From Chlorokybus atmophyticus (Eukaryota; Plantae; Mesostigma and Chlorokybus algae), in NCBI GenBank assembly GCA_009103225.1, contig RHPI01002990.1, positions 700,767 through 764,766 on the forward strand: a stretch of DNA of 64,000 nucleotides. Direction: 5' to 3'. The translations under genes and the position numbers were made by a program. Under the pieces are notes generated by a model. It did not search any database and was not told the DNA's origin. It was given only the letters and a program-made list of their open reading frames with translations. Shown one piece after another: positions 1 through 64,000 of the stretch. Every line of letters begins with the position of its first letter. The first letter of the stretch is position 1.

Positions 1-3000
1 GAGTACACGGACACCTGCATTCCCACTTGCAAGCGCTCGCACGCATTCCAACATTTTTGTCTTTGTATCACCATCTGCTTACATCGAAACTGTTGCTTTT
101 TACTGGGATAACTTGCAGAACACTGGCAAACCATGGTAGGTGCACACCGTACGACTCACACTAGCTCTTCTTCATGTTCCAACCGCGTGCACACCTCATT
201 CAGCTTATTGCCTTTGTTGGGTTCTCTTGCACATGTCGTAGTGGTGCAGAGTTGATGATTTGATACATTGCAGGAGTTTTGAGGATCGGGGGCCTTTTGA
301 CCTTGCAGGGTCCATGGCTGACAACACATTGGCATTGCCGCTAGATACAACAAAGTTCCGCACGGGATCGCACACGCTTGGTGCAATCGTGACACTGAGC
401 ACAAAAAAGCAGGTAACCCCGTACCCAACGCGCTTCAACCAATGGTCAAGGAGGCTGTCCTTGTAGTTCAGCTTATAGCCTCTTGTGGAAGAGCTTTCTC
501 TTGCTGTGGCACTGTGAAGCTGTTACTGAAGGTTTTGGTTACAGCTCTGCACATCACCTGCAGTTGAAATTCTTTGCATTACCTTTCAACCCAGTCTTGA
601 CCAGTTTCTGGTCTGTTATATTCACCATGATTGCACGTTACAGTCCTCGCTAACCCTCGTCGCCCCGCAGGTCAAGCTTTCATGCATGTTCTCAATAGCT
701 CGCGACAGCGCTGGCGGAAGCATTCCTTTTGCTTTGAGGGTGTCATCCAGCAACAGGCGCAGTCCTAGCAGCTTGTTACAGGGCAGCAGCGTGCAAGGCC
801 AGATCTATGTATTCCTGGATCCATATGATGCCTCAAGTCCAGTCTCATTTTACCTGGACGACCCTGGGCGTACAAGAGCACCTTGGTGAGTTGGCTCCGT
901 AATGCTGTGGTGAGCATGCATCTCTTGATGTTAATTTGATTGAAGCGTACTTCAAATTGCCACTGGTTGGTTGCAAGAGTTCTGGTGTGTGGACGTTTGT
1001 TATTGCTGATAGCAGTCCATCACGCAGGTCTTTAGAAAAGCGAGCTCCATTTGATTTTGCTGGGACGGACAAGTTAACCGAGTGGGCACTCCCATTTGAT
1101 ACAAGCAAGATCAGAAGCGGCCAGCACACAATCACTGCAGCCATTGCGCAGGCGAGCGGCCTGGTTGTGGTCTCTGCAACTTTTACTGTTGACCCGCCGC
1201 TCAACTGTCCGCCAGAGTTGGCACCAGATCCAAGGTGCAAGCCAGTCATTGCGCCCTTGCCATTTACGTTTACTTGGGGGGGAGATCGCGGTGGTAAAGT
1301 CTTTGACAGAAACGGACTGGGCACCGGGTTCACATATGTGGAGAGGGTGAGTTTCTGTCTTGGCATGCAAAGATGCCCCAATTGCATGATATGTAGTGCT
1401 GACAGCTTGGTCGTATTGTTGCAGGAAACTAACAACAATGGAGGCTACCTTCCTCGGAATTTACTCATTGACACGGCAGCAAGAACGCTCACAATTACAG
1501 CAACGCCAGGAGAGTCCTTTGAGAACAAAAACAATCAAGACAACAAGCTGGGGATTGGCATTGCACCACCCAGTGACATTATCTTGGTAAGATGCACTGT
1601 ATGGACAATGTGAACATGTTTTGTGTTGGTGTTGGTTTTGCGGTTTGTGACAGTGTGGTATACCAAAGTGGCATGCGTATATTGGCGCTACCTGTGCCGA
1701 CATGCCTTGAGATGCATGCCTGTGTTTGCTTTCTAGTGTACTGTAACAGACTCGCGACATTTGCCCTAAGCTACAAGGCTGCATTCACGCTCCGCGCAGC
1801 AAAAGCAATGCAAGACAATTCTTGGGGTGCATATCTTGATGACCAATGCGTGTGTGCAGGTGTCAACAACTGTTGTGAACCCACCGATTGGTTACAAGCA
1901 GTTTGAACAGGCGGGTGTTTGGTTTGGGTCAGATCAGGATAACTATGCAAAATTGACTGTCCAGGTATGCTTGGCTTGAGTATGCATTTATTGTGTATTG
2001 ATGTTGTGTACCTGGGATGTAGACGTCTGACCTCTCCCCTCTTGCTGCAGAGCACTGGCCCATGGGGTATGCTTGTGGAGCTGTTTATGGAAGAACAGGG
2101 TATCCGCACCAACTTCATTACGCTACCTACGGGTGATTTAACAGGCAAGTCTATTACGTTGGAGTTGCAGGCCAATCCTGCGTCGAAGCAAGTGCAAGGA
2201 AGGTGTGTCAACATGCTTTGTTGCTGCTACTGTTCCTTGACACTTGCAAACACGCTCACTGCATGCCCATCCACTATGTACAGCATGCGTTAACATTACC
2301 TGCGCTGTTCAGCTTTTGGGTGACCGGCAAGCCTGTTCAGTTTGTTGGTTCCTTGGATGCACCGCCTATTATTTTTTCGTTTGATGCTGCCACAATTGAC
2401 CCGCTAGCACGGACTAGAACATTTGCTGGCATCTTCGCAAGTACGGCATATGGGCAGCCAAATCTGCAGTTCACCTTCGCCAACATCAACATGAGAAGGG
2501 TGCCCATTCCAAACCGGCCACCTGTCACGGTACTGTTGCTGTGTATGCACGCAGCTGCATGCGACAGTTCAGTCAGTTTGTCTTTGTCTGTGCAAGCAGT
2601 TGCAATATGAGTGTCAGTAACTCTGCGTACGCCATGATGCACTTTAGCATTGTATACCAAAGTGCCCTTGTTTGCAGCTTCCTCCTGGCGTGAAGTTCAA
2701 TCGCGTCAACAACTCGCTTTCATGGTCGCCGACAGGCCTGGCATGGGCACCCGATAACAAGCTCTACGCAACCGACTACACCGGCTCTGTCCACAGGCTG
2801 ACATTAAATGCGCAGTCTCAGATTGTACGGGATGAACGTTTTGACATCCTGCGCGGGCGTCTCGCCACTGGCATTGCTGGTGGGTAGTTCAGTCATGCTC
2901 TGGTAGTGAAGTTTGTGTTGGGTCGTGAAGTGGTTGTCCAACGTCTGATGCGCTTGCAGTTGAGCCATCTTCAACACCAACCAATGTAAAGCTGTGGGTG

Positions 3001-4419
3001 ATGAGCTCTCTTGGCACTGGAGGTCCAAGGAACCCTGGCATATCCAGCTCTGGAAAGGTTACTCGGCTCACCGGGCCAAACTTCAACGAGGTGGTGGACT
3101 ACATAACTGGCCTTCCTCGTTCGGTTGCAGATCATGGTATGTCATCGGCAGGTTACTTGCTGCAGGATGCGCAATTTGCAATGTGGCATTCAGATCAGTA
3201 TACTGACAGCGTTTATCTAATCAGGTCCAAACTCCATGCACTTCGCCAGGGGCAAGCTTTACTTTTCGATAGGCAGTAACACTGGCTCTGGTGGCTGCAA
3301 CGACTTTGATGGTGACTTTGGTCAACGGCCCGAGCAGCTGTTGTCCGCCGGCCTCTTTGAGGCGGACGTTTTGAATCCAAGCTGGAGACGGTATTCTCAC
3401 GGCAACTGCGAGTCATGGGTCAGTGACAAGGACTGCACGGCTGCCACAACCTTTCCTGCAACTTGCAAGGTCAGACACTCACCATCATCAAGGTCATAAG
3501 ATTTTCGGACATCGACGTGATACATGTTGGTTTGTTCCTGTCCCATGGCGCTTACATTGTGTAACCATGTGTAGGTTCAACCATATGTGACTGGCATGCG
3601 CAATGTGTACGATTTCCTTTTCCATTCAAACGGTCATGTGTACGCTGGTGACAATGGTGTGGGGCTGCCTTCCACCGTCCCAGCAAGGGCAACTCCTGGT
3701 TGTCAGGTATTAGTCTTAATTCAGGAAGTACCCTGCTCGTATTCACCGTCAAACAATGCTGATCCAACATAATTGTGCACAGGGATTGCGCGATTACCAG
3801 TTGCCAACTGACCCACTGGACCCTGGCGAACAGCCTGATCTTTTCTATGATCTGAAGCCTGGGTACTATTATGGGCATGCCAACCCTGCACGAGGGCAGT
3901 GTGTATGGCATGATGGATCATTTCAGGGCGTGAAACCGCTTTCTAACTACCGGGCGCCGATGTTGGTGCTTGGCGATCACATCTCGCCCGATGGCATCAC
4001 AGAGTACACCTACGACGGTTTCTGCGGGTAAGACACATTTCTGCTTGCAAGCTAATAGCTATTACCTTTAGGCTCAATACCTGCACTAGTCCTGTATGTG
4101 TTCATGTGTGGCGCTTGTATGTACTGGTCAATGCTGCCAAACACATTATTTCATTACTGAACAGTGCTGCATGCGCAGGCGTTTGAAAGGGCACGTCTTA
4201 ATAACTGGGTTCAGCATTGGCGACAACATTCTGCGCTTGCAGATCGACTCCACCGGCACCAAGGTGCTGAGCGTCACGGTGCTCGCAGAAGACTTTTTAG
4301 ACCCACTTCCAATCATTGAGAAGAATGGCAAGATATATGTTGGCGCTTTCAATCAGGGCAAAGCCAATGCCGGCCAGATCAACGTGCTGATTCCCGATGA
4401 GCGTGGCCTGCGGTGTTAG
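1..4419 (+). CDS. Multi-exon, 5'-partial gene: repeated bacterial Ig-like modules plus a ConA/LamG-like segment plus a glucose/sorbosone dehydrogenase (PQQ-type, GSDH) beta-propeller
   Basis: Repeated exon-encoded modules (VAFYWDNLQNTGKPW / VSFYLDDPGRTRAPW; DRGPFDLAGS..ALPLDTTKFRTGSHTL / KRAPFDFAGT..ALPFDTSKIRSGQHTI). Propeller motifs WSPTGLAWAPDNKLYATDYTG, VTGMRNVYDFLFHSNGHVYAGDNG and QPDLFYDLKPGYYYGHANPARG. GT-AG junctions are present and the stop is TAG at 4417-4419. The start lies left of the window. Confidence 0.7.
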
Positions 4420-5602
4420 TGTACAGTTTGGCCAGAGCGTCGTCGTGTGGGATCTTCAAGTTTGGCTCTTGAAGACACGGCCATAGAGACTGACACGTTG
4501 TTTCTGATGACATGGGCTGCGGTATAGTTGCTAGAGAAGGGTAGCACTTCATGTAGGTAGCTAGAAGTTCATTTAGACAGCGCTTTGGCGCACGCTGTAT
4601 GCTGTATGCTATGGATACTGTGTTGCCAGTAACCGCCCGGCGGGTTACTTGTAAAGGCAGGCTTGAGGGTAAGTTGACGTTTTGTTGTAGGCACGGCACT
4701 TGAACCTTTCAGTCCCATAATTGATGAGGGGGGTTCCCACCGGCCACGTCTGGTGGCCATTTTTGTACATTCTACCCCACATGCAATGGTGTGTTTGAAA
4801 TGCATGTGAAGGCACGTATGGTATTGATTCTAGCAAACACATGAGATTGTGTGGTCGTTTCCATCTGTAAGGTATGCACTGTTGTGGTTGTGCCATCAGG
4901 CGGCACTATGAAGTCCGATAACCGTTGGCTGTGCATACTGAAAAGCCATGTAACGCTTGTGTGCAGGTGAGCCCGAGGCACTACCTACTGCTTGCTGCTG
5001 CCACTGGATGAGGTGAGGGCTTTACTGCCATGCTAGACTGCCTGCTGTGCTGCTTGCCTACTGCTGACTCGTACTTGTGCTAGCCGTGACAGCAGGTTGT
5101 GTGAGATGATGTAAATTGGTTGTTGTACGCTTTGCTTGCTCACGTCACTGCCTGCGTTTGCTTTGCTCTACTTGCCTGCTACTTGGTATAGGCTTAGCAA
5201 GTTCGTTGCCTACGGACTTAATGATACATGCGCGTGTTGCACGCACTGCTACCAGTCAACATGTCAACTACTGCCGGACGTTGTGAGTGCCTTGGTGTTG
5301 TGTGGTGTTGGTAGGTATGGTCGCGGACTGATTGCCACGTGCTTTCTTTGAAATATCAGTGTTTGAGGACATGTCAAGCTTCTGAAAGGTGCAATCGTTC
5401 AGAAGCTTGACAACGCACTTGAACAGAGTGCTGCTCAGCACAGCATATCTATTGGAGCCCGGCCCATATACAAAATACGTCACACACACGGTGAGGAACT
5501 GTGCTGTTTTCCTGCACACGCCGTGTGTACCTAGTTGGGGGGCGTGAGGGTGAAGCTGCAACATATGTGAGGCATGTGGCCCCCTTTACTGCAGCAACTT
5601 TT

Positions 5603-5682
5603 GCTGCCGTAGCGTATTGGTTAAGGCGCCGATGTTACAGTGGTAATGGAGCTGAGCGGCACAGGTTCGAATCCCATGGGAG
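5603..5682 (+). ncRNA. Degenerate tRNA-like sequence (tRNA pseudogene or SINE head)
   Basis: A-box/D-arm-like TAGCGTATTGGTTAAGGCG at 5610 and B-box GGTTCGAATCC at 5664-5674 with tRNA-like spacing. The acceptor and anticodon stems do not pair. Confidence 0.5.
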
Positions 5683-5738
5683 ATAGAATTGTTACTTACT
5701 AAGTCTTAGAACTCCATACCGTTGCGAGCATGCAAAAC

Positions 5739-7280
5739 TCAAGTCCACCCGTTAACAGAAAATCCACCGTCCACTGCCAAAACCTGGCCAGTGATGAAGC
5801 CAGCAGCTGGCAGGCAGAAGTAAGCAACAGCCGAAGCAACTTCGGGAGGCTGACCGACTCGTCGCATTGGCGTGCGTGCAAGAATCTCACCCAGACGCAC
5901 AGGGTCCTCCAGCACAGGCCTCGCGAGCGGAGTATCGATGTACCACGGCGCAACAGCGTTCACGCGAATGTTGTCTTGCGCCCATTCACATGCAAGACCC
6001 CTTGTCAACTGATTCAATGCTCCTGTAAAGACAGCATGAGCCTCAGTACAAAGCTGTAAGCTAAAAAGTCAAGACTGGTATGTGCAACTACACTTGACCC
6101 TAGGATCACCATTGCTCAACAGTGCACGTATGGAACCTTGCGTGTCAGTGTGCTGGTTGATCGTGTATAAGAAAGCCACCCTGCAGTAGAGATGACCGAT
6201 TGGCTCACCTTTGGACATGCCGTAAATGGTGCCGGACTTGATGGCAACCAGCCCAGCCACGGAGTTATTCATCACGACATTGCCTTGACCCGATGCTTTC
6301 AGTAAGGGGTGCGCAAGCTGACACAGGTGGTACACCGCATCCAAGTTGAGGGAGAGTATTGCCCTGTAGTCTTCCTGTGTATACTCCACAGTTGGCTTGC
6401 GGACATTCGTGCCGGCATTATTCACCTGCACAGCCGTTGTTAATGCATCTTGTGGCTAAACGTGTTGCAACCACCATAACAATCACATGTGCTCATTGCC
6501 CGTTGCATCCGTTGTAAAATTGCACAATGGCCACCTCACCAGGATATTCAGCTTGCCACCAAAAACGTTGCTAACTGCTTTCATCAGCTTCTCCCTTGCG
6601 CCTTGGGAGCTGATGTCTGCCGCGCATCCTTCTACCTTTCAGTCAATCCAATGTTAACTCGCCAGGCTCAGCCGTGCAAACTCTCTCAGCATGACGTGAT
6701 TGCGAACTGGACACAACTGGAAAGCCAATGCAACGACTGACGGAGTTGCGCATGGAGACTATATCGTCTTGATGCGCGAGACACATTAGTAAATCAACTG
6801 CAAAAGAGACTGCAGCAGCTGCATGGTGGCGACCTCACCACATGCATTATTCTACTACTAGACACACATGCAAACAACCGTGCCAGTCACAAACAACCAC
6901 AATGCAAGCAGCTTGAAACAGCCATGCCTTACCTGGAGCCCCTGGCCTCTCCAAGCATCCAACTTGGCCTGGAGTTCATCCTGGTTCCTTGCGCAAGTGA
7001 ACACCCGTGCGCCAAGTCGACCCAACTCTTCCACGATTGCAGCTCTGCATCACGACAGCGGCGGGGGATGAGCACCGGTCTGCCAATGCAAACAATCAGC
7101 TGACGGAAAAAGCACTACGCTGAGTATACCACACACATGCACGCAACCATAAGTCTGGTCTCATACTGTCGTGATAGACTGCTAGCAGAAATACTGAGAC
7201 TCTGTGTGTACTGACCCCAAGCCCTTGGTGCCCCCGGTTACCAGCGCCGTCTGGCCATCAAGCCTCCAGCGCTCCGCCAT
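5739..7280 (-). CDS. Tropinone reductase-like short-chain dehydrogenase/reductase (multi-exon)
   Basis: ATG at 7280 gives [22 protein letters not shown]. Later exons give [29 protein letters not shown] (YxxxK) and [30 protein letters not shown]...[16 protein letters not shown]. Stop TGA at 5739-5741. Confidence 0.92.
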
Positions 7281-7575
7281 GCCTCTCGCACCGGCTCCTC
7301 CCCTTGGTCGACCACGTCCACGACACCGCCGCCGCCACCGAAGCCGCTGCAGACATGTGCGCCAGCAAAGTTACAAACTTCTGGATGCCCGGGTGCAAAG
7401 TTGCCAAGATACGCGCAGCGCGCATGCCTGTGTGTGTGCTAAGCTTCACGGCGTTTGTGCATTGCAGCGGACGCTCAGCTTTGACTGACGCTGTGTGCTT
7501 GTGGCAGTGAAGAGAACTAGAGAAGTAGACAAGGTTGTTAGCTAATAGTGTCGTTGCTGTTGGTCATTGGGCGCC

Positions 7576-9164
7576 ATGACGTCGCTGGCGCCCATGGTGC
7601 CGCAAGCCAGGCCGGACGAGCTGCTGGTGCTGCACACTGCGGCAGCCAGAGGCGAGGTTAGCACGCTTAAGGTGAGTGCTGAAATTTGAATGTAATAATG
7701 ACTACCCATTGCGATTGCATGATGCTGTCATGCTTGATGAACTGCAAGCTAGAGGCTTTGTGAAAAGTATTTGTAGCTCAGTCAATTGGATTGGTCTGGA
7801 CCCTGGCCCATGCAATGCGCTTCGCTTCCTGCGTGATGGTTGGGAGGACTGGCCAAAATTCCAGTAGCATACACCCTGAGGCTAAGCAATTGAGAATCTT
7901 ATGAGCAACAGACAATCACAGCACTTACACTATATGCAGACAGTTCGTCAATAGCAAGTCACTGCTGTTGCTCATCTCTCTGTGTTGATCGTCACGCAGT
8001 CAGCAGTCCGCAAGCGTAGGCATGCTGATCCCCAGTGCATGTGCACCAGTGCTTTGGTTCTGCTCTCATTTGGCCACCTTCTGTATGTGTGCACTGGCGA
8101 TCAGAGCAATCCCGCTGTTGCGGTTTCAGCTGCATCAAGCAAATGTATGACAGCTTGAGAAGCTGCTTCAGCTTGTGTGCTTGGTTCGTGATAGGCTGGC
8201 CTAGAAGCGGGTTTGGATCCGCTGCAAAAGGATGGGACGACCGGCGGCTTGCCTCTGCATTGGGCGGCGCAGAACGGGCAAATAGAAGCTGCCGAGTACC
8301 TGCTGAAGCACAATGACATCAACGCACGCAACAAGGATGGTATGCCATACCTCTCAATGATCCTTTTGCACCAACTTGTTCGCTCGCTTTGCTACATGCA
8401 TTAGTGGCGCAAACGATTGATGCTGTTTTTCAATGCAGGCAACACTCCTTTGCACTACGCAGCAGTGTCTGCGCAGTTAGAAATGGTAGAATGGTTGCTG
8501 AAGAAGGGTGCGAACCCGAACGCAATGAACATCAGCGGGCAGACACCCATGCACGGTGCTGCAAGACAAGGGTACGCCAGTGTGCATATTGCATACATGC
8601 AAAGCCGCGGGTCACAGTTAAGCCAAGGATCATGTGTTGAGCACCCAACAGGTACATCGGGACAATGAAAGCTCTGAAGCAGGCGGGAGCGGATGTGAAC
8701 GCGCGCGATGAGTGTCACTCTACAGCACTACATGCTGCAGCACAGCGATGGTGGTCATCGGCAGCTTTTGATCTGCTCCTAGAAATGGGTGAGTACCTTT
8801 CCATGCTTACTGTGCCGCTTGCCCGCTTACTGTTGTCAAGGTACCCCTGGGTTACATGCACATTGCATGCAAGTACCCCGTATCCCGTTATATGTGTGTT
8901 TGTACGGTGTGCACCTTCCCCCCTGAAAAAAGAATGAACGCATGAGAATGCTCGCTCAACACGGATGTTGTGCGCTAAGGTGCCAATCGAAGACTGGCGG
9001 ACCTCGGCAGCAACTTTCCTGTTCATCCTGCTGAGCAGAGGAGGCAGTTTTTCCTGACAAGTTGCACGATTCTGATCGCTTTGGCGGCCTTCTTGTACTC
9101 CATTCTCAGGAGAAAAGTCCAGCCTGCAGCACCAGAGGAGGAACCCCTGATGCAGACTGGATAG
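7576..9164 (+). CDS. Ankyrin-repeat protein with a C-terminal transmembrane (tail) anchor (multi-exon)
   Basis: Ankyrin motifs LHTAAARG, GLPLHWAAQNGQIEAAEYLL, GNTPLHYAAVSAQLEMVEWLLKKGANPNA, GQTPMHGAARQG and STALHAAAQR. The last exon encodes FFLTSCTILIALAAFLYSILRRK before TAG at 9162-9164. Confidence 0.85.
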
Positions 9165-9731
9165 TACACTCTGCCCAATGGGTACAAGCACTGGCTTTGC
9201 CAAGGCAAGAACTTCCACCTATGGTATCTTCTGTACAGACTGTATAGTACACAGATGGTACAGACTCTATACAGATCGTGTACAGACTGTGCATGACGGC
9301 TGCTTTGCTGTCACACTGCAGTAGGCTGACAAGCCATCACTGCAATCGAGCTCTGCTGCTCTGCTGGCTCCAGCCTGCGCTGCAGTGTCAGACTGGTGCC
9401 ATACTGACTTGTTGACAGGTGCAAACATGCAGTCAAGTTTAGCTAAGGTACAAACATGCATGAGATACGGCCAAGGGACGTGGCTGGGTGTGTCTGTCAA
9501 CAGGTGGCGGGCACACAAACCTTGACTTCAGCAAGCGGAGCCGAGTGGGTGACGGACAACGTTGCTAGGTAAGGCCCACAAGGCTGTCTTGATTTGGCTG
9601 GCGCACTTGTTGTTGGCAAGGTAAGCAGGTGAGCAGAGCATGCCGCTGTGTGCATGGAGCCATGCAGTCTCAGTTGGAAGATGCGTGGCTAGTGTTGGCC
9701 CTGCTACAGATGGTGTCGGGCGCGATACAGG

Positions 9732-11892
9732 ATGGTTGCAACACAGCATCAGACTAGCAAGCTGGAGTTATTTGAGTTCACCTCGGAGTCAGTGACAGAA
9801 GGGAGTCCCAATGCACTCTGTGACGCCATCGCTGACGCCATTGTGGACGAGTGCTTGGCGCAGGTGCACTGCATGGTTACAAGAACGCATTTGTGCATGC
9901 AGCGTAGAGGTGCTCTATAGTTGGGTAACATCTGTTCTTACTTGTGTTTTGCTCTTCTGTTGTGCAGGATCATGAGTCGCATGTCAGAGTGGATGTCGCT
10001 TGCAAGGCCAACCTTGTGGCAGTCATGGGACGCATAGGCTCTCGTGCGAATTTAAATGTTTAAAGCATTGTGCGCTGTGTCCTGAGGCAAGCTAGCAAGC
10101 ACATAGTTGCAAATGGTAAGTTTACTAAGTGTTCAAGTGAACAACTCTACAGCTTACACTGTGTCTGCAGCTGGGCTGGCTTTGATGGTCAGGTATCTGA
10201 AGTTGACCCCACAGCATGCAACGTGGTCGTCAACATCCAGCGCCTACCAGCACCGGCAATGGATGATGGCGACTATGAGCTGATTACGCCAACAGAACAG
10301 ACTCATGCTTTTGGGTACGCTATTTCCAGAAGCCATCAGCATAAGCAGCGCGCTGTTTGCTCCAAGAACGCATAGAGCATTAGCTCATTGGAAACGATGT
10401 GTTTACCTTGGTTCATGCATGGTGGCGTGGGGCAGCTATGCTAGCAACGGATGAAACGCCGAAGTTGATGCCAATATCGCATGTGTTGGCAACGCGCCTT
10501 GCGCACGCCCTCAGCCAGCAGCGCAGAATGCATCTAGATGGATGGATGCTGCCGGACGCCAAAACACAGGTTTGTCCCCTGTATGCACAAGTCCTGTGTT
10601 GTATCAATCAAACATACAGAACTATGTGGCGATGCTCAATGATTCTGCGCAGATGACTGTGGAGTATGTTCATGCGGGAGGTGAGATCTACCCTCAGCGG
10701 GTGAAGACGATCGTCATATCTCAGCACCATCGCAACAGCACGTCGCACAAACGCATGGTTGAAGAACTGCGAGCGGGTGCCATAGCACCGGTGCATGTGC
10801 ATGATTTGCCAACAAGATGAAAACAGCTGAACTCAGTGACACGATTAAACAGGCCATTCCCGGTGCGCTGCTTGATGAACTCACTATTAACTGGTCAATC
10901 CAGCTGGCAAGTTTGCTGTGGGCTGACCTGCAGGTGTGCAGGTGTTAACGCTTGGTCAAGTGTTAGAGAAGTGTGTAAGGTGGTGTCATTGTCTGTTGCA
11001 ATTGGTCATCTTCATAACGTTTATGTCCTGCAAACAGCTGACTCTGCGGCTTCCGGTCATAAGACCACAGTCGACACTTATGGCGGCTGGGGAAACTCGC
11101 CTACAGCAGCCTTCAGGTGCATTGTGTGAGCATGGAATGTGTGTTCATTGGCTTTGCAATGTTTAGCAGTCTGTGCATGCACAGGGCTGGAAGTCAGTTG
11201 CTCGCAGTTTTTCTGCATAAGATGATGACAATCGTGCTGCTGTGTGCAGTGGCAAAGACCCAAGCAGTATGCACCGTTGCGCGTGATATGTCGCATGTCA
11301 AGCTGCCAAAAGCGTTCAAGCTGCCAAATGCGTTGTAGCTGCTGGGTTGGCAAAACGCTGTGTGCTTCACTGTCGTATCCACACAACCTTCACAGGCACC
11401 TTCCTGCATGGCTGCAAGCAAGCCTGTGTGTGCTTGCAGTTACACTTTAGTGTTGGTTGTACTGCCTGCATAGTATGGTCATTGCCACGCGAGAAGTTTG
11501 TTTTGGCTCTGTTGGTCTGCCTTAACCAGACAACGCAGTTACGCAGTGGGCAAAGCGGAGCCGCTCGCCTTGTTTGTCGACACGCTCAAATTCTGGAATT
11601 CTGGAACATGCTCAAATTCTGGAATTCTGAACAGACTGCAACATGCCTTTGACTTTTGCCCGGGGAGAGTGCTGAAGGTAGCAGCACTGATGGAACACTT
11701 CGCAGCTGTATCATGAGCATCGTAGTCTCGCCATCAACCTGGCCACTTTGCTCGCTTCATCATTAGTCTACGTCAGCTCAGGACTTGAAGCTGAAAGAAA
11801 GCAGGCCGCAGCGCTACCAGCGCACAGCTGTGTTCGAACACTTCGGCCGTGATGACCCGGACTTTCCGTGGGAGATGGTTAAGCCGCTTTGA
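9732..11892 (+). pseudogene. Degenerate, intron-containing S-adenosylmethionine synthetase (MAT) paralogue with an in-frame stop
   Basis: Colinear with MAT throughout: [89 protein letters not shown] (TGA at 11284-11286), SYAVGKAEPLALFVDT and [17 protein letters not shown] (11892). The GHPDK and GAGDQG motifs are altered. Confidence 0.85.
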
Positions 11893-12301
11893 TTTACGGA
11901 CAGTGCTGGGTTCGCACTGCATCGCTTGTCCTGGTGCAGCAGTGCCATGTGATCTGGAGATTGCTTCAGTTCTTGCAAAGTTATCGCGAAAGCGCATCGT
12001 CACCATATTCGGGCAGAGTGTACAAAAGAACGGCGAGGGACTTGTGCAGTTGCATGGGTGGATGGATGCATGGATGGAAGGCAATGAATTGATGAAGGTT
12101 TCAGTGCGGCGGAATTGCTGCATTTGACGTAGTGCAACGGCTTTGATCGCATTGATTGCAAGCAACGTGTGCAGGACCGCATGGCACATGCTACCTGCGC
12201 ATATGTACCCGCCATTGCATCTTGTGCATAGGGCACCCGTGATAAAGCAAAAACGTCAGCAACCCGGACACATGCAGCATGGTTGCTGCACACGCCTGCT
12301 T

Positions 12302-12383
12302 GATGGCTGTCACGCTGGTTGGCATGTGGTGACAGCCTGCTAGATGGCTGTCACGCTGATTGGCAGGTGATGACAGCCTGCTT
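12302..12383. repeat. Two-copy ~42 bp tandem repeat with an internal GCTGTCAC/GTGACAGC inverted repeat
   Basis: gatggctgtcacgctggttggcatgtggtgacagcctgcta is followed directly by gatggctgtcacgctgattggcaggtgatgacagcctgctt. Confidence 0.75.
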
Positions 12384-12650
12384 TATGGCTGATGGCAGCA
12401 CCAGCAGCAAATGGACGACCAAGGCGGCATTGCTGGTGGAGGGTTTGGGAGCGGCGGCGAGGGGAGTTGTGTCGTCGTGAGAGTCCTGGTCGGCGCTGAC
12501 GCTACCGCTTGTGACGCAGGTACTGCAGTGAGTCGGTGCTGCCATGGGGCTATGCATATGGGGTAGATAAGTTTAGCTCATACATCATATAGCCTGGCGG
12601 TGGTGACTGCGATATGATGGCGGCTGTGGTTGACTGCTGCGATGTATGGG

Positions 12651-13308
12651 CATGTACATTCAATGCGCGTGGTATATGCTCATGCACAGCAACCATCACC
12701 ATCCCACAATCATACCACTCACATTTTACACCACCACGTAGTTCACCACCGGGCTACTCTACCCAATTTACCTACTATTGCTAACACCCCGTTAGCCATG
12801 CAAGCATGCACAGTCACTAGCCAGGCAGTCGATGTGTACGCCAATCCCGATCACACGGGCAGGTGGCACTGCTCCCCGTGTACTTGACCACGTCCGTTGC
12901 TTGGTCTTGTTGAATTTGTCGCAGTAGTGTCGCCTGCTGGTGCTTGCGCCGGCGCTGCTCCTAACCGAGCACTACCTGCATGGCCCACGGGGTGCTGCCT
13001 AACTACGCTATATCCTACACATGCATGGTGCCCCCGGTCAAGCACCAGTACACCACGCCATTCTACCAACAACACCCCAACTCCATCACACTCAAACCAA
13101 GCAACCTATGCTGTAACATAGTGTAATCGGGCGCGCACCTCAACGAGCGTGGGCTAACCCGACATGCCGCTGGCATGGGACGGTCCGTAGACCCACCAGG
13201 GCGTAACATGTACATACAATGCGCGTGGCATATGCTCATGCACAGCAACCATCACCATCCCACAATCATACCAGTCACATTTCACACTACCACGTAGTTC
13301 ACCACCGT
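12651..13308 (+). repeat. Dispersed ~100 bp direct repeat pair (about 12651-12751 and 13208-13308)
   Basis: catgtacat(t/a)caatgcgcgtgg(t/c)atatgctcatgcacagcaaccatcaccatcccacaatcatacca...accacgtagttcaccaccg occurs twice, about 556 bp apart, with few mismatches. Confidence 0.85.
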
Positions 13309-13879
13309 GACCATGTGCATGTCGACTAACTGACTGCGCATGCAAACAAGTTTTGAGCATGTATGATACACCAGTACACAGACGGGTTGTCATGCTCACA
13401 AACAGTGAACTCGTCAACCATACCACTTCAGCCCGTTAGGTGCAATGCAAGCGGTGGACCATGCCTTGCATTACGCAGTGTGATGCAGAGGGTAAAGCGT
13501 CCTCACTTGCACAAATTCTTGATGCATGCTGCCTTCGCCGTGTACATGCATAGGAAGAACAGAGGGGCCATGGACTTGCGCGCAAGCGATCAGGTCATCA
13601 TAACCCAGCACCGAAGCCAACAACGTGAATAAAAAGGGGGTTGGACCCATGTGCGTGCACAAAGGCAGGGCGGGAGTGAAGGTAGACCCGTTGGCATGGC
13701 AGTGTTAAGTGCTGCAAGACTCCAAAGGACTGCAGCTTTGCGGTACCCTTAGCAATCAATGCTGCGTTTAAGCACATGTAGACTGATAATAGTTGTGCCA
13801 CGACGTTACATGTCATCGTGCTCAAAAACAAAGTGACGCACAAGTGGGCACTGGGCCATACGGTCATTGCTGTGGTACC

Positions 13880-14524
13880 ACCACGGTTTCCACTACACTA
13901 CTGCCACCTTGCTACTCGCGTTTGTAGTGCACGACTTGTTTGTGCGCATTGCTAAAAATAACTTTAAATCACACAAGTAGGTAGTGGGCATGCCCATGGG
14001 TAACAATGCAAGGGTGCACTGGGTTAACAACTGTCTCACATCTTTGGAGCTTGACTGGTTGAGGGCACAAGCCCTTGGACCCACGTCCGGTATTTATGCA
14101 GTATGCTTGTGCTGTTGTCCGCTACATTGACGAATTCTTCATGGCTGATTCCCCAATCTGTATAATTGTACTGTCACATGCGGACTGGCTCGCTAGGCTC
14201 TGGCTAGTGGCATGTATCTCGGTGATGTGCTAACCTTGGCTGCGACTCGGAGGGCATTCATGTGCCGTACTTGAACATGTTGATTTCTCTGACGCGGGAT
14301 ATAAAGGTGTGCACCAAGTTATACAGCAAACTTTGAGAGCTAGCTTGTATTATTGTGCACGTCAGATCAAGCTAACAATTGCCTCGCAAACTTTTAGATG
14401 CGCCTTTCTGCATGCAGGGCACATTTCCTCGAGGAGGTGGCCAATCTCCTCAACGACATGCAAGTCATGGATGGGGTACACGCGAATCCTGCTGTCAAGG
14501 CTGTATGGCGTGCTGTAGACCTGG
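13880..14524 (+). CDS. Possible exons of a hypothetical spliced gene or gene relic
   Basis: Short AG...GT-bounded open segments with protein-like content (YACAVVRYIDEFFMADSPI; CDSEGIHVPYLNMLISLTRDIK; AHFLEEVANLLNDMQVMDGVHANPAVKAVWRAVDL). No family recognised. Confidence 0.3.
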
Positions 14525-15644
14525 TTAGGTATTGTGTATGATTCCACATATGGGCATGTACTTCATGTCATTGTCTCAATGACATGCACGCTTGCCGCTG
14601 TTGCTACGGTAGCAGCAGCTCAAGTGTGCACTTGCTGTAAGCATATGCTTACAGCCAGCAGATATCTGATTTTGTCTTTGGAAATAACACACACTGAAAT
14701 TACATTCATTGGTCGGATGTAAAATTTCTTACATCCGACCCCCTAGAGGGTGTCGCAACATACACCAGCACATACTAGCACACGCAAACTCGTAGTTGCC
14801 AACTGCTAACCAAGCACAAGGTGCTAGCTAGCAACTATAAAGAATTAATTCCATTGCTTTGAGGCAGCAGATATTAGCCAAGGTCATTCGTTCTTTGTTT
14901 TCATCAATGGTCCTTCGCATGACAATATTGCGATTCACTCTACCATTTATTCGGCTGATGTATAAGCTAGGTCGCCGGGCTGAGCCCGGCGGCCAAAAGA
15001 AGTCGGTTACGATAACATAAGATTTTAACAGACAGGGTGTGCCACACCTATCAGTGACTGCTGTTAGTAGGATGGTTTCAAAGAGTCTTTGGGGGTATGG
15101 GGTGCCGTCCAACCTCGCACCAATGGATACGTGTTTTGTAAAACGCGTTTTGACAAGTAACTACATCGTTATCTGACAACGCGCGCGACATTGAACGCAT
15201 CGTTGTCGTTCGTCATTGCCGTGCCGCGCCAAAGATTCTTCGCGATTTTTACGCAGCACGCGGCAACTGCGTCTTCAACAACGCTACCCCCTGGTTTACC
15301 GTAAATTAAAATTGAACGTGACGTTCAATTTTAATTTATATTAATGCACTGCGGCGTAATGGGTGCGCTTTTTGTGTGTGGTACCAAATCAATACACTGA
15401 TGTCAAAGCAATTCACTTATTTTAAATACAACCAAAAACCGTTTCCTTCCATTGATGATGTTATCAAACACGGTCTTTTTCAGCGTTTTCAAGCGGTACA
15501 ATAGAAAAGGTTGTATAGGCTACTGTGAGAGGGGTAGGTTTAAACGGTGACGATTAATAGTGAGCGGATCAAGTAAGCGAATTCCATTTAATCGAACGAT
15601 TGAAGATTAAATGTAACTATTCCCTTATATGCATTTATATGCGG

Positions 15645-16149
15645 TATCACAGCCCACTCGACCAGAAAAGACTTTGTGCTTTTATGGTTGATTTGTGGTA
15701 ATTTGATGTACCTTCCCGTTACATTGCCCCCCACTCAAGAACGCTGACGTTCTCGGCAGCTGGCTCCCGTCAGCTGGGGAATCATCCCAGGGGTCTGATT
15801 AGGGTCGATCACCGGCCCCACCGCCCAAGGACCGGCCAATCTAGGCCCATACCGGTCAACGCGCACATAGCTCACCGCTGCCGAGCCCCCAGGTCGCATC
15901 GCGACAGGCAGGTCGCGTCCTGCCGACTGAACGCCTGCCATTAGGCAAGTCGCGACCCATCGATGATGGCACTTATGGCCATTTACAATGTTATTGGATC
16001 GAGAAACAACGATCGCGGAACTCGTGTGTAAGGCAAGAGTCGAACCCGAGTCTCAAGCTCCGATGACTTATGTCACAGCCCACTCGACCACAAAAGACTT
16101 TGTACTTTTATGGTCGATTTGTGGTAACTTAATGTACCTTTTCAATACA
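15645..16149 (-). mobile_element. TRIM (terminal-repeat retrotransposon in miniature), copy 1
   Basis: 79 bp direct LTRs at 15645-15723 and 16071-16149 with TG..CA-type ends. 5 bp TSD TGCGG on both sides (15640-15644, 16150-16154). On the minus strand a PPT GAGTGGGGGCAA precedes TGTAAC. The internal region is non-coding. Confidence 0.92.
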
Positions 16150-18879
16150 TGCGGCCATATGTGTATTGCACAATCATCTGCTACTATATTTCACCATATA
16201 TTAACTGTCATAAAGTATCCTTTAGACTTATCCAACCGAACAAGATGCCGTCACATATGGCCATTGCACATGGTGTGCGTACTGTGCTCATCATTGTCAT
16301 TTATTGGCACATATTTGAGCTAATGCGTGATGTGGAGATATAAATTGGACGGCCATGATCTTGTCTTTGGTAGATCCAAAGGTTCAACGTTGGTACTTGC
16401 CGCCCAGCCAATGAGAGGCAGTAGGTCGCGCAATACCGCGCAGCCCGGCAGTCGCGGGTGCTATGTGTGATGGCCCATCACTGATGGCCCATCGCGCGTG
16501 TGAATTGTGTAAGTGACCTTGCTGCCAGCGGACCAAACAGCCGCACCACTAGTTGTGAATTAAGACCTTTCAATACTTCAAGTGCATTGATTGGTTTGGC
16601 ATTATTACAAAAAAACGTTCGTATATGCGATTCATTGTCAAATAATAATGGATAGTTGACAACATTTGTAAAATAGTGCAATCACAATATTGCATATTTG
16701 AATTTGTCGTCAGTGAGGTTGTCTACAATCAAACTACTACGACACTTGGTCAGTGATGCCATGCTAACGGTTGAAGGTGTGGTGTCAACATCTTACGCAA
16801 TGAAGCAAAAAATCGCAAAAACAGCGATTTTTGTGGTAAATGCGAAGCTATGGACAAAAGAATGTGGATTGCTAAAATCAAGGTTGTAACGGCAATAATA
16901 GGGGTATAAAGAGTAATGCCGCTGCCTATAACAGTGCTGCCGCCGATGATGATCAATGGACATCAGCCCCCGCCGCCACATTTTTTGCGATGTAGCTTTG
17001 TATATGTGTCACATACATATAAAGTTGTGGTAGATAGTATCCGCTTCCTCACAACAATATTGATGCAGTGCAAAATAGCCATTACGATGTAATATACGTG
17101 TACTTCTCGTGTGATGCATCACCGACCATAAGTTTCATGACATAAATATGCAACGGGCATGTAAAATAATGCTCCCTATTAGTGATGATATGGATTCACA
17201 CACCTGTAATTATTAGTGCATATACCAAATATACTGGTCGATGACAAAAAAAACTCTACTCTGCAATTCGCAAGTGTATCAGTCTACACAATGTGGCGGG
17301 CGATCCATTCAGTAATGCAATGCAACCCTCGCTGCATCCTTAAATTACTCTCTATCATAGATCAGCTTAATAAACTACCTCTGACTTTTTATCAAAAATA
17401 GTAGTTTAGTATTGATGGGTCCCACCTAGCTGCCTTCTTCTCCCTATGTACTAGTATAGTGATAGTAGTTTTAGGTAAGCACTTACTGCAGCCAACGCTA
17501 TAGTAAACACTCCACGTAGCATACCCGAACAAATTGGGGGCAGCTAATAGGTGGAAGATGGACGGTAAAGAATAAAGGGTAGACGATGCAATATAGCAAT
17601 ATACAACTACTTTTGTGCGGTGCACAATGTGCACTATATGCATATGGCCTAACCAGAACACAGATAAACAAAGTAGTAACTTAGCTGCTTGCAGATTAGA
17701 CCGACGTTGAGATACCGTATGTATAAATGGGATGCAATGTTTCAGAAGTTAAAAATACAAGCTTGTACCGAATAAGGAATTTGCCACCTAGTAATGTGTG
17801 AAAGAAGGTTCACCGCCGCCATCGAGCAGATCATTTGAAGCAGAGACCGCGTACATCATGGTGGGAAGCTCGGCAAGCAGCATGATATGCGGAGCAAGGA
17901 AGGAAGAGCCGGAAGCTTCGGACGAGCACCATGATGATGCTGGCTTGTAAAGATCTTTAAGATAAAGTCACTTTAGCAAGTTGTTATAGATCCAATCCAC
18001 CAAACACTGTTGGACTAGTTAAACTAGTTGCTCAGCAACTAGGCTTGCCGGTGATACAAGTTTAATGTGTTGTACAAGGTATAAGTTGTGTGGTGACACA
18101 ATGGAGCGGTTACATCGCAACTACAACAAGCACACGTCATGCAAACCAGGCAGAAGATGAGCATTTCAGCTACAATATAGGAGCTTACAAGGCATATGTG
18201 CTCTATGTGCATTATGTGCTCCAAGTGCAAGTGGGGTAGGGCAGTAGACAACAGTGGCAAGTACCAAGCTTGTAACAATCCAATCAATACTGAGAATTGC
18301 AATCAACCAACCTGCAAGCACAGGGGCTATGTCACGACCGGGAGAGAGTGTAGCTGTAACGAGTGTCTTTTGTTAGCACTTGGGTTGTTCATGCCAATGA
18401 GCAACAATGTTTGCAAAAGCGTGCATGCGCATGTCATACAGTAAGGCTAATAATTGTGCCTTTAGCAAGTGCATGAGGTTGCCAGATAATGCTTGGTATA
18501 TTGCTTTACATTAATGAAGCAATAGCAGCTTGCTAATCATTGCAATAGTGACAACGTCGAAGTCGCCAGCGACGGCGAGAGCTGCAGCGACAGCGACAGC
18601 GATAGCGACAGCTAGGGTTATCGCTCCGCCAGACGGCAGTCACGCGTCATACGACAGTCACGTGAGACTGCCGACAGATCAACGGTGTAAACAGGCCCGT
18701 AACATAGGGCGTAAGATCTGACGGTCAGAAAGGCCCCAAAGCAGACGTGTGCGATGTTGCACATATTGTGGGCTTGAGCTTAGCTATTTCAAGCGGGAAG
18801 CTTGAGGTACAGCTTGGTGTGTGTGTGTATAGGCTAAGCACATCAAGCATGGGCACATGGGTTGGGAGTTGCAATTCCC

Positions 18880-19230
18880 ACAAGCTATGTGCAACGGAGG
18901 TTTCACAATGACGAGGCATTATTAACCGAACACATGCCCAACATCATGAGAGGTAGGTTGATCGCCACACGCCATTGCATTTGTGGTCCAAACGTCGCAC
19001 CATAGAGTGATAGCTCCCTTGCAAGAGTCAAAGAGTGAGTAAAATTGGTTGCAAATCAAACCTTGTGAAACATTTTTGACCAACTTGTATATAAGTGAGC
19101 AAGCGCTCACTGGTCAAGCAAGCAAGCTTGATGCATTCAAGCGATTGTACAGGTGCGTGTGCATCCTAGGGAAGGCTCTACAAATGGGGTGTTTGGGAAG
19201 ATCATTAAAGGGGGTGCCAAGACAAGAAGG
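18880..19230 (-). mobile_element. Probable decayed hAT (DUF659-like) transposase fragment
   Basis: Frameshifted segments GTPFNDLPKHPICRAF and KGAITLWCDVWTTN resemble the hAT GIPFN and GCTLMSDGWTD motifs. Several stops; AT-rich context. Confidence 0.3.
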
Positions 19231-20744
19231 CTACAAGGTTTCAACAAGATACTTGCTGTACTCGGAGTAAATTGCTATTATTGTTGTAACACGCTTGTGA
19301 TCTTGCACAAGTTCGGAGTGACTTGTTGTAAGCTAGTGTGAGTCTTAAGTCTTGTGATGTGCAAAGAGTGCAACACAAGTGTAAGGACATAAGAATTGCA
19401 CAAGTTGAGAGTGACTTGTGTGTAAGCTAATGTGCAAGTATTGTGTCATAGCAAAAGTGCTATACACAATTGCAATGCAAATTACGCTGTCGTCACCCAC
19501 GTGTCATATAAGCATATCTAGCTTTGGCCGGCGTCACAGTAGCACAGCAGCAATAAGGCAGCAACAGAGCAGGGGCATGTAGAGGTTAGCAAGGCGGCAG
19601 TGCTGTGCGATGCTTTCAAAGCAAGTTGCAAGTGACTGCCGTTGCCGCCGCCATATCTTCATATAATTGGTCCTTGGAATGGACTGTAGGACTTGCTGAG
19701 AACGTAAAGCAGCAAACGACTCCAGGCTATCTTTGCCGACTCAACATGCAAGCCAGGCAGAAGATGAGCACTTCAGTTACAATGTATATGAGCTTGCAAG
19801 ACTATATGCTTTATGTGCACGATGCAGCAAACGACTTCTAGCTCTTCTTGCCGACTCTCAACATGGCAACATGCAACATGGTTGCTGTTAGCGGTTATTA
19901 AGCAACCAGCACATGCAGTCCCAACATTAATTGTATGAAAGCAGACCAAGTGCTCCCCTCGCAATCACACATGCAACTCACTTAAACTACCAGGATATAA
20001 AACGCGCCGCGGGCTGGACTCATCCCACATCGTGGCATCGTGGCATTGCTAGCTCACACGACTTGCAGCATCAGGCTTCCTCGCTAATATAAAAGCAGAG
20101 GCATGCAATCAGCTACAAGTTACGTATTATTGTTCGAGTGCATTCATCGCAGCGTCTTTGCAATTGGTAGCTACCGCGTAACAGCACTTGAACGGCCATT
20201 GCGCACTCGTGTGGCTGCTGACAACGTCAGCGCATGTGCAAAGCATCCCCAATACCCTCTCTTCACCTACTTTGCACCTACACTGTCCTTAAGATGGCAA
20301 ATCGATTTGCATTACGCTCAGCGGCAGCTCGATGGCAATTTGTGAAAGGCTGACTGCGTTTTGTACCCTTTCACCGCGTCGACGCGAGTATGAATGGTGG
20401 TTGTGAGCTGGAAGCCATGTGGGTGTAATATACAGCACAAGCGTAAGCGCATCTAACGACTCATCACCTAGAGCGAGTGAGCGCAATGGCATGCCTTACG
20501 GACGTTTCACACCCGCCATCCGTCTCCGCTGCTAAGCTCAAGGCAATATCATGAAGTTGCCGCCTACGGTAGGCTGCAACTCCATGATGTTGCTTAGAGT
20601 CGAAATGCTGATACAACACAACACACAAGGATATGTATTGCAACGAGAGAAGCTCTCGTGCTGGTATTGTCTCGCTTTGCTCAGCTCTTTCAGAGCGCTA
20701 AACAGTGCAACGAACATAAGCTAGTATGGAATTTACAATATATA

Positions 20745-21950
20745 CTATACAATGCCGTTTGCCGTGCTGCATGCGGCTGACTGAAATATTAAAAGTGTCT
20801 CGCTTGACATGTACAGTGATGGTTGGGAGAAATTAAGAAACCAATGAACCACTGACTTAGCGCCGCGGCGACCGCGCCTGCGACTAATGAGGTCCACACA
20901 AAAGGTCGCCAACGCTTCCGCTTCTTCATACGGGCCTCGGACGACAGTATCATGTTGTCGACCATCTTGTACAGAATGTGCCATTCCTTTCACAAAAAAC
21001 GCTCTCAGAATGTTTCTCCAATAGGAACGTCGCCACTCCATCATACTTGACATCAGCGGAGAAGGTCATGTTTAACATGTTCAAAGAAGTTTCTTTGCTA
21101 TGGCGATCTTACAATCGTGGTCGATGTTGCGAGTGGCCAGAATCAACTCGAGTACCTGTTTACCAACCAACGTCCTCGCAATAGCGGGATGTTCCACTGA
21201 GTTTGCAGGCTGCTGGATGCGTTGCTGAATACTGTGGCTGTAACCTCTAGTCAACCAGGCTTGGATGAGGCTGACCACGCCGTCATTTACGATGCCAGCG
21301 TAGAAGGTTATGTAAAATATTATATTAAACTTGCAGCCACCGTCGATATTGAGGCTGTTTAAGAGACTTCCAACCAAGTCCGTGTTTACCAAGACTTGGG
21401 CAACGCTGGGTAGCTTCGCTTGGTTCACAATGTGCCTGATGTACTCCCGAAAGTTGTTGTTGTCACTTCCGGTTTGCACCCGGTTGCGACTGATGGCGAT
21501 CACGTGTTCATTTACGACACCAGCATAGCAGGTCAGGGCGCATGCTATGTCGAACTTCGTGCTGTCGCTAATGTCGGGAAAAGTCAACCACTCCTCCTCA
21601 AATAATGTTGTCGCTATGCTAGGGTCGCACCTCATCAAGTGCACCACTTTCTTATGAATGATCTGCCACAACAGTGGGTTCTAACCTGGCGGCTCTGCCA
21701 TCGCAACAAGATTTGCCACGCCCGCAAATCCCGTCATCTGCCCTCCTTCTGTCGCTGCCATGCTTGCAAGCTGCGGGTCAATCCAATAAGGATTGGTCAT
21801 TTGTATCACAGACTGCAACAGAGACACATGTGCAAGCGACACTCACCATCTGAGGCGCATTTCCATGTCTTTCAACATGTGCAAAGCAGCGTCATAATGC
21901 TCGTGCTCGACTATGTTGTCGTGCTTAAGCGCATGTACGTGTGCAGTCGC
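20745..21950 (-). pseudogene. Disrupted gene for a helical-repeat-like hypothetical protein; likely 3' part of a gene split by the 21979-38621 insertion
   Basis: The 196-aa ORF at 21081-21671 has an internal repeat (KFDIACALTCYAGVVNEHVI / KFNIIFYITFYAGIVNDGVV) and continues in another frame at 20745-21053. An exon-like segment HVHALKHDNIVEHEHYDAALHMLKDMEMRLR with a GTGAGT donor lies just left of the insertion. Confidence 0.4.
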
Positions 21951-23279
21951 AGCAGGCTAAGAATTGTTATCTGGTGATGTCGCAAAATGTTTCCCCTGCC
22001 GGCCGACCGAATGTTGGCAACGGCCGTGAACCTGAGGATACTCATTTAGACTGTCAACCTTAAGTCTACCGGCGATCTCGATACAGGGACCTGAGCATAA
22101 CGGCCGTCACCATCAGTTGGCGGCCGTCTGCATAAAGGGACTGACCCTTAATTAAAAGGTACCTGTCAGGTACTCAACAGTTAGGCAAAGGGGACTTGAC
22201 CTAACTAACAGGTAACCGACGGGTACCTATCAGTTAGGTACCGGCGACTGTACGCTAACTGAGCGAAATTGTCAGGTACTTTAAGGTACCTACCGTTAAC
22301 GATGTGTACTTGCAAAGGTACCTGCTGGTACAGCTCAGTTGTGATTAGGTGTCACACGTGATTGTCATCATCAGTTGTGCAAGGATGCGTGACAAATAAT
22401 TAAAAACATAAAATAAATAAGTTACAATGTAATATACTGAGCTACTACTACTACTGCTAGTACAACCAGACTACCACTACTGCTACCACTACCTTAGGTA
22501 CTACTACTAGTACTACCCTTGTACTGAGCTGCGGCTCCTGCACCGCCCGCTCCAGCTTCGCCGCCGCCGTTCCTTCTCCGCCGCCGCTGCCGCCGCCTGG
22601 CCTGGCCTGGCCGCCCTAAGGCAAGGAGGGTGGTTAGATGGCATGCGGTGTTGCGCGTAGTACAACGTCAAACCGCAACCAAGTTCACATACTGTCCGCC
22701 GTTGCCGCCGCCGCCCACAACGCTCTGTTCAACTTGAAGCCGTTGAGCGTTTAAATAACTTGGGCAGCCCAAGTTATTCAAACGTGTTGTCGAAACGTGA
22801 CTCGCAACGACATTATCGTATTATTATATTATAATGGTACGAAAGTATTAGTTTGGTACAATAGTGCCATTGCGACAATGGCAGTGTTCGTAACATTGAC
22901 ATGGTACGGCGGCTGCATTGTACCAGCGTCGCGACTTGCCGGCCGGTACCACCGTCCCGACTTGCCGACCTTTAGGGATCGGCGGTCACTTGCTTATCAT
23001 ACTTGACACACAATAAGTAGGTCGGCGCCGCGTCAAGTGCACGACCGGCGATCGGCCGTCACTTAACAAACGCGGTAAGGTCATCTGATAGGGACCAATG
23101 GTGACTGGCTTGCCAAAGTAGGCAGGCCGTCGCGCATACTTTTCGACGGTCTAGGTACGACCAACGGTCGGTCGTCAATGTATGTGACTAAAATGTGACT
23201 TATCTGCTATACATAGGTCGCCATTGTCGCGCAAATGGGACGACCGACAATCGGCCGTCACCTTAAAGTGCGGTGTTGC

Positions 23280-23801
23280 TGTCACAGCCCACTTGACCAT
23301 AAAAGACTTGGTGCTTTTATGGTCGATTTGTGGTAATTTAATGTACCTTCCCGTTACATTCCCCCCCACTTAAGAACGCTGACGTCCTCGGCAGCTGGCT
23401 CCCATCAGCTGGGGAATCATCCTAGGGGTCTGATTAGGGTCGGTCACCGGCCCCACCGCCCAAGGACCGGCCAATTTAGGCCCATGCCGATCAACGCGCG
23501 CACAGCGCACCGCTGCCGGCCCCACAGGTCGCATCGCGACACGCAGGTCGCGTCTTGCCGCGCCGGCTGAACGCCGGCGCCACCGCTATTAAGCAAGTCG
23601 CGGCTCATCGATAATGGCACTTATGAAGTGATCATTTACGATGTTACTGGATTGAGAAACAACGACCGCGGAATTCGTGTGCAAGGCAGGAATCGAACCC
23701 GGGTCTCAAGCTCCGATGACCACTGTCACAGACCACTCGACCATAAAAGACTAGGTTCTTTTATGGTCGATTTGTAGTAATCTATGTACCTTCCCGCTAC
23801 A
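23280..23801 (-). mobile_element. TRIM, copy 2
   Basis: LTRs at 23280-23358 and 23724-23801; 5 bp TSD GTTGC (23275-23279, 23802-23806). On the minus strand, PBS-like GTGGTCATCGGAGC follows the 5' LTR and PPT AAGTGGGGGGGAA precedes the 3' LTR. The internal region is homologous to copy 1. Confidence 0.93.
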
Positions 23802-23818
23802 GTTGCCGTCACAGGCAG

Positions 23819-25157
23819 TGTTACGGCCTAGCTACTATAGCTGGTCATGTACAGTGTATATATAAGTTTAATTAGCGAAAGACAAAAGTTTAATGAACCT
23901 TGGTTGGATTATCTTGGTTTGTTACACAAGCTTTGAATGTGTTTGTGTTTGAGCTTTAACACAAGTGCAATGCATCGCTAATTATAGGCCTGGCTAGTTA
24001 GAGCATTTGCATGCATCTAATTAGAAGTGGTTGACTAGGAATTACCATATTCATGAATGTATGGGCGTCTTGAGTAGGAAGATAAAAGCACATGGCTTTA
24101 GTATAATGATTTATTAACGCGATGTGGGCTTATGGGGCCAATCGCGTGAAACATCATCAGAAAAAGCATGTGTAATTATAAGGTTCATTTAGGCCAATCC
24201 AAGGCGGCTTATTTGGATCAGATGAATAGAGCAAAGTAGCCTACCTTAGGGTGAACAAAAAGGACTTCGCGAAATGAGTTCGCGAAGGGGTTGATTCACC
24301 TGCGAAGTGAATCAACGTAGTGAACTAAAATAGTTCACTAGTTCAGTTACGAACATGAACTAAAATAGTTCACTAGTTCAGTTACGAACATGAACTAAAA
24401 TAATTCACTAGGGGTTCGTAAGTGAACTAACATAGTTCACTGGTTCAATTACGAACATGAACTAAAGTAGTTCACTAAGGGTTCGAAGTGAACTAAGTGA
24501 ATCAAGTGAATCACCCTAATATGAGGGGAATAATAGAACAGGGAGCCAAAAGTGAATCACTGGTGAACTAAGTTAGTTTACCAGTAAAGTGATTCATAAA
24601 GCCGACAAGGTAGTGAACTAAAGTTGATTCACTAGTGAATCAACTATTAGATCACTTCGCGACGCGACGTCGCGACAAAAAATCGGCTAAGGCATTTGCC
24701 CCCTCCCGCGTGTGCCGATACGCAGCGCATGGCAGCGCCGTCTGCCATGGCCGCAAGCACAAAAATCGCGGATTCGCATTATTGGTCACTTTGCAGAATG
24801 CCAGTGAACTAATGCCGGGTGAACTAAACTAATCACTTGGGTGAGTGAATGGGGATCTGGTAGAGGGCTTTGAACCAAGTAGGTCTTAGCTAAGATAGTT
24901 CCTAGTAAAGCTCATGGCGATGGATTTCGCCATAAAAAAAGAGCCAGTCGCGTGTGGAGGGTAGCCGCCGCACGACTTGAGCTCGGGGCTTTTGGGGCTA
25001 AGGTAGGGGTACCTAAGCTAGGTGACCATAACCCTTGAATTACCAAGTAGTTGTTCATTCAACGAAAGGTGATTAAGGGAGTGTACAGTTACTACATGTA
25101 AAGTGTGTGATCACTGTACATAGTTTTGGTGATAATTTACCCCCGCACGGCGTAACA
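23819..25157 (+). repeat. 5' LTR
   Basis: Near-identical to 37109-38438: about 28 substitutions and one 9 bp indel counted by eye. Confidence 0.97.
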
Positions 25158-25246
25158 GCTGGCCTCGGAGCTTGGACATACGATTTTGAACCACTCAGGC
25201 CGTGGTTTGGGGCCACTTTGATTCGAAAATTCGCGCTTCCGAAGTG

Positions 25247-25689
25247 CATGCCGAAACAACGCCGGATTGGAAATTATCACAAGTGGCGTGAGACTTTTAA
25301 TAGTAGCGCCAGTGAAGAGGATTACCGCGAATTAGAAGCCTATTTCGAAGAAAAAAGGCTAGTCGCGGCAATGGCGGAACAGGCGGAAACTTCGAGTCCA
25401 CCGATTCCCCAGCTAGGGAAAAAGATGGAACGAAGAATAGCCAAGTTGTCGCCAAAATACAAGAAAATAGCCTTGGCTTGTTGCAAAGAGGGCAAAAAGG
25501 CCAAGCCAGGCATCTTGAGGCTGGTGAAGAACCTCGAGAAGAATGAGGAGGAGCTCACGCGCCTCCGTGTCCTTGGGGAGCAGAAAATGAAAGAACTCGA
25601 GGACAAAATAGACTCAGTCCAAGTAGGACCAAGTACCAAGTTTCTAAAAATTCCCCCGGCATGGACAGGCAAAAAAGGGGAGGATATAC
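25247..25689 (+). pseudogene. Gypsy gag N-terminal part, interrupted by the Plavaka insertion
   Basis: The ORF ends KFLKIPPAWTGKKGEDIR at the insertion and resumes after 32357 as STLVDAWWNQVEVTL. Confidence 0.8.
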
Positions 25690-26251
25690 GTCGCAAATTT
25701 TACACGGTGACTGACTAAGGACTGAGGGACTGACTGGTGCCTGAGCCTGCCTGAGCCTGCCTGTTGCTGCCTGAAATATTACTTTTGGACTGTTGGGTTT
25801 GCCGTTGGCTTAAGTGGACTGACGCAGACGGCCGCGGGCCGAAAGTGGTTGTCAGTGGCACTAACCGGCCGAGAGTTGTCAACCAGTTACCCTTTGGTCG
25901 ATGTGCACAGACGGCCGTTGACCGGTAGTTACGGACAGCTGACAGCAATAGCCGGCAGTTTCTTTGCCGTTACACTGCTGTTAATATGTGACCCTTGCCA
26001 TTTGACAAAAGTTGGCAATTCTTGCCGTAAGCCAACACTAACATGCCATGCAGCTTGTACAAACCTTGGACTGATTGTTTGGTCTTGCACCTAAAAGCCC
26101 ACAATATATACAATGTACGGGCAGTGGTGAGAGTATGTCCACTTACAACTGAGCAGCCGACTTGCGCATGAAACTATCCTATAACATTGAGTCTAGCTGT
26201 CGGACTCATGCGCAGCTTGTCAACCCGTGGTGCCTGCCTCAGAACTCCTCC

Positions 26252-27290
26252 TCAAACCCCCTCCTCCTGTTCCTCCTCCGACGAGTCTTCTGCTTCAACG
26301 CCGGAGTCATCTTCATCCGCTGCCTCGCTCGCTGACAGTACAGCGGCTACTTCGTCCTTCAGCTTGAATGTCAGCGCCTCGCCGTGCACGCGCATGCGCT
26401 TGATGGTCGCTTTGAGAGTGACCACCTGCATTTGGTAATGCTGTAAGAGTGGCGTGCTGCCAGAGGACTAGCCCATCAGCATACACACGCTTACCTCGTC
26501 TTCCGCTTTGTTGCACTCCGCCAGGCAGACAGTCAGCCTGCCGCGCTGCTCTTGGTTCACTCTGACCAACATGGCAATCTGCAAGCATACTGCTTAATTA
26601 CCGCTGGAAACATTAAACTAGGTCATAGATTACCCGTTCGTTTGACTCCGCAGCTTCTCTTTTGCGACTTGTGAGCTCCCGCAAGTAGAAATAGGCTGTG
26701 CATTTGCGAGATTGGTCATGCTGTTCATGTGCATGACACTGGAGGTTGTGCATGAGGGTGTGCATGTCGTATCGACAATGTATGTCAAGTGCAAGATACT
26801 TGAGGCTGTGCATGTGCAAGATAAAAGAACCCTAGCATGTGGCATTGACAGTGCATCGTAACCCACCTTGGTTATGCCAGTCTTGTTTGGTCCCTTCAAT
26901 CATGTCGCCGTGGTCGCAGCTGCTGGTGGGTCGGATTTTCTTAGAGGCAGTATTTTGGTGTGCCTTTGCCCACTCGGAGGGGGAGCCCTGTAAGATATCG
27001 CCCGAGTCACTGTTGTCATTGGATGTGCCCTTGGTAGTCTTGGTGGGTTTGACACCGAGGACACCCCTCCGGCACCCTGCCCGCCCTGTGCGAACATGGG
27101 ATTCATCCCGGACCTCGACCACAATGCCCACTACGCCCCTGGCAGCGCCGCCAACGATCTTCCAAACGCCACATACCCTCGGCATCACGCCCCTGTAAGG
27201 GCATAGCTTGGCGGAGCTATCAATGGTGTTTTCATGCGCAGGGGGATTGACATTGCCAGAGTTGTCAATGGTACGAACTGCCATTGCCAT
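26252..27290 (-). CDS. Transposon accessory gene: four exons, predicted coiled-coil plus acidic C-terminal tail, unknown function
   Basis: Phase-consistent GT-AG splicing gives ...WHNQ|AYFYLRELTSRKREAAESNER|IAMLVRVNQEQRGRLTVCLAECNKAEDE|VVTLKATIKRMRVHGEALTFKLKDEVAAVLSASEAADEDDSGVEAEDSSEEEQEEGV* (TGA at 26252-26254). The start is uncertain. Confidence 0.6.
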
Positions 27291-27396
27291 TGTACAAAGG
27301 TACCATTAAAATGGTACCTTTGTACCATTAAGGTACCATTAAAATTAAGGTACCATTAAGGTACCATTAAAATGGTACCTTTGTACAATGGCAATG
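27282..27396. repeat. 115 bp palindromic cassette of GGTACC repeats between divergent transposon genes
   Basis: Perfect 26 bp arms cattgccattgtacaaaggtaccatt / aatggtacctttgtacaatggcaatg enclose further aaggtaccatt repeats. A second perfect palindrome, tcgtaccattataatggtacga, lies at 27501-27522. Confidence 0.9.
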
Positions 27397-27679
27397 TCTT
27401 TTGGCAAAGGCATCTTCGTACCATTGACACGGTTCAATCAGATGTATATATATGTATATAAAAACATCCAGAGACTTACCCTGGACGTGCAATGGCTCGA
27501 TCGTACCATTATAATGGTACGACGGAGCCAGTGACTGGCGGCCAAGTTTCCCGCCTCTGGCATGCAAGGGTAGCGGTAGCGGTGGCGGTGGCGGCGGCGG
27601 CGGCGGCGGCGGGTGTGCGTGTTGCTGGATATGATGCAGGTTACATTGGCGACACCTGTGTCGACGTTAGTAGTGAGAT

Positions 27680-30600
27680 TTGGGAGTCCTTTGTCCGTAT
27701 TGCCACATGCGCTTCGCCACACGCAGCTCGGTCTACATGCACATTATTAGCAGCAGGGTGTGCAAGCAGATCAAGCTGTATGTCGGCCAGCGTCCATTAC
27801 AGTACGATGCGGGTCATGTTGAACCGGGGAGTTCGATCCAGGATGCTCACATGCTTGATGCTGAAGGATTCCTCCAGGAGACACACGCACAGCAGCAACA
27901 GGAGGAGGAGGAAGTGAACGAGGGCTTTCGATGTGTGCGTGTGCCTGAGAAACCTGTGGCACGCCAACATGGAAGTGGAGGCGTCCCTTCGCACGCGTCG
28001 GAATCCAGGTGGTATGGCTCGGAGCATGCTCTTGCAGTGGCATTCGTGCAGTGCAACAACGGCCAAGGCCTGTCGGCCTCCGACATGGGGCGGATCATCA
28101 AGTGCATCCGAAATGCACACTTCCTGACGGAAGAGCTCCAGTGGGAGACCGGTGTGCATGCGGCCAGCTACCTCCGGACCACGATTGCTTTCTCTCAGTC
28201 TGAGGTGTGTTCACGGTGTGCGGTGCATGTGCTTCAACCATCAGAGCCATGTCACATATGCACATGCGAGTGTGCTGCCGTATCAGAACTACGTGACGGC
28301 TGACCTGCGCAAGCCTGGAGACCCTGAGGATCAGGACATCTGCGTCACATATATGCCGGCCAAGGTCTGTGAAATGCAGTACCTAATGCAGTATCGATGC
28401 AGTATCTATTCTGAGGCCAGCATAGTAAGTAATGCTCTTGGTCGGAGCAGGTATGGCTCGCGCGGTTGTATGGCAATCCACATGCCGCCAATGGCTTCAA
28501 TCTCCAGTACACTGGTGACGAGCACAGCTTTGGCCATCCTTCCACGGGCGATTGGTGGAAGGATGTGGAGGTGGATTTGAGGAGAGAGGTGGGGGAAGCG
28601 TCCTACTTGGCGCCTGCCATTCTGTACAGTGACAAGACCACGCTGGACAGCGCGGGCAAGCGCTCTGGCTACCCTCTGATGGCATCGCTTGCCAACTACA
28701 GTTGGGACATGTATGCTAGCAACATGGGGGTTGTTATGATAGCGCTTCTGCCGGTGGTTCACGCAGTGGCCGGGCATCCCACCTGGGCGCAGGGCAAGGA
28801 ATCGTTCTCCATTCGGAAACGTGAGATTTTTCATGACGCTTTGAATGTAGTGTTAGGGGATGTGAAGCGGGCGAGTTGGGAAGGTCTGCAGCTCATCGAC
28901 CCGAATGGCATCGAGCGTCGTGTGTTTCCCGCGCTTGCCAACAACATCAGCAATTTGCAGGTAGTGGGCATGAATGGTTGTAACCGGATGCAGCCTGCCA
29001 GCAAACAGTGCATGGAGGATGTTGTCAGTAGAACATCTGAGTTTGTCGTGTTGTAGGAGACTGCCACACTCGCACGCACTGTGTCGGGCAACCAAACACG
29101 ACATCCTTGCGATGTTTGTCTCGTCACCAAATCAGATCTGTTGGAGATGGATGAGGACCGGGAATTGAGAACCGAGGCCTTCTACACACCAGCAATACGT
29201 CAGCTGCGGGCGGACCTGCATAGCGGTGTTAGGAATGCACGCCAGACAGCCAAGGCTTTCAAAGAGCAGCACTCCATGCATGTCGAGGAGGTAATGGTCA
29301 AATTACCGGCATTCGTGAGGATGAATGGCTTTCCGTGAAACCAGGCAATGTGGTTTGGCAACAGAATGCACTGTGGGGTTGGCGACAGTCGCGGGTGCCG
29401 GGAGCTGACTGCTACTCTCGTCTTGCCCCTGACGCAATGCATGTGCTGGGAGGCATCATTGACCACCTGCTTGCTGCTGTGTACGACGCCGCGAAGGAAC
29501 GAATGCGTCCATCCACGAGACAGATTCTGCAGGCCAGGCACGTCTTTGGTGTTGCTTTTGTGTTGAACACAAAAGCCAACAACACGTGCTCACGAGCAGA
29601 TGTGCACAGGCTGAATGCATGCAAGGCGACTCTGCGGGTTTCGCACTTCAAGGCACCCACAAGCACAGTAGATTTCTTCCTGTCCGACCACTCCTTTCAG
29701 GTGGTGGAGAAAGTGGCGGTGCTGCAGCTGCTGCCGGTCCTCGCAGACGGTTTGCTGCTCGACAGTGAGGGCAACGATTTCTTCACCATTGCTGCCGCAT
29801 CGCTTGCCCAGTGGAACAAGAAGTTGCTGAAGGCGCATGAACACACAAGAGAGACCCTGACCACAGCCGACAACGAGCTGGCTGCCTTCAAAGCTGCAGT
29901 GTTGCATCCGCTACTGTCGTCATATTCTGCACAGAAGTCAGGTTGGAAGATCGAGAAGATGCATCAGCTCACTCATTTTGGGCCGGCAATTGTCAGCAGT
30001 GGACACCCAGATTGGTTCAGCGCCAACCGCATGGAGCAGACGCACGCCCAAAATATCAAACGGTGGGCGCGTGGTGGCAACAACCGGGACTACCAGGCAC
30101 GTATCCTGAAGGCATGGAGCTGTGCGGAATATGTGAGAGAGGATGGCATGGTCGTGGATCCCGAGATGCGCTCGGTCATGGCGCAGGCGCGGCAGCAGTG
30201 CTGTAATGTCATGGAGAAGACGGACAAGTTGCTACGGATGGATGTGCTGACAAGGAGGGAGTCCAGCCCGTACTGGAGCGGATCTGCGCGTAGCCGCCAA
30301 GTCGCCTTGAAGACTCCATTTGCCGACAAGCTGCCTGCCACCCTGGACAGCTGGTTGAGGAGGGAACAACTGGAGTTGGCCGACGGGTGGCGTGCTGTTC
30401 GCGTGGTGAACGGAGGCGCAGCGGTGTACATGACATCAGGAGTCAGCATGGCGCGCGCAACTGGGATGTTCCATGGGCGGCCTTGGTTCTCTACACTTGA
30501 GTTGGAAGGTGATGAGGACGGTGTGAACGTGACGTGGTGGGCTCAGGCACTCCTTTTTCTGCGCGTGGTGGTGTGGGGTGGTAGCGGCGAGCGCGTGTGG

Positions 30601-30822
30601 AAGGAGGTCGTGTTTGTCCGCTGGTACACGAAGCTGGATGTGACGAGCGACACAAAGTGCATCGCTCTGGAATGGGAAAAGCGTCGAGGCGGTCCACATC
30701 TCGATGTCGTGACTCTGGAGCAAGTAAAAGGCATTGTCCAGCTGCTCCCCATGTTTGACAAGGACAGCGCCCGTGTACAAGAGGGCAAGTATTGGGTGAA
30801 CGTTCACTGCACTTCCACGTGA
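27680..30822 (+). CDS. Plavaka transposase with an N-terminal C2H2 zinc finger (multi-exon)
   Basis: CPYCHMRF..VYMHIISSRVC; GDWWKDV; PAILYSDKTTLDSAGKRSGYPLMASLANYS; DPNGIERRVFPALAN; HPCDVCLV; LAPDAMHVLGGIIDHLL; KMHQLTHFGPAIVSSGHPDWFSANRMEQTHAQNIK; C-terminal EVVFVRWY...VKGIVQLLPMF. The true start is probably slightly upstream. Confidence 0.85.
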
Positions 30823-31059
30823 CACATGTACTTGTCTCACTACTCTGAGTTTGGAGCATATCAGTCAGTTAGGCATTGCTAATCGTATGCTAAGACTTTT
30901 GCATGTGGACGTGTACAATACCGGGCAGCTGTAATTGCACAACTGTCACCACAATCGAATGATCCATGCAACATTCAACAATCAGTCCGCCGTGTGGCAT
31001 TAAGCATCAGTACAGTGCACCACACTCAAGCCTCACAGTTCCATGACACAGGAGGGTAG

Positions 31060-32286
31060 TCACAGCGCATCCATTGTTTCAAGCATGAGACGCCCTATGC
31101 ACTCCGCCATTGCGGGAGGAACTGCATTCGCTATGGAAACGGCCGAGGTCATCCATGGCACTCCCAGCGCTGTTTGCCACGCAGCAATGCCGCCCCTGGT
31201 GCTTGGAAGGCCATAGACCGGGTACATCTGCTGTGGCGCGTTTGATGTCACGATTGTCTTCTTCGCGCTAGCGGACAGGTGCGGCGATAGCAGTCCAACT
31301 GCCTTGCCCGCGTGCGAGCAGCGTGCTGGTGGGGTAGCTACCACTGGCTGTGTCTCAAACAGACGGTGTCGGAAAGTTGATAGGCCAAACATCGTGCCAC
31401 AAAGGGACAGATTGGGTCTGAATGAGGAAGCTGCTCCTGGCACATTCTCAATCACAAACTTGTACTAGCTTGCAAGCAGCAGACGTCGGACGAGCGGTAT
31501 CATATCCTGGTGTCTCCAGGATGTGCCATGTGCCGCCCGTTGAGGTGCCGGGATAGCACCTGAATAGGCCTGGCATGGTGGACTGGCCCAGATGAGCTCG
31601 TACTCGCTCAGCTCTCCTGCACTCAGGGTGCATACATCGCGGTGTATGAAGGGCAGCGGGTACTCAGAGGAGGGACTTATGTCCATCCCGGTCACGTCAA
31701 AGCCTGCGTGGTATAGACCGACACTGGCACCGCCACCGCCGCAGAATAGGTCGAGTGCCCTTGGTCTGCGTGTGCGTCCCAGCTTGTTGTCAAATGGCGT
31801 GTATGTGGTCAAGGCTGGCCGTGGTGCTGGCCAGGGACTAACAATGATGCCGTCCGGGCTTACTTTGCGACTGACGTTCTCCCCTCCGGCGCGCAGAACA
31901 TGGCGTGCCCCGTCAACTGATGTGTACGCGAATACGTTGTGCCCTTTGAAGTTGATGGTTTGTGGTCGATCACCGTCATCGAATACTATACGGTGCTGCC
32001 CTGCAAAGACATTTTCCATTGCACCATGCATATATGATGCGTCCTCAATCTCGCACGCCACGAAGCGATGCTGACCTGACGCTTGCTTGAATGATTCCAC
32101 AACGCCCGCATACCATTCCCCATCCAGCGGCCAATGCACCATGACACTCACACCGATCAGCTGCTCGCATCCCAACTTGACTGCGTTCCGCAGCCGATGC
32201 AGTGCGCTGTCCAACGGTCGATGGTCTGCCTCCTCTACAGCGGCCAGGGGATGGAACTGCCCACGCCCACACCGTGCAAGACTGCT
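31060..32286 (-). pseudogene. Tudor domain fused to a phage/bacterial-type C5 cytosine DNA methyltransferase; one premature TAG; 5' exon missing
   Basis: Removing a 75 nt GT-AG intron (32001-32075) gives the Tudor LIGVSVMVHWPLDGEWYAGVVESFKQASGQHRIVFDDGD. MTase motifs follow: I (ALDLFCGGGG), IV (WASPPCQ), VI (VIENV), VIII (RHRLFE) and IX-X (WQTALGVPWMT..IANAVPPAMAECIG). In-frame TAG at 31465-31467. Confidence 0.88.
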
Positions 32287-32357
32287 CTGAATGCGACAAC
32301 AGCTTCAACATGCATGAAATAAGCATACGCCCAATATAACATGCAGTGATACGTCGC

Positions 32358-35300
32358 GGTCCACTCTTGTAGACGCTTGGTGGAACCAAGTCGAAGTGAC
32401 TTTGGCTACGGTTCCAGAAAGGCAAAGGTTGGGTTTTGCCGCGGGATACTTAGGTCCAGAACCACTTCAGTTGTGAAAGGACCATAGGTCTCATTTGGTT
32501 GAGCCCACCTTTGAATCCCTAAAGGAGTTTTTGTTTAGCCAATATAGGACAGTGGACCCCGGGCTTGATGCCAGGGATAAGCTATCCGACTTGAAACAAT
32601 CGGGCAAGTTGATCACGGAATTTGTGAGCCAATTCAACCTGTTAGCGGCTCAGGCTGCAAATGGGGGAAAGCCACTAAGCCTGATTGAGAATGCCGACCT
32701 ATTCATTCGAGCCTTGGATTCTAAGCTCCAAAAGCAACCAGATATTATGCGGTTGCAAAAGACCGATATAGAGTGGACTCAGGAGAAGTTCACGGAGCTT
32801 GAGAACATGGCGAGATGGGTCGGCCGGAATTTGGCTAGCATTAACAAAAGGGATAGAGAAGAGGGTGGAGACAAATCCGGGGGAGGAAAGGGAAAGAGGA
32901 GAAAATGATTTGCCCCCCAATCGGAGATGGAAAGTCCGGTTGAAAACTTTTCACCTTGAACTTTTCACCTTGAAGGAGAAGTCTTCAAAGACCCCTCTAA
33001 AGAAAAAGGGTAAAAAGCCGTTTGGCAAGAAACCCTTTAAGCCAGCCTACCAGGGCAAGGCAAGACTCTCCAGTGAAGAGAAGGAGAGAAGAACTCGCGA
33101 AGGTTTATGCTTCAATTGTGGCGAAAAGGGGCATATGGTCTCCAAGTGCCCGGAGAAGGGAGCAAAGCCGACCGAGGATCCCGCCAAGTGACGGTGTGGG
33201 GTGGTTGCTTGTATAGGAACGGCGCCAGAAGAGCAGAGTAGTGGGCGACTTGAGAACAATAGTTGTATAGCTACAACGATGAAGTTGCCTATGAAATGCG
33301 ATGTTTGTTTTGGGAATGAGTTTGAAGATTTGCCAAGGATCAATTCACTTGAGGTAGGGCATGAGCGAATTCTCATATGCGTGCCACTTCGTGAGTTAAC
33401 AAGTACTTTGACAAATTATTGGCAACTAAAGCAAACTAACCCCGAAATTAAGGCGTGTGTTCTAACACCCAAATATTATGATAAGTGGAAAAGGTTAGGC
33501 GGTATGCGCCGTGTGGGCACATTACCAAAGGCCAAATCACCTTTTGCCACTGACTTGCAAATGTGGTGTGATGATGCAAGTGATCGCCGAGGTTCACAAA
33601 TAAATCCTAGGCTAAGTATGGTCTTCGATGCATTAGTGAATGATAGGGCATGTGGTGTCTTAGTTGACACTGGTGCCTTAAATAATTTTGTAAGTGCCGA
33701 ATTGGCAAAAAGGGTCTCGGCCACCATTGAAACTACCAATGCTAGGGCAAGCCTAGTAGGTGAGTTACATTGTGAAGTAAGTGGCGTGACAGAGTTGCTA
33801 ATTCGAATGGGGGATTATAGGACCAAAATTAAGCTGTATGTGGTCAAGTCCCTTATTCCAGGCATAGACGTGATATTAGGTGATAGTTGGCAAAAGCACG
33901 TGAAGTTAGAATTAACAAGCGTGCCACCTTCTATTACAATCACACAAGGTGACAAGCGTTTTGCTTTGACACCTAGTAGGAACCGTAAGCCTAACAGAAG
34001 GAGTACCCACCATCGACCCAATGGATCAATGGTTAAAGGGTGACTCCGAATTGGCTGTAGGTTGCCTAAGCATAGTGGGGGACTTGGAAGAGTCAAGTGA
34101 AATTGATTGGGAAAAGGTACACCCGGTGGTGAGGGAGTTTATGGATATATTCTCCGCGGATCTACCAAGTGCACCGGCAAATAGGTTTGTCTCCCATTTA
34201 ATCCCACTAAAGAAAGGGGCTGGGCCTCCGCCGTTAAGGCCATTGTATAGGCTAAGTCCCAAGGAACGTGATGAAGCAAAGAAGCAGGTGAACTATCTCC
34301 TAGAAAAGGGTTTGATAGTCGAATCGCAAAGCCCCTATTCGGCTAATGTAATTTTTGCCGAAAAGAAGGGAGGCAAGCTCCGAATGTGTGTTGATTATAG
34401 GTCATTAAATGCACAAACGGTGATGAATGCCTTCCCCTTACCGCGTTTGGATTTGGATTTCGATGATTTGTATGATCAACTAGTTAGGAAGTCGTGGTTT
34501 AGCACCCTCGACCTAACTAGTGGTTACCACCAAATACCTATCGCGATAGAAGATAGGTATAAGACAGGGTTTAAAACCCCTATGGGTCATTACGAATATA
34601 CGGTGATGCCATTTGGCTTGTGCAATGCGCCAGCCACATTCCAAGCGGTAATGAAGTATTTAAAGAGGAGGTAGGGAAATTCGTCCTAGTGTACTTGGAT
34701 GATGTTATTGTATTTTCAAGTACAAAAGAGGAACATGTGCTTCATTTACGAAAAGCCTTGAGTAGGCTAAGGGAGCATAAGTTCTTGGCGAATTTCAAGA
34801 AGTGTGACTTCTTTGCAAGGGAAGTAGAGTACTTGGGTAATATTGTAAGTGAAGATGGAATAAAAGGCGATCCAAAGAAACTCGAAAGGGTTAAAGACTG
34901 GGCTGTTCCTAAGAATGTAACGGAATTACAGAAATTCTTGGGTTTTTGCCTATGGTTCCGCCGTTTTATTTTAGGCTATTCAATTATAGCCGCTCCACTC
35001 ACTACTTTGACAAGTACTCGAAAACCCTTCGAATGGGGTCCTAAAGAGCAACAAGCCTTTGAAAGGCTTAAGGCTGCTATGACCTCACTTCCGGTATTGA
35101 AGTTGCCGGAAATGGACAAGCCATTTGAGGTAATAAGTGATGCCTCTTTGGCAGGAACCGGGGCTATACTAGTGCAAGAGGGGCATCCAGTAGCCTTTGA
35201 GAGTTTCAAGTATAAGCCCACGGAGAAAAATTACTCAACCACCGATCAAGAATTATTAGGTGTTGTGAAAGCGTTGCATAGATGGAGGTGTTACTTAGAG

Positions 35301-36949
35301 GGGAGACCTTTTAAGGTGATAACTGATCACAACCCCTTAGTACACCTAAATACGCAACCTAATTTGTCGCGACGCCAAGTAAGGTGGCATGAGTATTTGG
35401 TGCGATATGATTTTGATTGGGAATATAGGCCAGGTAGGATAAATGCGGCAGATCCTTTAAGTAGGCATCCCGCATTGTCCGAGGATTTGGCGTTACTTGC
35501 ATTGGATTATGTGAGTGACATTCCTAACCAAATAATCGCAAGTTATACTAATTGCCCGGAGTTCCTTTTGGAATTCAACCAAGTGTTAAAACCACATGGG
35601 GCATTTTGGTATAAAGATGAAGAAAAGATTGCGGTTTCAATGGATAGGTCACTTAGGTCAAAGGTGATTGAAGAATCACATAATCCCCCTTACGGTGGCC
35701 ATTTTGGTATAAGGAAAACTACCGAGTCTTTGGCTAGAAGGTATTGGTGGCCGACCTTAAGAATTGATGTCGAAAGCTTTGTAAAGAATTGTGACTCATG
35801 CCAAAGGAATAAATCCGTAAGGACAAAACCGGCCGGGAAATTACAACCGTTACCCATACCAGAGGGGGCTTGAAAGTCAATATTAGTTGACTTTATAGTC
35901 CAATTACCTAAAACGGTAAAAGGGAATAATGGAATGGTTGTGTTTGTAGACCGGTTTAGTAAGGTTGTTCACTTAAAACCAACTCCTCCAAAATTTACGG
36001 GCGAGGATTTTGCCCATGCCTTTTTCAGGAGATGGTACTCACAACATGGGATGCTCGTGGATATGATTTTGGATAGGGATTCGCGGTTCATTCTTCCGCT
36101 TTTTGGCGTGAATTATTTGAAACACTGAATTTGGATAATAAGTTATCCACCGCGTTTCACCCTCAAACAGATGGGCAAACCGAGCGTGTGAATCAGACAG
36201 TGGAACAACTATTGAGGCATTACTCACTAAAGAATATTAGAGATTGGGATACATATCTCCCTTTCGTTGAGTATGCCATCAATGATTCAGTGAATGAGTC
36301 AACGTGGATGACACCATTTTATATTGGTTATGGCCGCCATCCATTAAGTCCAGTTGAGGCTTTAATGGAGAATATGGGGGCTAGGAAAAGAGTCAACCCC
36401 TCGGCTCAAATTTTGGCTCAACGATTAGGGCAGGTGCAAAATGAGGCCAAGAGGGCCTTATTAGCAACCCAAAATCGTATGCGTCAATATGCCGATGCCA
36501 AGAGGGCAGAGGCCATGTTTGAAGTGGGACAAGAAGTCCTACTTAGCACAAAGAATGTGAGGATGGAGTCTCTCAATGGGGCCCGAAAGCTATTACCCCG
36601 ATGGCTTGGACCATTTAAGGTAATAGAAAAGATAGGGGCTGTGGCATTCAAGTTAGAATTGCCACCGAGTCTTAAAATACATAATGTATTTCATGCCTCG
36701 CTATTGAGAACCTATCACTCAGATGGGTCGGTGCAGCCACCACCACCCCCAATGTTTATAGAAGGAGATTGGGAGTATGAAGTGGAGGGAATAATAACCC
36801 ACAAAGGCCGGTCAGGCAGATCTCCCAGTTACTTTGTGAAATGGAAGGGTCATCCGTTCGAAGCATGTGAATGGGTTGACGAACCTAACATGCGATCACC
36901 GCTTCTGATAAAGAAATATTCGAGGGAGCTAACGGTTGGCCAAAGATGA
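32358..36949 (+). pseudogene. Gypsy gag C-terminus (CCHC knuckle) and pol (protease, RT, RNase H, integrase, chromodomain) with stops and frameshifts
   Basis: CFNCGEKGHMVSKC; LVDTGALNNFV; LRMCVDYRSLN; DLTSGYHQI; VYLDDVIVFS; SDASLAGTGAIL; GGHFGIRKT..CDSCQ; STAFHPQTDGQTERVN; EYEVEGIITHK..YFVKWKGHP (chromodomain). TGA at 35871-35873 and frameshifts near 32.9 kb and 34.65 kb. Confidence 0.95.
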
Positions 36950-37108
36950 AGTCCAGGTAGGTCCATTTCTGAAAATATATATTTTCCGCCTTTAGAAGTA
37001 GTTCCACGTTTTTACCTATCAAGTTACTGATCATGGCTTGTTTTCCTAGGTTGGAAAGCGTGGAGAAAGAAATTGAGCAGAGACGCTCAATAACTAAAGG
37101 GGGAGCTT

Positions 37109-38438
37109 TGTTACGGCCTAGCTACTATAGCTGGTCATGTACAGTGTATATATAAGTTTAATTAGCGTAAGACAAAAGTTCAATGAACCTTGGTTGAATT
37201 ATCTTGGTTTGTTACACAAGCTTTGAATGTGTTTGTGTTTGAGCTTTAACACAAGTGCAATGCATCGCTAATTATAGGCCTGGCTAGTTAGAGCATTTGC
37301 ATGCATACAATTAGAAGTGGTTGACTAGGAATTACCCTATTCATGAATGTATGGGCGTCTTGAGTAGGAAGATAAAAGCACACGGCTTTAGTATAATGAT
37401 TTATTAACGTGATGTGGGCTTATGGGGCCAATCGCGTGAAACATCATAGGAAAAAGCATGTGTAATTATAAGGTTCATTTAGGCCAATCCAAGGCGGCTT
37501 ATTTGGATCAGATGAATAGAGCAAAGTAGCCTACCTTAGGGTGAACAAAAAGGACTTCGCGAAATGAGTTCGCAAAGGGGTTGATTCACCTGCGAAGTGA
37601 ATCAACATAGTGAACTAAAATAGTTGACTAGTTCAGTTACGAACATGAACTAAAATAGTTCACTAGTTCAGTTACGAACATGAACTAAAATAATTCACTA
37701 GGGGTTTGTAAGTGAACTAACATAGTTCACTGGTTCAATTATAAACATGAACTAAAGTAGTTCACTAAGGCTTCGAAGTGAACTAAGTGAATCACCCTAA
37801 TATGAGGGGACTAATAGAAGAGGGAGCCAAAAGTGAATCACTGGTGAACTAAGTTAGTTCACCAGTAAAGTGATTCATAAAGCCGACAAGGTAGTGAACT
37901 AAAGTTGATTCACTAGTGAATCAACTATTAGATCACTTCGCGACGCGACGTCGCGACAGAAAATCGGCTAAGGCATTTGCCCCCTCCCGCGTGTGCCGAT
38001 ATGCAGCGCATGGCAGCGCCGTCTGCCATGGCCGCAAGCACAAAAATCGCGGATTCGCATTATTGGTCACTTTGCAGAATGCCAGTGAACTAATGCCGGG
38101 TGAACTAAACTAATCACTTGGGTGAGTGAATGGGGATCTGGTAGAGGGCTTTGAACCAAGTAGGTCTTAGCCAAGATAGTTCCTAGTAAAGCTCATGGCG
38201 ATGGATTTCGCCATTAAAAAGGAGCCAGTCGCGGGTGGAGGGTAGCCGCCGCACGACTTGAGCTCGGGGCTTTTGGGGCTAAGGTAGGGGTACCTAAGCT
38301 AGGTGACCATAACCCTTGAATTACCAAGTAATTGTTCATTCAACGAAAGGTGATTAAGGGAGTGTACAGTCACTACATGTAAAGTGTGTGATCACTGTAC
38401 ATAGTTTTGGTGATAATTTACCCCCGCACGGCGTAACA
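37109..38438 (+). repeat. 3' LTR
   Basis: Direct repeat of 23819-25157, preceded by the PPT and followed by TSD GGCAG. Confidence 0.97.
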
Positions 38439-38622
38439 GGCAGGCCGCCGTCGATTGTACTTATCAGTTGATCGCTTGCCGTCGGTATATGTTGCTTAAT
38501 AATAACGGCCGTCCTAAAAAGTCCCTTTATGGACCAATCTGTTACGTCAGGTAGGGTCAGGCAGGGTCAGGCACCCGTCAGTCCCTCAGTCACTTATCAG
38601 TCACCGTGTAAAATTTGCGACG

Positions 38623-39186
38623 GAGTGTGGACAAGTTGTTGTAGCATTGTCGTCTATGGTGCGGCTCTGTCGCTTTGTTGAGGCCGCACTTCCATTGCAA
38701 TCGTCGCTGCTACCACCCTCGCCGCTGTATCGATGGATACGGAGCACTGGCTCAGCGTCACATGTAAGCAAGGCAAGATTGACAGCATCAGGAAACAACT
38801 TGCCTTCTACTCTGCCGCTGCCGCCAGCACACCTGCATCTTGCATAAAAGCAATGTGGCTTTGCCACATTGGATACAATTGTGCAGAGGATGTCTACTCA
38901 TCATGACACAGCATTTTGATGCTAGCTATACTTCATGCATGCATGCATGTGCGCGCGTGCGCGCGCATGCGTGTTCTTTGCAATGTGTGCCAGTGCAATA
39001 GTCACGCACACGGGTTTCAGCTTTCTTCGCGGGTGTCTTGATTGTGGCAAATCCGTGACGTACAAGGCGACGACAAGGTTGTGCCACTGCTCCCCTTCCC
39101 TCAACGCCCACACTCTGATTCGCATCCTTTGAGGACACGTCATCATTTGAGACAGTGCTCGGTGAACGCTTTGGTGGAGTAGCCAT
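38623..39186 (-). CDS. Possible 5' exons of the gene interrupted by the nested elements
   Basis: ATG at 39186 (MATPPKRSPSTVSNDDVSSKD...) and an open frame that runs up to the TIR at 38621. No family recognised. Confidence 0.3.
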
Positions 39187-40207
39187 CTCTTTAATGGTTA
39201 AATCGTGGGGAGTATTGTCCTGCAGCGATTAATGCTGTTCTTTTTCTAGCTCTGTCGCCGTCAGATAACTTGCGCTGCTGTCGGTGGTGGCAAGCAGCCG
39301 AGGCAATGCGAGACATGACAAGGCAAGGCAAGGCAAGTTGCCCGAGGCAACCACTCCTGTCACACTTGTACCTTCGACTCGAGCTCCTGGAAGCGAGCTA
39401 GAAGCGAGGTAGAAGTCTATCTTGACTCTCGCGAGTTTGGAAGCCATCTCAAACTCTGTTGGGATGGCCGTGCCACGGTGACTGGACTGATGACTGGATT
39501 GCCGGTAGTGGCGGTCTTTGCTCGCCACGACTGCGCTGAGGCGGCGGCGGCGGCGGCGGCGGCGAAATGCAGTGGGGTGGCAAGTGATTGCGGCTGGGGT
39601 TGGCAGGGGGAGGCGGCGTCTTACCTCTCCTGCTGGCTGCTCGCTGCCGTTTTGTGGGGCTGGTGAGGGAGAGTGGGAGGTTCGCCATGGCAGGTACTTG
39701 GTTGCTGACATCTGCATGACGGTGCATGGTGAATGACTCTTACATGTGTGTGCCTGTGTCTGCGCGTGATGACTGCTGCATACGCACATGTGCGTATCGC
39801 TGTGCTGACTGCTGGGTAACAGTTGCGCGTGCGTGCGTGGGCGTGTCTGTGCACTTGCATAGGGGTTTATAATGAATGATGAACAACGTCGTGTGTTTAC
39901 ATCTCTGCGTGCATGCATTCCCGTGTGCATGTGTGACTGCATGCACGTTTGCGTGTCCTTGACAGCTGACACTCTCTCTGTGCTGTGTGTAAGTATGTGT
40001 TTCATAGTGGATCTCAACAATGGATTGTTGTGCGCGTGCGTGCTGACGGCATGCCCTTGTATGTACTCCAGCACATGTGCAACGGCTGCATGCACATGTG
40101 CTGGGGAATTGAATGCGTCCGCGTGTGCGTGTGCGTGATCACTGCGGCATGTAGGTCTGTGAGCATGTGCATTTGGCTAACGGTAGCCACGCTCAGTGTA
40201 GGTCAGC

Positions 40208-41302
40208 ATGGCTACAAAAGGAGAGCAGCAATGGTGGCGCAGCGTCGCTCAGAAACAATGGCACATCACGCGGGGACGCTTGCGCGCAGTTGCGACATGG
40301 GCGGAAGCGATGCTAATAACGATACTGGCGGGCGTAGTGTTGCTGAAAGACATGCTCGAGTTGTTGGCGACAGCTGTGTTGGCTGTGTTGGCTTTCTGGC
40401 ATTGGCGTGATGGCAACACTGCCCGATTCGTCGCGGATTCATGGGAGAAGCTGGTGGATTGGAAAGAGCACTTATCAGTATACCTGGTCGAGGAATGTGC
40501 ACACCCCGGCGAGTTTGTGACGCGGATGTTGAGTCAGCTGAAGAGTGAGAGGGTGTGCACATCCGCCATCGACTTCAGCGGGCACATTGCGTGTGGCATC
40601 GAACCTTCCCCACTCCTGAAGGTGACGGTGATGCAAGCGGCTGTACCGCTATTGCTGGTGGTGTTGGGCATACTGTTCTGGCGTCAAACCAGGTGTCTGC
40701 TACATAGTTGTGGGTGGGTATGCATTTGGGTGTTGCGGTTACCTCTGCGAGTACGGCGAAGAGCACTTCATTTCTTTGACTGCTTGCCGGAAAAGACAGA
40801 CAAGGCGGTTGTCACCGATGAAATCATCATCCCTGCTGCGCCTGCTGGCGCCTTGGAGGTGACCTACAAGACAGTGGTATATGTAGCGTTGCCTGCCGTG
40901 CGTGTGGGAGCCGTGGAGGAGTACGAGCACTGGGATTATGTCATTGAAGATGACTACCATCTTTGCAAACTGCGCGACAAGGGAGAGCAGTCGAACAACG
41001 AGCCATCGATGGCGGATCTCATACGCTCCATTCGAGGTGACAAGGTTTTGGTGGCGTCCTTCGCACCACTCAAGGTGGTACTGGAGACAGTGAAGTTTGA
41101 GACGTACGGTGGCGTTATAGAACATAATAGTAGAGAGTTTCACCTTTGCAAAAGGTGCAGAGTTAGCGAGGAGGCAGTGGATGAATATCAGGTGCCAGTT
41201 GAGGAGGTCCTGGTGCGCCGTGCGATTGTGGAGCAGGCGCGCAGGGTTGCTGCCAGGATAGGCAGGAAGCGTCAGTTCACCTTGCTGCCTTGGGCGAGTT
41301 AG
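40208..41302 (+). CDS. Hypothetical 364-aa membrane protein (uninterrupted ORF)
   Basis: ATG-initiated 1095 nt ORF with hydrophobic segments MLITILAGVVLLKDMLELLATAVLAVLAFWHW and AAVPLLLVVLGILFW. No family recognised. Confidence 0.55.
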   Translation: MATKGEQQWWRSVAQKQWHITRGRLRAVATWAEAMLITILAGVVLLKDMLELLATAVLAVLAFWHWRDGNTARFVADSWEKLVDWKEHLSVYLVEECAHPGEFVTRMLSQLKSERVCTSAIDFSGHIACGIEPSPLLKVTVMQAAVPLLLVVLGILFWRQTRCLLHSCGWVCIWVLRLPLRVRRRALHFFDCLPEKTDKAVVTDEIIIPAAPAGALEVTYKTVVYVALPAVRVGAVEEYEHWDYVIEDDYHLCKLRDKGEQSNNEPSMADLIRSIRGDKVLVASFAPLKVVLETVKFETYGGVIEHNSREFHLCKRCRVSEEAVDEYQVPVEEVLVRRAIVEQARRVAARIGRKRQFTLLPWAS

Positions 41303-43228
41303 GTCTGTCGGGCTTACAGATGTCGGCTAATTGAGATGTTTTTGTGAACAGACTGTACATACTCTGCTTGGTCAAATATACAAACTCTGTTAGCTGTTAA
41401 GCCATAAAAACATTGCACTTGCTGTCCTATCCCCAGGACAGTGATCACCTTCTGGCACTTGAATGTGATGTCCCTTGTCACTTGACCAGCTTGTCCCACT
41501 GGGGGCTTGATAACCTTGCAGTGCCTGCACCGATCAGCCGCAAACAGCAGCAGAGTCTTCAGCTTGCAGCTCTCCAAGTTCTCAGCTACTTCCGTCGTGC
41601 ATACCAAGTACGCGACAGCAGCGGTGGTCGAGAGCATGCGCGCGTCTTATAGCTACCGAAGAGAAAAGGACGGCCAGGTACAAGTCGATCACGTATGTTG
41701 TGGTACAGGAGTCATGGTGCAGTTTGCCGCTGAGTGCATGTTCTTCTGTTGCTCTCTCGCAGTGGGTCAACATACCACATTGGTGCGCAGACGCTTGCTG
41801 GTATTGACAGCGTATTGTCAGGTGAGTGTGAGGCAGCGCAATGATGTGCTGAAGTCAGACAAAATCCTGCTTCTTGGACGGGAAACGGAGCTGCTGCAAT
41901 TGGGCGCTCAAGTGCCAGGTACTTGTCATCCGTGTTTACCGGGGAGAGATGAGGTTATCTTGCACCCACACAGACCCGTGTTGCCTCCCTCGCCCTCTCC
42001 CTTTATGAACAGTGCAACGCCTGGGTGCACGCTCGTCAGCACGATGCTTCCCATGCCTGCCGTTGATCCCACCCCTGTCCAATGGGGCAATGGACAGCAG
42101 CCAGAACATTCTCATGCCCAGCAACGGAGAGTTTGGACATCCAACCTGCGCTCCCCGAGAATGACCAGCAGCTTCGCAACATCCCAACCTCCGCACTTGA
42201 AAACCTCACCGGGTTCAGCTTTGTGAATACTCAGCAGCACATCGGCATGGACACAGGTGGTGCAGAATTTATTCAACGCCCATCGTCCCCAAGGAACGAC
42301 CACTGTGGTTATTCTCCAGCTACAGCCCCGACCTCAACCCGCAAACCCCTGGAGTATCCGCCTACTCTCAATGCCACGTGAGGTCCTCCTGTTCTTCGTC
42401 CATCGTGTCGCTGTCGCACGCAATGTCGCGGCACTCTCTGCTGCTTGTGGTGCCGGTTCTGGCGTCAATAGCTTGTTCCCACACCTGCAATTGTTCGCAC
42501 CACGACAGGTGCTTCCGTCGCAGCCGCGGGTAAAGCACTGCTCTAAGAGCAGTGATCAGTGCTTGGGCTTGAAGTGCCATCCTTGTCGCTGTCAAAGAAC
42601 GCGTAATCTGCCACCTGCGGGTACGCCTTGCATGAACACGCGCTTGCTGTATTAGTAATGAGAGGAGGTACTGCATGGGTACGCGTTGGCTGTACGCAAC
42701 ACCCGAATCGCCCCCGACTTCTTCTTGCCGAACCAGAGGAAATTCAGCTCAACCTGCGCCAGCACCTGAGGTAAAGTACATTTGCGCACAATTGCAAATG
42801 CTCGCAATGGCCGATGTGCTTCTTGCCCGTCATAAGTATGACCTTAAAATTCAAGCACACGCACATAACCCGCTCAAGCACAAGAAGCAAGCATGCGCGC
42901 CGCAATTGCCTAAGGGATGGTCCTCCCCTTGAACCATTTGGTGCATTAGCGCATGGCAGTGCGCATGCACCAGAGCCATCCGCAGTAGTGATAGAGAACT
43001 TCATGTGGCCAAACACGACAGAGCTTTGAGGTGTGTGCTTGTGCGTGGGTGCATGGGTGGGCGCGTGCGTGGATGACTGTCAGCACCGTCGGCATATGCG
43101 TGCGTGCCTGTCGGCACCGCTATGACCTTCGTGTACTCTTCTGCAAGTGTGTCTGCATTGGATGTGTTTGTGTGTCTATGTGCGTGGGCTGTTGGCACCC
43201 ACAGTGTGCGCTGCACGTGCACGCCCCC

Positions 43229-43430
43229 NNNNNNNNNNNNNNNNNNNNNNNNNNNNNNNNNNNNNNNNNNNNNNNNNNNNNNNNNNNNNNNNNNNNNNNN
43301 NNNNNNNNNNNNNNNNNNNNNNNNNNNNNNNNNNNNNNNNNNNNNNNNNNNNNNNNNNNNNNNNNNNNNNNNNNNNNNNNNNNNNNNNNNNNNNNNNNNN
43401 NNNNNNNNNNNNNNNNNNNNNNNNNNNNNN
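43229..43430. other. Assembly gap (202 N) flanked by a poly-C tract
   Basis: Run of N followed by C33 at 43431-43463. Confidence 1.
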
Positions 43431-43465
<35 letters not shown>

Positions 43466-45368
43466 TCCCCCGTACATCTTTTACTCTCGCATAACGAAAG
43501 TCTCCGCTTCTTGGCAATGGTGTTAGTAGTCACACATTAATGTTGATGTCGCAAGGAATGCAAAGTCAACCCATCGACATTTGCATCAGAGTGCTTTATG
43601 GTGTATAATGTGGATTAACTAAACTCGTTTGCACTACAGCAGATGACTGTGAAGTTTACAGTAACCGTGCATGCCTTGGAGAAGTAGCAACCTTGACACG
43701 ATGTCAATATATTCTATGTCGTGTACCTGATGTTGAAGTTGGCATTTTGTCCATTGGCGTAAAATAACACATAAGGTTGGTGCACATGATTCGCACGTAT
43801 GTCCTTCAAGATGTTGATCGCGATGTCGTGCAAACAAATTTACTTATCAAGTGTGTTTAATTGTTTACATCGCTATTCCACATCAGTTTTTAATGTGCTT
43901 GAGTGCTGCTCGGCCTCAGCAGTGCGGGAACACATGTTAAAACAAAACAATATACAACCATCTACCATCATTGATAGACAAATGTCCACTAACAGTGTTG
44001 CTACCAAACCTGCATGCTAAAGAAATGGATACGCATGCATTGAATACTGTTAACGACTTGTGATATCGTCGCATTGCATAATTCATGTATCATATTGTCA
44101 TGCGTGCATGCACAAAATGAGGGGAGCGTGCAAACGCCCTCACATTGGAGACAGGTGTTTGCTTAAACACCACCCATACACCGAAAATGCTTAATGCTAT
44201 GCTGCGCTGCTGCTGTACTAACTCGTGCTGCATGCTTGCAATACTTGTCTTGAATGCATGATTAACTGACTGTGCTGTTGATTATTGCTGCAAGTTGCAA
44301 GCTATCAGCAGTGCTATGCAGCTCACCAGTGCTTGCATATGACTGCACACAGCCGCTACATTGCACTCACGCGCTTGCCATTCAATTTACGACGTAAGAC
44401 TCCAAAGGCCACAGTCAGCGCGTTACGTTAAAAACCTTGCCCACTTTGGCCAGGTTGTAACTGTGGCGCTGCTGTTTCAGGTGGGGCACTTGTCTTGCTA
44501 TGCTACTTCTTGTTGGGCGTGCTGCTGTTTAGCCCAAGCAACACGCCATTATTGCTACTGCCGTTGTTGTTCTTGCTACGTTCTTGCTGCTACCAACTAC
44601 TACCAATGCTATGTCGCTGAGAGGTAAACCCTACCCTACTATTGGTGCTGCTTGCTGCTACTGTTGTATGTCACATGCGTCACATTAATGCATTTGCATT
44701 TGCATTGGGTGATGGGGATATCATATTGTAGTAAGTACATAGATTTGCATCTTCTCTTCATTGGAAGTTCTTATGCCAATGCTTTTTGGTGTAAAGGACG
44801 TGTCCCTACAAAACGCGAAGTCACGTGTTGCAAAATCTACCATAACAAAATGTACTTTGTACTTTTTGTTATAGCAAATTTGCTATACGCTTTGGCCTTG
44901 CGTGCACCAGATTGCATGCACGTAGTCTAGGTGCGTCTACATGTGTAGTTATTAATTGCTTGTGCATTCATATGCACAATCAACGAAGGCGAATTAAAGA
45001 AGCATGTATGACTTTGTGTTTGTGTGATGTGCTCTCTTTCATCTGACACACGTGGACAGCGCATCCAGCAACTGTGATATACATATATACTTGTCTGTCT
45101 CAGACTGCGACTCTCAGTTGACAATCATGGCATATGCCTACAATCCCACCAAAGCGACCTGGCAATTTGTGACAAGCAACCAAGTCAACCAATGACCTGA
45201 TGGGCACGAAGTGTTTGCCATGTGTTGGTGTTTTGATGTGTTGGCGTATCAGTGTTGGAGAACTACCTTCCATGTAGCTTGTTAATTGCATTGCTTGCGC
45301 CCCGCACCGCTCGTGACAGTGCATGGCATGCTGCATTGTTCAGCTGCGCCCGGCAGTGGTGCACGTGC

Positions 45369-47592
45369 ATGACGATGGCGGCGGCGGCGGCGGCGGCGGG
45401 GGCGACGTTGTGGTTGGCCGTGCCGGTCGCAGCGTTGTCATCGTCTACTGCAACCAGGCCGACACCCTCTCTGCGGCCGGCCGGCGACAGGCGGCCTGTC
45501 AAGCCTGGTGAGCCAGCACAGGTCAGACTAGGCCATGCATACCCTGTCCTCTCTCGGCCTGGCCTAGAAGTGTGTGCTTGCGTGCGCGCGTGCAATGCAG
45601 CAAACATGCGCTGTGTTGCCGTACTTTATTGAGTTTGGTCAAACCTGTTCTACACTTCCACACTCATGTTGTTTGTCGCGTTAACAACAGACAGGAGTGT
45701 GCGCATGCACGCGCCGGCTCTAAAAAGGCACAAACACAAGACAATAGTCAGGTAACAATCGTTGCATAATTGGCAACAGTCACTAAACAAATGCTGCATC
45801 CTGCCTGAAACTTACTTTGTTTCACAGGAGAGCTGTGCCATATGGCATTTGTCTCACCGCCACGACTGACGCTGATATCGAGCCAAAGTCCGATAACGAC
45901 ACTGCTGTCCCAAGAGCTGCCTTTTTCGACGTCGATGGCACATTGATGGTAATTTGGGTTGACACTGTGTGCACATAAGTCCCACGCAAGACGAATCCTC
46001 ACGCAACATATGTGCTGCACAACTCGCAGGAGACGAACATTGTGTGGCCGTATGTGCTAATGCGGTTGGACGAGCTGCCCTTTATCATCCAACTGTTTTG
46101 GGTCCCGTTCTTTGCGCTTCAGGGCATTGGGTTTCTTATCATTGACAGGTGCGCGCATGCATGTGTGCGCGTGCGACATCACCATAAGTGGATATACAAC
46201 AATATCTGCCTGCACGTATGCATGCGTGTGTGCCCGAGCAAGCGCGCCCGTGCATGCGTGCATGTGCTAGTGCGTGCATGCGTGCATGCCCAATGCGTCA
46301 CCATCAATGGGTGCATTGTTGCACCCACGCAGGTTACTACTGAACGTACACTGACGTCACAGGTTTGATCGGTCTTTGTTGAACAAGATATTCTTTAGCA
46401 AGTATAAAGGCTACAAAGCGTCTGATGCACCTGCCATCGCTGACAAAGCATTCACTCGCTACTACAAACCAAGGTGCTGCCACTCTTGCCACTAGTCAAA
46501 GGTTCTGCCACTACCCATCCGCTTATTCTGCGTTGTAGCACTCAACTCATTGACTCTCATGTCTTGCTCAATTATGTTGATTCTGTTTTTGGAAGGATGA
46601 TACCTCGAGCTTTGGAGCACATTGCAGAGTTGAAAACAGAGGGTTTTCGCATTGTGTTCGTGACGGGGTCGCTTGACTTCATGATGAAACCTGTTGCGGA
46701 CTTCATCGGAGTCGGTATGTATCATTATTGATGATGCTGAGTGCAGTTTCTGTATAAACAGGATAGCTGTTGTTGATTCCCAAGGCCTGAATCTGCACAG
46801 CTCATGTCGTGGGTGTCCTCAGATGCGGTGATGGCGAACGAGCTAGAAGTCGATGATGACGGCAGGTTGGTGTGCGTGTGTATGCTTAACAATCAATGTA
46901 GGGTGTGTTGTGCACCCAACATTGGTCACTCAATCAGTAACTAGACACCTCAGATGGTTTCTCTTGTGTGCTGCTTCACTCAATGACTCACCTTTGCACA
47001 CTCACAACACGCACTACAGTGTCAGTCACTCTCATGTTGGTTCACTGCTTCACAGCCCACCCAGCAGGCGACCAACATGTTCATCAACGTCATCAATGTT
47101 ATGTTGTCCATCTTCATGGTTGATTCACAGCCTGTTTGTTGCTAAAAGGTTTACGGGGAGGCTGGTGGGTGCGCCGGTAAGCGATGGCCGCAAGGCCACG
47201 CTCGTGCACGCGTGGGCACGACAGCACTTGATGGATCAAAGTCCACATGTTGGTAATGACGGAGGAGATCAACAGGAAGATGATGATGAGAGGGTGTGGA
47301 GGAGACTCCAGCAGTGCAGAGCGTACGGGGACAGCGCAGCCGACTTGCCTTTGCTTGAGGCGGTGAGCATTACGTCATGTGTGCCAACAGATATGCGAGA
47401 ACCAACCATGTGATGTGTATGTGTGCGTGCGCGTGCGCACATGCGAGTGCTCAACCTGCTTCATGGGCACCATTCATGCAGGTTGGGTTCCCGCATGCAG
47501 TGGCGCCGGACAAGAGGTTGCGAGCAATAGCTGAAGCGCGGGGTTGGCCGATTCTTGAGTGGGCACGTCACATGCCAGTTGTGTCCGACTGA
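45369..47592 (+). CDS. HAD-superfamily subfamily IB hydrolase (SerB1-like) with a transit-peptide-like N-terminus (multi-exon)
   Basis: AAFFDVDGTLM (motif I), VFVTGSLDF (II), GRKATLV (III), [41 protein letters not shown] (IV). Ala/Ser/Arg-rich N-terminus; TGA at 47590-47592. Confidence 0.88.
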
Positions 47593-48188
47593 TGACATAA
47601 ACTCCCTGCACCAGAACGATCATCCAATACATATGATGGTCGCTCTCGAGGATGATTGCACTGCTGATGCTTGGGAGGATGGACCTGCAGTTGGCGAAGT
47701 TGACTGTAAGGAGTGATATATACTTTGATTGTTTGTGCCTTGCCCTCTGCCTTGCTTGGTTGTGGGTGTGGTTGGGTGTGTAGAAGATTGAAGATGCTGC
47801 TGCGCTCTCTGGCATCAGCAACACTTGGTCAGCCTATACCTGTATGAACAGTGACATAAGGCCATTGAGTTGCCTGAGCTGCAGTTGGTGTACTCTACTG
47901 CGAGGATTGGTGTATACTTGGTCGCATGATCATTGGAATAAGACATACTTGGCTGCTTGGCACAATAAACTGGCGCAGTAACTGCCCAGCTTGCATGCAC
48001 AATGCAAGATGCTAATCATGCACAATGCAAGTGACAAACCGATCAACAAACAATGCACACATCAGAACAAGCACGTGCGGAAGCGTACATGTTCGCCTCT
48101 GACTAATTGACATCTAATGTAAGCCAATTATGTGTATCGTACAGCTAGCCAATGTCCACATTATACACCCAACAACCTACACGTTAAG

Positions 48189-49171
48189 CTAATCCCAGTC
48201 CCTCCCTCTAAGCCCATTCTCCTCATCAACCTCATCCACATGCCCCCCCGCCTCGTCCTCCTCCTCATCCATATCAGCGACAACGCCCTCCAGTGCACGC
48301 TCGAGCCTCCATGGCATGTGGTCCAAGAACATGCGTGCGGATATCGGTATGTCGGAGAAGAGTGCGCTGCGGGGATCCTCGACGGCCACGACATGGTCGT
48401 CGTCGTCAATGATGGTATTGTTGTGATCATTGACGTCCCCGGCGCCGCCAAAGTCCTCGCGCAAGCGCACGTGCCATACCGTGCCGGGGAGGTACAAAGG
48501 CGGCCGCTCCGGCGCGCTAATTGTGATTGACGTGCTGCCGCTGTTGGAAGAAGTTGACGCTTCACCTGTGAGCAAGAGAGTGAATGATCAGCCCCCAACT
48601 TTACTAAGTCACACTTGGTTGATGCTAATCGATGATGCTGCCAGACTGCTGCATGCACACAGGAGTGGCACACCACAAAGTGAAACAACAATTACATCAC
48701 TACAACCATGCGACCATGCGTGTGTGGCTCTCACCTGCATCATGAAGCCGTTCTGTCTGTATCTCATTGTTACTCTGCTGTCGTGAAAGCTCATCTTTGC
48801 GTGAGAGTGGCCGCGGGATGGAAGGCATGGTGTCTGCAATGCGCCGTCTTGCTGATGACGGAGGCCTGCACGGTATGCAATGATATGAGCATTGTTGGTA
48901 TCTATGGTGATAGCGAGTGTTGTACTAACTAGCTCTTACGGTTCTTTGGTCACGCGCAGAGCACATGGTCGCACTCGGCCACGTATCCGCCTCTTATTGT
49001 GACGCCCTCCTCGCCAACTAGAACACATCAAATCAAGCAAAATCGGCGTCAAGACCAGCTGACATGCAGCATAGATGCGCATGCACACACACGCACATTT
49101 GCACGCGCACACACGCACGTAAGCACGCACGCATTCACTCTCACACACACACACGCACGCATACACAACTG

Positions 49172-49205
<34 letters not shown>

Positions 49206-52200
49206 GCACACCTTCGGTGCCATCGGACCGGCAGCCCCATAACATACGCCGCCACGCCACTAATAAGATACGTTGCACTTGAGGCCTGGCGCGCAAGCCT
49301 CGAAACAAGGCTCGGCGGGACAGCTTTCCTGTCATTGACACTATCAACACCGTTCGTACTGTTCACGCTGCTGGTGCTGACTGCACTATCGCCCCTTAAC
49401 AAGGGCCGGCTGGGCTCTGTGGATGAAGTTGATGTAGAAGCGATATCCGCAAGCATCCTTCCTTGTGAAGACCCTCCTCCTGAAGGCCGACGGCCGATAT
49501 TCTCCGCAGCCTCACCTGCGAGAGCCTTTGCGCGCAGCTTGTGTACCGACATGACGGACAGGCGCGAAACGATGTCGTCGTTGTACGCAACACTGCAGTC
49601 ATGTGTAATCATCAGGCCAAAGTTCAACACATGAAACGGGGGGCCACGTGCACATGCACATATACACGCACACGATCACGTATAAGCATGTGTGTGCGTG
49701 TGTATGCAAATCTCACCTGGTTATGAATGGGGCGCATGCGGCTGCTGTCTCAGCGTCCAGCACAGGCACGGGGTTGAAGCCGTACGCCTTTATGTAAGGA
49801 AACCGCTGCCGAAGCTGCGTAGCGCTTCCAATCAACACACGCAAACACGCTAGCAAACACATTATCACACACAGGTTTTCCCAACATACTGTGCAACCGG
49901 CCGTCACGTGCAAGCAAGCTACACACACCCGGATGGCGAGAAGAGAGGCCACAGCGGAGCCCAAACTGTGCCCAACCAGGTAGAGCCTGAACCCCTCACA
50001 GCGTCCCTGCGGCCCCAACAACTGCGAAAGGTAGCCCCTCCCAGTGTCCTGCCACACACCACATCACATCAACTCTAGATAGAATCCCATGAACTTCACC
50101 ACCAACGTGCGCACACTTATACCCATACACACGCATGCACGCACGCGCGCGCACCAACAATGCTCTCGCATATACACACACGTATACACGCCGCTCACAT
50201 TGATCCCATCTCCATCCAGCTGTGCCGCCAGCTCCCTCGTGAGCTTCACGACACCCGCATGTGCATAGTACTCCTCGCCTCGCCCTTTACTACTGTCACC
50301 AACATCATCTCCATGAATACCAGCGAGGTCGTCCGCGCGGAGAGGACTCTCCGTCGCCAACGCATCGCTTAAACAGTCCTCGATACTGCCCGTCCCGCGG
50401 ATGCTCACCACCACCGCGCGCGCGGCGGGGAGACCGCACACAAAGTACACAGCTTCTCCGCGCGGCTGAAACAACATTTGATGTGAACGTTGGAAGAAGA
50501 AGAGTGTAACATGTTGTCAATGCGAAGCCACGCTTACCTGTGCGACGCGGGCTTTGAGGAGCGCTGTGCCGGGGATGCCCGCATGCGTGAGGAAGGCTGC
50601 CGCGTGTCCTCGCCACGAGTTGTCACCTTCCAATTTCGGCCGCCTGTACAAGCAAACAAAGCCGCTGTTAGTTGCATTGATGGTGGTGTGATAATTATCA
50701 TCGACATCATCATCGACAACAGCACGTGAAAAAGGAATGGCAACTGGCCAACAACAGTTCATCGTACGTAGCAACCCGCCACGGTGCCCACACTTGCTGG
50801 CGATGCATCCACGCAGGTATGAAGCAAAGGGGGTATCTTCCAACATCCGTGAGGGGTCCCTGCAAACATGCAAAGAACATGACCACCATACGTACACCAA
50901 CTTCGCACGTGCGTGCCAAAGCAAGGCCACACTTACGGTGTAAGCGGCGTTGGCGAAGCGGCACAGCGCCGCGGCCTCGCGAATGTCTGCTCGCGGGGGT
51001 GTGGGTGGCGTGGACTCGCGCATGTTGGCCAATGCCAGACGGCGGGACCGAGCGCTCGCACCGAGCTGGTGCAACCGAGCCACGCCTGTCATTGAAGCCT
51101 GTTACCATGACCGCACACGCAAGCTATCTGTGTACTAACAACATTATGTTGGTTTATACCTGTTAGAAGGTCGACGGGCTGCTCTGTGGACTGTGCGGCC
51201 ATGAAGTCCGCGAGCATCGCAGCGATGTCGTGTACTTCATCTCTAACATCCCCGCCTCTACATGGCCATATGCACATAAACACCAGAGCACAAATACACA
51301 CGCGCGAACATGCAATCGTCAACGCTTTGCGCGCCCACACACACGCACGCATTAGCACCTGCATGCATGCGTGCGCGCATGCAATTCTACACGCTTGCGT
51401 GCCCACACACGCACACACATACGCATCAGCACGTGCGTGCGTGCGTGCGTGCGCATGCAAGTGTGCAAATGTAAATGCTTGCGCGCCCACACACACGCCC
51501 ACACATGCGCGTTTGCTCGTGCATGCGCGCGCACGAGCAAATGCGCACACACAACTGCAACGCTTGCGCGTGCGCGAGCACCAACACACATGCGCATCGG
51601 CGCACGCGCGCACACGCGCATGAGACAGCAAGAGCATCTGCGTGCATGCATGCACGCACGCACGCCCACGCATGCACAAGCACACACTCTCACTCTCACA
51701 GACGCGCACAACAACACCAACCAACTTTCCTCCTCGTGCTCACCCTCCTCCCCACACCCCAATGCCGATGAGCAAGAACCTCGGCCGTCCCAGCACGAAC
51801 AGCAGCTCCCTGAGCTCGGCATCCCACGTCCATCGGTAGTGCGCGCGCCAGGCGTCCACGGGGTTGATGTTGTTGTGGCTGTTGTTGGGTCGGGACGACG
51901 ACGACAATGTCGACAGAAGCGCACGCCACGACAGAACGCGCGAGCCGCCGGCAGCGCGAACCACACGCAGCGCCCACGCCAACGCCGTGAAGGTTAAGAA
52001 GATGGACTTGAGATGGGAGGAAGTAGACAAGCCTTTATGAAAATACCGTGTAAGAAAGGTGACAACAGATCTGAGGTATGTGTTTGCGTGCGTGTGGACC
52101 AAACGTGTGCATATGCCTATGTCAAGGGTGCACGTGCCTGCATGTGCACATGTACAGTTGCAAGTATGTGTACGAAGTAAGTGTACGTCTGGTATGTGCA

Positions 52201-54011
52201 TGTGCCTATGTATGCGCTCAGTTAGACACATGTGGTGTCAGCACATAACAACAGTTGTGCAGGTGTGTAGATGAGTGGACACAGCATCTGTGGTTGTGTA
52301 CCGCATGGGGAGAAAGTTGAGGAGAGGGTGCGCACGAGGAGAAGGGTGACTGCAATGTCGGAGGTGCCTTCAAGCATCCATACAAGGCGGCCGGTCCAAA
52401 CCCACCCACGCACACGCCGGTATGCCGCCTGTGTTATGTTGCGCTGTATTGAAGACATAACCCTACGACTGTTGCAGACTGCAGTCACATACGCAGGCCT
52501 CACTACCACAAGCATGCCGGCGCAAGAGCATATTAACACCAAACCTGATGCTTTGCAATGCTATTGCATGATGGTGGCGTCGTTGCAATGGCAACAAATG
52601 GTACTACTGTGCTAACAAATGTTGTACACAGGCATGTACGCGCGCATCAAAGTTCACAAAGTAAGCAGACATGGGCACGCGCGGGAGCACATGTGCACAT
52701 GCACGCGTGCACCCGAACACACCCACACACACGCAATCGCGCGTGCACACACACGCGCAAACATCCCTTACCCTGCCCTCCTGCTGAGAGCCTGCCACAG
52801 CTGGGTCAGCCGCTTTGAGGCTCTCCTTCGCAGCCGCCGCCTGTTCAAGAAGTAGTAGTAGATGTGCATGTGCTTTATACCAACAGCTCCTTGACTACAC
52901 ACACTACACACACACAAGACACACAACAACCACTCGTACTTGCGAGCACCCCGAGCCGAGCATCCATGCCAGCCGCAGCGCGCTGACAGCTGTCACAGTG
53001 GCTGCGGCAGCCACGAGCGGCGAGGAGCGCAGACACGTCAACACGGAGGAGGTAGATGTTGATGATGAGGTGGACACCGCCACAACACCCACTGCCAGGA
53101 GGCCAACCTGAATCCTCTTCAAGTGAGCAATGCATGAATGTATGCATGGTACATGGGTGACTGATGTTGCAAAGTATTGTGCCATGTGGTAGTCTGTCTA
53201 TGCAACTAACTGTTCACACAGACAAGCTGAACTGACAGTGCTTGCATGTGTTGCTCGCTGACGGACAAAATGAGGAACAAGGTCACAAACATACCTGTGA
53301 CCATCTTATGTTCAAATCTCTGCTGGCTTCATTGCTTTCATGCGTGCGTGCTTGCAAACCAATATGCAGCTGACTAATGTTGTGACGTTGTGAAAAGCAA
53401 CCCAGTGTTTCCGTAAGTTATACGTCAGGTCGGACTAAACAGGTAAGATAGAAGTAGGACTTGTCTCCCAGGCCTTTGTTGCCACCGCATCAATGTGCTT
53501 TTAACGCAATCTTCAAGTTGTTCATGGCATACAAGTACAGCAGCAACTGCATGCACACATGTCGCTTGCTTAAACACTTAATGCTTCTTTCACTGACACA
53601 CTTGCTGCTTGTCAACTGAAGAATGGCTTGTATGGCTTGTATTGGCTCTGAATTGGCTTTGAACTGGCTTTGACACTGAAGTAGAGAGGTCACTGTCGCT
53701 GTCGCTGTTGGCATTGACAGCAACGATGACACACACGACGACAACGACATTGACAAAGAAGCAGCTACAGCGATGAAGACGAACGCAACAGCGACGACGC
53801 CCACTTGGCCGATGGTGAGGGCAACGGCGACGCCTCTAACAGCGAACACCCCATGTCCCAGGTTCATCCTGCCTGCCGCCGCCGCCAGTGGGGGCGGCGG
53901 CGGCGGCGCGGATTGCTTCAGATCGTCGTGCTCTGCCACATCAATGACCACGCTGGCGACGCCACCACCGCCGGCGCCACCGACACCGCCGCTACCGCCG
54001 CCCCGGCGCAT
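48189..54011 (-). CDS. Class 3 lipase, sn1-diacylglycerol lipase-like, with N-terminal TM helices (multi-exon)
   Basis: VVVSIRGTGSIEDCLSDAL, YAHAGVVK, YLVGHSLGSAVASLLAI (Ser), YNDDIVSRLS (Asp), PPLYLPG and MFLDHMPW (His). N-terminal hydrophobic exons; the start position is approximate. Confidence 0.82.
49140..49205. repeat. (CA)n microsatellite in a lipase intron
   Basis: cacacacacacacacacacacacacacacac tract. Confidence 0.9.
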
Positions 54012-54957
54012 GCCGCCATCACACCGCCTCAAGCAGTGCGCACCAATGCGTCTGACGACAGTACACTATCACTGCTACTAGCACTGGTACTCTGCAAGCT
54101 GTGGTGTTGATGGGTGTGATTGTTGTTGGAAGTGATGTGTGACCTAGTGCAGTTGCTGCTGCTTCGTTTGTTGCGTCTGATGCGGCAGAGCTGCAGCCAG
54201 GTTGCTGTTGTCGAACCCTGTGACCAGATGTAAGCAGCATGGCCAAGCAGCTTAGCGCTTGTGTACAGGATGCGAGGTGCCATAGTCACGTGCATGCATG
54301 TCTAACAGGGAAGGCTATTTGGTGTAGAGTAGCGCAGTAATATAGCCCGGTGGTAACAACGGTGACATGTATACTAGTGTGAGTGAAATGCTTGAGTGAT
54401 ATGCATAACAGCACGTCATATATATTCTGTACACAAGAACTCACCCACATTGCATAATAGCTTCACAGCATACACCACCACCGGGCTCACATCAACTTCT
54501 ACCGCTACTGACCTCCCTGTGCCGCTTTTGCTTAGTGCCACAGTGGCTGCCACTGCTATGTGTAGCTGCTGCGCACCACGAATTTTAACGTTATATATAT
54601 AAACCAGGTGAGTGCACTGGTCGGTCGCAATACTGGCGTAGCAAACTGCAATAGCATTCACCACAAGTCGTGCACGGAGGCACATTCAATCTGTAACACT
54701 CGGTGTGCGTGAACAACTGTGCACTTGCAGTGCAGCCAGCGCAACTGCTTGCCAGGTTTCGCATCATGGTATGAGGGCAGGCATATCCTGATTCAAATGC
54801 AACACAGCAGGGTGGCCTAGTTGCCAGCTTCACCCACAAACACAACTCCTGTTGAGCAAGAAATATATACTAACTTAAGGACTACAACAATGCTAAAGAA
54901 GCCTCGCACGCACAATGGACTGAGAATTGATATGAAGCCGCATGCTGTAGAGTAGTC

Positions 54958-56103
54958 TCAAACTGCCTTCGCCTTGTCGGCGTGCTTGTTGAGGAGCTCG
55001 CGCACTTGATCGTTGGCGGCACGGTCGAGGGCGGTCTTGCCCTCTGTGTCCTTGACGCTGGCGTCGGCGCCGGCGTTGAGCAGCTCTTCAATCTTTGGGA
55101 GGTCGCCCTCAGAGCTTGACATGAGAAGCAGCAAGTCCACTGGGTGTATACCCGTGCTCAGCAACGCCTCCAGCTTGTCGTATGTGCCCTCCGTCGCCAG
55201 CATGCCCATGTAGTTGAAATACTGCCGTACGCAGCGTGTCAGTCACACACTCACGCATGTACGCACGCATCCACATGCACACTTGCACCCACACTCACAT
55301 GTGCACACCTACAAGCACACTCCCACAAGCATGCGCACGCAGAAGCCCTGAGCTAAGGATTACTGAACCAAGCAATGCTGAGCACCAACCATATTTGGTG
55401 TAAACAGCAAGCCAAACACATGCATGTCTACAACTACCGCGCGCATAGCCTGTACAATGCACATTGGAATCTCATCAATCCTATACAAAAGTGGCTACAT
55501 TGTAAAAAGGCGAGTGTATTGTGCACGCATGCCCTTAGCACTGGCTACTTTTCTTGATCTCTCAAACCAACTACAGCCAACTGCACATCAACAACAGTAG
55601 CAATGCTAGATATGCTCAACAGCAGCAGCATGCACACGCTTTACTGGCTTCAGCCGCGGACATGCAATAGCGATCTCTCGTAGAGCCGACGTCGAGCATG
55701 CAAGCGTTTACAAAAGGTTATTCCCAGGACAGCAACTTTTGCCATCTTGCCAGCAAGCAGCAATGCACAAGGCACGCAGCAGCCAGGCAGACTGCCTTCT
55801 TAGTGCTGTTGTATGAAGTGCATGTGCATAGCTGTGACTGTCGTCATCATGAAGAAAGCTTACATGCTCGACGTCGTCTTTGTCAAACTCATCTCTTGTC
55901 TGCGAGCCGTAAATGCCAGAAGACTGCGAGTCTTGCCGCAGCTTGTTGAGGTTAAACCAGCAGGTCACTCTGCTGCCGTTGCTCACGGCACCCTTGCTGC
56001 GCAGCGCCGCGGTCAGCGAGGGCTTCCTTGCTGACGAAGACAACGCCGGCTTTCTCCTCAAGCTCTGCACAGAGCTGCAAGACGCCACCGCCGCCATCGC
56101 CAT
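54958..56103 (-). CDS. LTD: LHCP translocation defect protein (LTD/GDC1), chloroplast ankyrin protein, two exons (55864-56103, 54958-55221)
   Basis: Transit peptide, then GIYGSQTRDEFDKDDVEH|YFNYMGMLATEGTYDKLEALLSTGIHPVDLLLLMSSSEGDLPKIEELLNAGADASVKD. The phase-0 GT-AG intron joins exons of 240 and 264 nt. Confidence 0.93.
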
Positions 56104-56874
56104 TGCCGCCCACGCCGCCGCCTACACCGACAATGGCCAGAAGCATGCCATACACCTCCCCTTATCCACTGACATTTTGCCAATCGTGTGCTTCTCCAAA
56201 TGTCGGCGGATGCACTTGGCATCAGCAGAGGAACGTGCCTTGAAGGCACGTTCCTCTGCTAACGCCACTGTCATCATTAATCGCAGTGGCCATAATGCAC
56301 TGACGCTTTCGCCGAGCGGGTAGAGCTGAATTGTCAGCGAGTCCGCAGATATTAGAGAGAACGACAGAGCGTGCGGCGGCGGCGGTGAGCTTGGAGGTGT
56401 TGGAGGTGTTGCTGTCGGTCGGAAGGCGCTTGCCACAATGCGTGTGCTTTGCGCTGGTTGAGTTGCATTGCTGCTCAATCGCGTAAGTTGAGAGCCTCAG
56501 CTTGACTGCGTTGATGGGTTGTCGCTGTGCGCCTGGCTGGCAGCTCGGCAATTGCTGGCTGACGGCAGTATGATGCAATGCACGTATGCTTGCTAGCTCA
56601 GTCGCACGAGAGAGTTGTTATCTGGAGCTGCAGTCTATCAAATCGCTGGTTGACAGCGCATAGCGGACGACCATAATGTTTGCATGTCGTGACACTGTGT
56701 CACGATGCATGCGGCTGCTCGTAACCATAGGGTTTTTCTCCCCATGTTACAGGTGTTGGCCATCAGGTTGAACTTGCCTGTCCATCAGCCTGCAATGGCA
56801 CATAGCCAGCTGTGCTAGATTGTGACAACCAGCTGCAGAAGAGGCAGCCGAAGAGCCTGTTTAGCCCAGCCTCA

Positions 56875-58741
56875 ATGGCTTCGATGATGCCAGCAGAGCT
56901 GGCGTTGAGCATTAATCCAGCGGGATCAGAAGCTCGCATACGACGACGCTCAGACGAGGCAGAGATTCAGGTAAAGCTTGGTCAAGTTTATTGTGTGATG
57001 ACTGCGATGTTCAGTCTGCTTTGGTGCGTGCATGCAAAGGTCCACTTTTTGTAGGTCGAGTCCATAGCTTCGCCAGCTGTTCCGCCACCCATCGAACGCA
57101 CCGAATCTTGGCAGCTTCGCCATGAGGGTTGGACGCGCACAACAGAGGAACAACTGCAGGTGTGTATCAGTCAGTGCAGCTGCAACTTGAACAACCCTTC
57201 CATAAGTTCACTACTTGCCAGAGTTGCTCACAATTTGTGGTTTGCATGATTGTGGACACATGGCCACGTGCTCGACCGGAAGTAATCATCAAGTGGGTGT
57301 GATTTCTTACAGGGCCTGAGGCAAAGGGCAGGCAGGGGTGGGAATAGACTTGAAAAGTACTATAGGAGACAAAACTCGCTGCTCGATCAATTTGAAGAGG
57401 TTGAGGCATTGCTTGCAGCTCCAGAAGCCGAGAGAGGGGTAAGTCCTTGATGTCATCTTCACTGGAGGAAAGCATCGCAAGCTTCTGCCCACAGTTGCGG
57501 CACAGAACTCAGGGAGAGTAGTACAACAACAAAGAGGGCTGTTGGTTTGTGCTTGTGGCAGGCTTCTCGGCAAAAGAAGAATGTCCCAAGGGCAGTTTTT
57601 CTCTCCAACGCATCAAATGTGGTGCTTTTGTTGTTGAAAATATACATCGCCATTTTCAGCAAGTCGCTCTCTATTGTGGCATCCACGCTGGACTCCATTC
57701 TCGACCTGTTATCCGGTCTTCTGCTGTGGTATACCCGCAGGCAGATGCTTGCGGAGGACATGTACACATACCCCATTGGCAAAAAGCGCGTGCAGGTGAG
57801 TGTGTTCAGTTACAGTGATATATCATTGTATGCTTATGCGCTTGTGTGAGGACTGGTTTCTGGTCAGCCTTGTTGCAATTCACTCATGCAACGATGTTTC
57901 CCTTTGGCAGCCGTTGGGCATCATCGTCTTCGCCTCGATCATGGGCACGGTGGGCTTTACCATTCTCGTGGAAGCAGTCCGACAGCTGATTGGGGGCAAC
58001 CCTGGGAAGCTTCATGCGTTCTATTGGGTTGTTGGCGTGATGAGCATCAACATAGTGCTGAAGCTGGCCCTGTACATCTACTGCAAAGCATTTGCTGACA
58101 AGATTGTCAGAGCTTATGCACAAGACCACCTTAACGATGTAATGGTCAACTCCATTGGTCTTGCAGGTGAGTTTTGTGTGGCCTTTCTTCAAATACTTGA
58201 GAGCACAGCTGTTTGTGCTCAGCCCATGGTTGTACATACCACGTACACCTCAGGCTGTTTATGCAGTGCTTGCACATGTGTGTGTGTTTCTGCTCAAGCC
58301 ACGTCATGCATGCTTACATGTAAAAGTGCAACAGGTGCTTTGCTTGGTGACAAGGTGTGGTGGCTTGACCCCGCCGCCGCCATCTTGCTGTCCATCTGGA
58401 TCATCGTGAACTGGGCCGGCGTCGCTCGTGAGAACGCGATGACGCTTGTCGGGCGTGCTCCCCCGCCTGAGTTTTACCAGAAGCTCATCTACATCTGCTG
58501 GAACCACGACAAGGAGGTGCTCTACATCGACACGGTACGCCCGTACACGTTTGGGGATTCGTACTTTGTCGAGGTGGACATTGTCCTTCCCGCGGAGATG
58601 CCTCTCTCCCAGGCCCACGATATCGGGGAGGCTCTGCAGAACAAGCTGGAGAGCCTGGAGGAGATTGAACGGGCATTCGTGCATCTGGATTACGAGTCCG
58701 TGCATCGCCCGGAGCATGCTCAGCATCCGCATGCCTCATGA
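56875..58741 (+). CDS. Metal tolerance protein, Mn-CDF (MTP9/10/11-like) (multi-exon)
   Basis: SNASNVVLLLLKIYIAIFSKSLSIVASTLDSILDLLSG (DxxxD), YPIGKKRVQPLGIIVFASIMG, AYAQDHLNDV (DxxxD), IDTVRPYTFGDSYFVEVDIVLP and HDIGEALQNKLESLEEIERAFVHLDYE. Confidence 0.93.
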
Positions 58742-58882
58742 TAGCACTGCGGTGTTCATGCGGCTTGCTTTGCAACACCGCACGAGACAAGCTTTGTGTC
58801 TGAAGCACCATAGTGAGTCTGTTGCAGTACTTGTTAGGGTAGCATTGCAGCAGCAATATGTCAACATCTTGACGTCACATGG

Positions 58883-59139
58883 AATCCGCCTGCTCCGTCG
58901 CTGGTACACGTTGCCGTGTACGAGCGACGGAGCAGGCGGATTAGCACGTGTAAGTACAGTTACTTTTCTGTATACTATCTAGGACTCGAGTGCTTGCTTA
59001 GTCCGAGTAAAAGTATTCCGTCGCTTGTACACATTGCCGTGTACAAGCGATGGAGCAGGCGGATTAGCACGTGTAAGTACAGTTACTTTTCTGTATACTA
59101 TCTAGGACTTGAGTGCTTGCTTAGTCTGAGTAAAAGTAC
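58883..59139. repeat. GC-rich hairpin (20 bp perfect stem) inside a two-copy ~123 bp tandem duplication
   Basis: aatccgcctgctccgtcgct...agcgacggagcaggcggatt spans 58883-58942. The repeat units are 58894-59016 and 59017-59139. Confidence 0.85.
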
Positions 59140-60360
59140 CGCAGGAGTACCTTATTGTCGGTTTACCGAGTTTGTGCACTTGTTGTGTTATCCGGTTGCT
59201 GCATGACAGTTTATTGTGAGTTTATCGTGAATAGAGTTTATCGTGAGCAACTTGTCTGCTTTGAGCGCAAAGCTGCAACCTACATTATTCTGGACTGCTG
59301 CGGAGGTTGTCGCGCTGCGGATATCTAGTGACCTCATACTCTCAACACCAGGGATAGAGTGCATCATATCATCCAAAGGGTTCTGCTTATGTCAGGAAGT
59401 CCTACGAACCAACTTACAGTTTTTGCGCCATTACATCTGCTCAACGTCATTATTACCGAGAGCTTAGTGGACAATAACGTCACACGCATTGAGCTACTTG
59501 GAGGGTGCACACATTTGGAAACGTCAACTACGCTTTCTCTATCTGTCTCTGTACCCTCTATTACAGGACACAAACAAGTGTTCTACAAGTATTTCGCTGC
59601 CACCATGCCTACATATACCACGCACACGCATCTGTCTCTGTCCTTGGCCTACTCACTGGTTGCATTCAGATTACCAGCGCTTCAAGTATCGTGCCAGCAA
59701 GTCCTATCCCTCCAGCAGCACTGGTAGACTGATGGGTAGTGGATGGTGAATGCAAACAACGCCTTGCGCTCATGTTTCAACGCTGACTGTGCTTTGAAGT
59801 GCATGTTGTGCAATGCGACTGGCAATACAGCTGCGCATGGTATGCACGCACCGAGCCTGTTGCAATTGATACCAAAGAGCAAAAACCAGTCATATCAACT
59901 AGACTGTGCTGTTGATGCCAATGGATGTCTGCTTGCCGCAGAATCAAGCTACACTGTACACAAAGCACAGTTCGCAAAATTGGCAACACGAGTCGTCATC
60001 GATAGCAAAATGACGCATGGTTGGCAAAGGTAGAGCCCAAACAACGGACGTTGCAGTTGATGATGCTTTTGCAACTACGACCAAAACACACGTAAGCTGG
60101 AGCAGCACGCCTCTGCCACCACCTGCGCAACTGTTCTGCACAAGTCAGCAGCCTCAACTGCATGTGAAGCTAGGTTGTGTAAATAAGCGATATTGAGTGA
60201 TAACAATACATTCGGTAACACTGCCAAGCAGCCGTGAACAGAGTTTGCACTAGTGTGTGGCTGCCTGGTGTTGAAGTCAATGGCGCATAAACAGTGGCAA
60301 CAAGTGCTGTCAAGACTGATATACCATTGGAGCAGCGTTCGCTCATGTGGCCGACACCCC

Positions 60361-63300
60361 TCAGCTTGTGAGAAGACTTGGCAGGGTGCCAGACTTCTGC
60401 CCAAGGATACGCGCCCCAGGCCAGTCAGGAATGTCCTCACAACCTGGCAAGGCTTCAACCGAACCGTCTTGGCCGACAGTTACAGGGAATGGCACCAAGT
60501 GGCCCCGCATGTCCGACGGCTCGTCTGTGTGCACAACAATCAGCTCGCCTGGCTTGCATGCGCTTGCATTGCAACAGGTGCGAGATGCATGAGAAGAACA
60601 CACGCTTACCTGCCATGAACACCTGCCAGTTCTCTTGAGCAATCTCGTTCACGCGGTGCACGCAATCGACCTCGTGCGGCTGCAAGAAGACCTCCTCCAG
60701 AGTACCCGTATGCTCATGCCAGCACTCCATGCGCAGCCCATGCACCTATGCAATACACACTTATAAATGTAACGCTTGCTAGGTCACATGCTGCTGTTAG
60801 CATGCTTGGTTGTTTTTCATAATGTTCTTGTTGGCAACAGCTGCTGTGACAGCACTTACCTGTGCGCGGGGAAGACCGCCGCGACGTGACTTGACAGTGT
60901 GCGCCGGTTGGAAGGCGCCGACAGCGATTTCCGTGTCGCGCGCACCATCCATTGAACGCTGGTTGATGTTTGCACTGCCCACTATGATGTACTCATCATC
61001 CACTAGCATCATCTGCGGTGCATTCGTCAGGGTCAGCTCCGCCAACGGAGATGACAACTTACTTAACAACCACTTGCTGGCAGTCTGCAACTGCAGGTAA
61101 ATGCCACAGTGCTCCCTGGCATTGCCTTAGGTAGTTCTGCATAAAAGATAAGGCCTTAGGCCACAAGACTTGTAGCCAAAGTTACCTTTGCGTGTACCTG
61201 CAACAGAACACAGCGTAAGCACTTCAACTGACCATATTATCTGGTAAAACTGTGCAACAAGGTCAAACTTGTTGCAAACAGTAAAGTACTCAACGCAACG
61301 ACTGCATGCAACAAGCAGGGCACTCACATATATCATGAAGCGGCCATTCTTCTGCGCCAGATACTGATGCTCGCCGCCGGGCAGATCATCTGCACTCGGC
61401 ACGTCGCCAGAAACGGCAGCGCGGTTGACAACCGTGTAAAAGTTGAGATAATCTTGCGGGTGCGCATCACTGCCTGTCTCTGCAAGCGCCTGGGAAGCAC
61501 AACAACGAGGGTCTCACACGTGGGAAATACAACCGTGAACATCGTATATGGACCAGGTAGGCATCGTTAGTGAGTATGATGAAGATATCAGCATATACCT
61601 CTGCTATGATTCTGTACATCATGCGCATGGTGTTGCCTTGATAGTGGAGAATCTCCTGCACTGCTCCGCTGTCGGGCACGCCCTCCGGGTAGAGAGGAGT
61701 GATGATATAAGCGGCAAAGCGCTCGCCATTGCGGATCTTGCTTGCAATCTTGAGCGCCAGTTCCACAGGAACCAGATGGTAGCAGCCAGTATCGGTGTCT
61801 TGTGACCATGCTTGACAACTCCCAAGGAAGTACTGCAGCGCACACATGGTGAGGTGTGTGAATGGTTCACAAGTCCCACTTGCATGAGCGCACTACTGCA
61901 CGCGTGCCCACACCTGGTTCTCAATGTACACGAAGTGCTGCGCGCGTCTGATGGCGTGGATGTAAGCGTTCTGTATGGAGTGATCCACGCTGACGCCCTT
62001 GTACTCAGAAAGACTGTACTTCAAGGCCTCCGCACCAGTGGGAAGATCTGCGGAGCTGCGAGTCCATGCATATTCAGAAGAGTGACAACGTGCACCCAAG
62101 GAGGGGAACGACACAATTAGGTCAGCAGACTTGAGCGTGTCATACTTGGAGTCGATGGATCGAAACAAGTGCGCACGCCAGTTCTCGGGGTCATCATCAC
62201 TTGTGGCAAACGTGTCAGGGTCTCCAAAGTTGTCGTTTTGCTGCCCCGTGATGAGGTCAGGCACTTGCTCAGGAGGCAAGAACTTGTCTCTGATATCCTC
62301 AGGAGCTTGCCTCATCCACCTCTGCGGTGTGGAAGGAGAGGTCATGTCACGCATGCAAGAGCGGGCAAAGCACCTCAATGGACCGCTGTCTAGAAATCTC
62401 ACCTGCTCAAAATTCTTCAAGACATCAAAAGCAACAGGACCCTCCAGCTTGGAGTGGATGTCGTGCCACGGCTCACGTGGTGCTCCACTATCAACCGTGG
62501 CGCCGGTGATGCAAGGCTGATAGTAGGGCAAACGTACAAGGTCTGAGCCTTTCCCAACAAGCATAGAGTTCAACAGCACTTTACCATGAGGTCTACCTGA
62601 TGGAAGTCGTCACTGTATACCCAGTTTGACGCGCTAAACTCGAACAACGGGTGCGAGCTCGAGTCGTATCTGCCGTCGCACAGATCGAGGCCACCTGTAA
62701 CAGCATCATGAACCACTCATGATGCTGCTGCCACAGATGGACAAGCATAACTTGGCATGACTCTCACCAACAAAAGCTACCAAGCGCTTCCTCCCGTCCT
62801 CGGCTGGGTTGTCTGCCATGATAGTTTTTTGATGCTGCAGTAGGGGAGAAAATTTCAGTGTGCAAGCCGGTAGTTGTGCACAGCATACATAGCAGTTAAA
62901 AAGGACATAAGGCAGTCAAGGTAAGCATACATGTGAAAACAGGAAGCCTGTTGTTTCCGCCTGAGCAAAGTTGTCATCCGGCCCGAGGCGAGAGACCAGA
63001 ACGCACTGCAAACGCACACAGTCACACAGGCTCACATGCTGGGCACGTGTCGCATAGCGTCGACATGTACACTGAAACTGCGACACTCGCCAGTTGGTGC
63101 TGAGTGAAACAGCTGCACTCACCTCAACGCTGGAATCCTCAAAATACTTATCCGTTTGTTGGTCGTGCGTGGCCATCAGACCACCAGAATGCACAATGGG
63201 GTTTGACGTTTTGTCATCCCAAACCTGAGCCACACTGCGTGATGAGCAAAGTGTACCCCACGACAGCTGTTGCAGGTGTTGCATGTATGCTTTTTGCTCA

Positions 63301-64000
63301 CAAGCTTGCAGCAGCAGCATCGTTGTTCACATGACGTCTTGGAACAACATATGGTGAACACAATCAGCAGTACCTGCAAAAGCACTCGGCAGCCTTGTTC
63401 ATCAGCCTTTTGCTTAAGGAGCTCCCCAAGAGTCAGTCCTTGATCGCCATCTACGGGTCTCTCGGGATCTCGGATGAGGTGGATCTCAGTGTAGACACTC
63501 CAGCCCGTAATATAGATGAAATGCCTGCCAGATTCAGTCTAAGGATAGTCTCGCAGAACAGCACAACATTGGGTATAGCGCTGGTAACAGTTCAACACTT
63601 CACACAAACACAGAACTAGCTTACTGTGCATCGCGTATGACTTTGAAAACATCTTCCCACGCACGACCTATTTCATACACGCCGCCATTGTCGAGTTGAA
63701 TCTCTGGTGCTTCATTATTGCGTACGTGAGCGTCCTTGTAAAGATGTATGCGGCAGCCCTTGCGTATATGAAAATAGGTGTGTGGAACCATAGGAGCGGC
63801 CTTCGCAATCTCTTCAGCTGATTCAAAGGCCCACATGTGCACCCGCACCTGTGTCACAATCAATCGTTGTCGTGCTTCTTCCTCGATTCAGCATTGATGT
63901 GACAATTCAATCTACCTCGCGTTCATCAATCTGATTGCCATTGTCATCGGTTAATGGAAACCACTGGTCGAAGTCTTCTCCTCTCATGACCAAGTTTGCT
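60361..64000 (-). CDS. PLD: Phospholipase D alpha-like (C2-PLD), 5'-partial, multi-exon
   Basis: [22 protein letters not shown]; HKD1 FSH|HQKTIMAD; DLCDGRYD; [11 protein letters not shown]; YIENQ|YFLGS; HKD2 FMIY|VHAK|[30 protein letters not shown]; C-terminus GTLPSLLTS* (TGA at 60361-60363). Confidence 0.95.

Follow-up and report, generated by a model that had tools for sequence, protein, structure and literature searches.

The insert between positions 25689 and 32369 is best explained as a decayed, one-ended copy of a PlavakaA-type DNA transposon family carrying a Tudor-C5-methyltransferase gene as cargo, whose intact copies would methylate DNA near the nucleosomes they bind. This reading as a whole is held with moderate confidence. 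It is very likely that the methyltransferase gene is the cargo of a Plavaka family, and somewhat probable that the enzyme is intact and under selection in at least some copies; Tudor-guided self-methylation as its actual job is a tentative proposal. The copy at 25689..32369 is itself a passenger that makes no enzyme. All positions refer to the window, the whole stretch of 64,000 nucleotides that was analyzed.

The insert is 6,681 bp long and sits in the gag of a Gypsy element. Its boundaries were set by the empty-site joints 25686>32370 (depth 8.85 in X1 and 14.7 in X3, two runs from two studies) and 25687>32373. It is flanked by TA (25687..25688 and 32370..32371, + strand), and the 2-bp target duplication of PlavakaA is also seen in a sister element, as GA. 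The original prediction placed the element at 25690-32357 between a pair of GTCGCAAA termini. The insert is present, but its exact limits differ, and the motif is at the left end only; GTCGC near 32352 is internal to the insert, in direct orientation, and is not a right terminus. An 8-9 bp direct repeat proposed earlier as the target duplication is ruled out by the empty sites. The predicted nesting is confirmed. The host is a chromodomain Gypsy LTR retrotransposon (23819..38438, + strand) with a GGCAG target duplication, and its LTRs differ by 28 substitutions over 1,330 bp.

The single preserved transposon end (25689..25763, + strand) begins CGTCGCAAATTT. It is 92% identical to the end at 38548-38622 (76 columns, E 2e-23) and resembles the PlavakaA ends TGTCGGAAAAAT (Kojima 2025 Fig. 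S2, PMC12730594). Its inverted partner at 38548-38622 is part of a second, related element (21978..38622; TGTCGCAAAA ... TTTGCGACG, GA duplication), which encloses the Gypsy and shows the form of both family ends, TGT..ACG. This sister element is likely to be non-autonomous, and blastn found no interior shared between it and the insert. A single 12.9-kb element from 25689 to 38622 is ruled out, as the LTRs of the Gypsy are intact and a separate target duplication frames it. The paired inverted ends of PlavakaA, 5'-TGT..ACA-3', are not seen in the insert, which has one end, starting CGT. The insert is thus a truncated PlavakaA relative and not a complete member.

The Plavaka transposase gene (27677..30822) lies on the + strand, as predicted, and has five predicted exons. 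Removal of four GT-AG introns leaves 935 open codons, and in the profile search the transposase domain PF18759 scored 75.4 bits, where 26.3 is the cut-off (E 6.2e-21). The C2H2 finger also assigned to it is weak, with PF00096 below the cut-off (E 0.096). The motifs C(2)C and H(3-4)H, which in Plavaka transposases follow the second D and precede the last E, were read in the spliced model as HPCDVC and MHQLTH. What we take to be the first D and the last E, placed by motif, are present. Asn occupies 28952-28954, where the second Asp is presumably expected. In Atlas features, the last exon scored 0.93 to two clusters, of which 46% and 19% of the members contain PF18759. Homolog searches with the transposase gave no match.

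The predicted spliced accessory gene on the - strand (26252..27293) was also recovered, as a three-exon model with an acidic tail and no family; two of its exons were searched and had no Pfam match. Near 27044, it lacks one base relative to the majority of other copies (88.6/88.6 in X1 and 94.6/140.7 in X3). An array of short GGTACC-centred palindromes (27282..27533; families D1, D2, and D4; inverted pairs I1-I4 and I7) is placed between the accessory gene's head and that of the transposase gene.

The third gene (31060..32369, - strand; predicted introns 32235-32352 and 32001-32075) is predicted to encode a compact C5 cytosine methyltransferase with an RDM15-type Tudor domain fused to it. It is presumably spliced, and its 5' side is cut off by the insert end inside a predicted exon. 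The motifs originally listed for it, FCGGGG, SPPCQ, ENV, RHRLF, and NAVPP, were all found. The methyltransferase domain (31063..31770, - strand) matches PF00145 at 23.8 bits against a cut-off of 22 with the stop read as X, and phrog_363 at E 1e-26. Its predicted structure has a pLDDT of 90, and the PDB fold matches are led by M.HaeIII, DNMT1, and DNMT3A. All 37 PDB fold matches listed are C5-type enzymes; the domain is 12-19% identical to its fold matches. Profile matches include M.HaeIII, M.HhaI, and DNMT2. FxGxG, PC, ENV, and RxR occur in this order and are (nearly) invariant in 150 relatives; we take them to be motifs I, IV, VI, and VIII. The whole fusion, folded as a single sequence, reached a pLDDT of 32. 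No Pfam match to BAH, PWWP, or SNF2, typical companions in the host DNMT families (DNMT1/MET1/CMT, DNMT3/DRM, DNMT5, and ChloroDNMT), was found in the present part of the gene, whose 5' exons are missing.

The RDM15/PDS5-type Tudor domain (31945..32160, - strand) is split by a 75-nt intron and matches PDB 7DE9 at E 1.9e-4. When this one GT-AG intron is removed, W/Y/F/D/D stand at the positions of RDM15 W616, Y623, Y641, D643, and D645; without splicing, the last three cage positions do not align to RDM15. Unspliced, the domain is below the Pfam cut-off (12.7/27.2 bits), and Atlas leads to the Tudor clan are below 0.9. The H3R2 pocket of RDM15 (E647 and Q654) is not conserved, with P and G at these sites by ungapped register. 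Judging from these residues, the mark specificity of this Tudor domain may differ from that of RDM15. The family assignments of the original prediction, Plavaka, C5-methyltransferase, and Tudor, are supported by PF18759, PF00145 (stop as X), and PDB 7DE9, respectively.

The reading frame of the methyltransferase is not intact in this copy. An in-frame TAG (31465..31467, - strand) lies between the PC and ENV motifs, where homologs have a residue and no gap. There is no in-frame ATG ahead of the Tudor domain in the 25689..32369 copy. Two bases are lost near 31068, and most other copies are not affected, as the two extra bases after 31068 are present in the majority (113/207 in X1 and 146/146 in X3). 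The extra bases open the neighbouring frame, which contains a DYPP motif. A DYPP-type motif terminates nine of 275 collected proteins, all nine from a subfamily with an MBD insert. Other copies therefore retain coding features lost here. The original prediction omitted the TAG, the absent ATG, and the 2-base loss, and its working module is not supported for this copy, given the stop, the frameshift, the missing 5' part, and the single end. The TAG, the missing start, and the transposase Asn could be common to the whole family; for substitutions against other copies, the comparison covers 40 of 462 rows, and some known substitutions are absent from these. Reading the TAG as Gln (code 6), prompted by the checked ORF ends all being TGA, is unsupported because the standard code already leaves four Gypsy frames open, of 283, 234, 432, and 290 codons. 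A 27-nt intron excising the TAG is ruled out, as it would remove a helix kept in all aligned relatives.

It is possible, though rather unlikely, that a Plavaka took up a piece of a gene from the host or an endogenous virus, and that this gene was already broken in the master copy and was then amplified without function. Such a history would fit the in-frame TAG, the absent start codon, and the possible loss of a transposase catalytic Asp. Silent orphan DNMTs of viral origin have been described (PMC12344493). However, the catalytic motifs and the Tudor cage are all intact, and two frameshifts of the window copy are not in most other copies. A loose end of X3 at 32370 also extends the gene frame by ten codons, a weak indication with one other frame open.

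In the preferred reading, of a family whose intact copies encode a Tudor-guided writer, the Tudor domain would dock on low-methyl-lysine nucleosomes, with H3K4me1 the likely mark. The docked fusion enzyme would methylate nearby cytosines, most likely on the element itself. The self-written mark could make a transcribed or newly inserted copy look like ordinary methylated host chromatin; an alternative benefit would be that it damps the element's own activity. In cut-and-paste transposition there is no reverse-transcribed copy that needs protection, and a writer retained together with a histone reader would therefore suggest chromatin-guided self-marking. The insert is not more depleted in CpG (0.79) than the host flanks (0.73-0.82). 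It is improbable that the fusion instead serves mainly to anchor the transposition complex on H3K4me1 chromatin or to change the methylation of host genes, leaving the element unmarked. Chromodomains are described to direct the insertion of retrotransposons, and RDM15 works through an equivalent cage in a host methylation pathway. Here, however, the Tudor domain is joined to the enzyme and not to the transposase, the window copy is inserted into another transposon, and there is no sign of contact between the fusion protein and the transposase.

Contig depth over all three genes is ~9x that over the Gypsy in both X1 and X3, although contig depth is not copy number and the window itself may derive from X1 or X3. 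The 10 bins wholly in the insert have depths of 42-175 (X1) and 151-319 (X3), against 10-19 (X1) and 13-50 (X3) for the seven Gypsy-interior bins. The two bins mainly over the methyltransferase gene (137-151 in X1 and 253-306 in X3) are on par with the transposase bins. Single long contigs show the same for insert vs Gypsy, 96-103 vs 9-12 (X1) and 130-137 vs 13-17 (X3). Because the depth is even and ~9x that of the Gypsy, it is likely that the three genes spread as one unit, and we infer that they were amplified together, which supports the proposal of the methyltransferase gene travelling inside the element as likely cargo. The transposon is likely to be multi-copy; the empty sites and the depth in two runs indicate dispersed copies and mobility, as for Plavaka. 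Of the six long contigs listed for the insert in X1 and X3, five show zero base differences from the window, indicating that the transposon family is young. In X5, seven of the eight listed pieces fall in the insert, two of them in the methyltransferase.

The methyltransferase gene could belong to another mobile element of similar copy number lying tail to tail with the Plavaka. No Plavaka end was found past the methyltransferase gene in the 25689..32369 copy, and no contig bridges the transposase and methyltransferase genes among the 31 of 1,198 pieces listed. However, a single TA duplication encloses all three genes, only ~240 bp separate the stop codons of the two tail-to-tail genes, an interval in which no terminus-like repeat was found, and the depth is level across the junction bins. 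Two separate repeats are thus very improbable. An assembly error at the right junction, clipping a full-length element, is less probable still. In its favour, the end falls within a predicted exon, and none of the pieces listed is a contig spanning the junction. Against it, the two copies of the TA duplication match exactly, and the Gypsy sequence continues from the base that the empty site predicts.

In an unrooted tree from a quick search without bootstrap and with no host DNMT included, the window enzyme and 28 insert-bearing relatives were separated from 45 short proteins, the best-scoring ones, with an SH-aLRT of 96. The label "phage-like" in the original prediction is too coarse. The compact viral-type fold is there, but the enzyme groups with the insert-bearing subfamily, apart from the 45 short, phage-type proteins. 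Among viral enzymes, its best fold match comes from a giant virus, and the MBD-bearing subfamily that groups with it includes a green-algal gene. In the compact C5 subfamily, the MBD is located within the target-recognition region.

The compact fold and motifs are shared with phrog_363, Pithovirus LCPAC201 A0A481Z4Z4, and the MBD-insert subfamily (P0006, P0010, P0018, P0242, and others), and BLAST identity to the compact viral or MBD-insert relatives is 35-48%. The window enzyme and the MBD-insert subfamily also have subfamily signatures and a C-terminal motif in common. Unlike these relatives, the window enzyme has introns and an N-terminal Tudor domain, and its target-recognition region lacks the insert. 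The 268 relatives retrieved include no Tudor fusion, and the fusion therefore shows no cross-species conservation. Methyltransferase alignments were used for three scans of viral sequence and one of metagenome sequence, some of which matched generic enzymes; in the 312 loci listed, no Plavaka exon, subfamily insert, or Tudor domain was detected at E 1e-3. The MBD-insert C5 subfamily appears to swap reader domains, and we infer that the enzyme derived from this virus-associated, MBD-bearing subfamily through loss of the MBD-like insert and acquisition of a histone reader. A fuller scenario is unlikely: a young transposon family would have taken a giant-virus-type C5-methyltransferase, exchanged its MBD-like insert for a plant-type H3K4me1 Tudor domain, and would write 5mC on copies of itself or on the bodies of host genes. 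If true, this would be a compact, programmable-looking histone-read, DNA-write epigenetic writer built by a transposon. The fusion is small (a catalytic domain of ~235 residues plus the Tudor domain) and easily assayed; its present value is limited by the dead copy, the single genome, and the predicted function.

Among known systems, fungal PlavakaA and PlavakaB share with the window element the PF18759 transposase and its motifs C(2)C and H(3-4)H, the 2-bp duplication, and ends near TGTCGGAAAAAT (Kojima 2025, PMC12730594). As described there, the fungal cargo is a 5mC oxidase (TET), in PlavakaB only, whereas the window element is PlavakaA-like and carries a predicted 5mC writer; one end of the window family begins with C, against T in fungal PlavakaA. 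The giant Plavaka elements of the red alga Bostrychia (bioRxiv 10.1101/2025.02.11.637652) also have accessory genes, one of which (PAG2) encodes a DNA methylase with a chromatin domain, and inverted-repeat arrays adjoining an accessory gene. PAG2 combines an N6/N4-type methylase (PF01555) with a SET writer in 17-19 kb elements; the window element combines a C5 enzyme (PF00145) with a Tudor reader.

C5-methyltransferases are carried by other mobile elements, SymbioDIRS/LINE and KnitGypsy-Dnmt3 (PMC5890265), and the EpiLTRs, with chromodomain, DAM, and DNMT (bioRxiv 10.64898/2026.05.21.726589), place a histone reader beside a C5-methyltransferase. In these DNMT retroelements, the enzyme is in or appended to the element ORFs and mostly related to DNMT3 or DNMT4; self-methylation has been proposed, and de novo CG activity was shown for the enzymes (PMC5890265; bioRxiv 10.64898/2026.05.21.726589). 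Regarding why transposons carry DNA methyltransferases, PMC5890265 shows the activity of retrotransposon enzymes and not the purpose. The window element, in contrast, is a DNA transposon with a separate spliced gene in which the reader is fused directly to the enzyme. Bdelloid N4CMT likewise fuses a foreign methyltransferase to a histone reader in a histone-read, DNA-write arrangement; as described in PMC8885841, the enzyme is of the N4 type and its reader is a chromodomain, and the gene is not cargo but a host gene, domesticated, whose product marks transposons. The Tudor domain of RDM15 (PDB 7DE9; PMC8184781) has the same W/Y/aromatic cage with two Asp in equal register. RDM15 is described as a host RdDM factor without a catalytic domain, and its E647 and Q654 are absent from the window Tudor. 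The novelty originally claimed was overstated, as the red-algal Plavaka methylase-SET gene and chromodomain-plus-DNMT retrotransposons are already published. The literature search found no published account of a transposon-borne Tudor-C5-methyltransferase cargo. Transposons of this kind are already known to carry cargo that modifies DNA and chromatin, and the pairing of Tudor with a C5-methyltransferase appears to be the new part.

A chromodomain Gypsy element (23819-38438), with matches to gag, protease, RT, RNase H, integrase and Chromo, has LTRs and GGCAG on either side. Several frameshifts and stops are observed in it. Its LTRs show 28 substitutions in 1,330 bp (2.1% divergence), which caps the possible age of the Plavaka insertion. 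Contigs from two public runs, belonging to two studies, contain Gypsy without the insert, with the joints 25686>32370 and 25687>32373. Thus, the insert corresponds to 25689-32369, with TA on both sides. The sister element enclosing Gypsy (21978-38622) ends with TGTCGCAAAA at 21978 and TTTGCGACG at 38622, and has GA flanks. Likely a non-autonomous sister of the Plavaka family, it keeps both of its ends, and the GA is duplicated. It is ~1.5 kb after subtraction of nested repeats, and the joint 23279>38432 in X1, one of the sequencing runs compared with the window (X1 and X3), represents its form without them. Another repeat with a small hairpin is present in two copies (15647-16127 and 23282-23780), which are 88-92% alike and very deeply covered in X1 and X3 (~290).

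Over 76 columns, the left end of the insert shares 92% identity with the end at 38548-38622. It starts with TGTCGCAAAAT and is close to the Serpula PlavakaA ends starting with TGTCGGAAAAAT (PMC12730594 Fig. S2); that paper describes PlavakaA elements with TGT..ACA ends and 2-bp duplications. At the right end of the insert, no repeat resembling the left-end sequence was found, and the boundary lies within a predicted exon of the methyltransferase gene. No in-frame ATG upstream of Tudor was found in the insert. The best reading is that this copy is truncated on the right side. One X3 contig extends beyond 32370, where ten open codons were read by hand in the methyltransferase frame and a second frame is open too; this extension is a weak sign and could be the flank of another copy. 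GGTACC/GTAC-rich short palindromes are observed in the sister element at 22140-22330 and 22830-22960. By eye they resemble the array at 27282-27533; blastn between the two showed no significant alignment. Such palindromes are possibly binding sites for an element protein.

The window is DNA of a eukaryote, likely a green-lineage alga, and contains short GT-AG introns. Host genes are a short-chain reductase (5739-6455), an ankyrin protein (8641-8937), a cation-efflux transporter (57451-58741), and a phospholipase D (60400-63540). The phospholipase looks plant-type, a hint of green-lineage origin. Two open frames, of 366 codons (40202-41302, +) and 199 codons (21081-21680, -), have no Pfam match at cut-off, and a run of N occupies 43229-43430.

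The Plavaka assignment in the original prediction was borne out by the profile PF18759 (E 6.2e-21). Four GT-AG introns of 74-96 nt in the transposase gene model leave 935 open codons, and the spliced model carries CxxC, HxxxH, and the final Glu, the motifs defining the CMCT clade (PMC12730594). By Atlas features, the last exon scores 0.93 to two clusters, of whose members 46% and 19% carry Plavaka. Asn is encoded at 28952-28954, presumably the site of the second catalytic Asp (unaligned register). Transposase homolog searches returned no matches.

All the predicted catalytic motifs (FCGGGG, SPPCQ, ENV, RHRLF, and NAVPP) are found in the methyltransferase frame, and PF00145 is above the cut-off when the stop is read as X. 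The frame also matches phrog_363 (E 1e-26). The structure model, built from 150 relatives, has a pLDDT of 90, and its PDB fold matches are C5-type in 37 of the 37 listed. Among viral fold matches, a Pithovirus LCPAC201 methylase (36% identity) leads by ten orders of magnitude.

The anatomy and lesions of this copy are directly observed. An in-frame TAG is at 31465-31467, where relatives carry a residue and no gap. Behind 31068, most other copies hold two extra bases, leading to a neighbouring frame that reads DYPP; thus, the window copy lost features kept by its siblings. A DYPP-like C-terminal motif is present in 9 of 275 proteins compared, all from one subfamily. The accessory gene is likewise one base short near 27044 relative to most other copies. 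The substitution comparison among copies rests on 40 of 462 rows, among which six known differences of one contig do not appear. It is somewhat unlikely that the methyltransferase gene is a dead hitchhiker, carried without function.

By sequence, the N-terminal frame has its best PDB match in the RDM15 Tudor (7DE9, E 1.9e-4). RDM15 binds H3K4me1 via W616, Y623, Y641, D643, and D645, and H3R2 via E647 and Q654 (PMC8184781). Splicing out a 75-nt GT-AG intron (32001-32075) places W, Y, F, D, and D ungapped at the five cage positions, three of which fail in the unspliced frame. The H3R2 positions, in contrast, are P and G. Atlas matches are Tudor-clan leads, all under 0.9. With the unspliced piece, Pfam matches remain below the cut-off. 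From its sequence, a role as a methyl-lysine reader is well supported, and the exact histone mark is a prediction.

In intact copies, the fusion would be expressed, its Tudor would dock on low-methyl-lysine nucleosomes, and the enzyme would methylate cytosines nearby; its most likely targets are copies of the element itself that are transcribed or have just inserted. Because H3K4me1 accompanies methylated gene bodies in plants, the self-written mark could disguise the copy as ordinary host chromatin, or restrain its activity. CpG loss in the insert is not above that in host flanks, which neither supports nor excludes self-methylation in so young a family. The original prediction of a self-encoded epigenetic module was confirmed in part as an observation and supported in part as an interpretation: the C5 writer and the Tudor reader are found, but in a dead copy. 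An intact, active, histone-guided fusion enzyme in some copy is unlikely, and a targeting or trans role of the fusion is quite improbable.

Depth in X1 is 42-175 in 10 bins wholly within the insert, the lowest of which contains skipped repeats, versus 10-19 in 7 Gypsy-interior bins; in X3 it is 151-319 versus 13-50 in the same numbers of bins. The insert/Gypsy ratio is ~ninefold on long single contigs, where contig depth does not equal copy number. Five of the six insert contigs listed match the window exactly, and X1 or X3 may itself be the source of the window. These depths and matches suit a young family whose genes were multiplied together. Depth bins of the methyltransferase equal those of the transposase, and no contig bridging both genes was found among those listed. 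It is very improbable that the methyltransferase gene belongs to a separate element. An assembly error is hardly credible.

Methyltransferase homolog searches returned 3,433 and 4,148 relatives, mainly short proteins of prokaryotic or phage type. Some 30 of them share extra signatures with the window enzyme and have an insert in the target-recognition region; the window enzyme is without this insert. In the closest group, the insert is an MBD in three of four members tested (Pfam MBD above cut-off). The fetched relatives P0006, P0007 (precomputed MBD match), P0008, P0010, P0018, P0128, P0129, P0134, and P0242 are compact C5-methyltransferases whose target-recognition region holds an MBD-like domain. 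The last, a subfamily member, is a named JGI Chrzof1 green-algal gene on an unplaced scaffold; we assume that the code stands for Chromochloris zofingiensis. A quick tree, unrooted and without bootstrap, grouped the window enzyme with the insert-bearing subfamily (SH-aLRT 96). Its 74 rows were the window, 28 subfamily members, and, out of 192 short proteins, the 45 with the highest scores; it omitted five near-duplicates as well as other proteins that are long or have two domains. The Tudor domain is absent from all 268 fetched relatives, and no Plavaka exon, subfamily insert, or Tudor was found across 312 fetched loci.

P0011, P0022, P0034, P0268, and 14 others form a sister group with a longer insert, on metagenome contigs up to 245 kb. 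One member comes from a Tara 0.22-1.6 um sample, and a giant-virus origin of this group is conjectural. At its N-terminus, P0268 bears a zinc finger, zf-CW-like by eye, which would be a second reader fusion. P0002-P0005, P0009, and P0127 (~450 residues) are each a tandem of two compact C5-methyltransferase domains, both complete.

The literature search, excluding most subscription papers and Repbase, found no Tudor-C5-methyltransferase in any DNA transposon. Nothing closer appeared in passages from PMC13535494, PMC6459981, and bioRxiv 10.1101/2021.11.30.470311. Plavaka is reported from green algae and streptophytes, in passages that do not mention methyltransferases (PMC13519894), and from Amoebidium giant repeats (PMC11244446). 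Virus-derived orphan DNMTs are described as generally without companion domains (PMC12344493). Active DNMTs are carried by retrotransposons (PMC5890265), EpiLTRs combine a DNMT with a chromodomain (bioRxiv 10.64898/2026.05.21.726589), and N4CMT is a reader-writer fusion as a host gene (PMC8885841). Fungal PlavakaB carries TET genes (PMC12730594). In red algae, Plavaka elements bear PAG2, which joins an N6-type methylase to a SET domain (bioRxiv 10.1101/2025.02.11.637652), whereas the window insert has a C5 writer and a Tudor reader. Epigenetic cargo in Plavaka elements is already known; here it is a C5 writer with a Tudor reader, in a dead copy.
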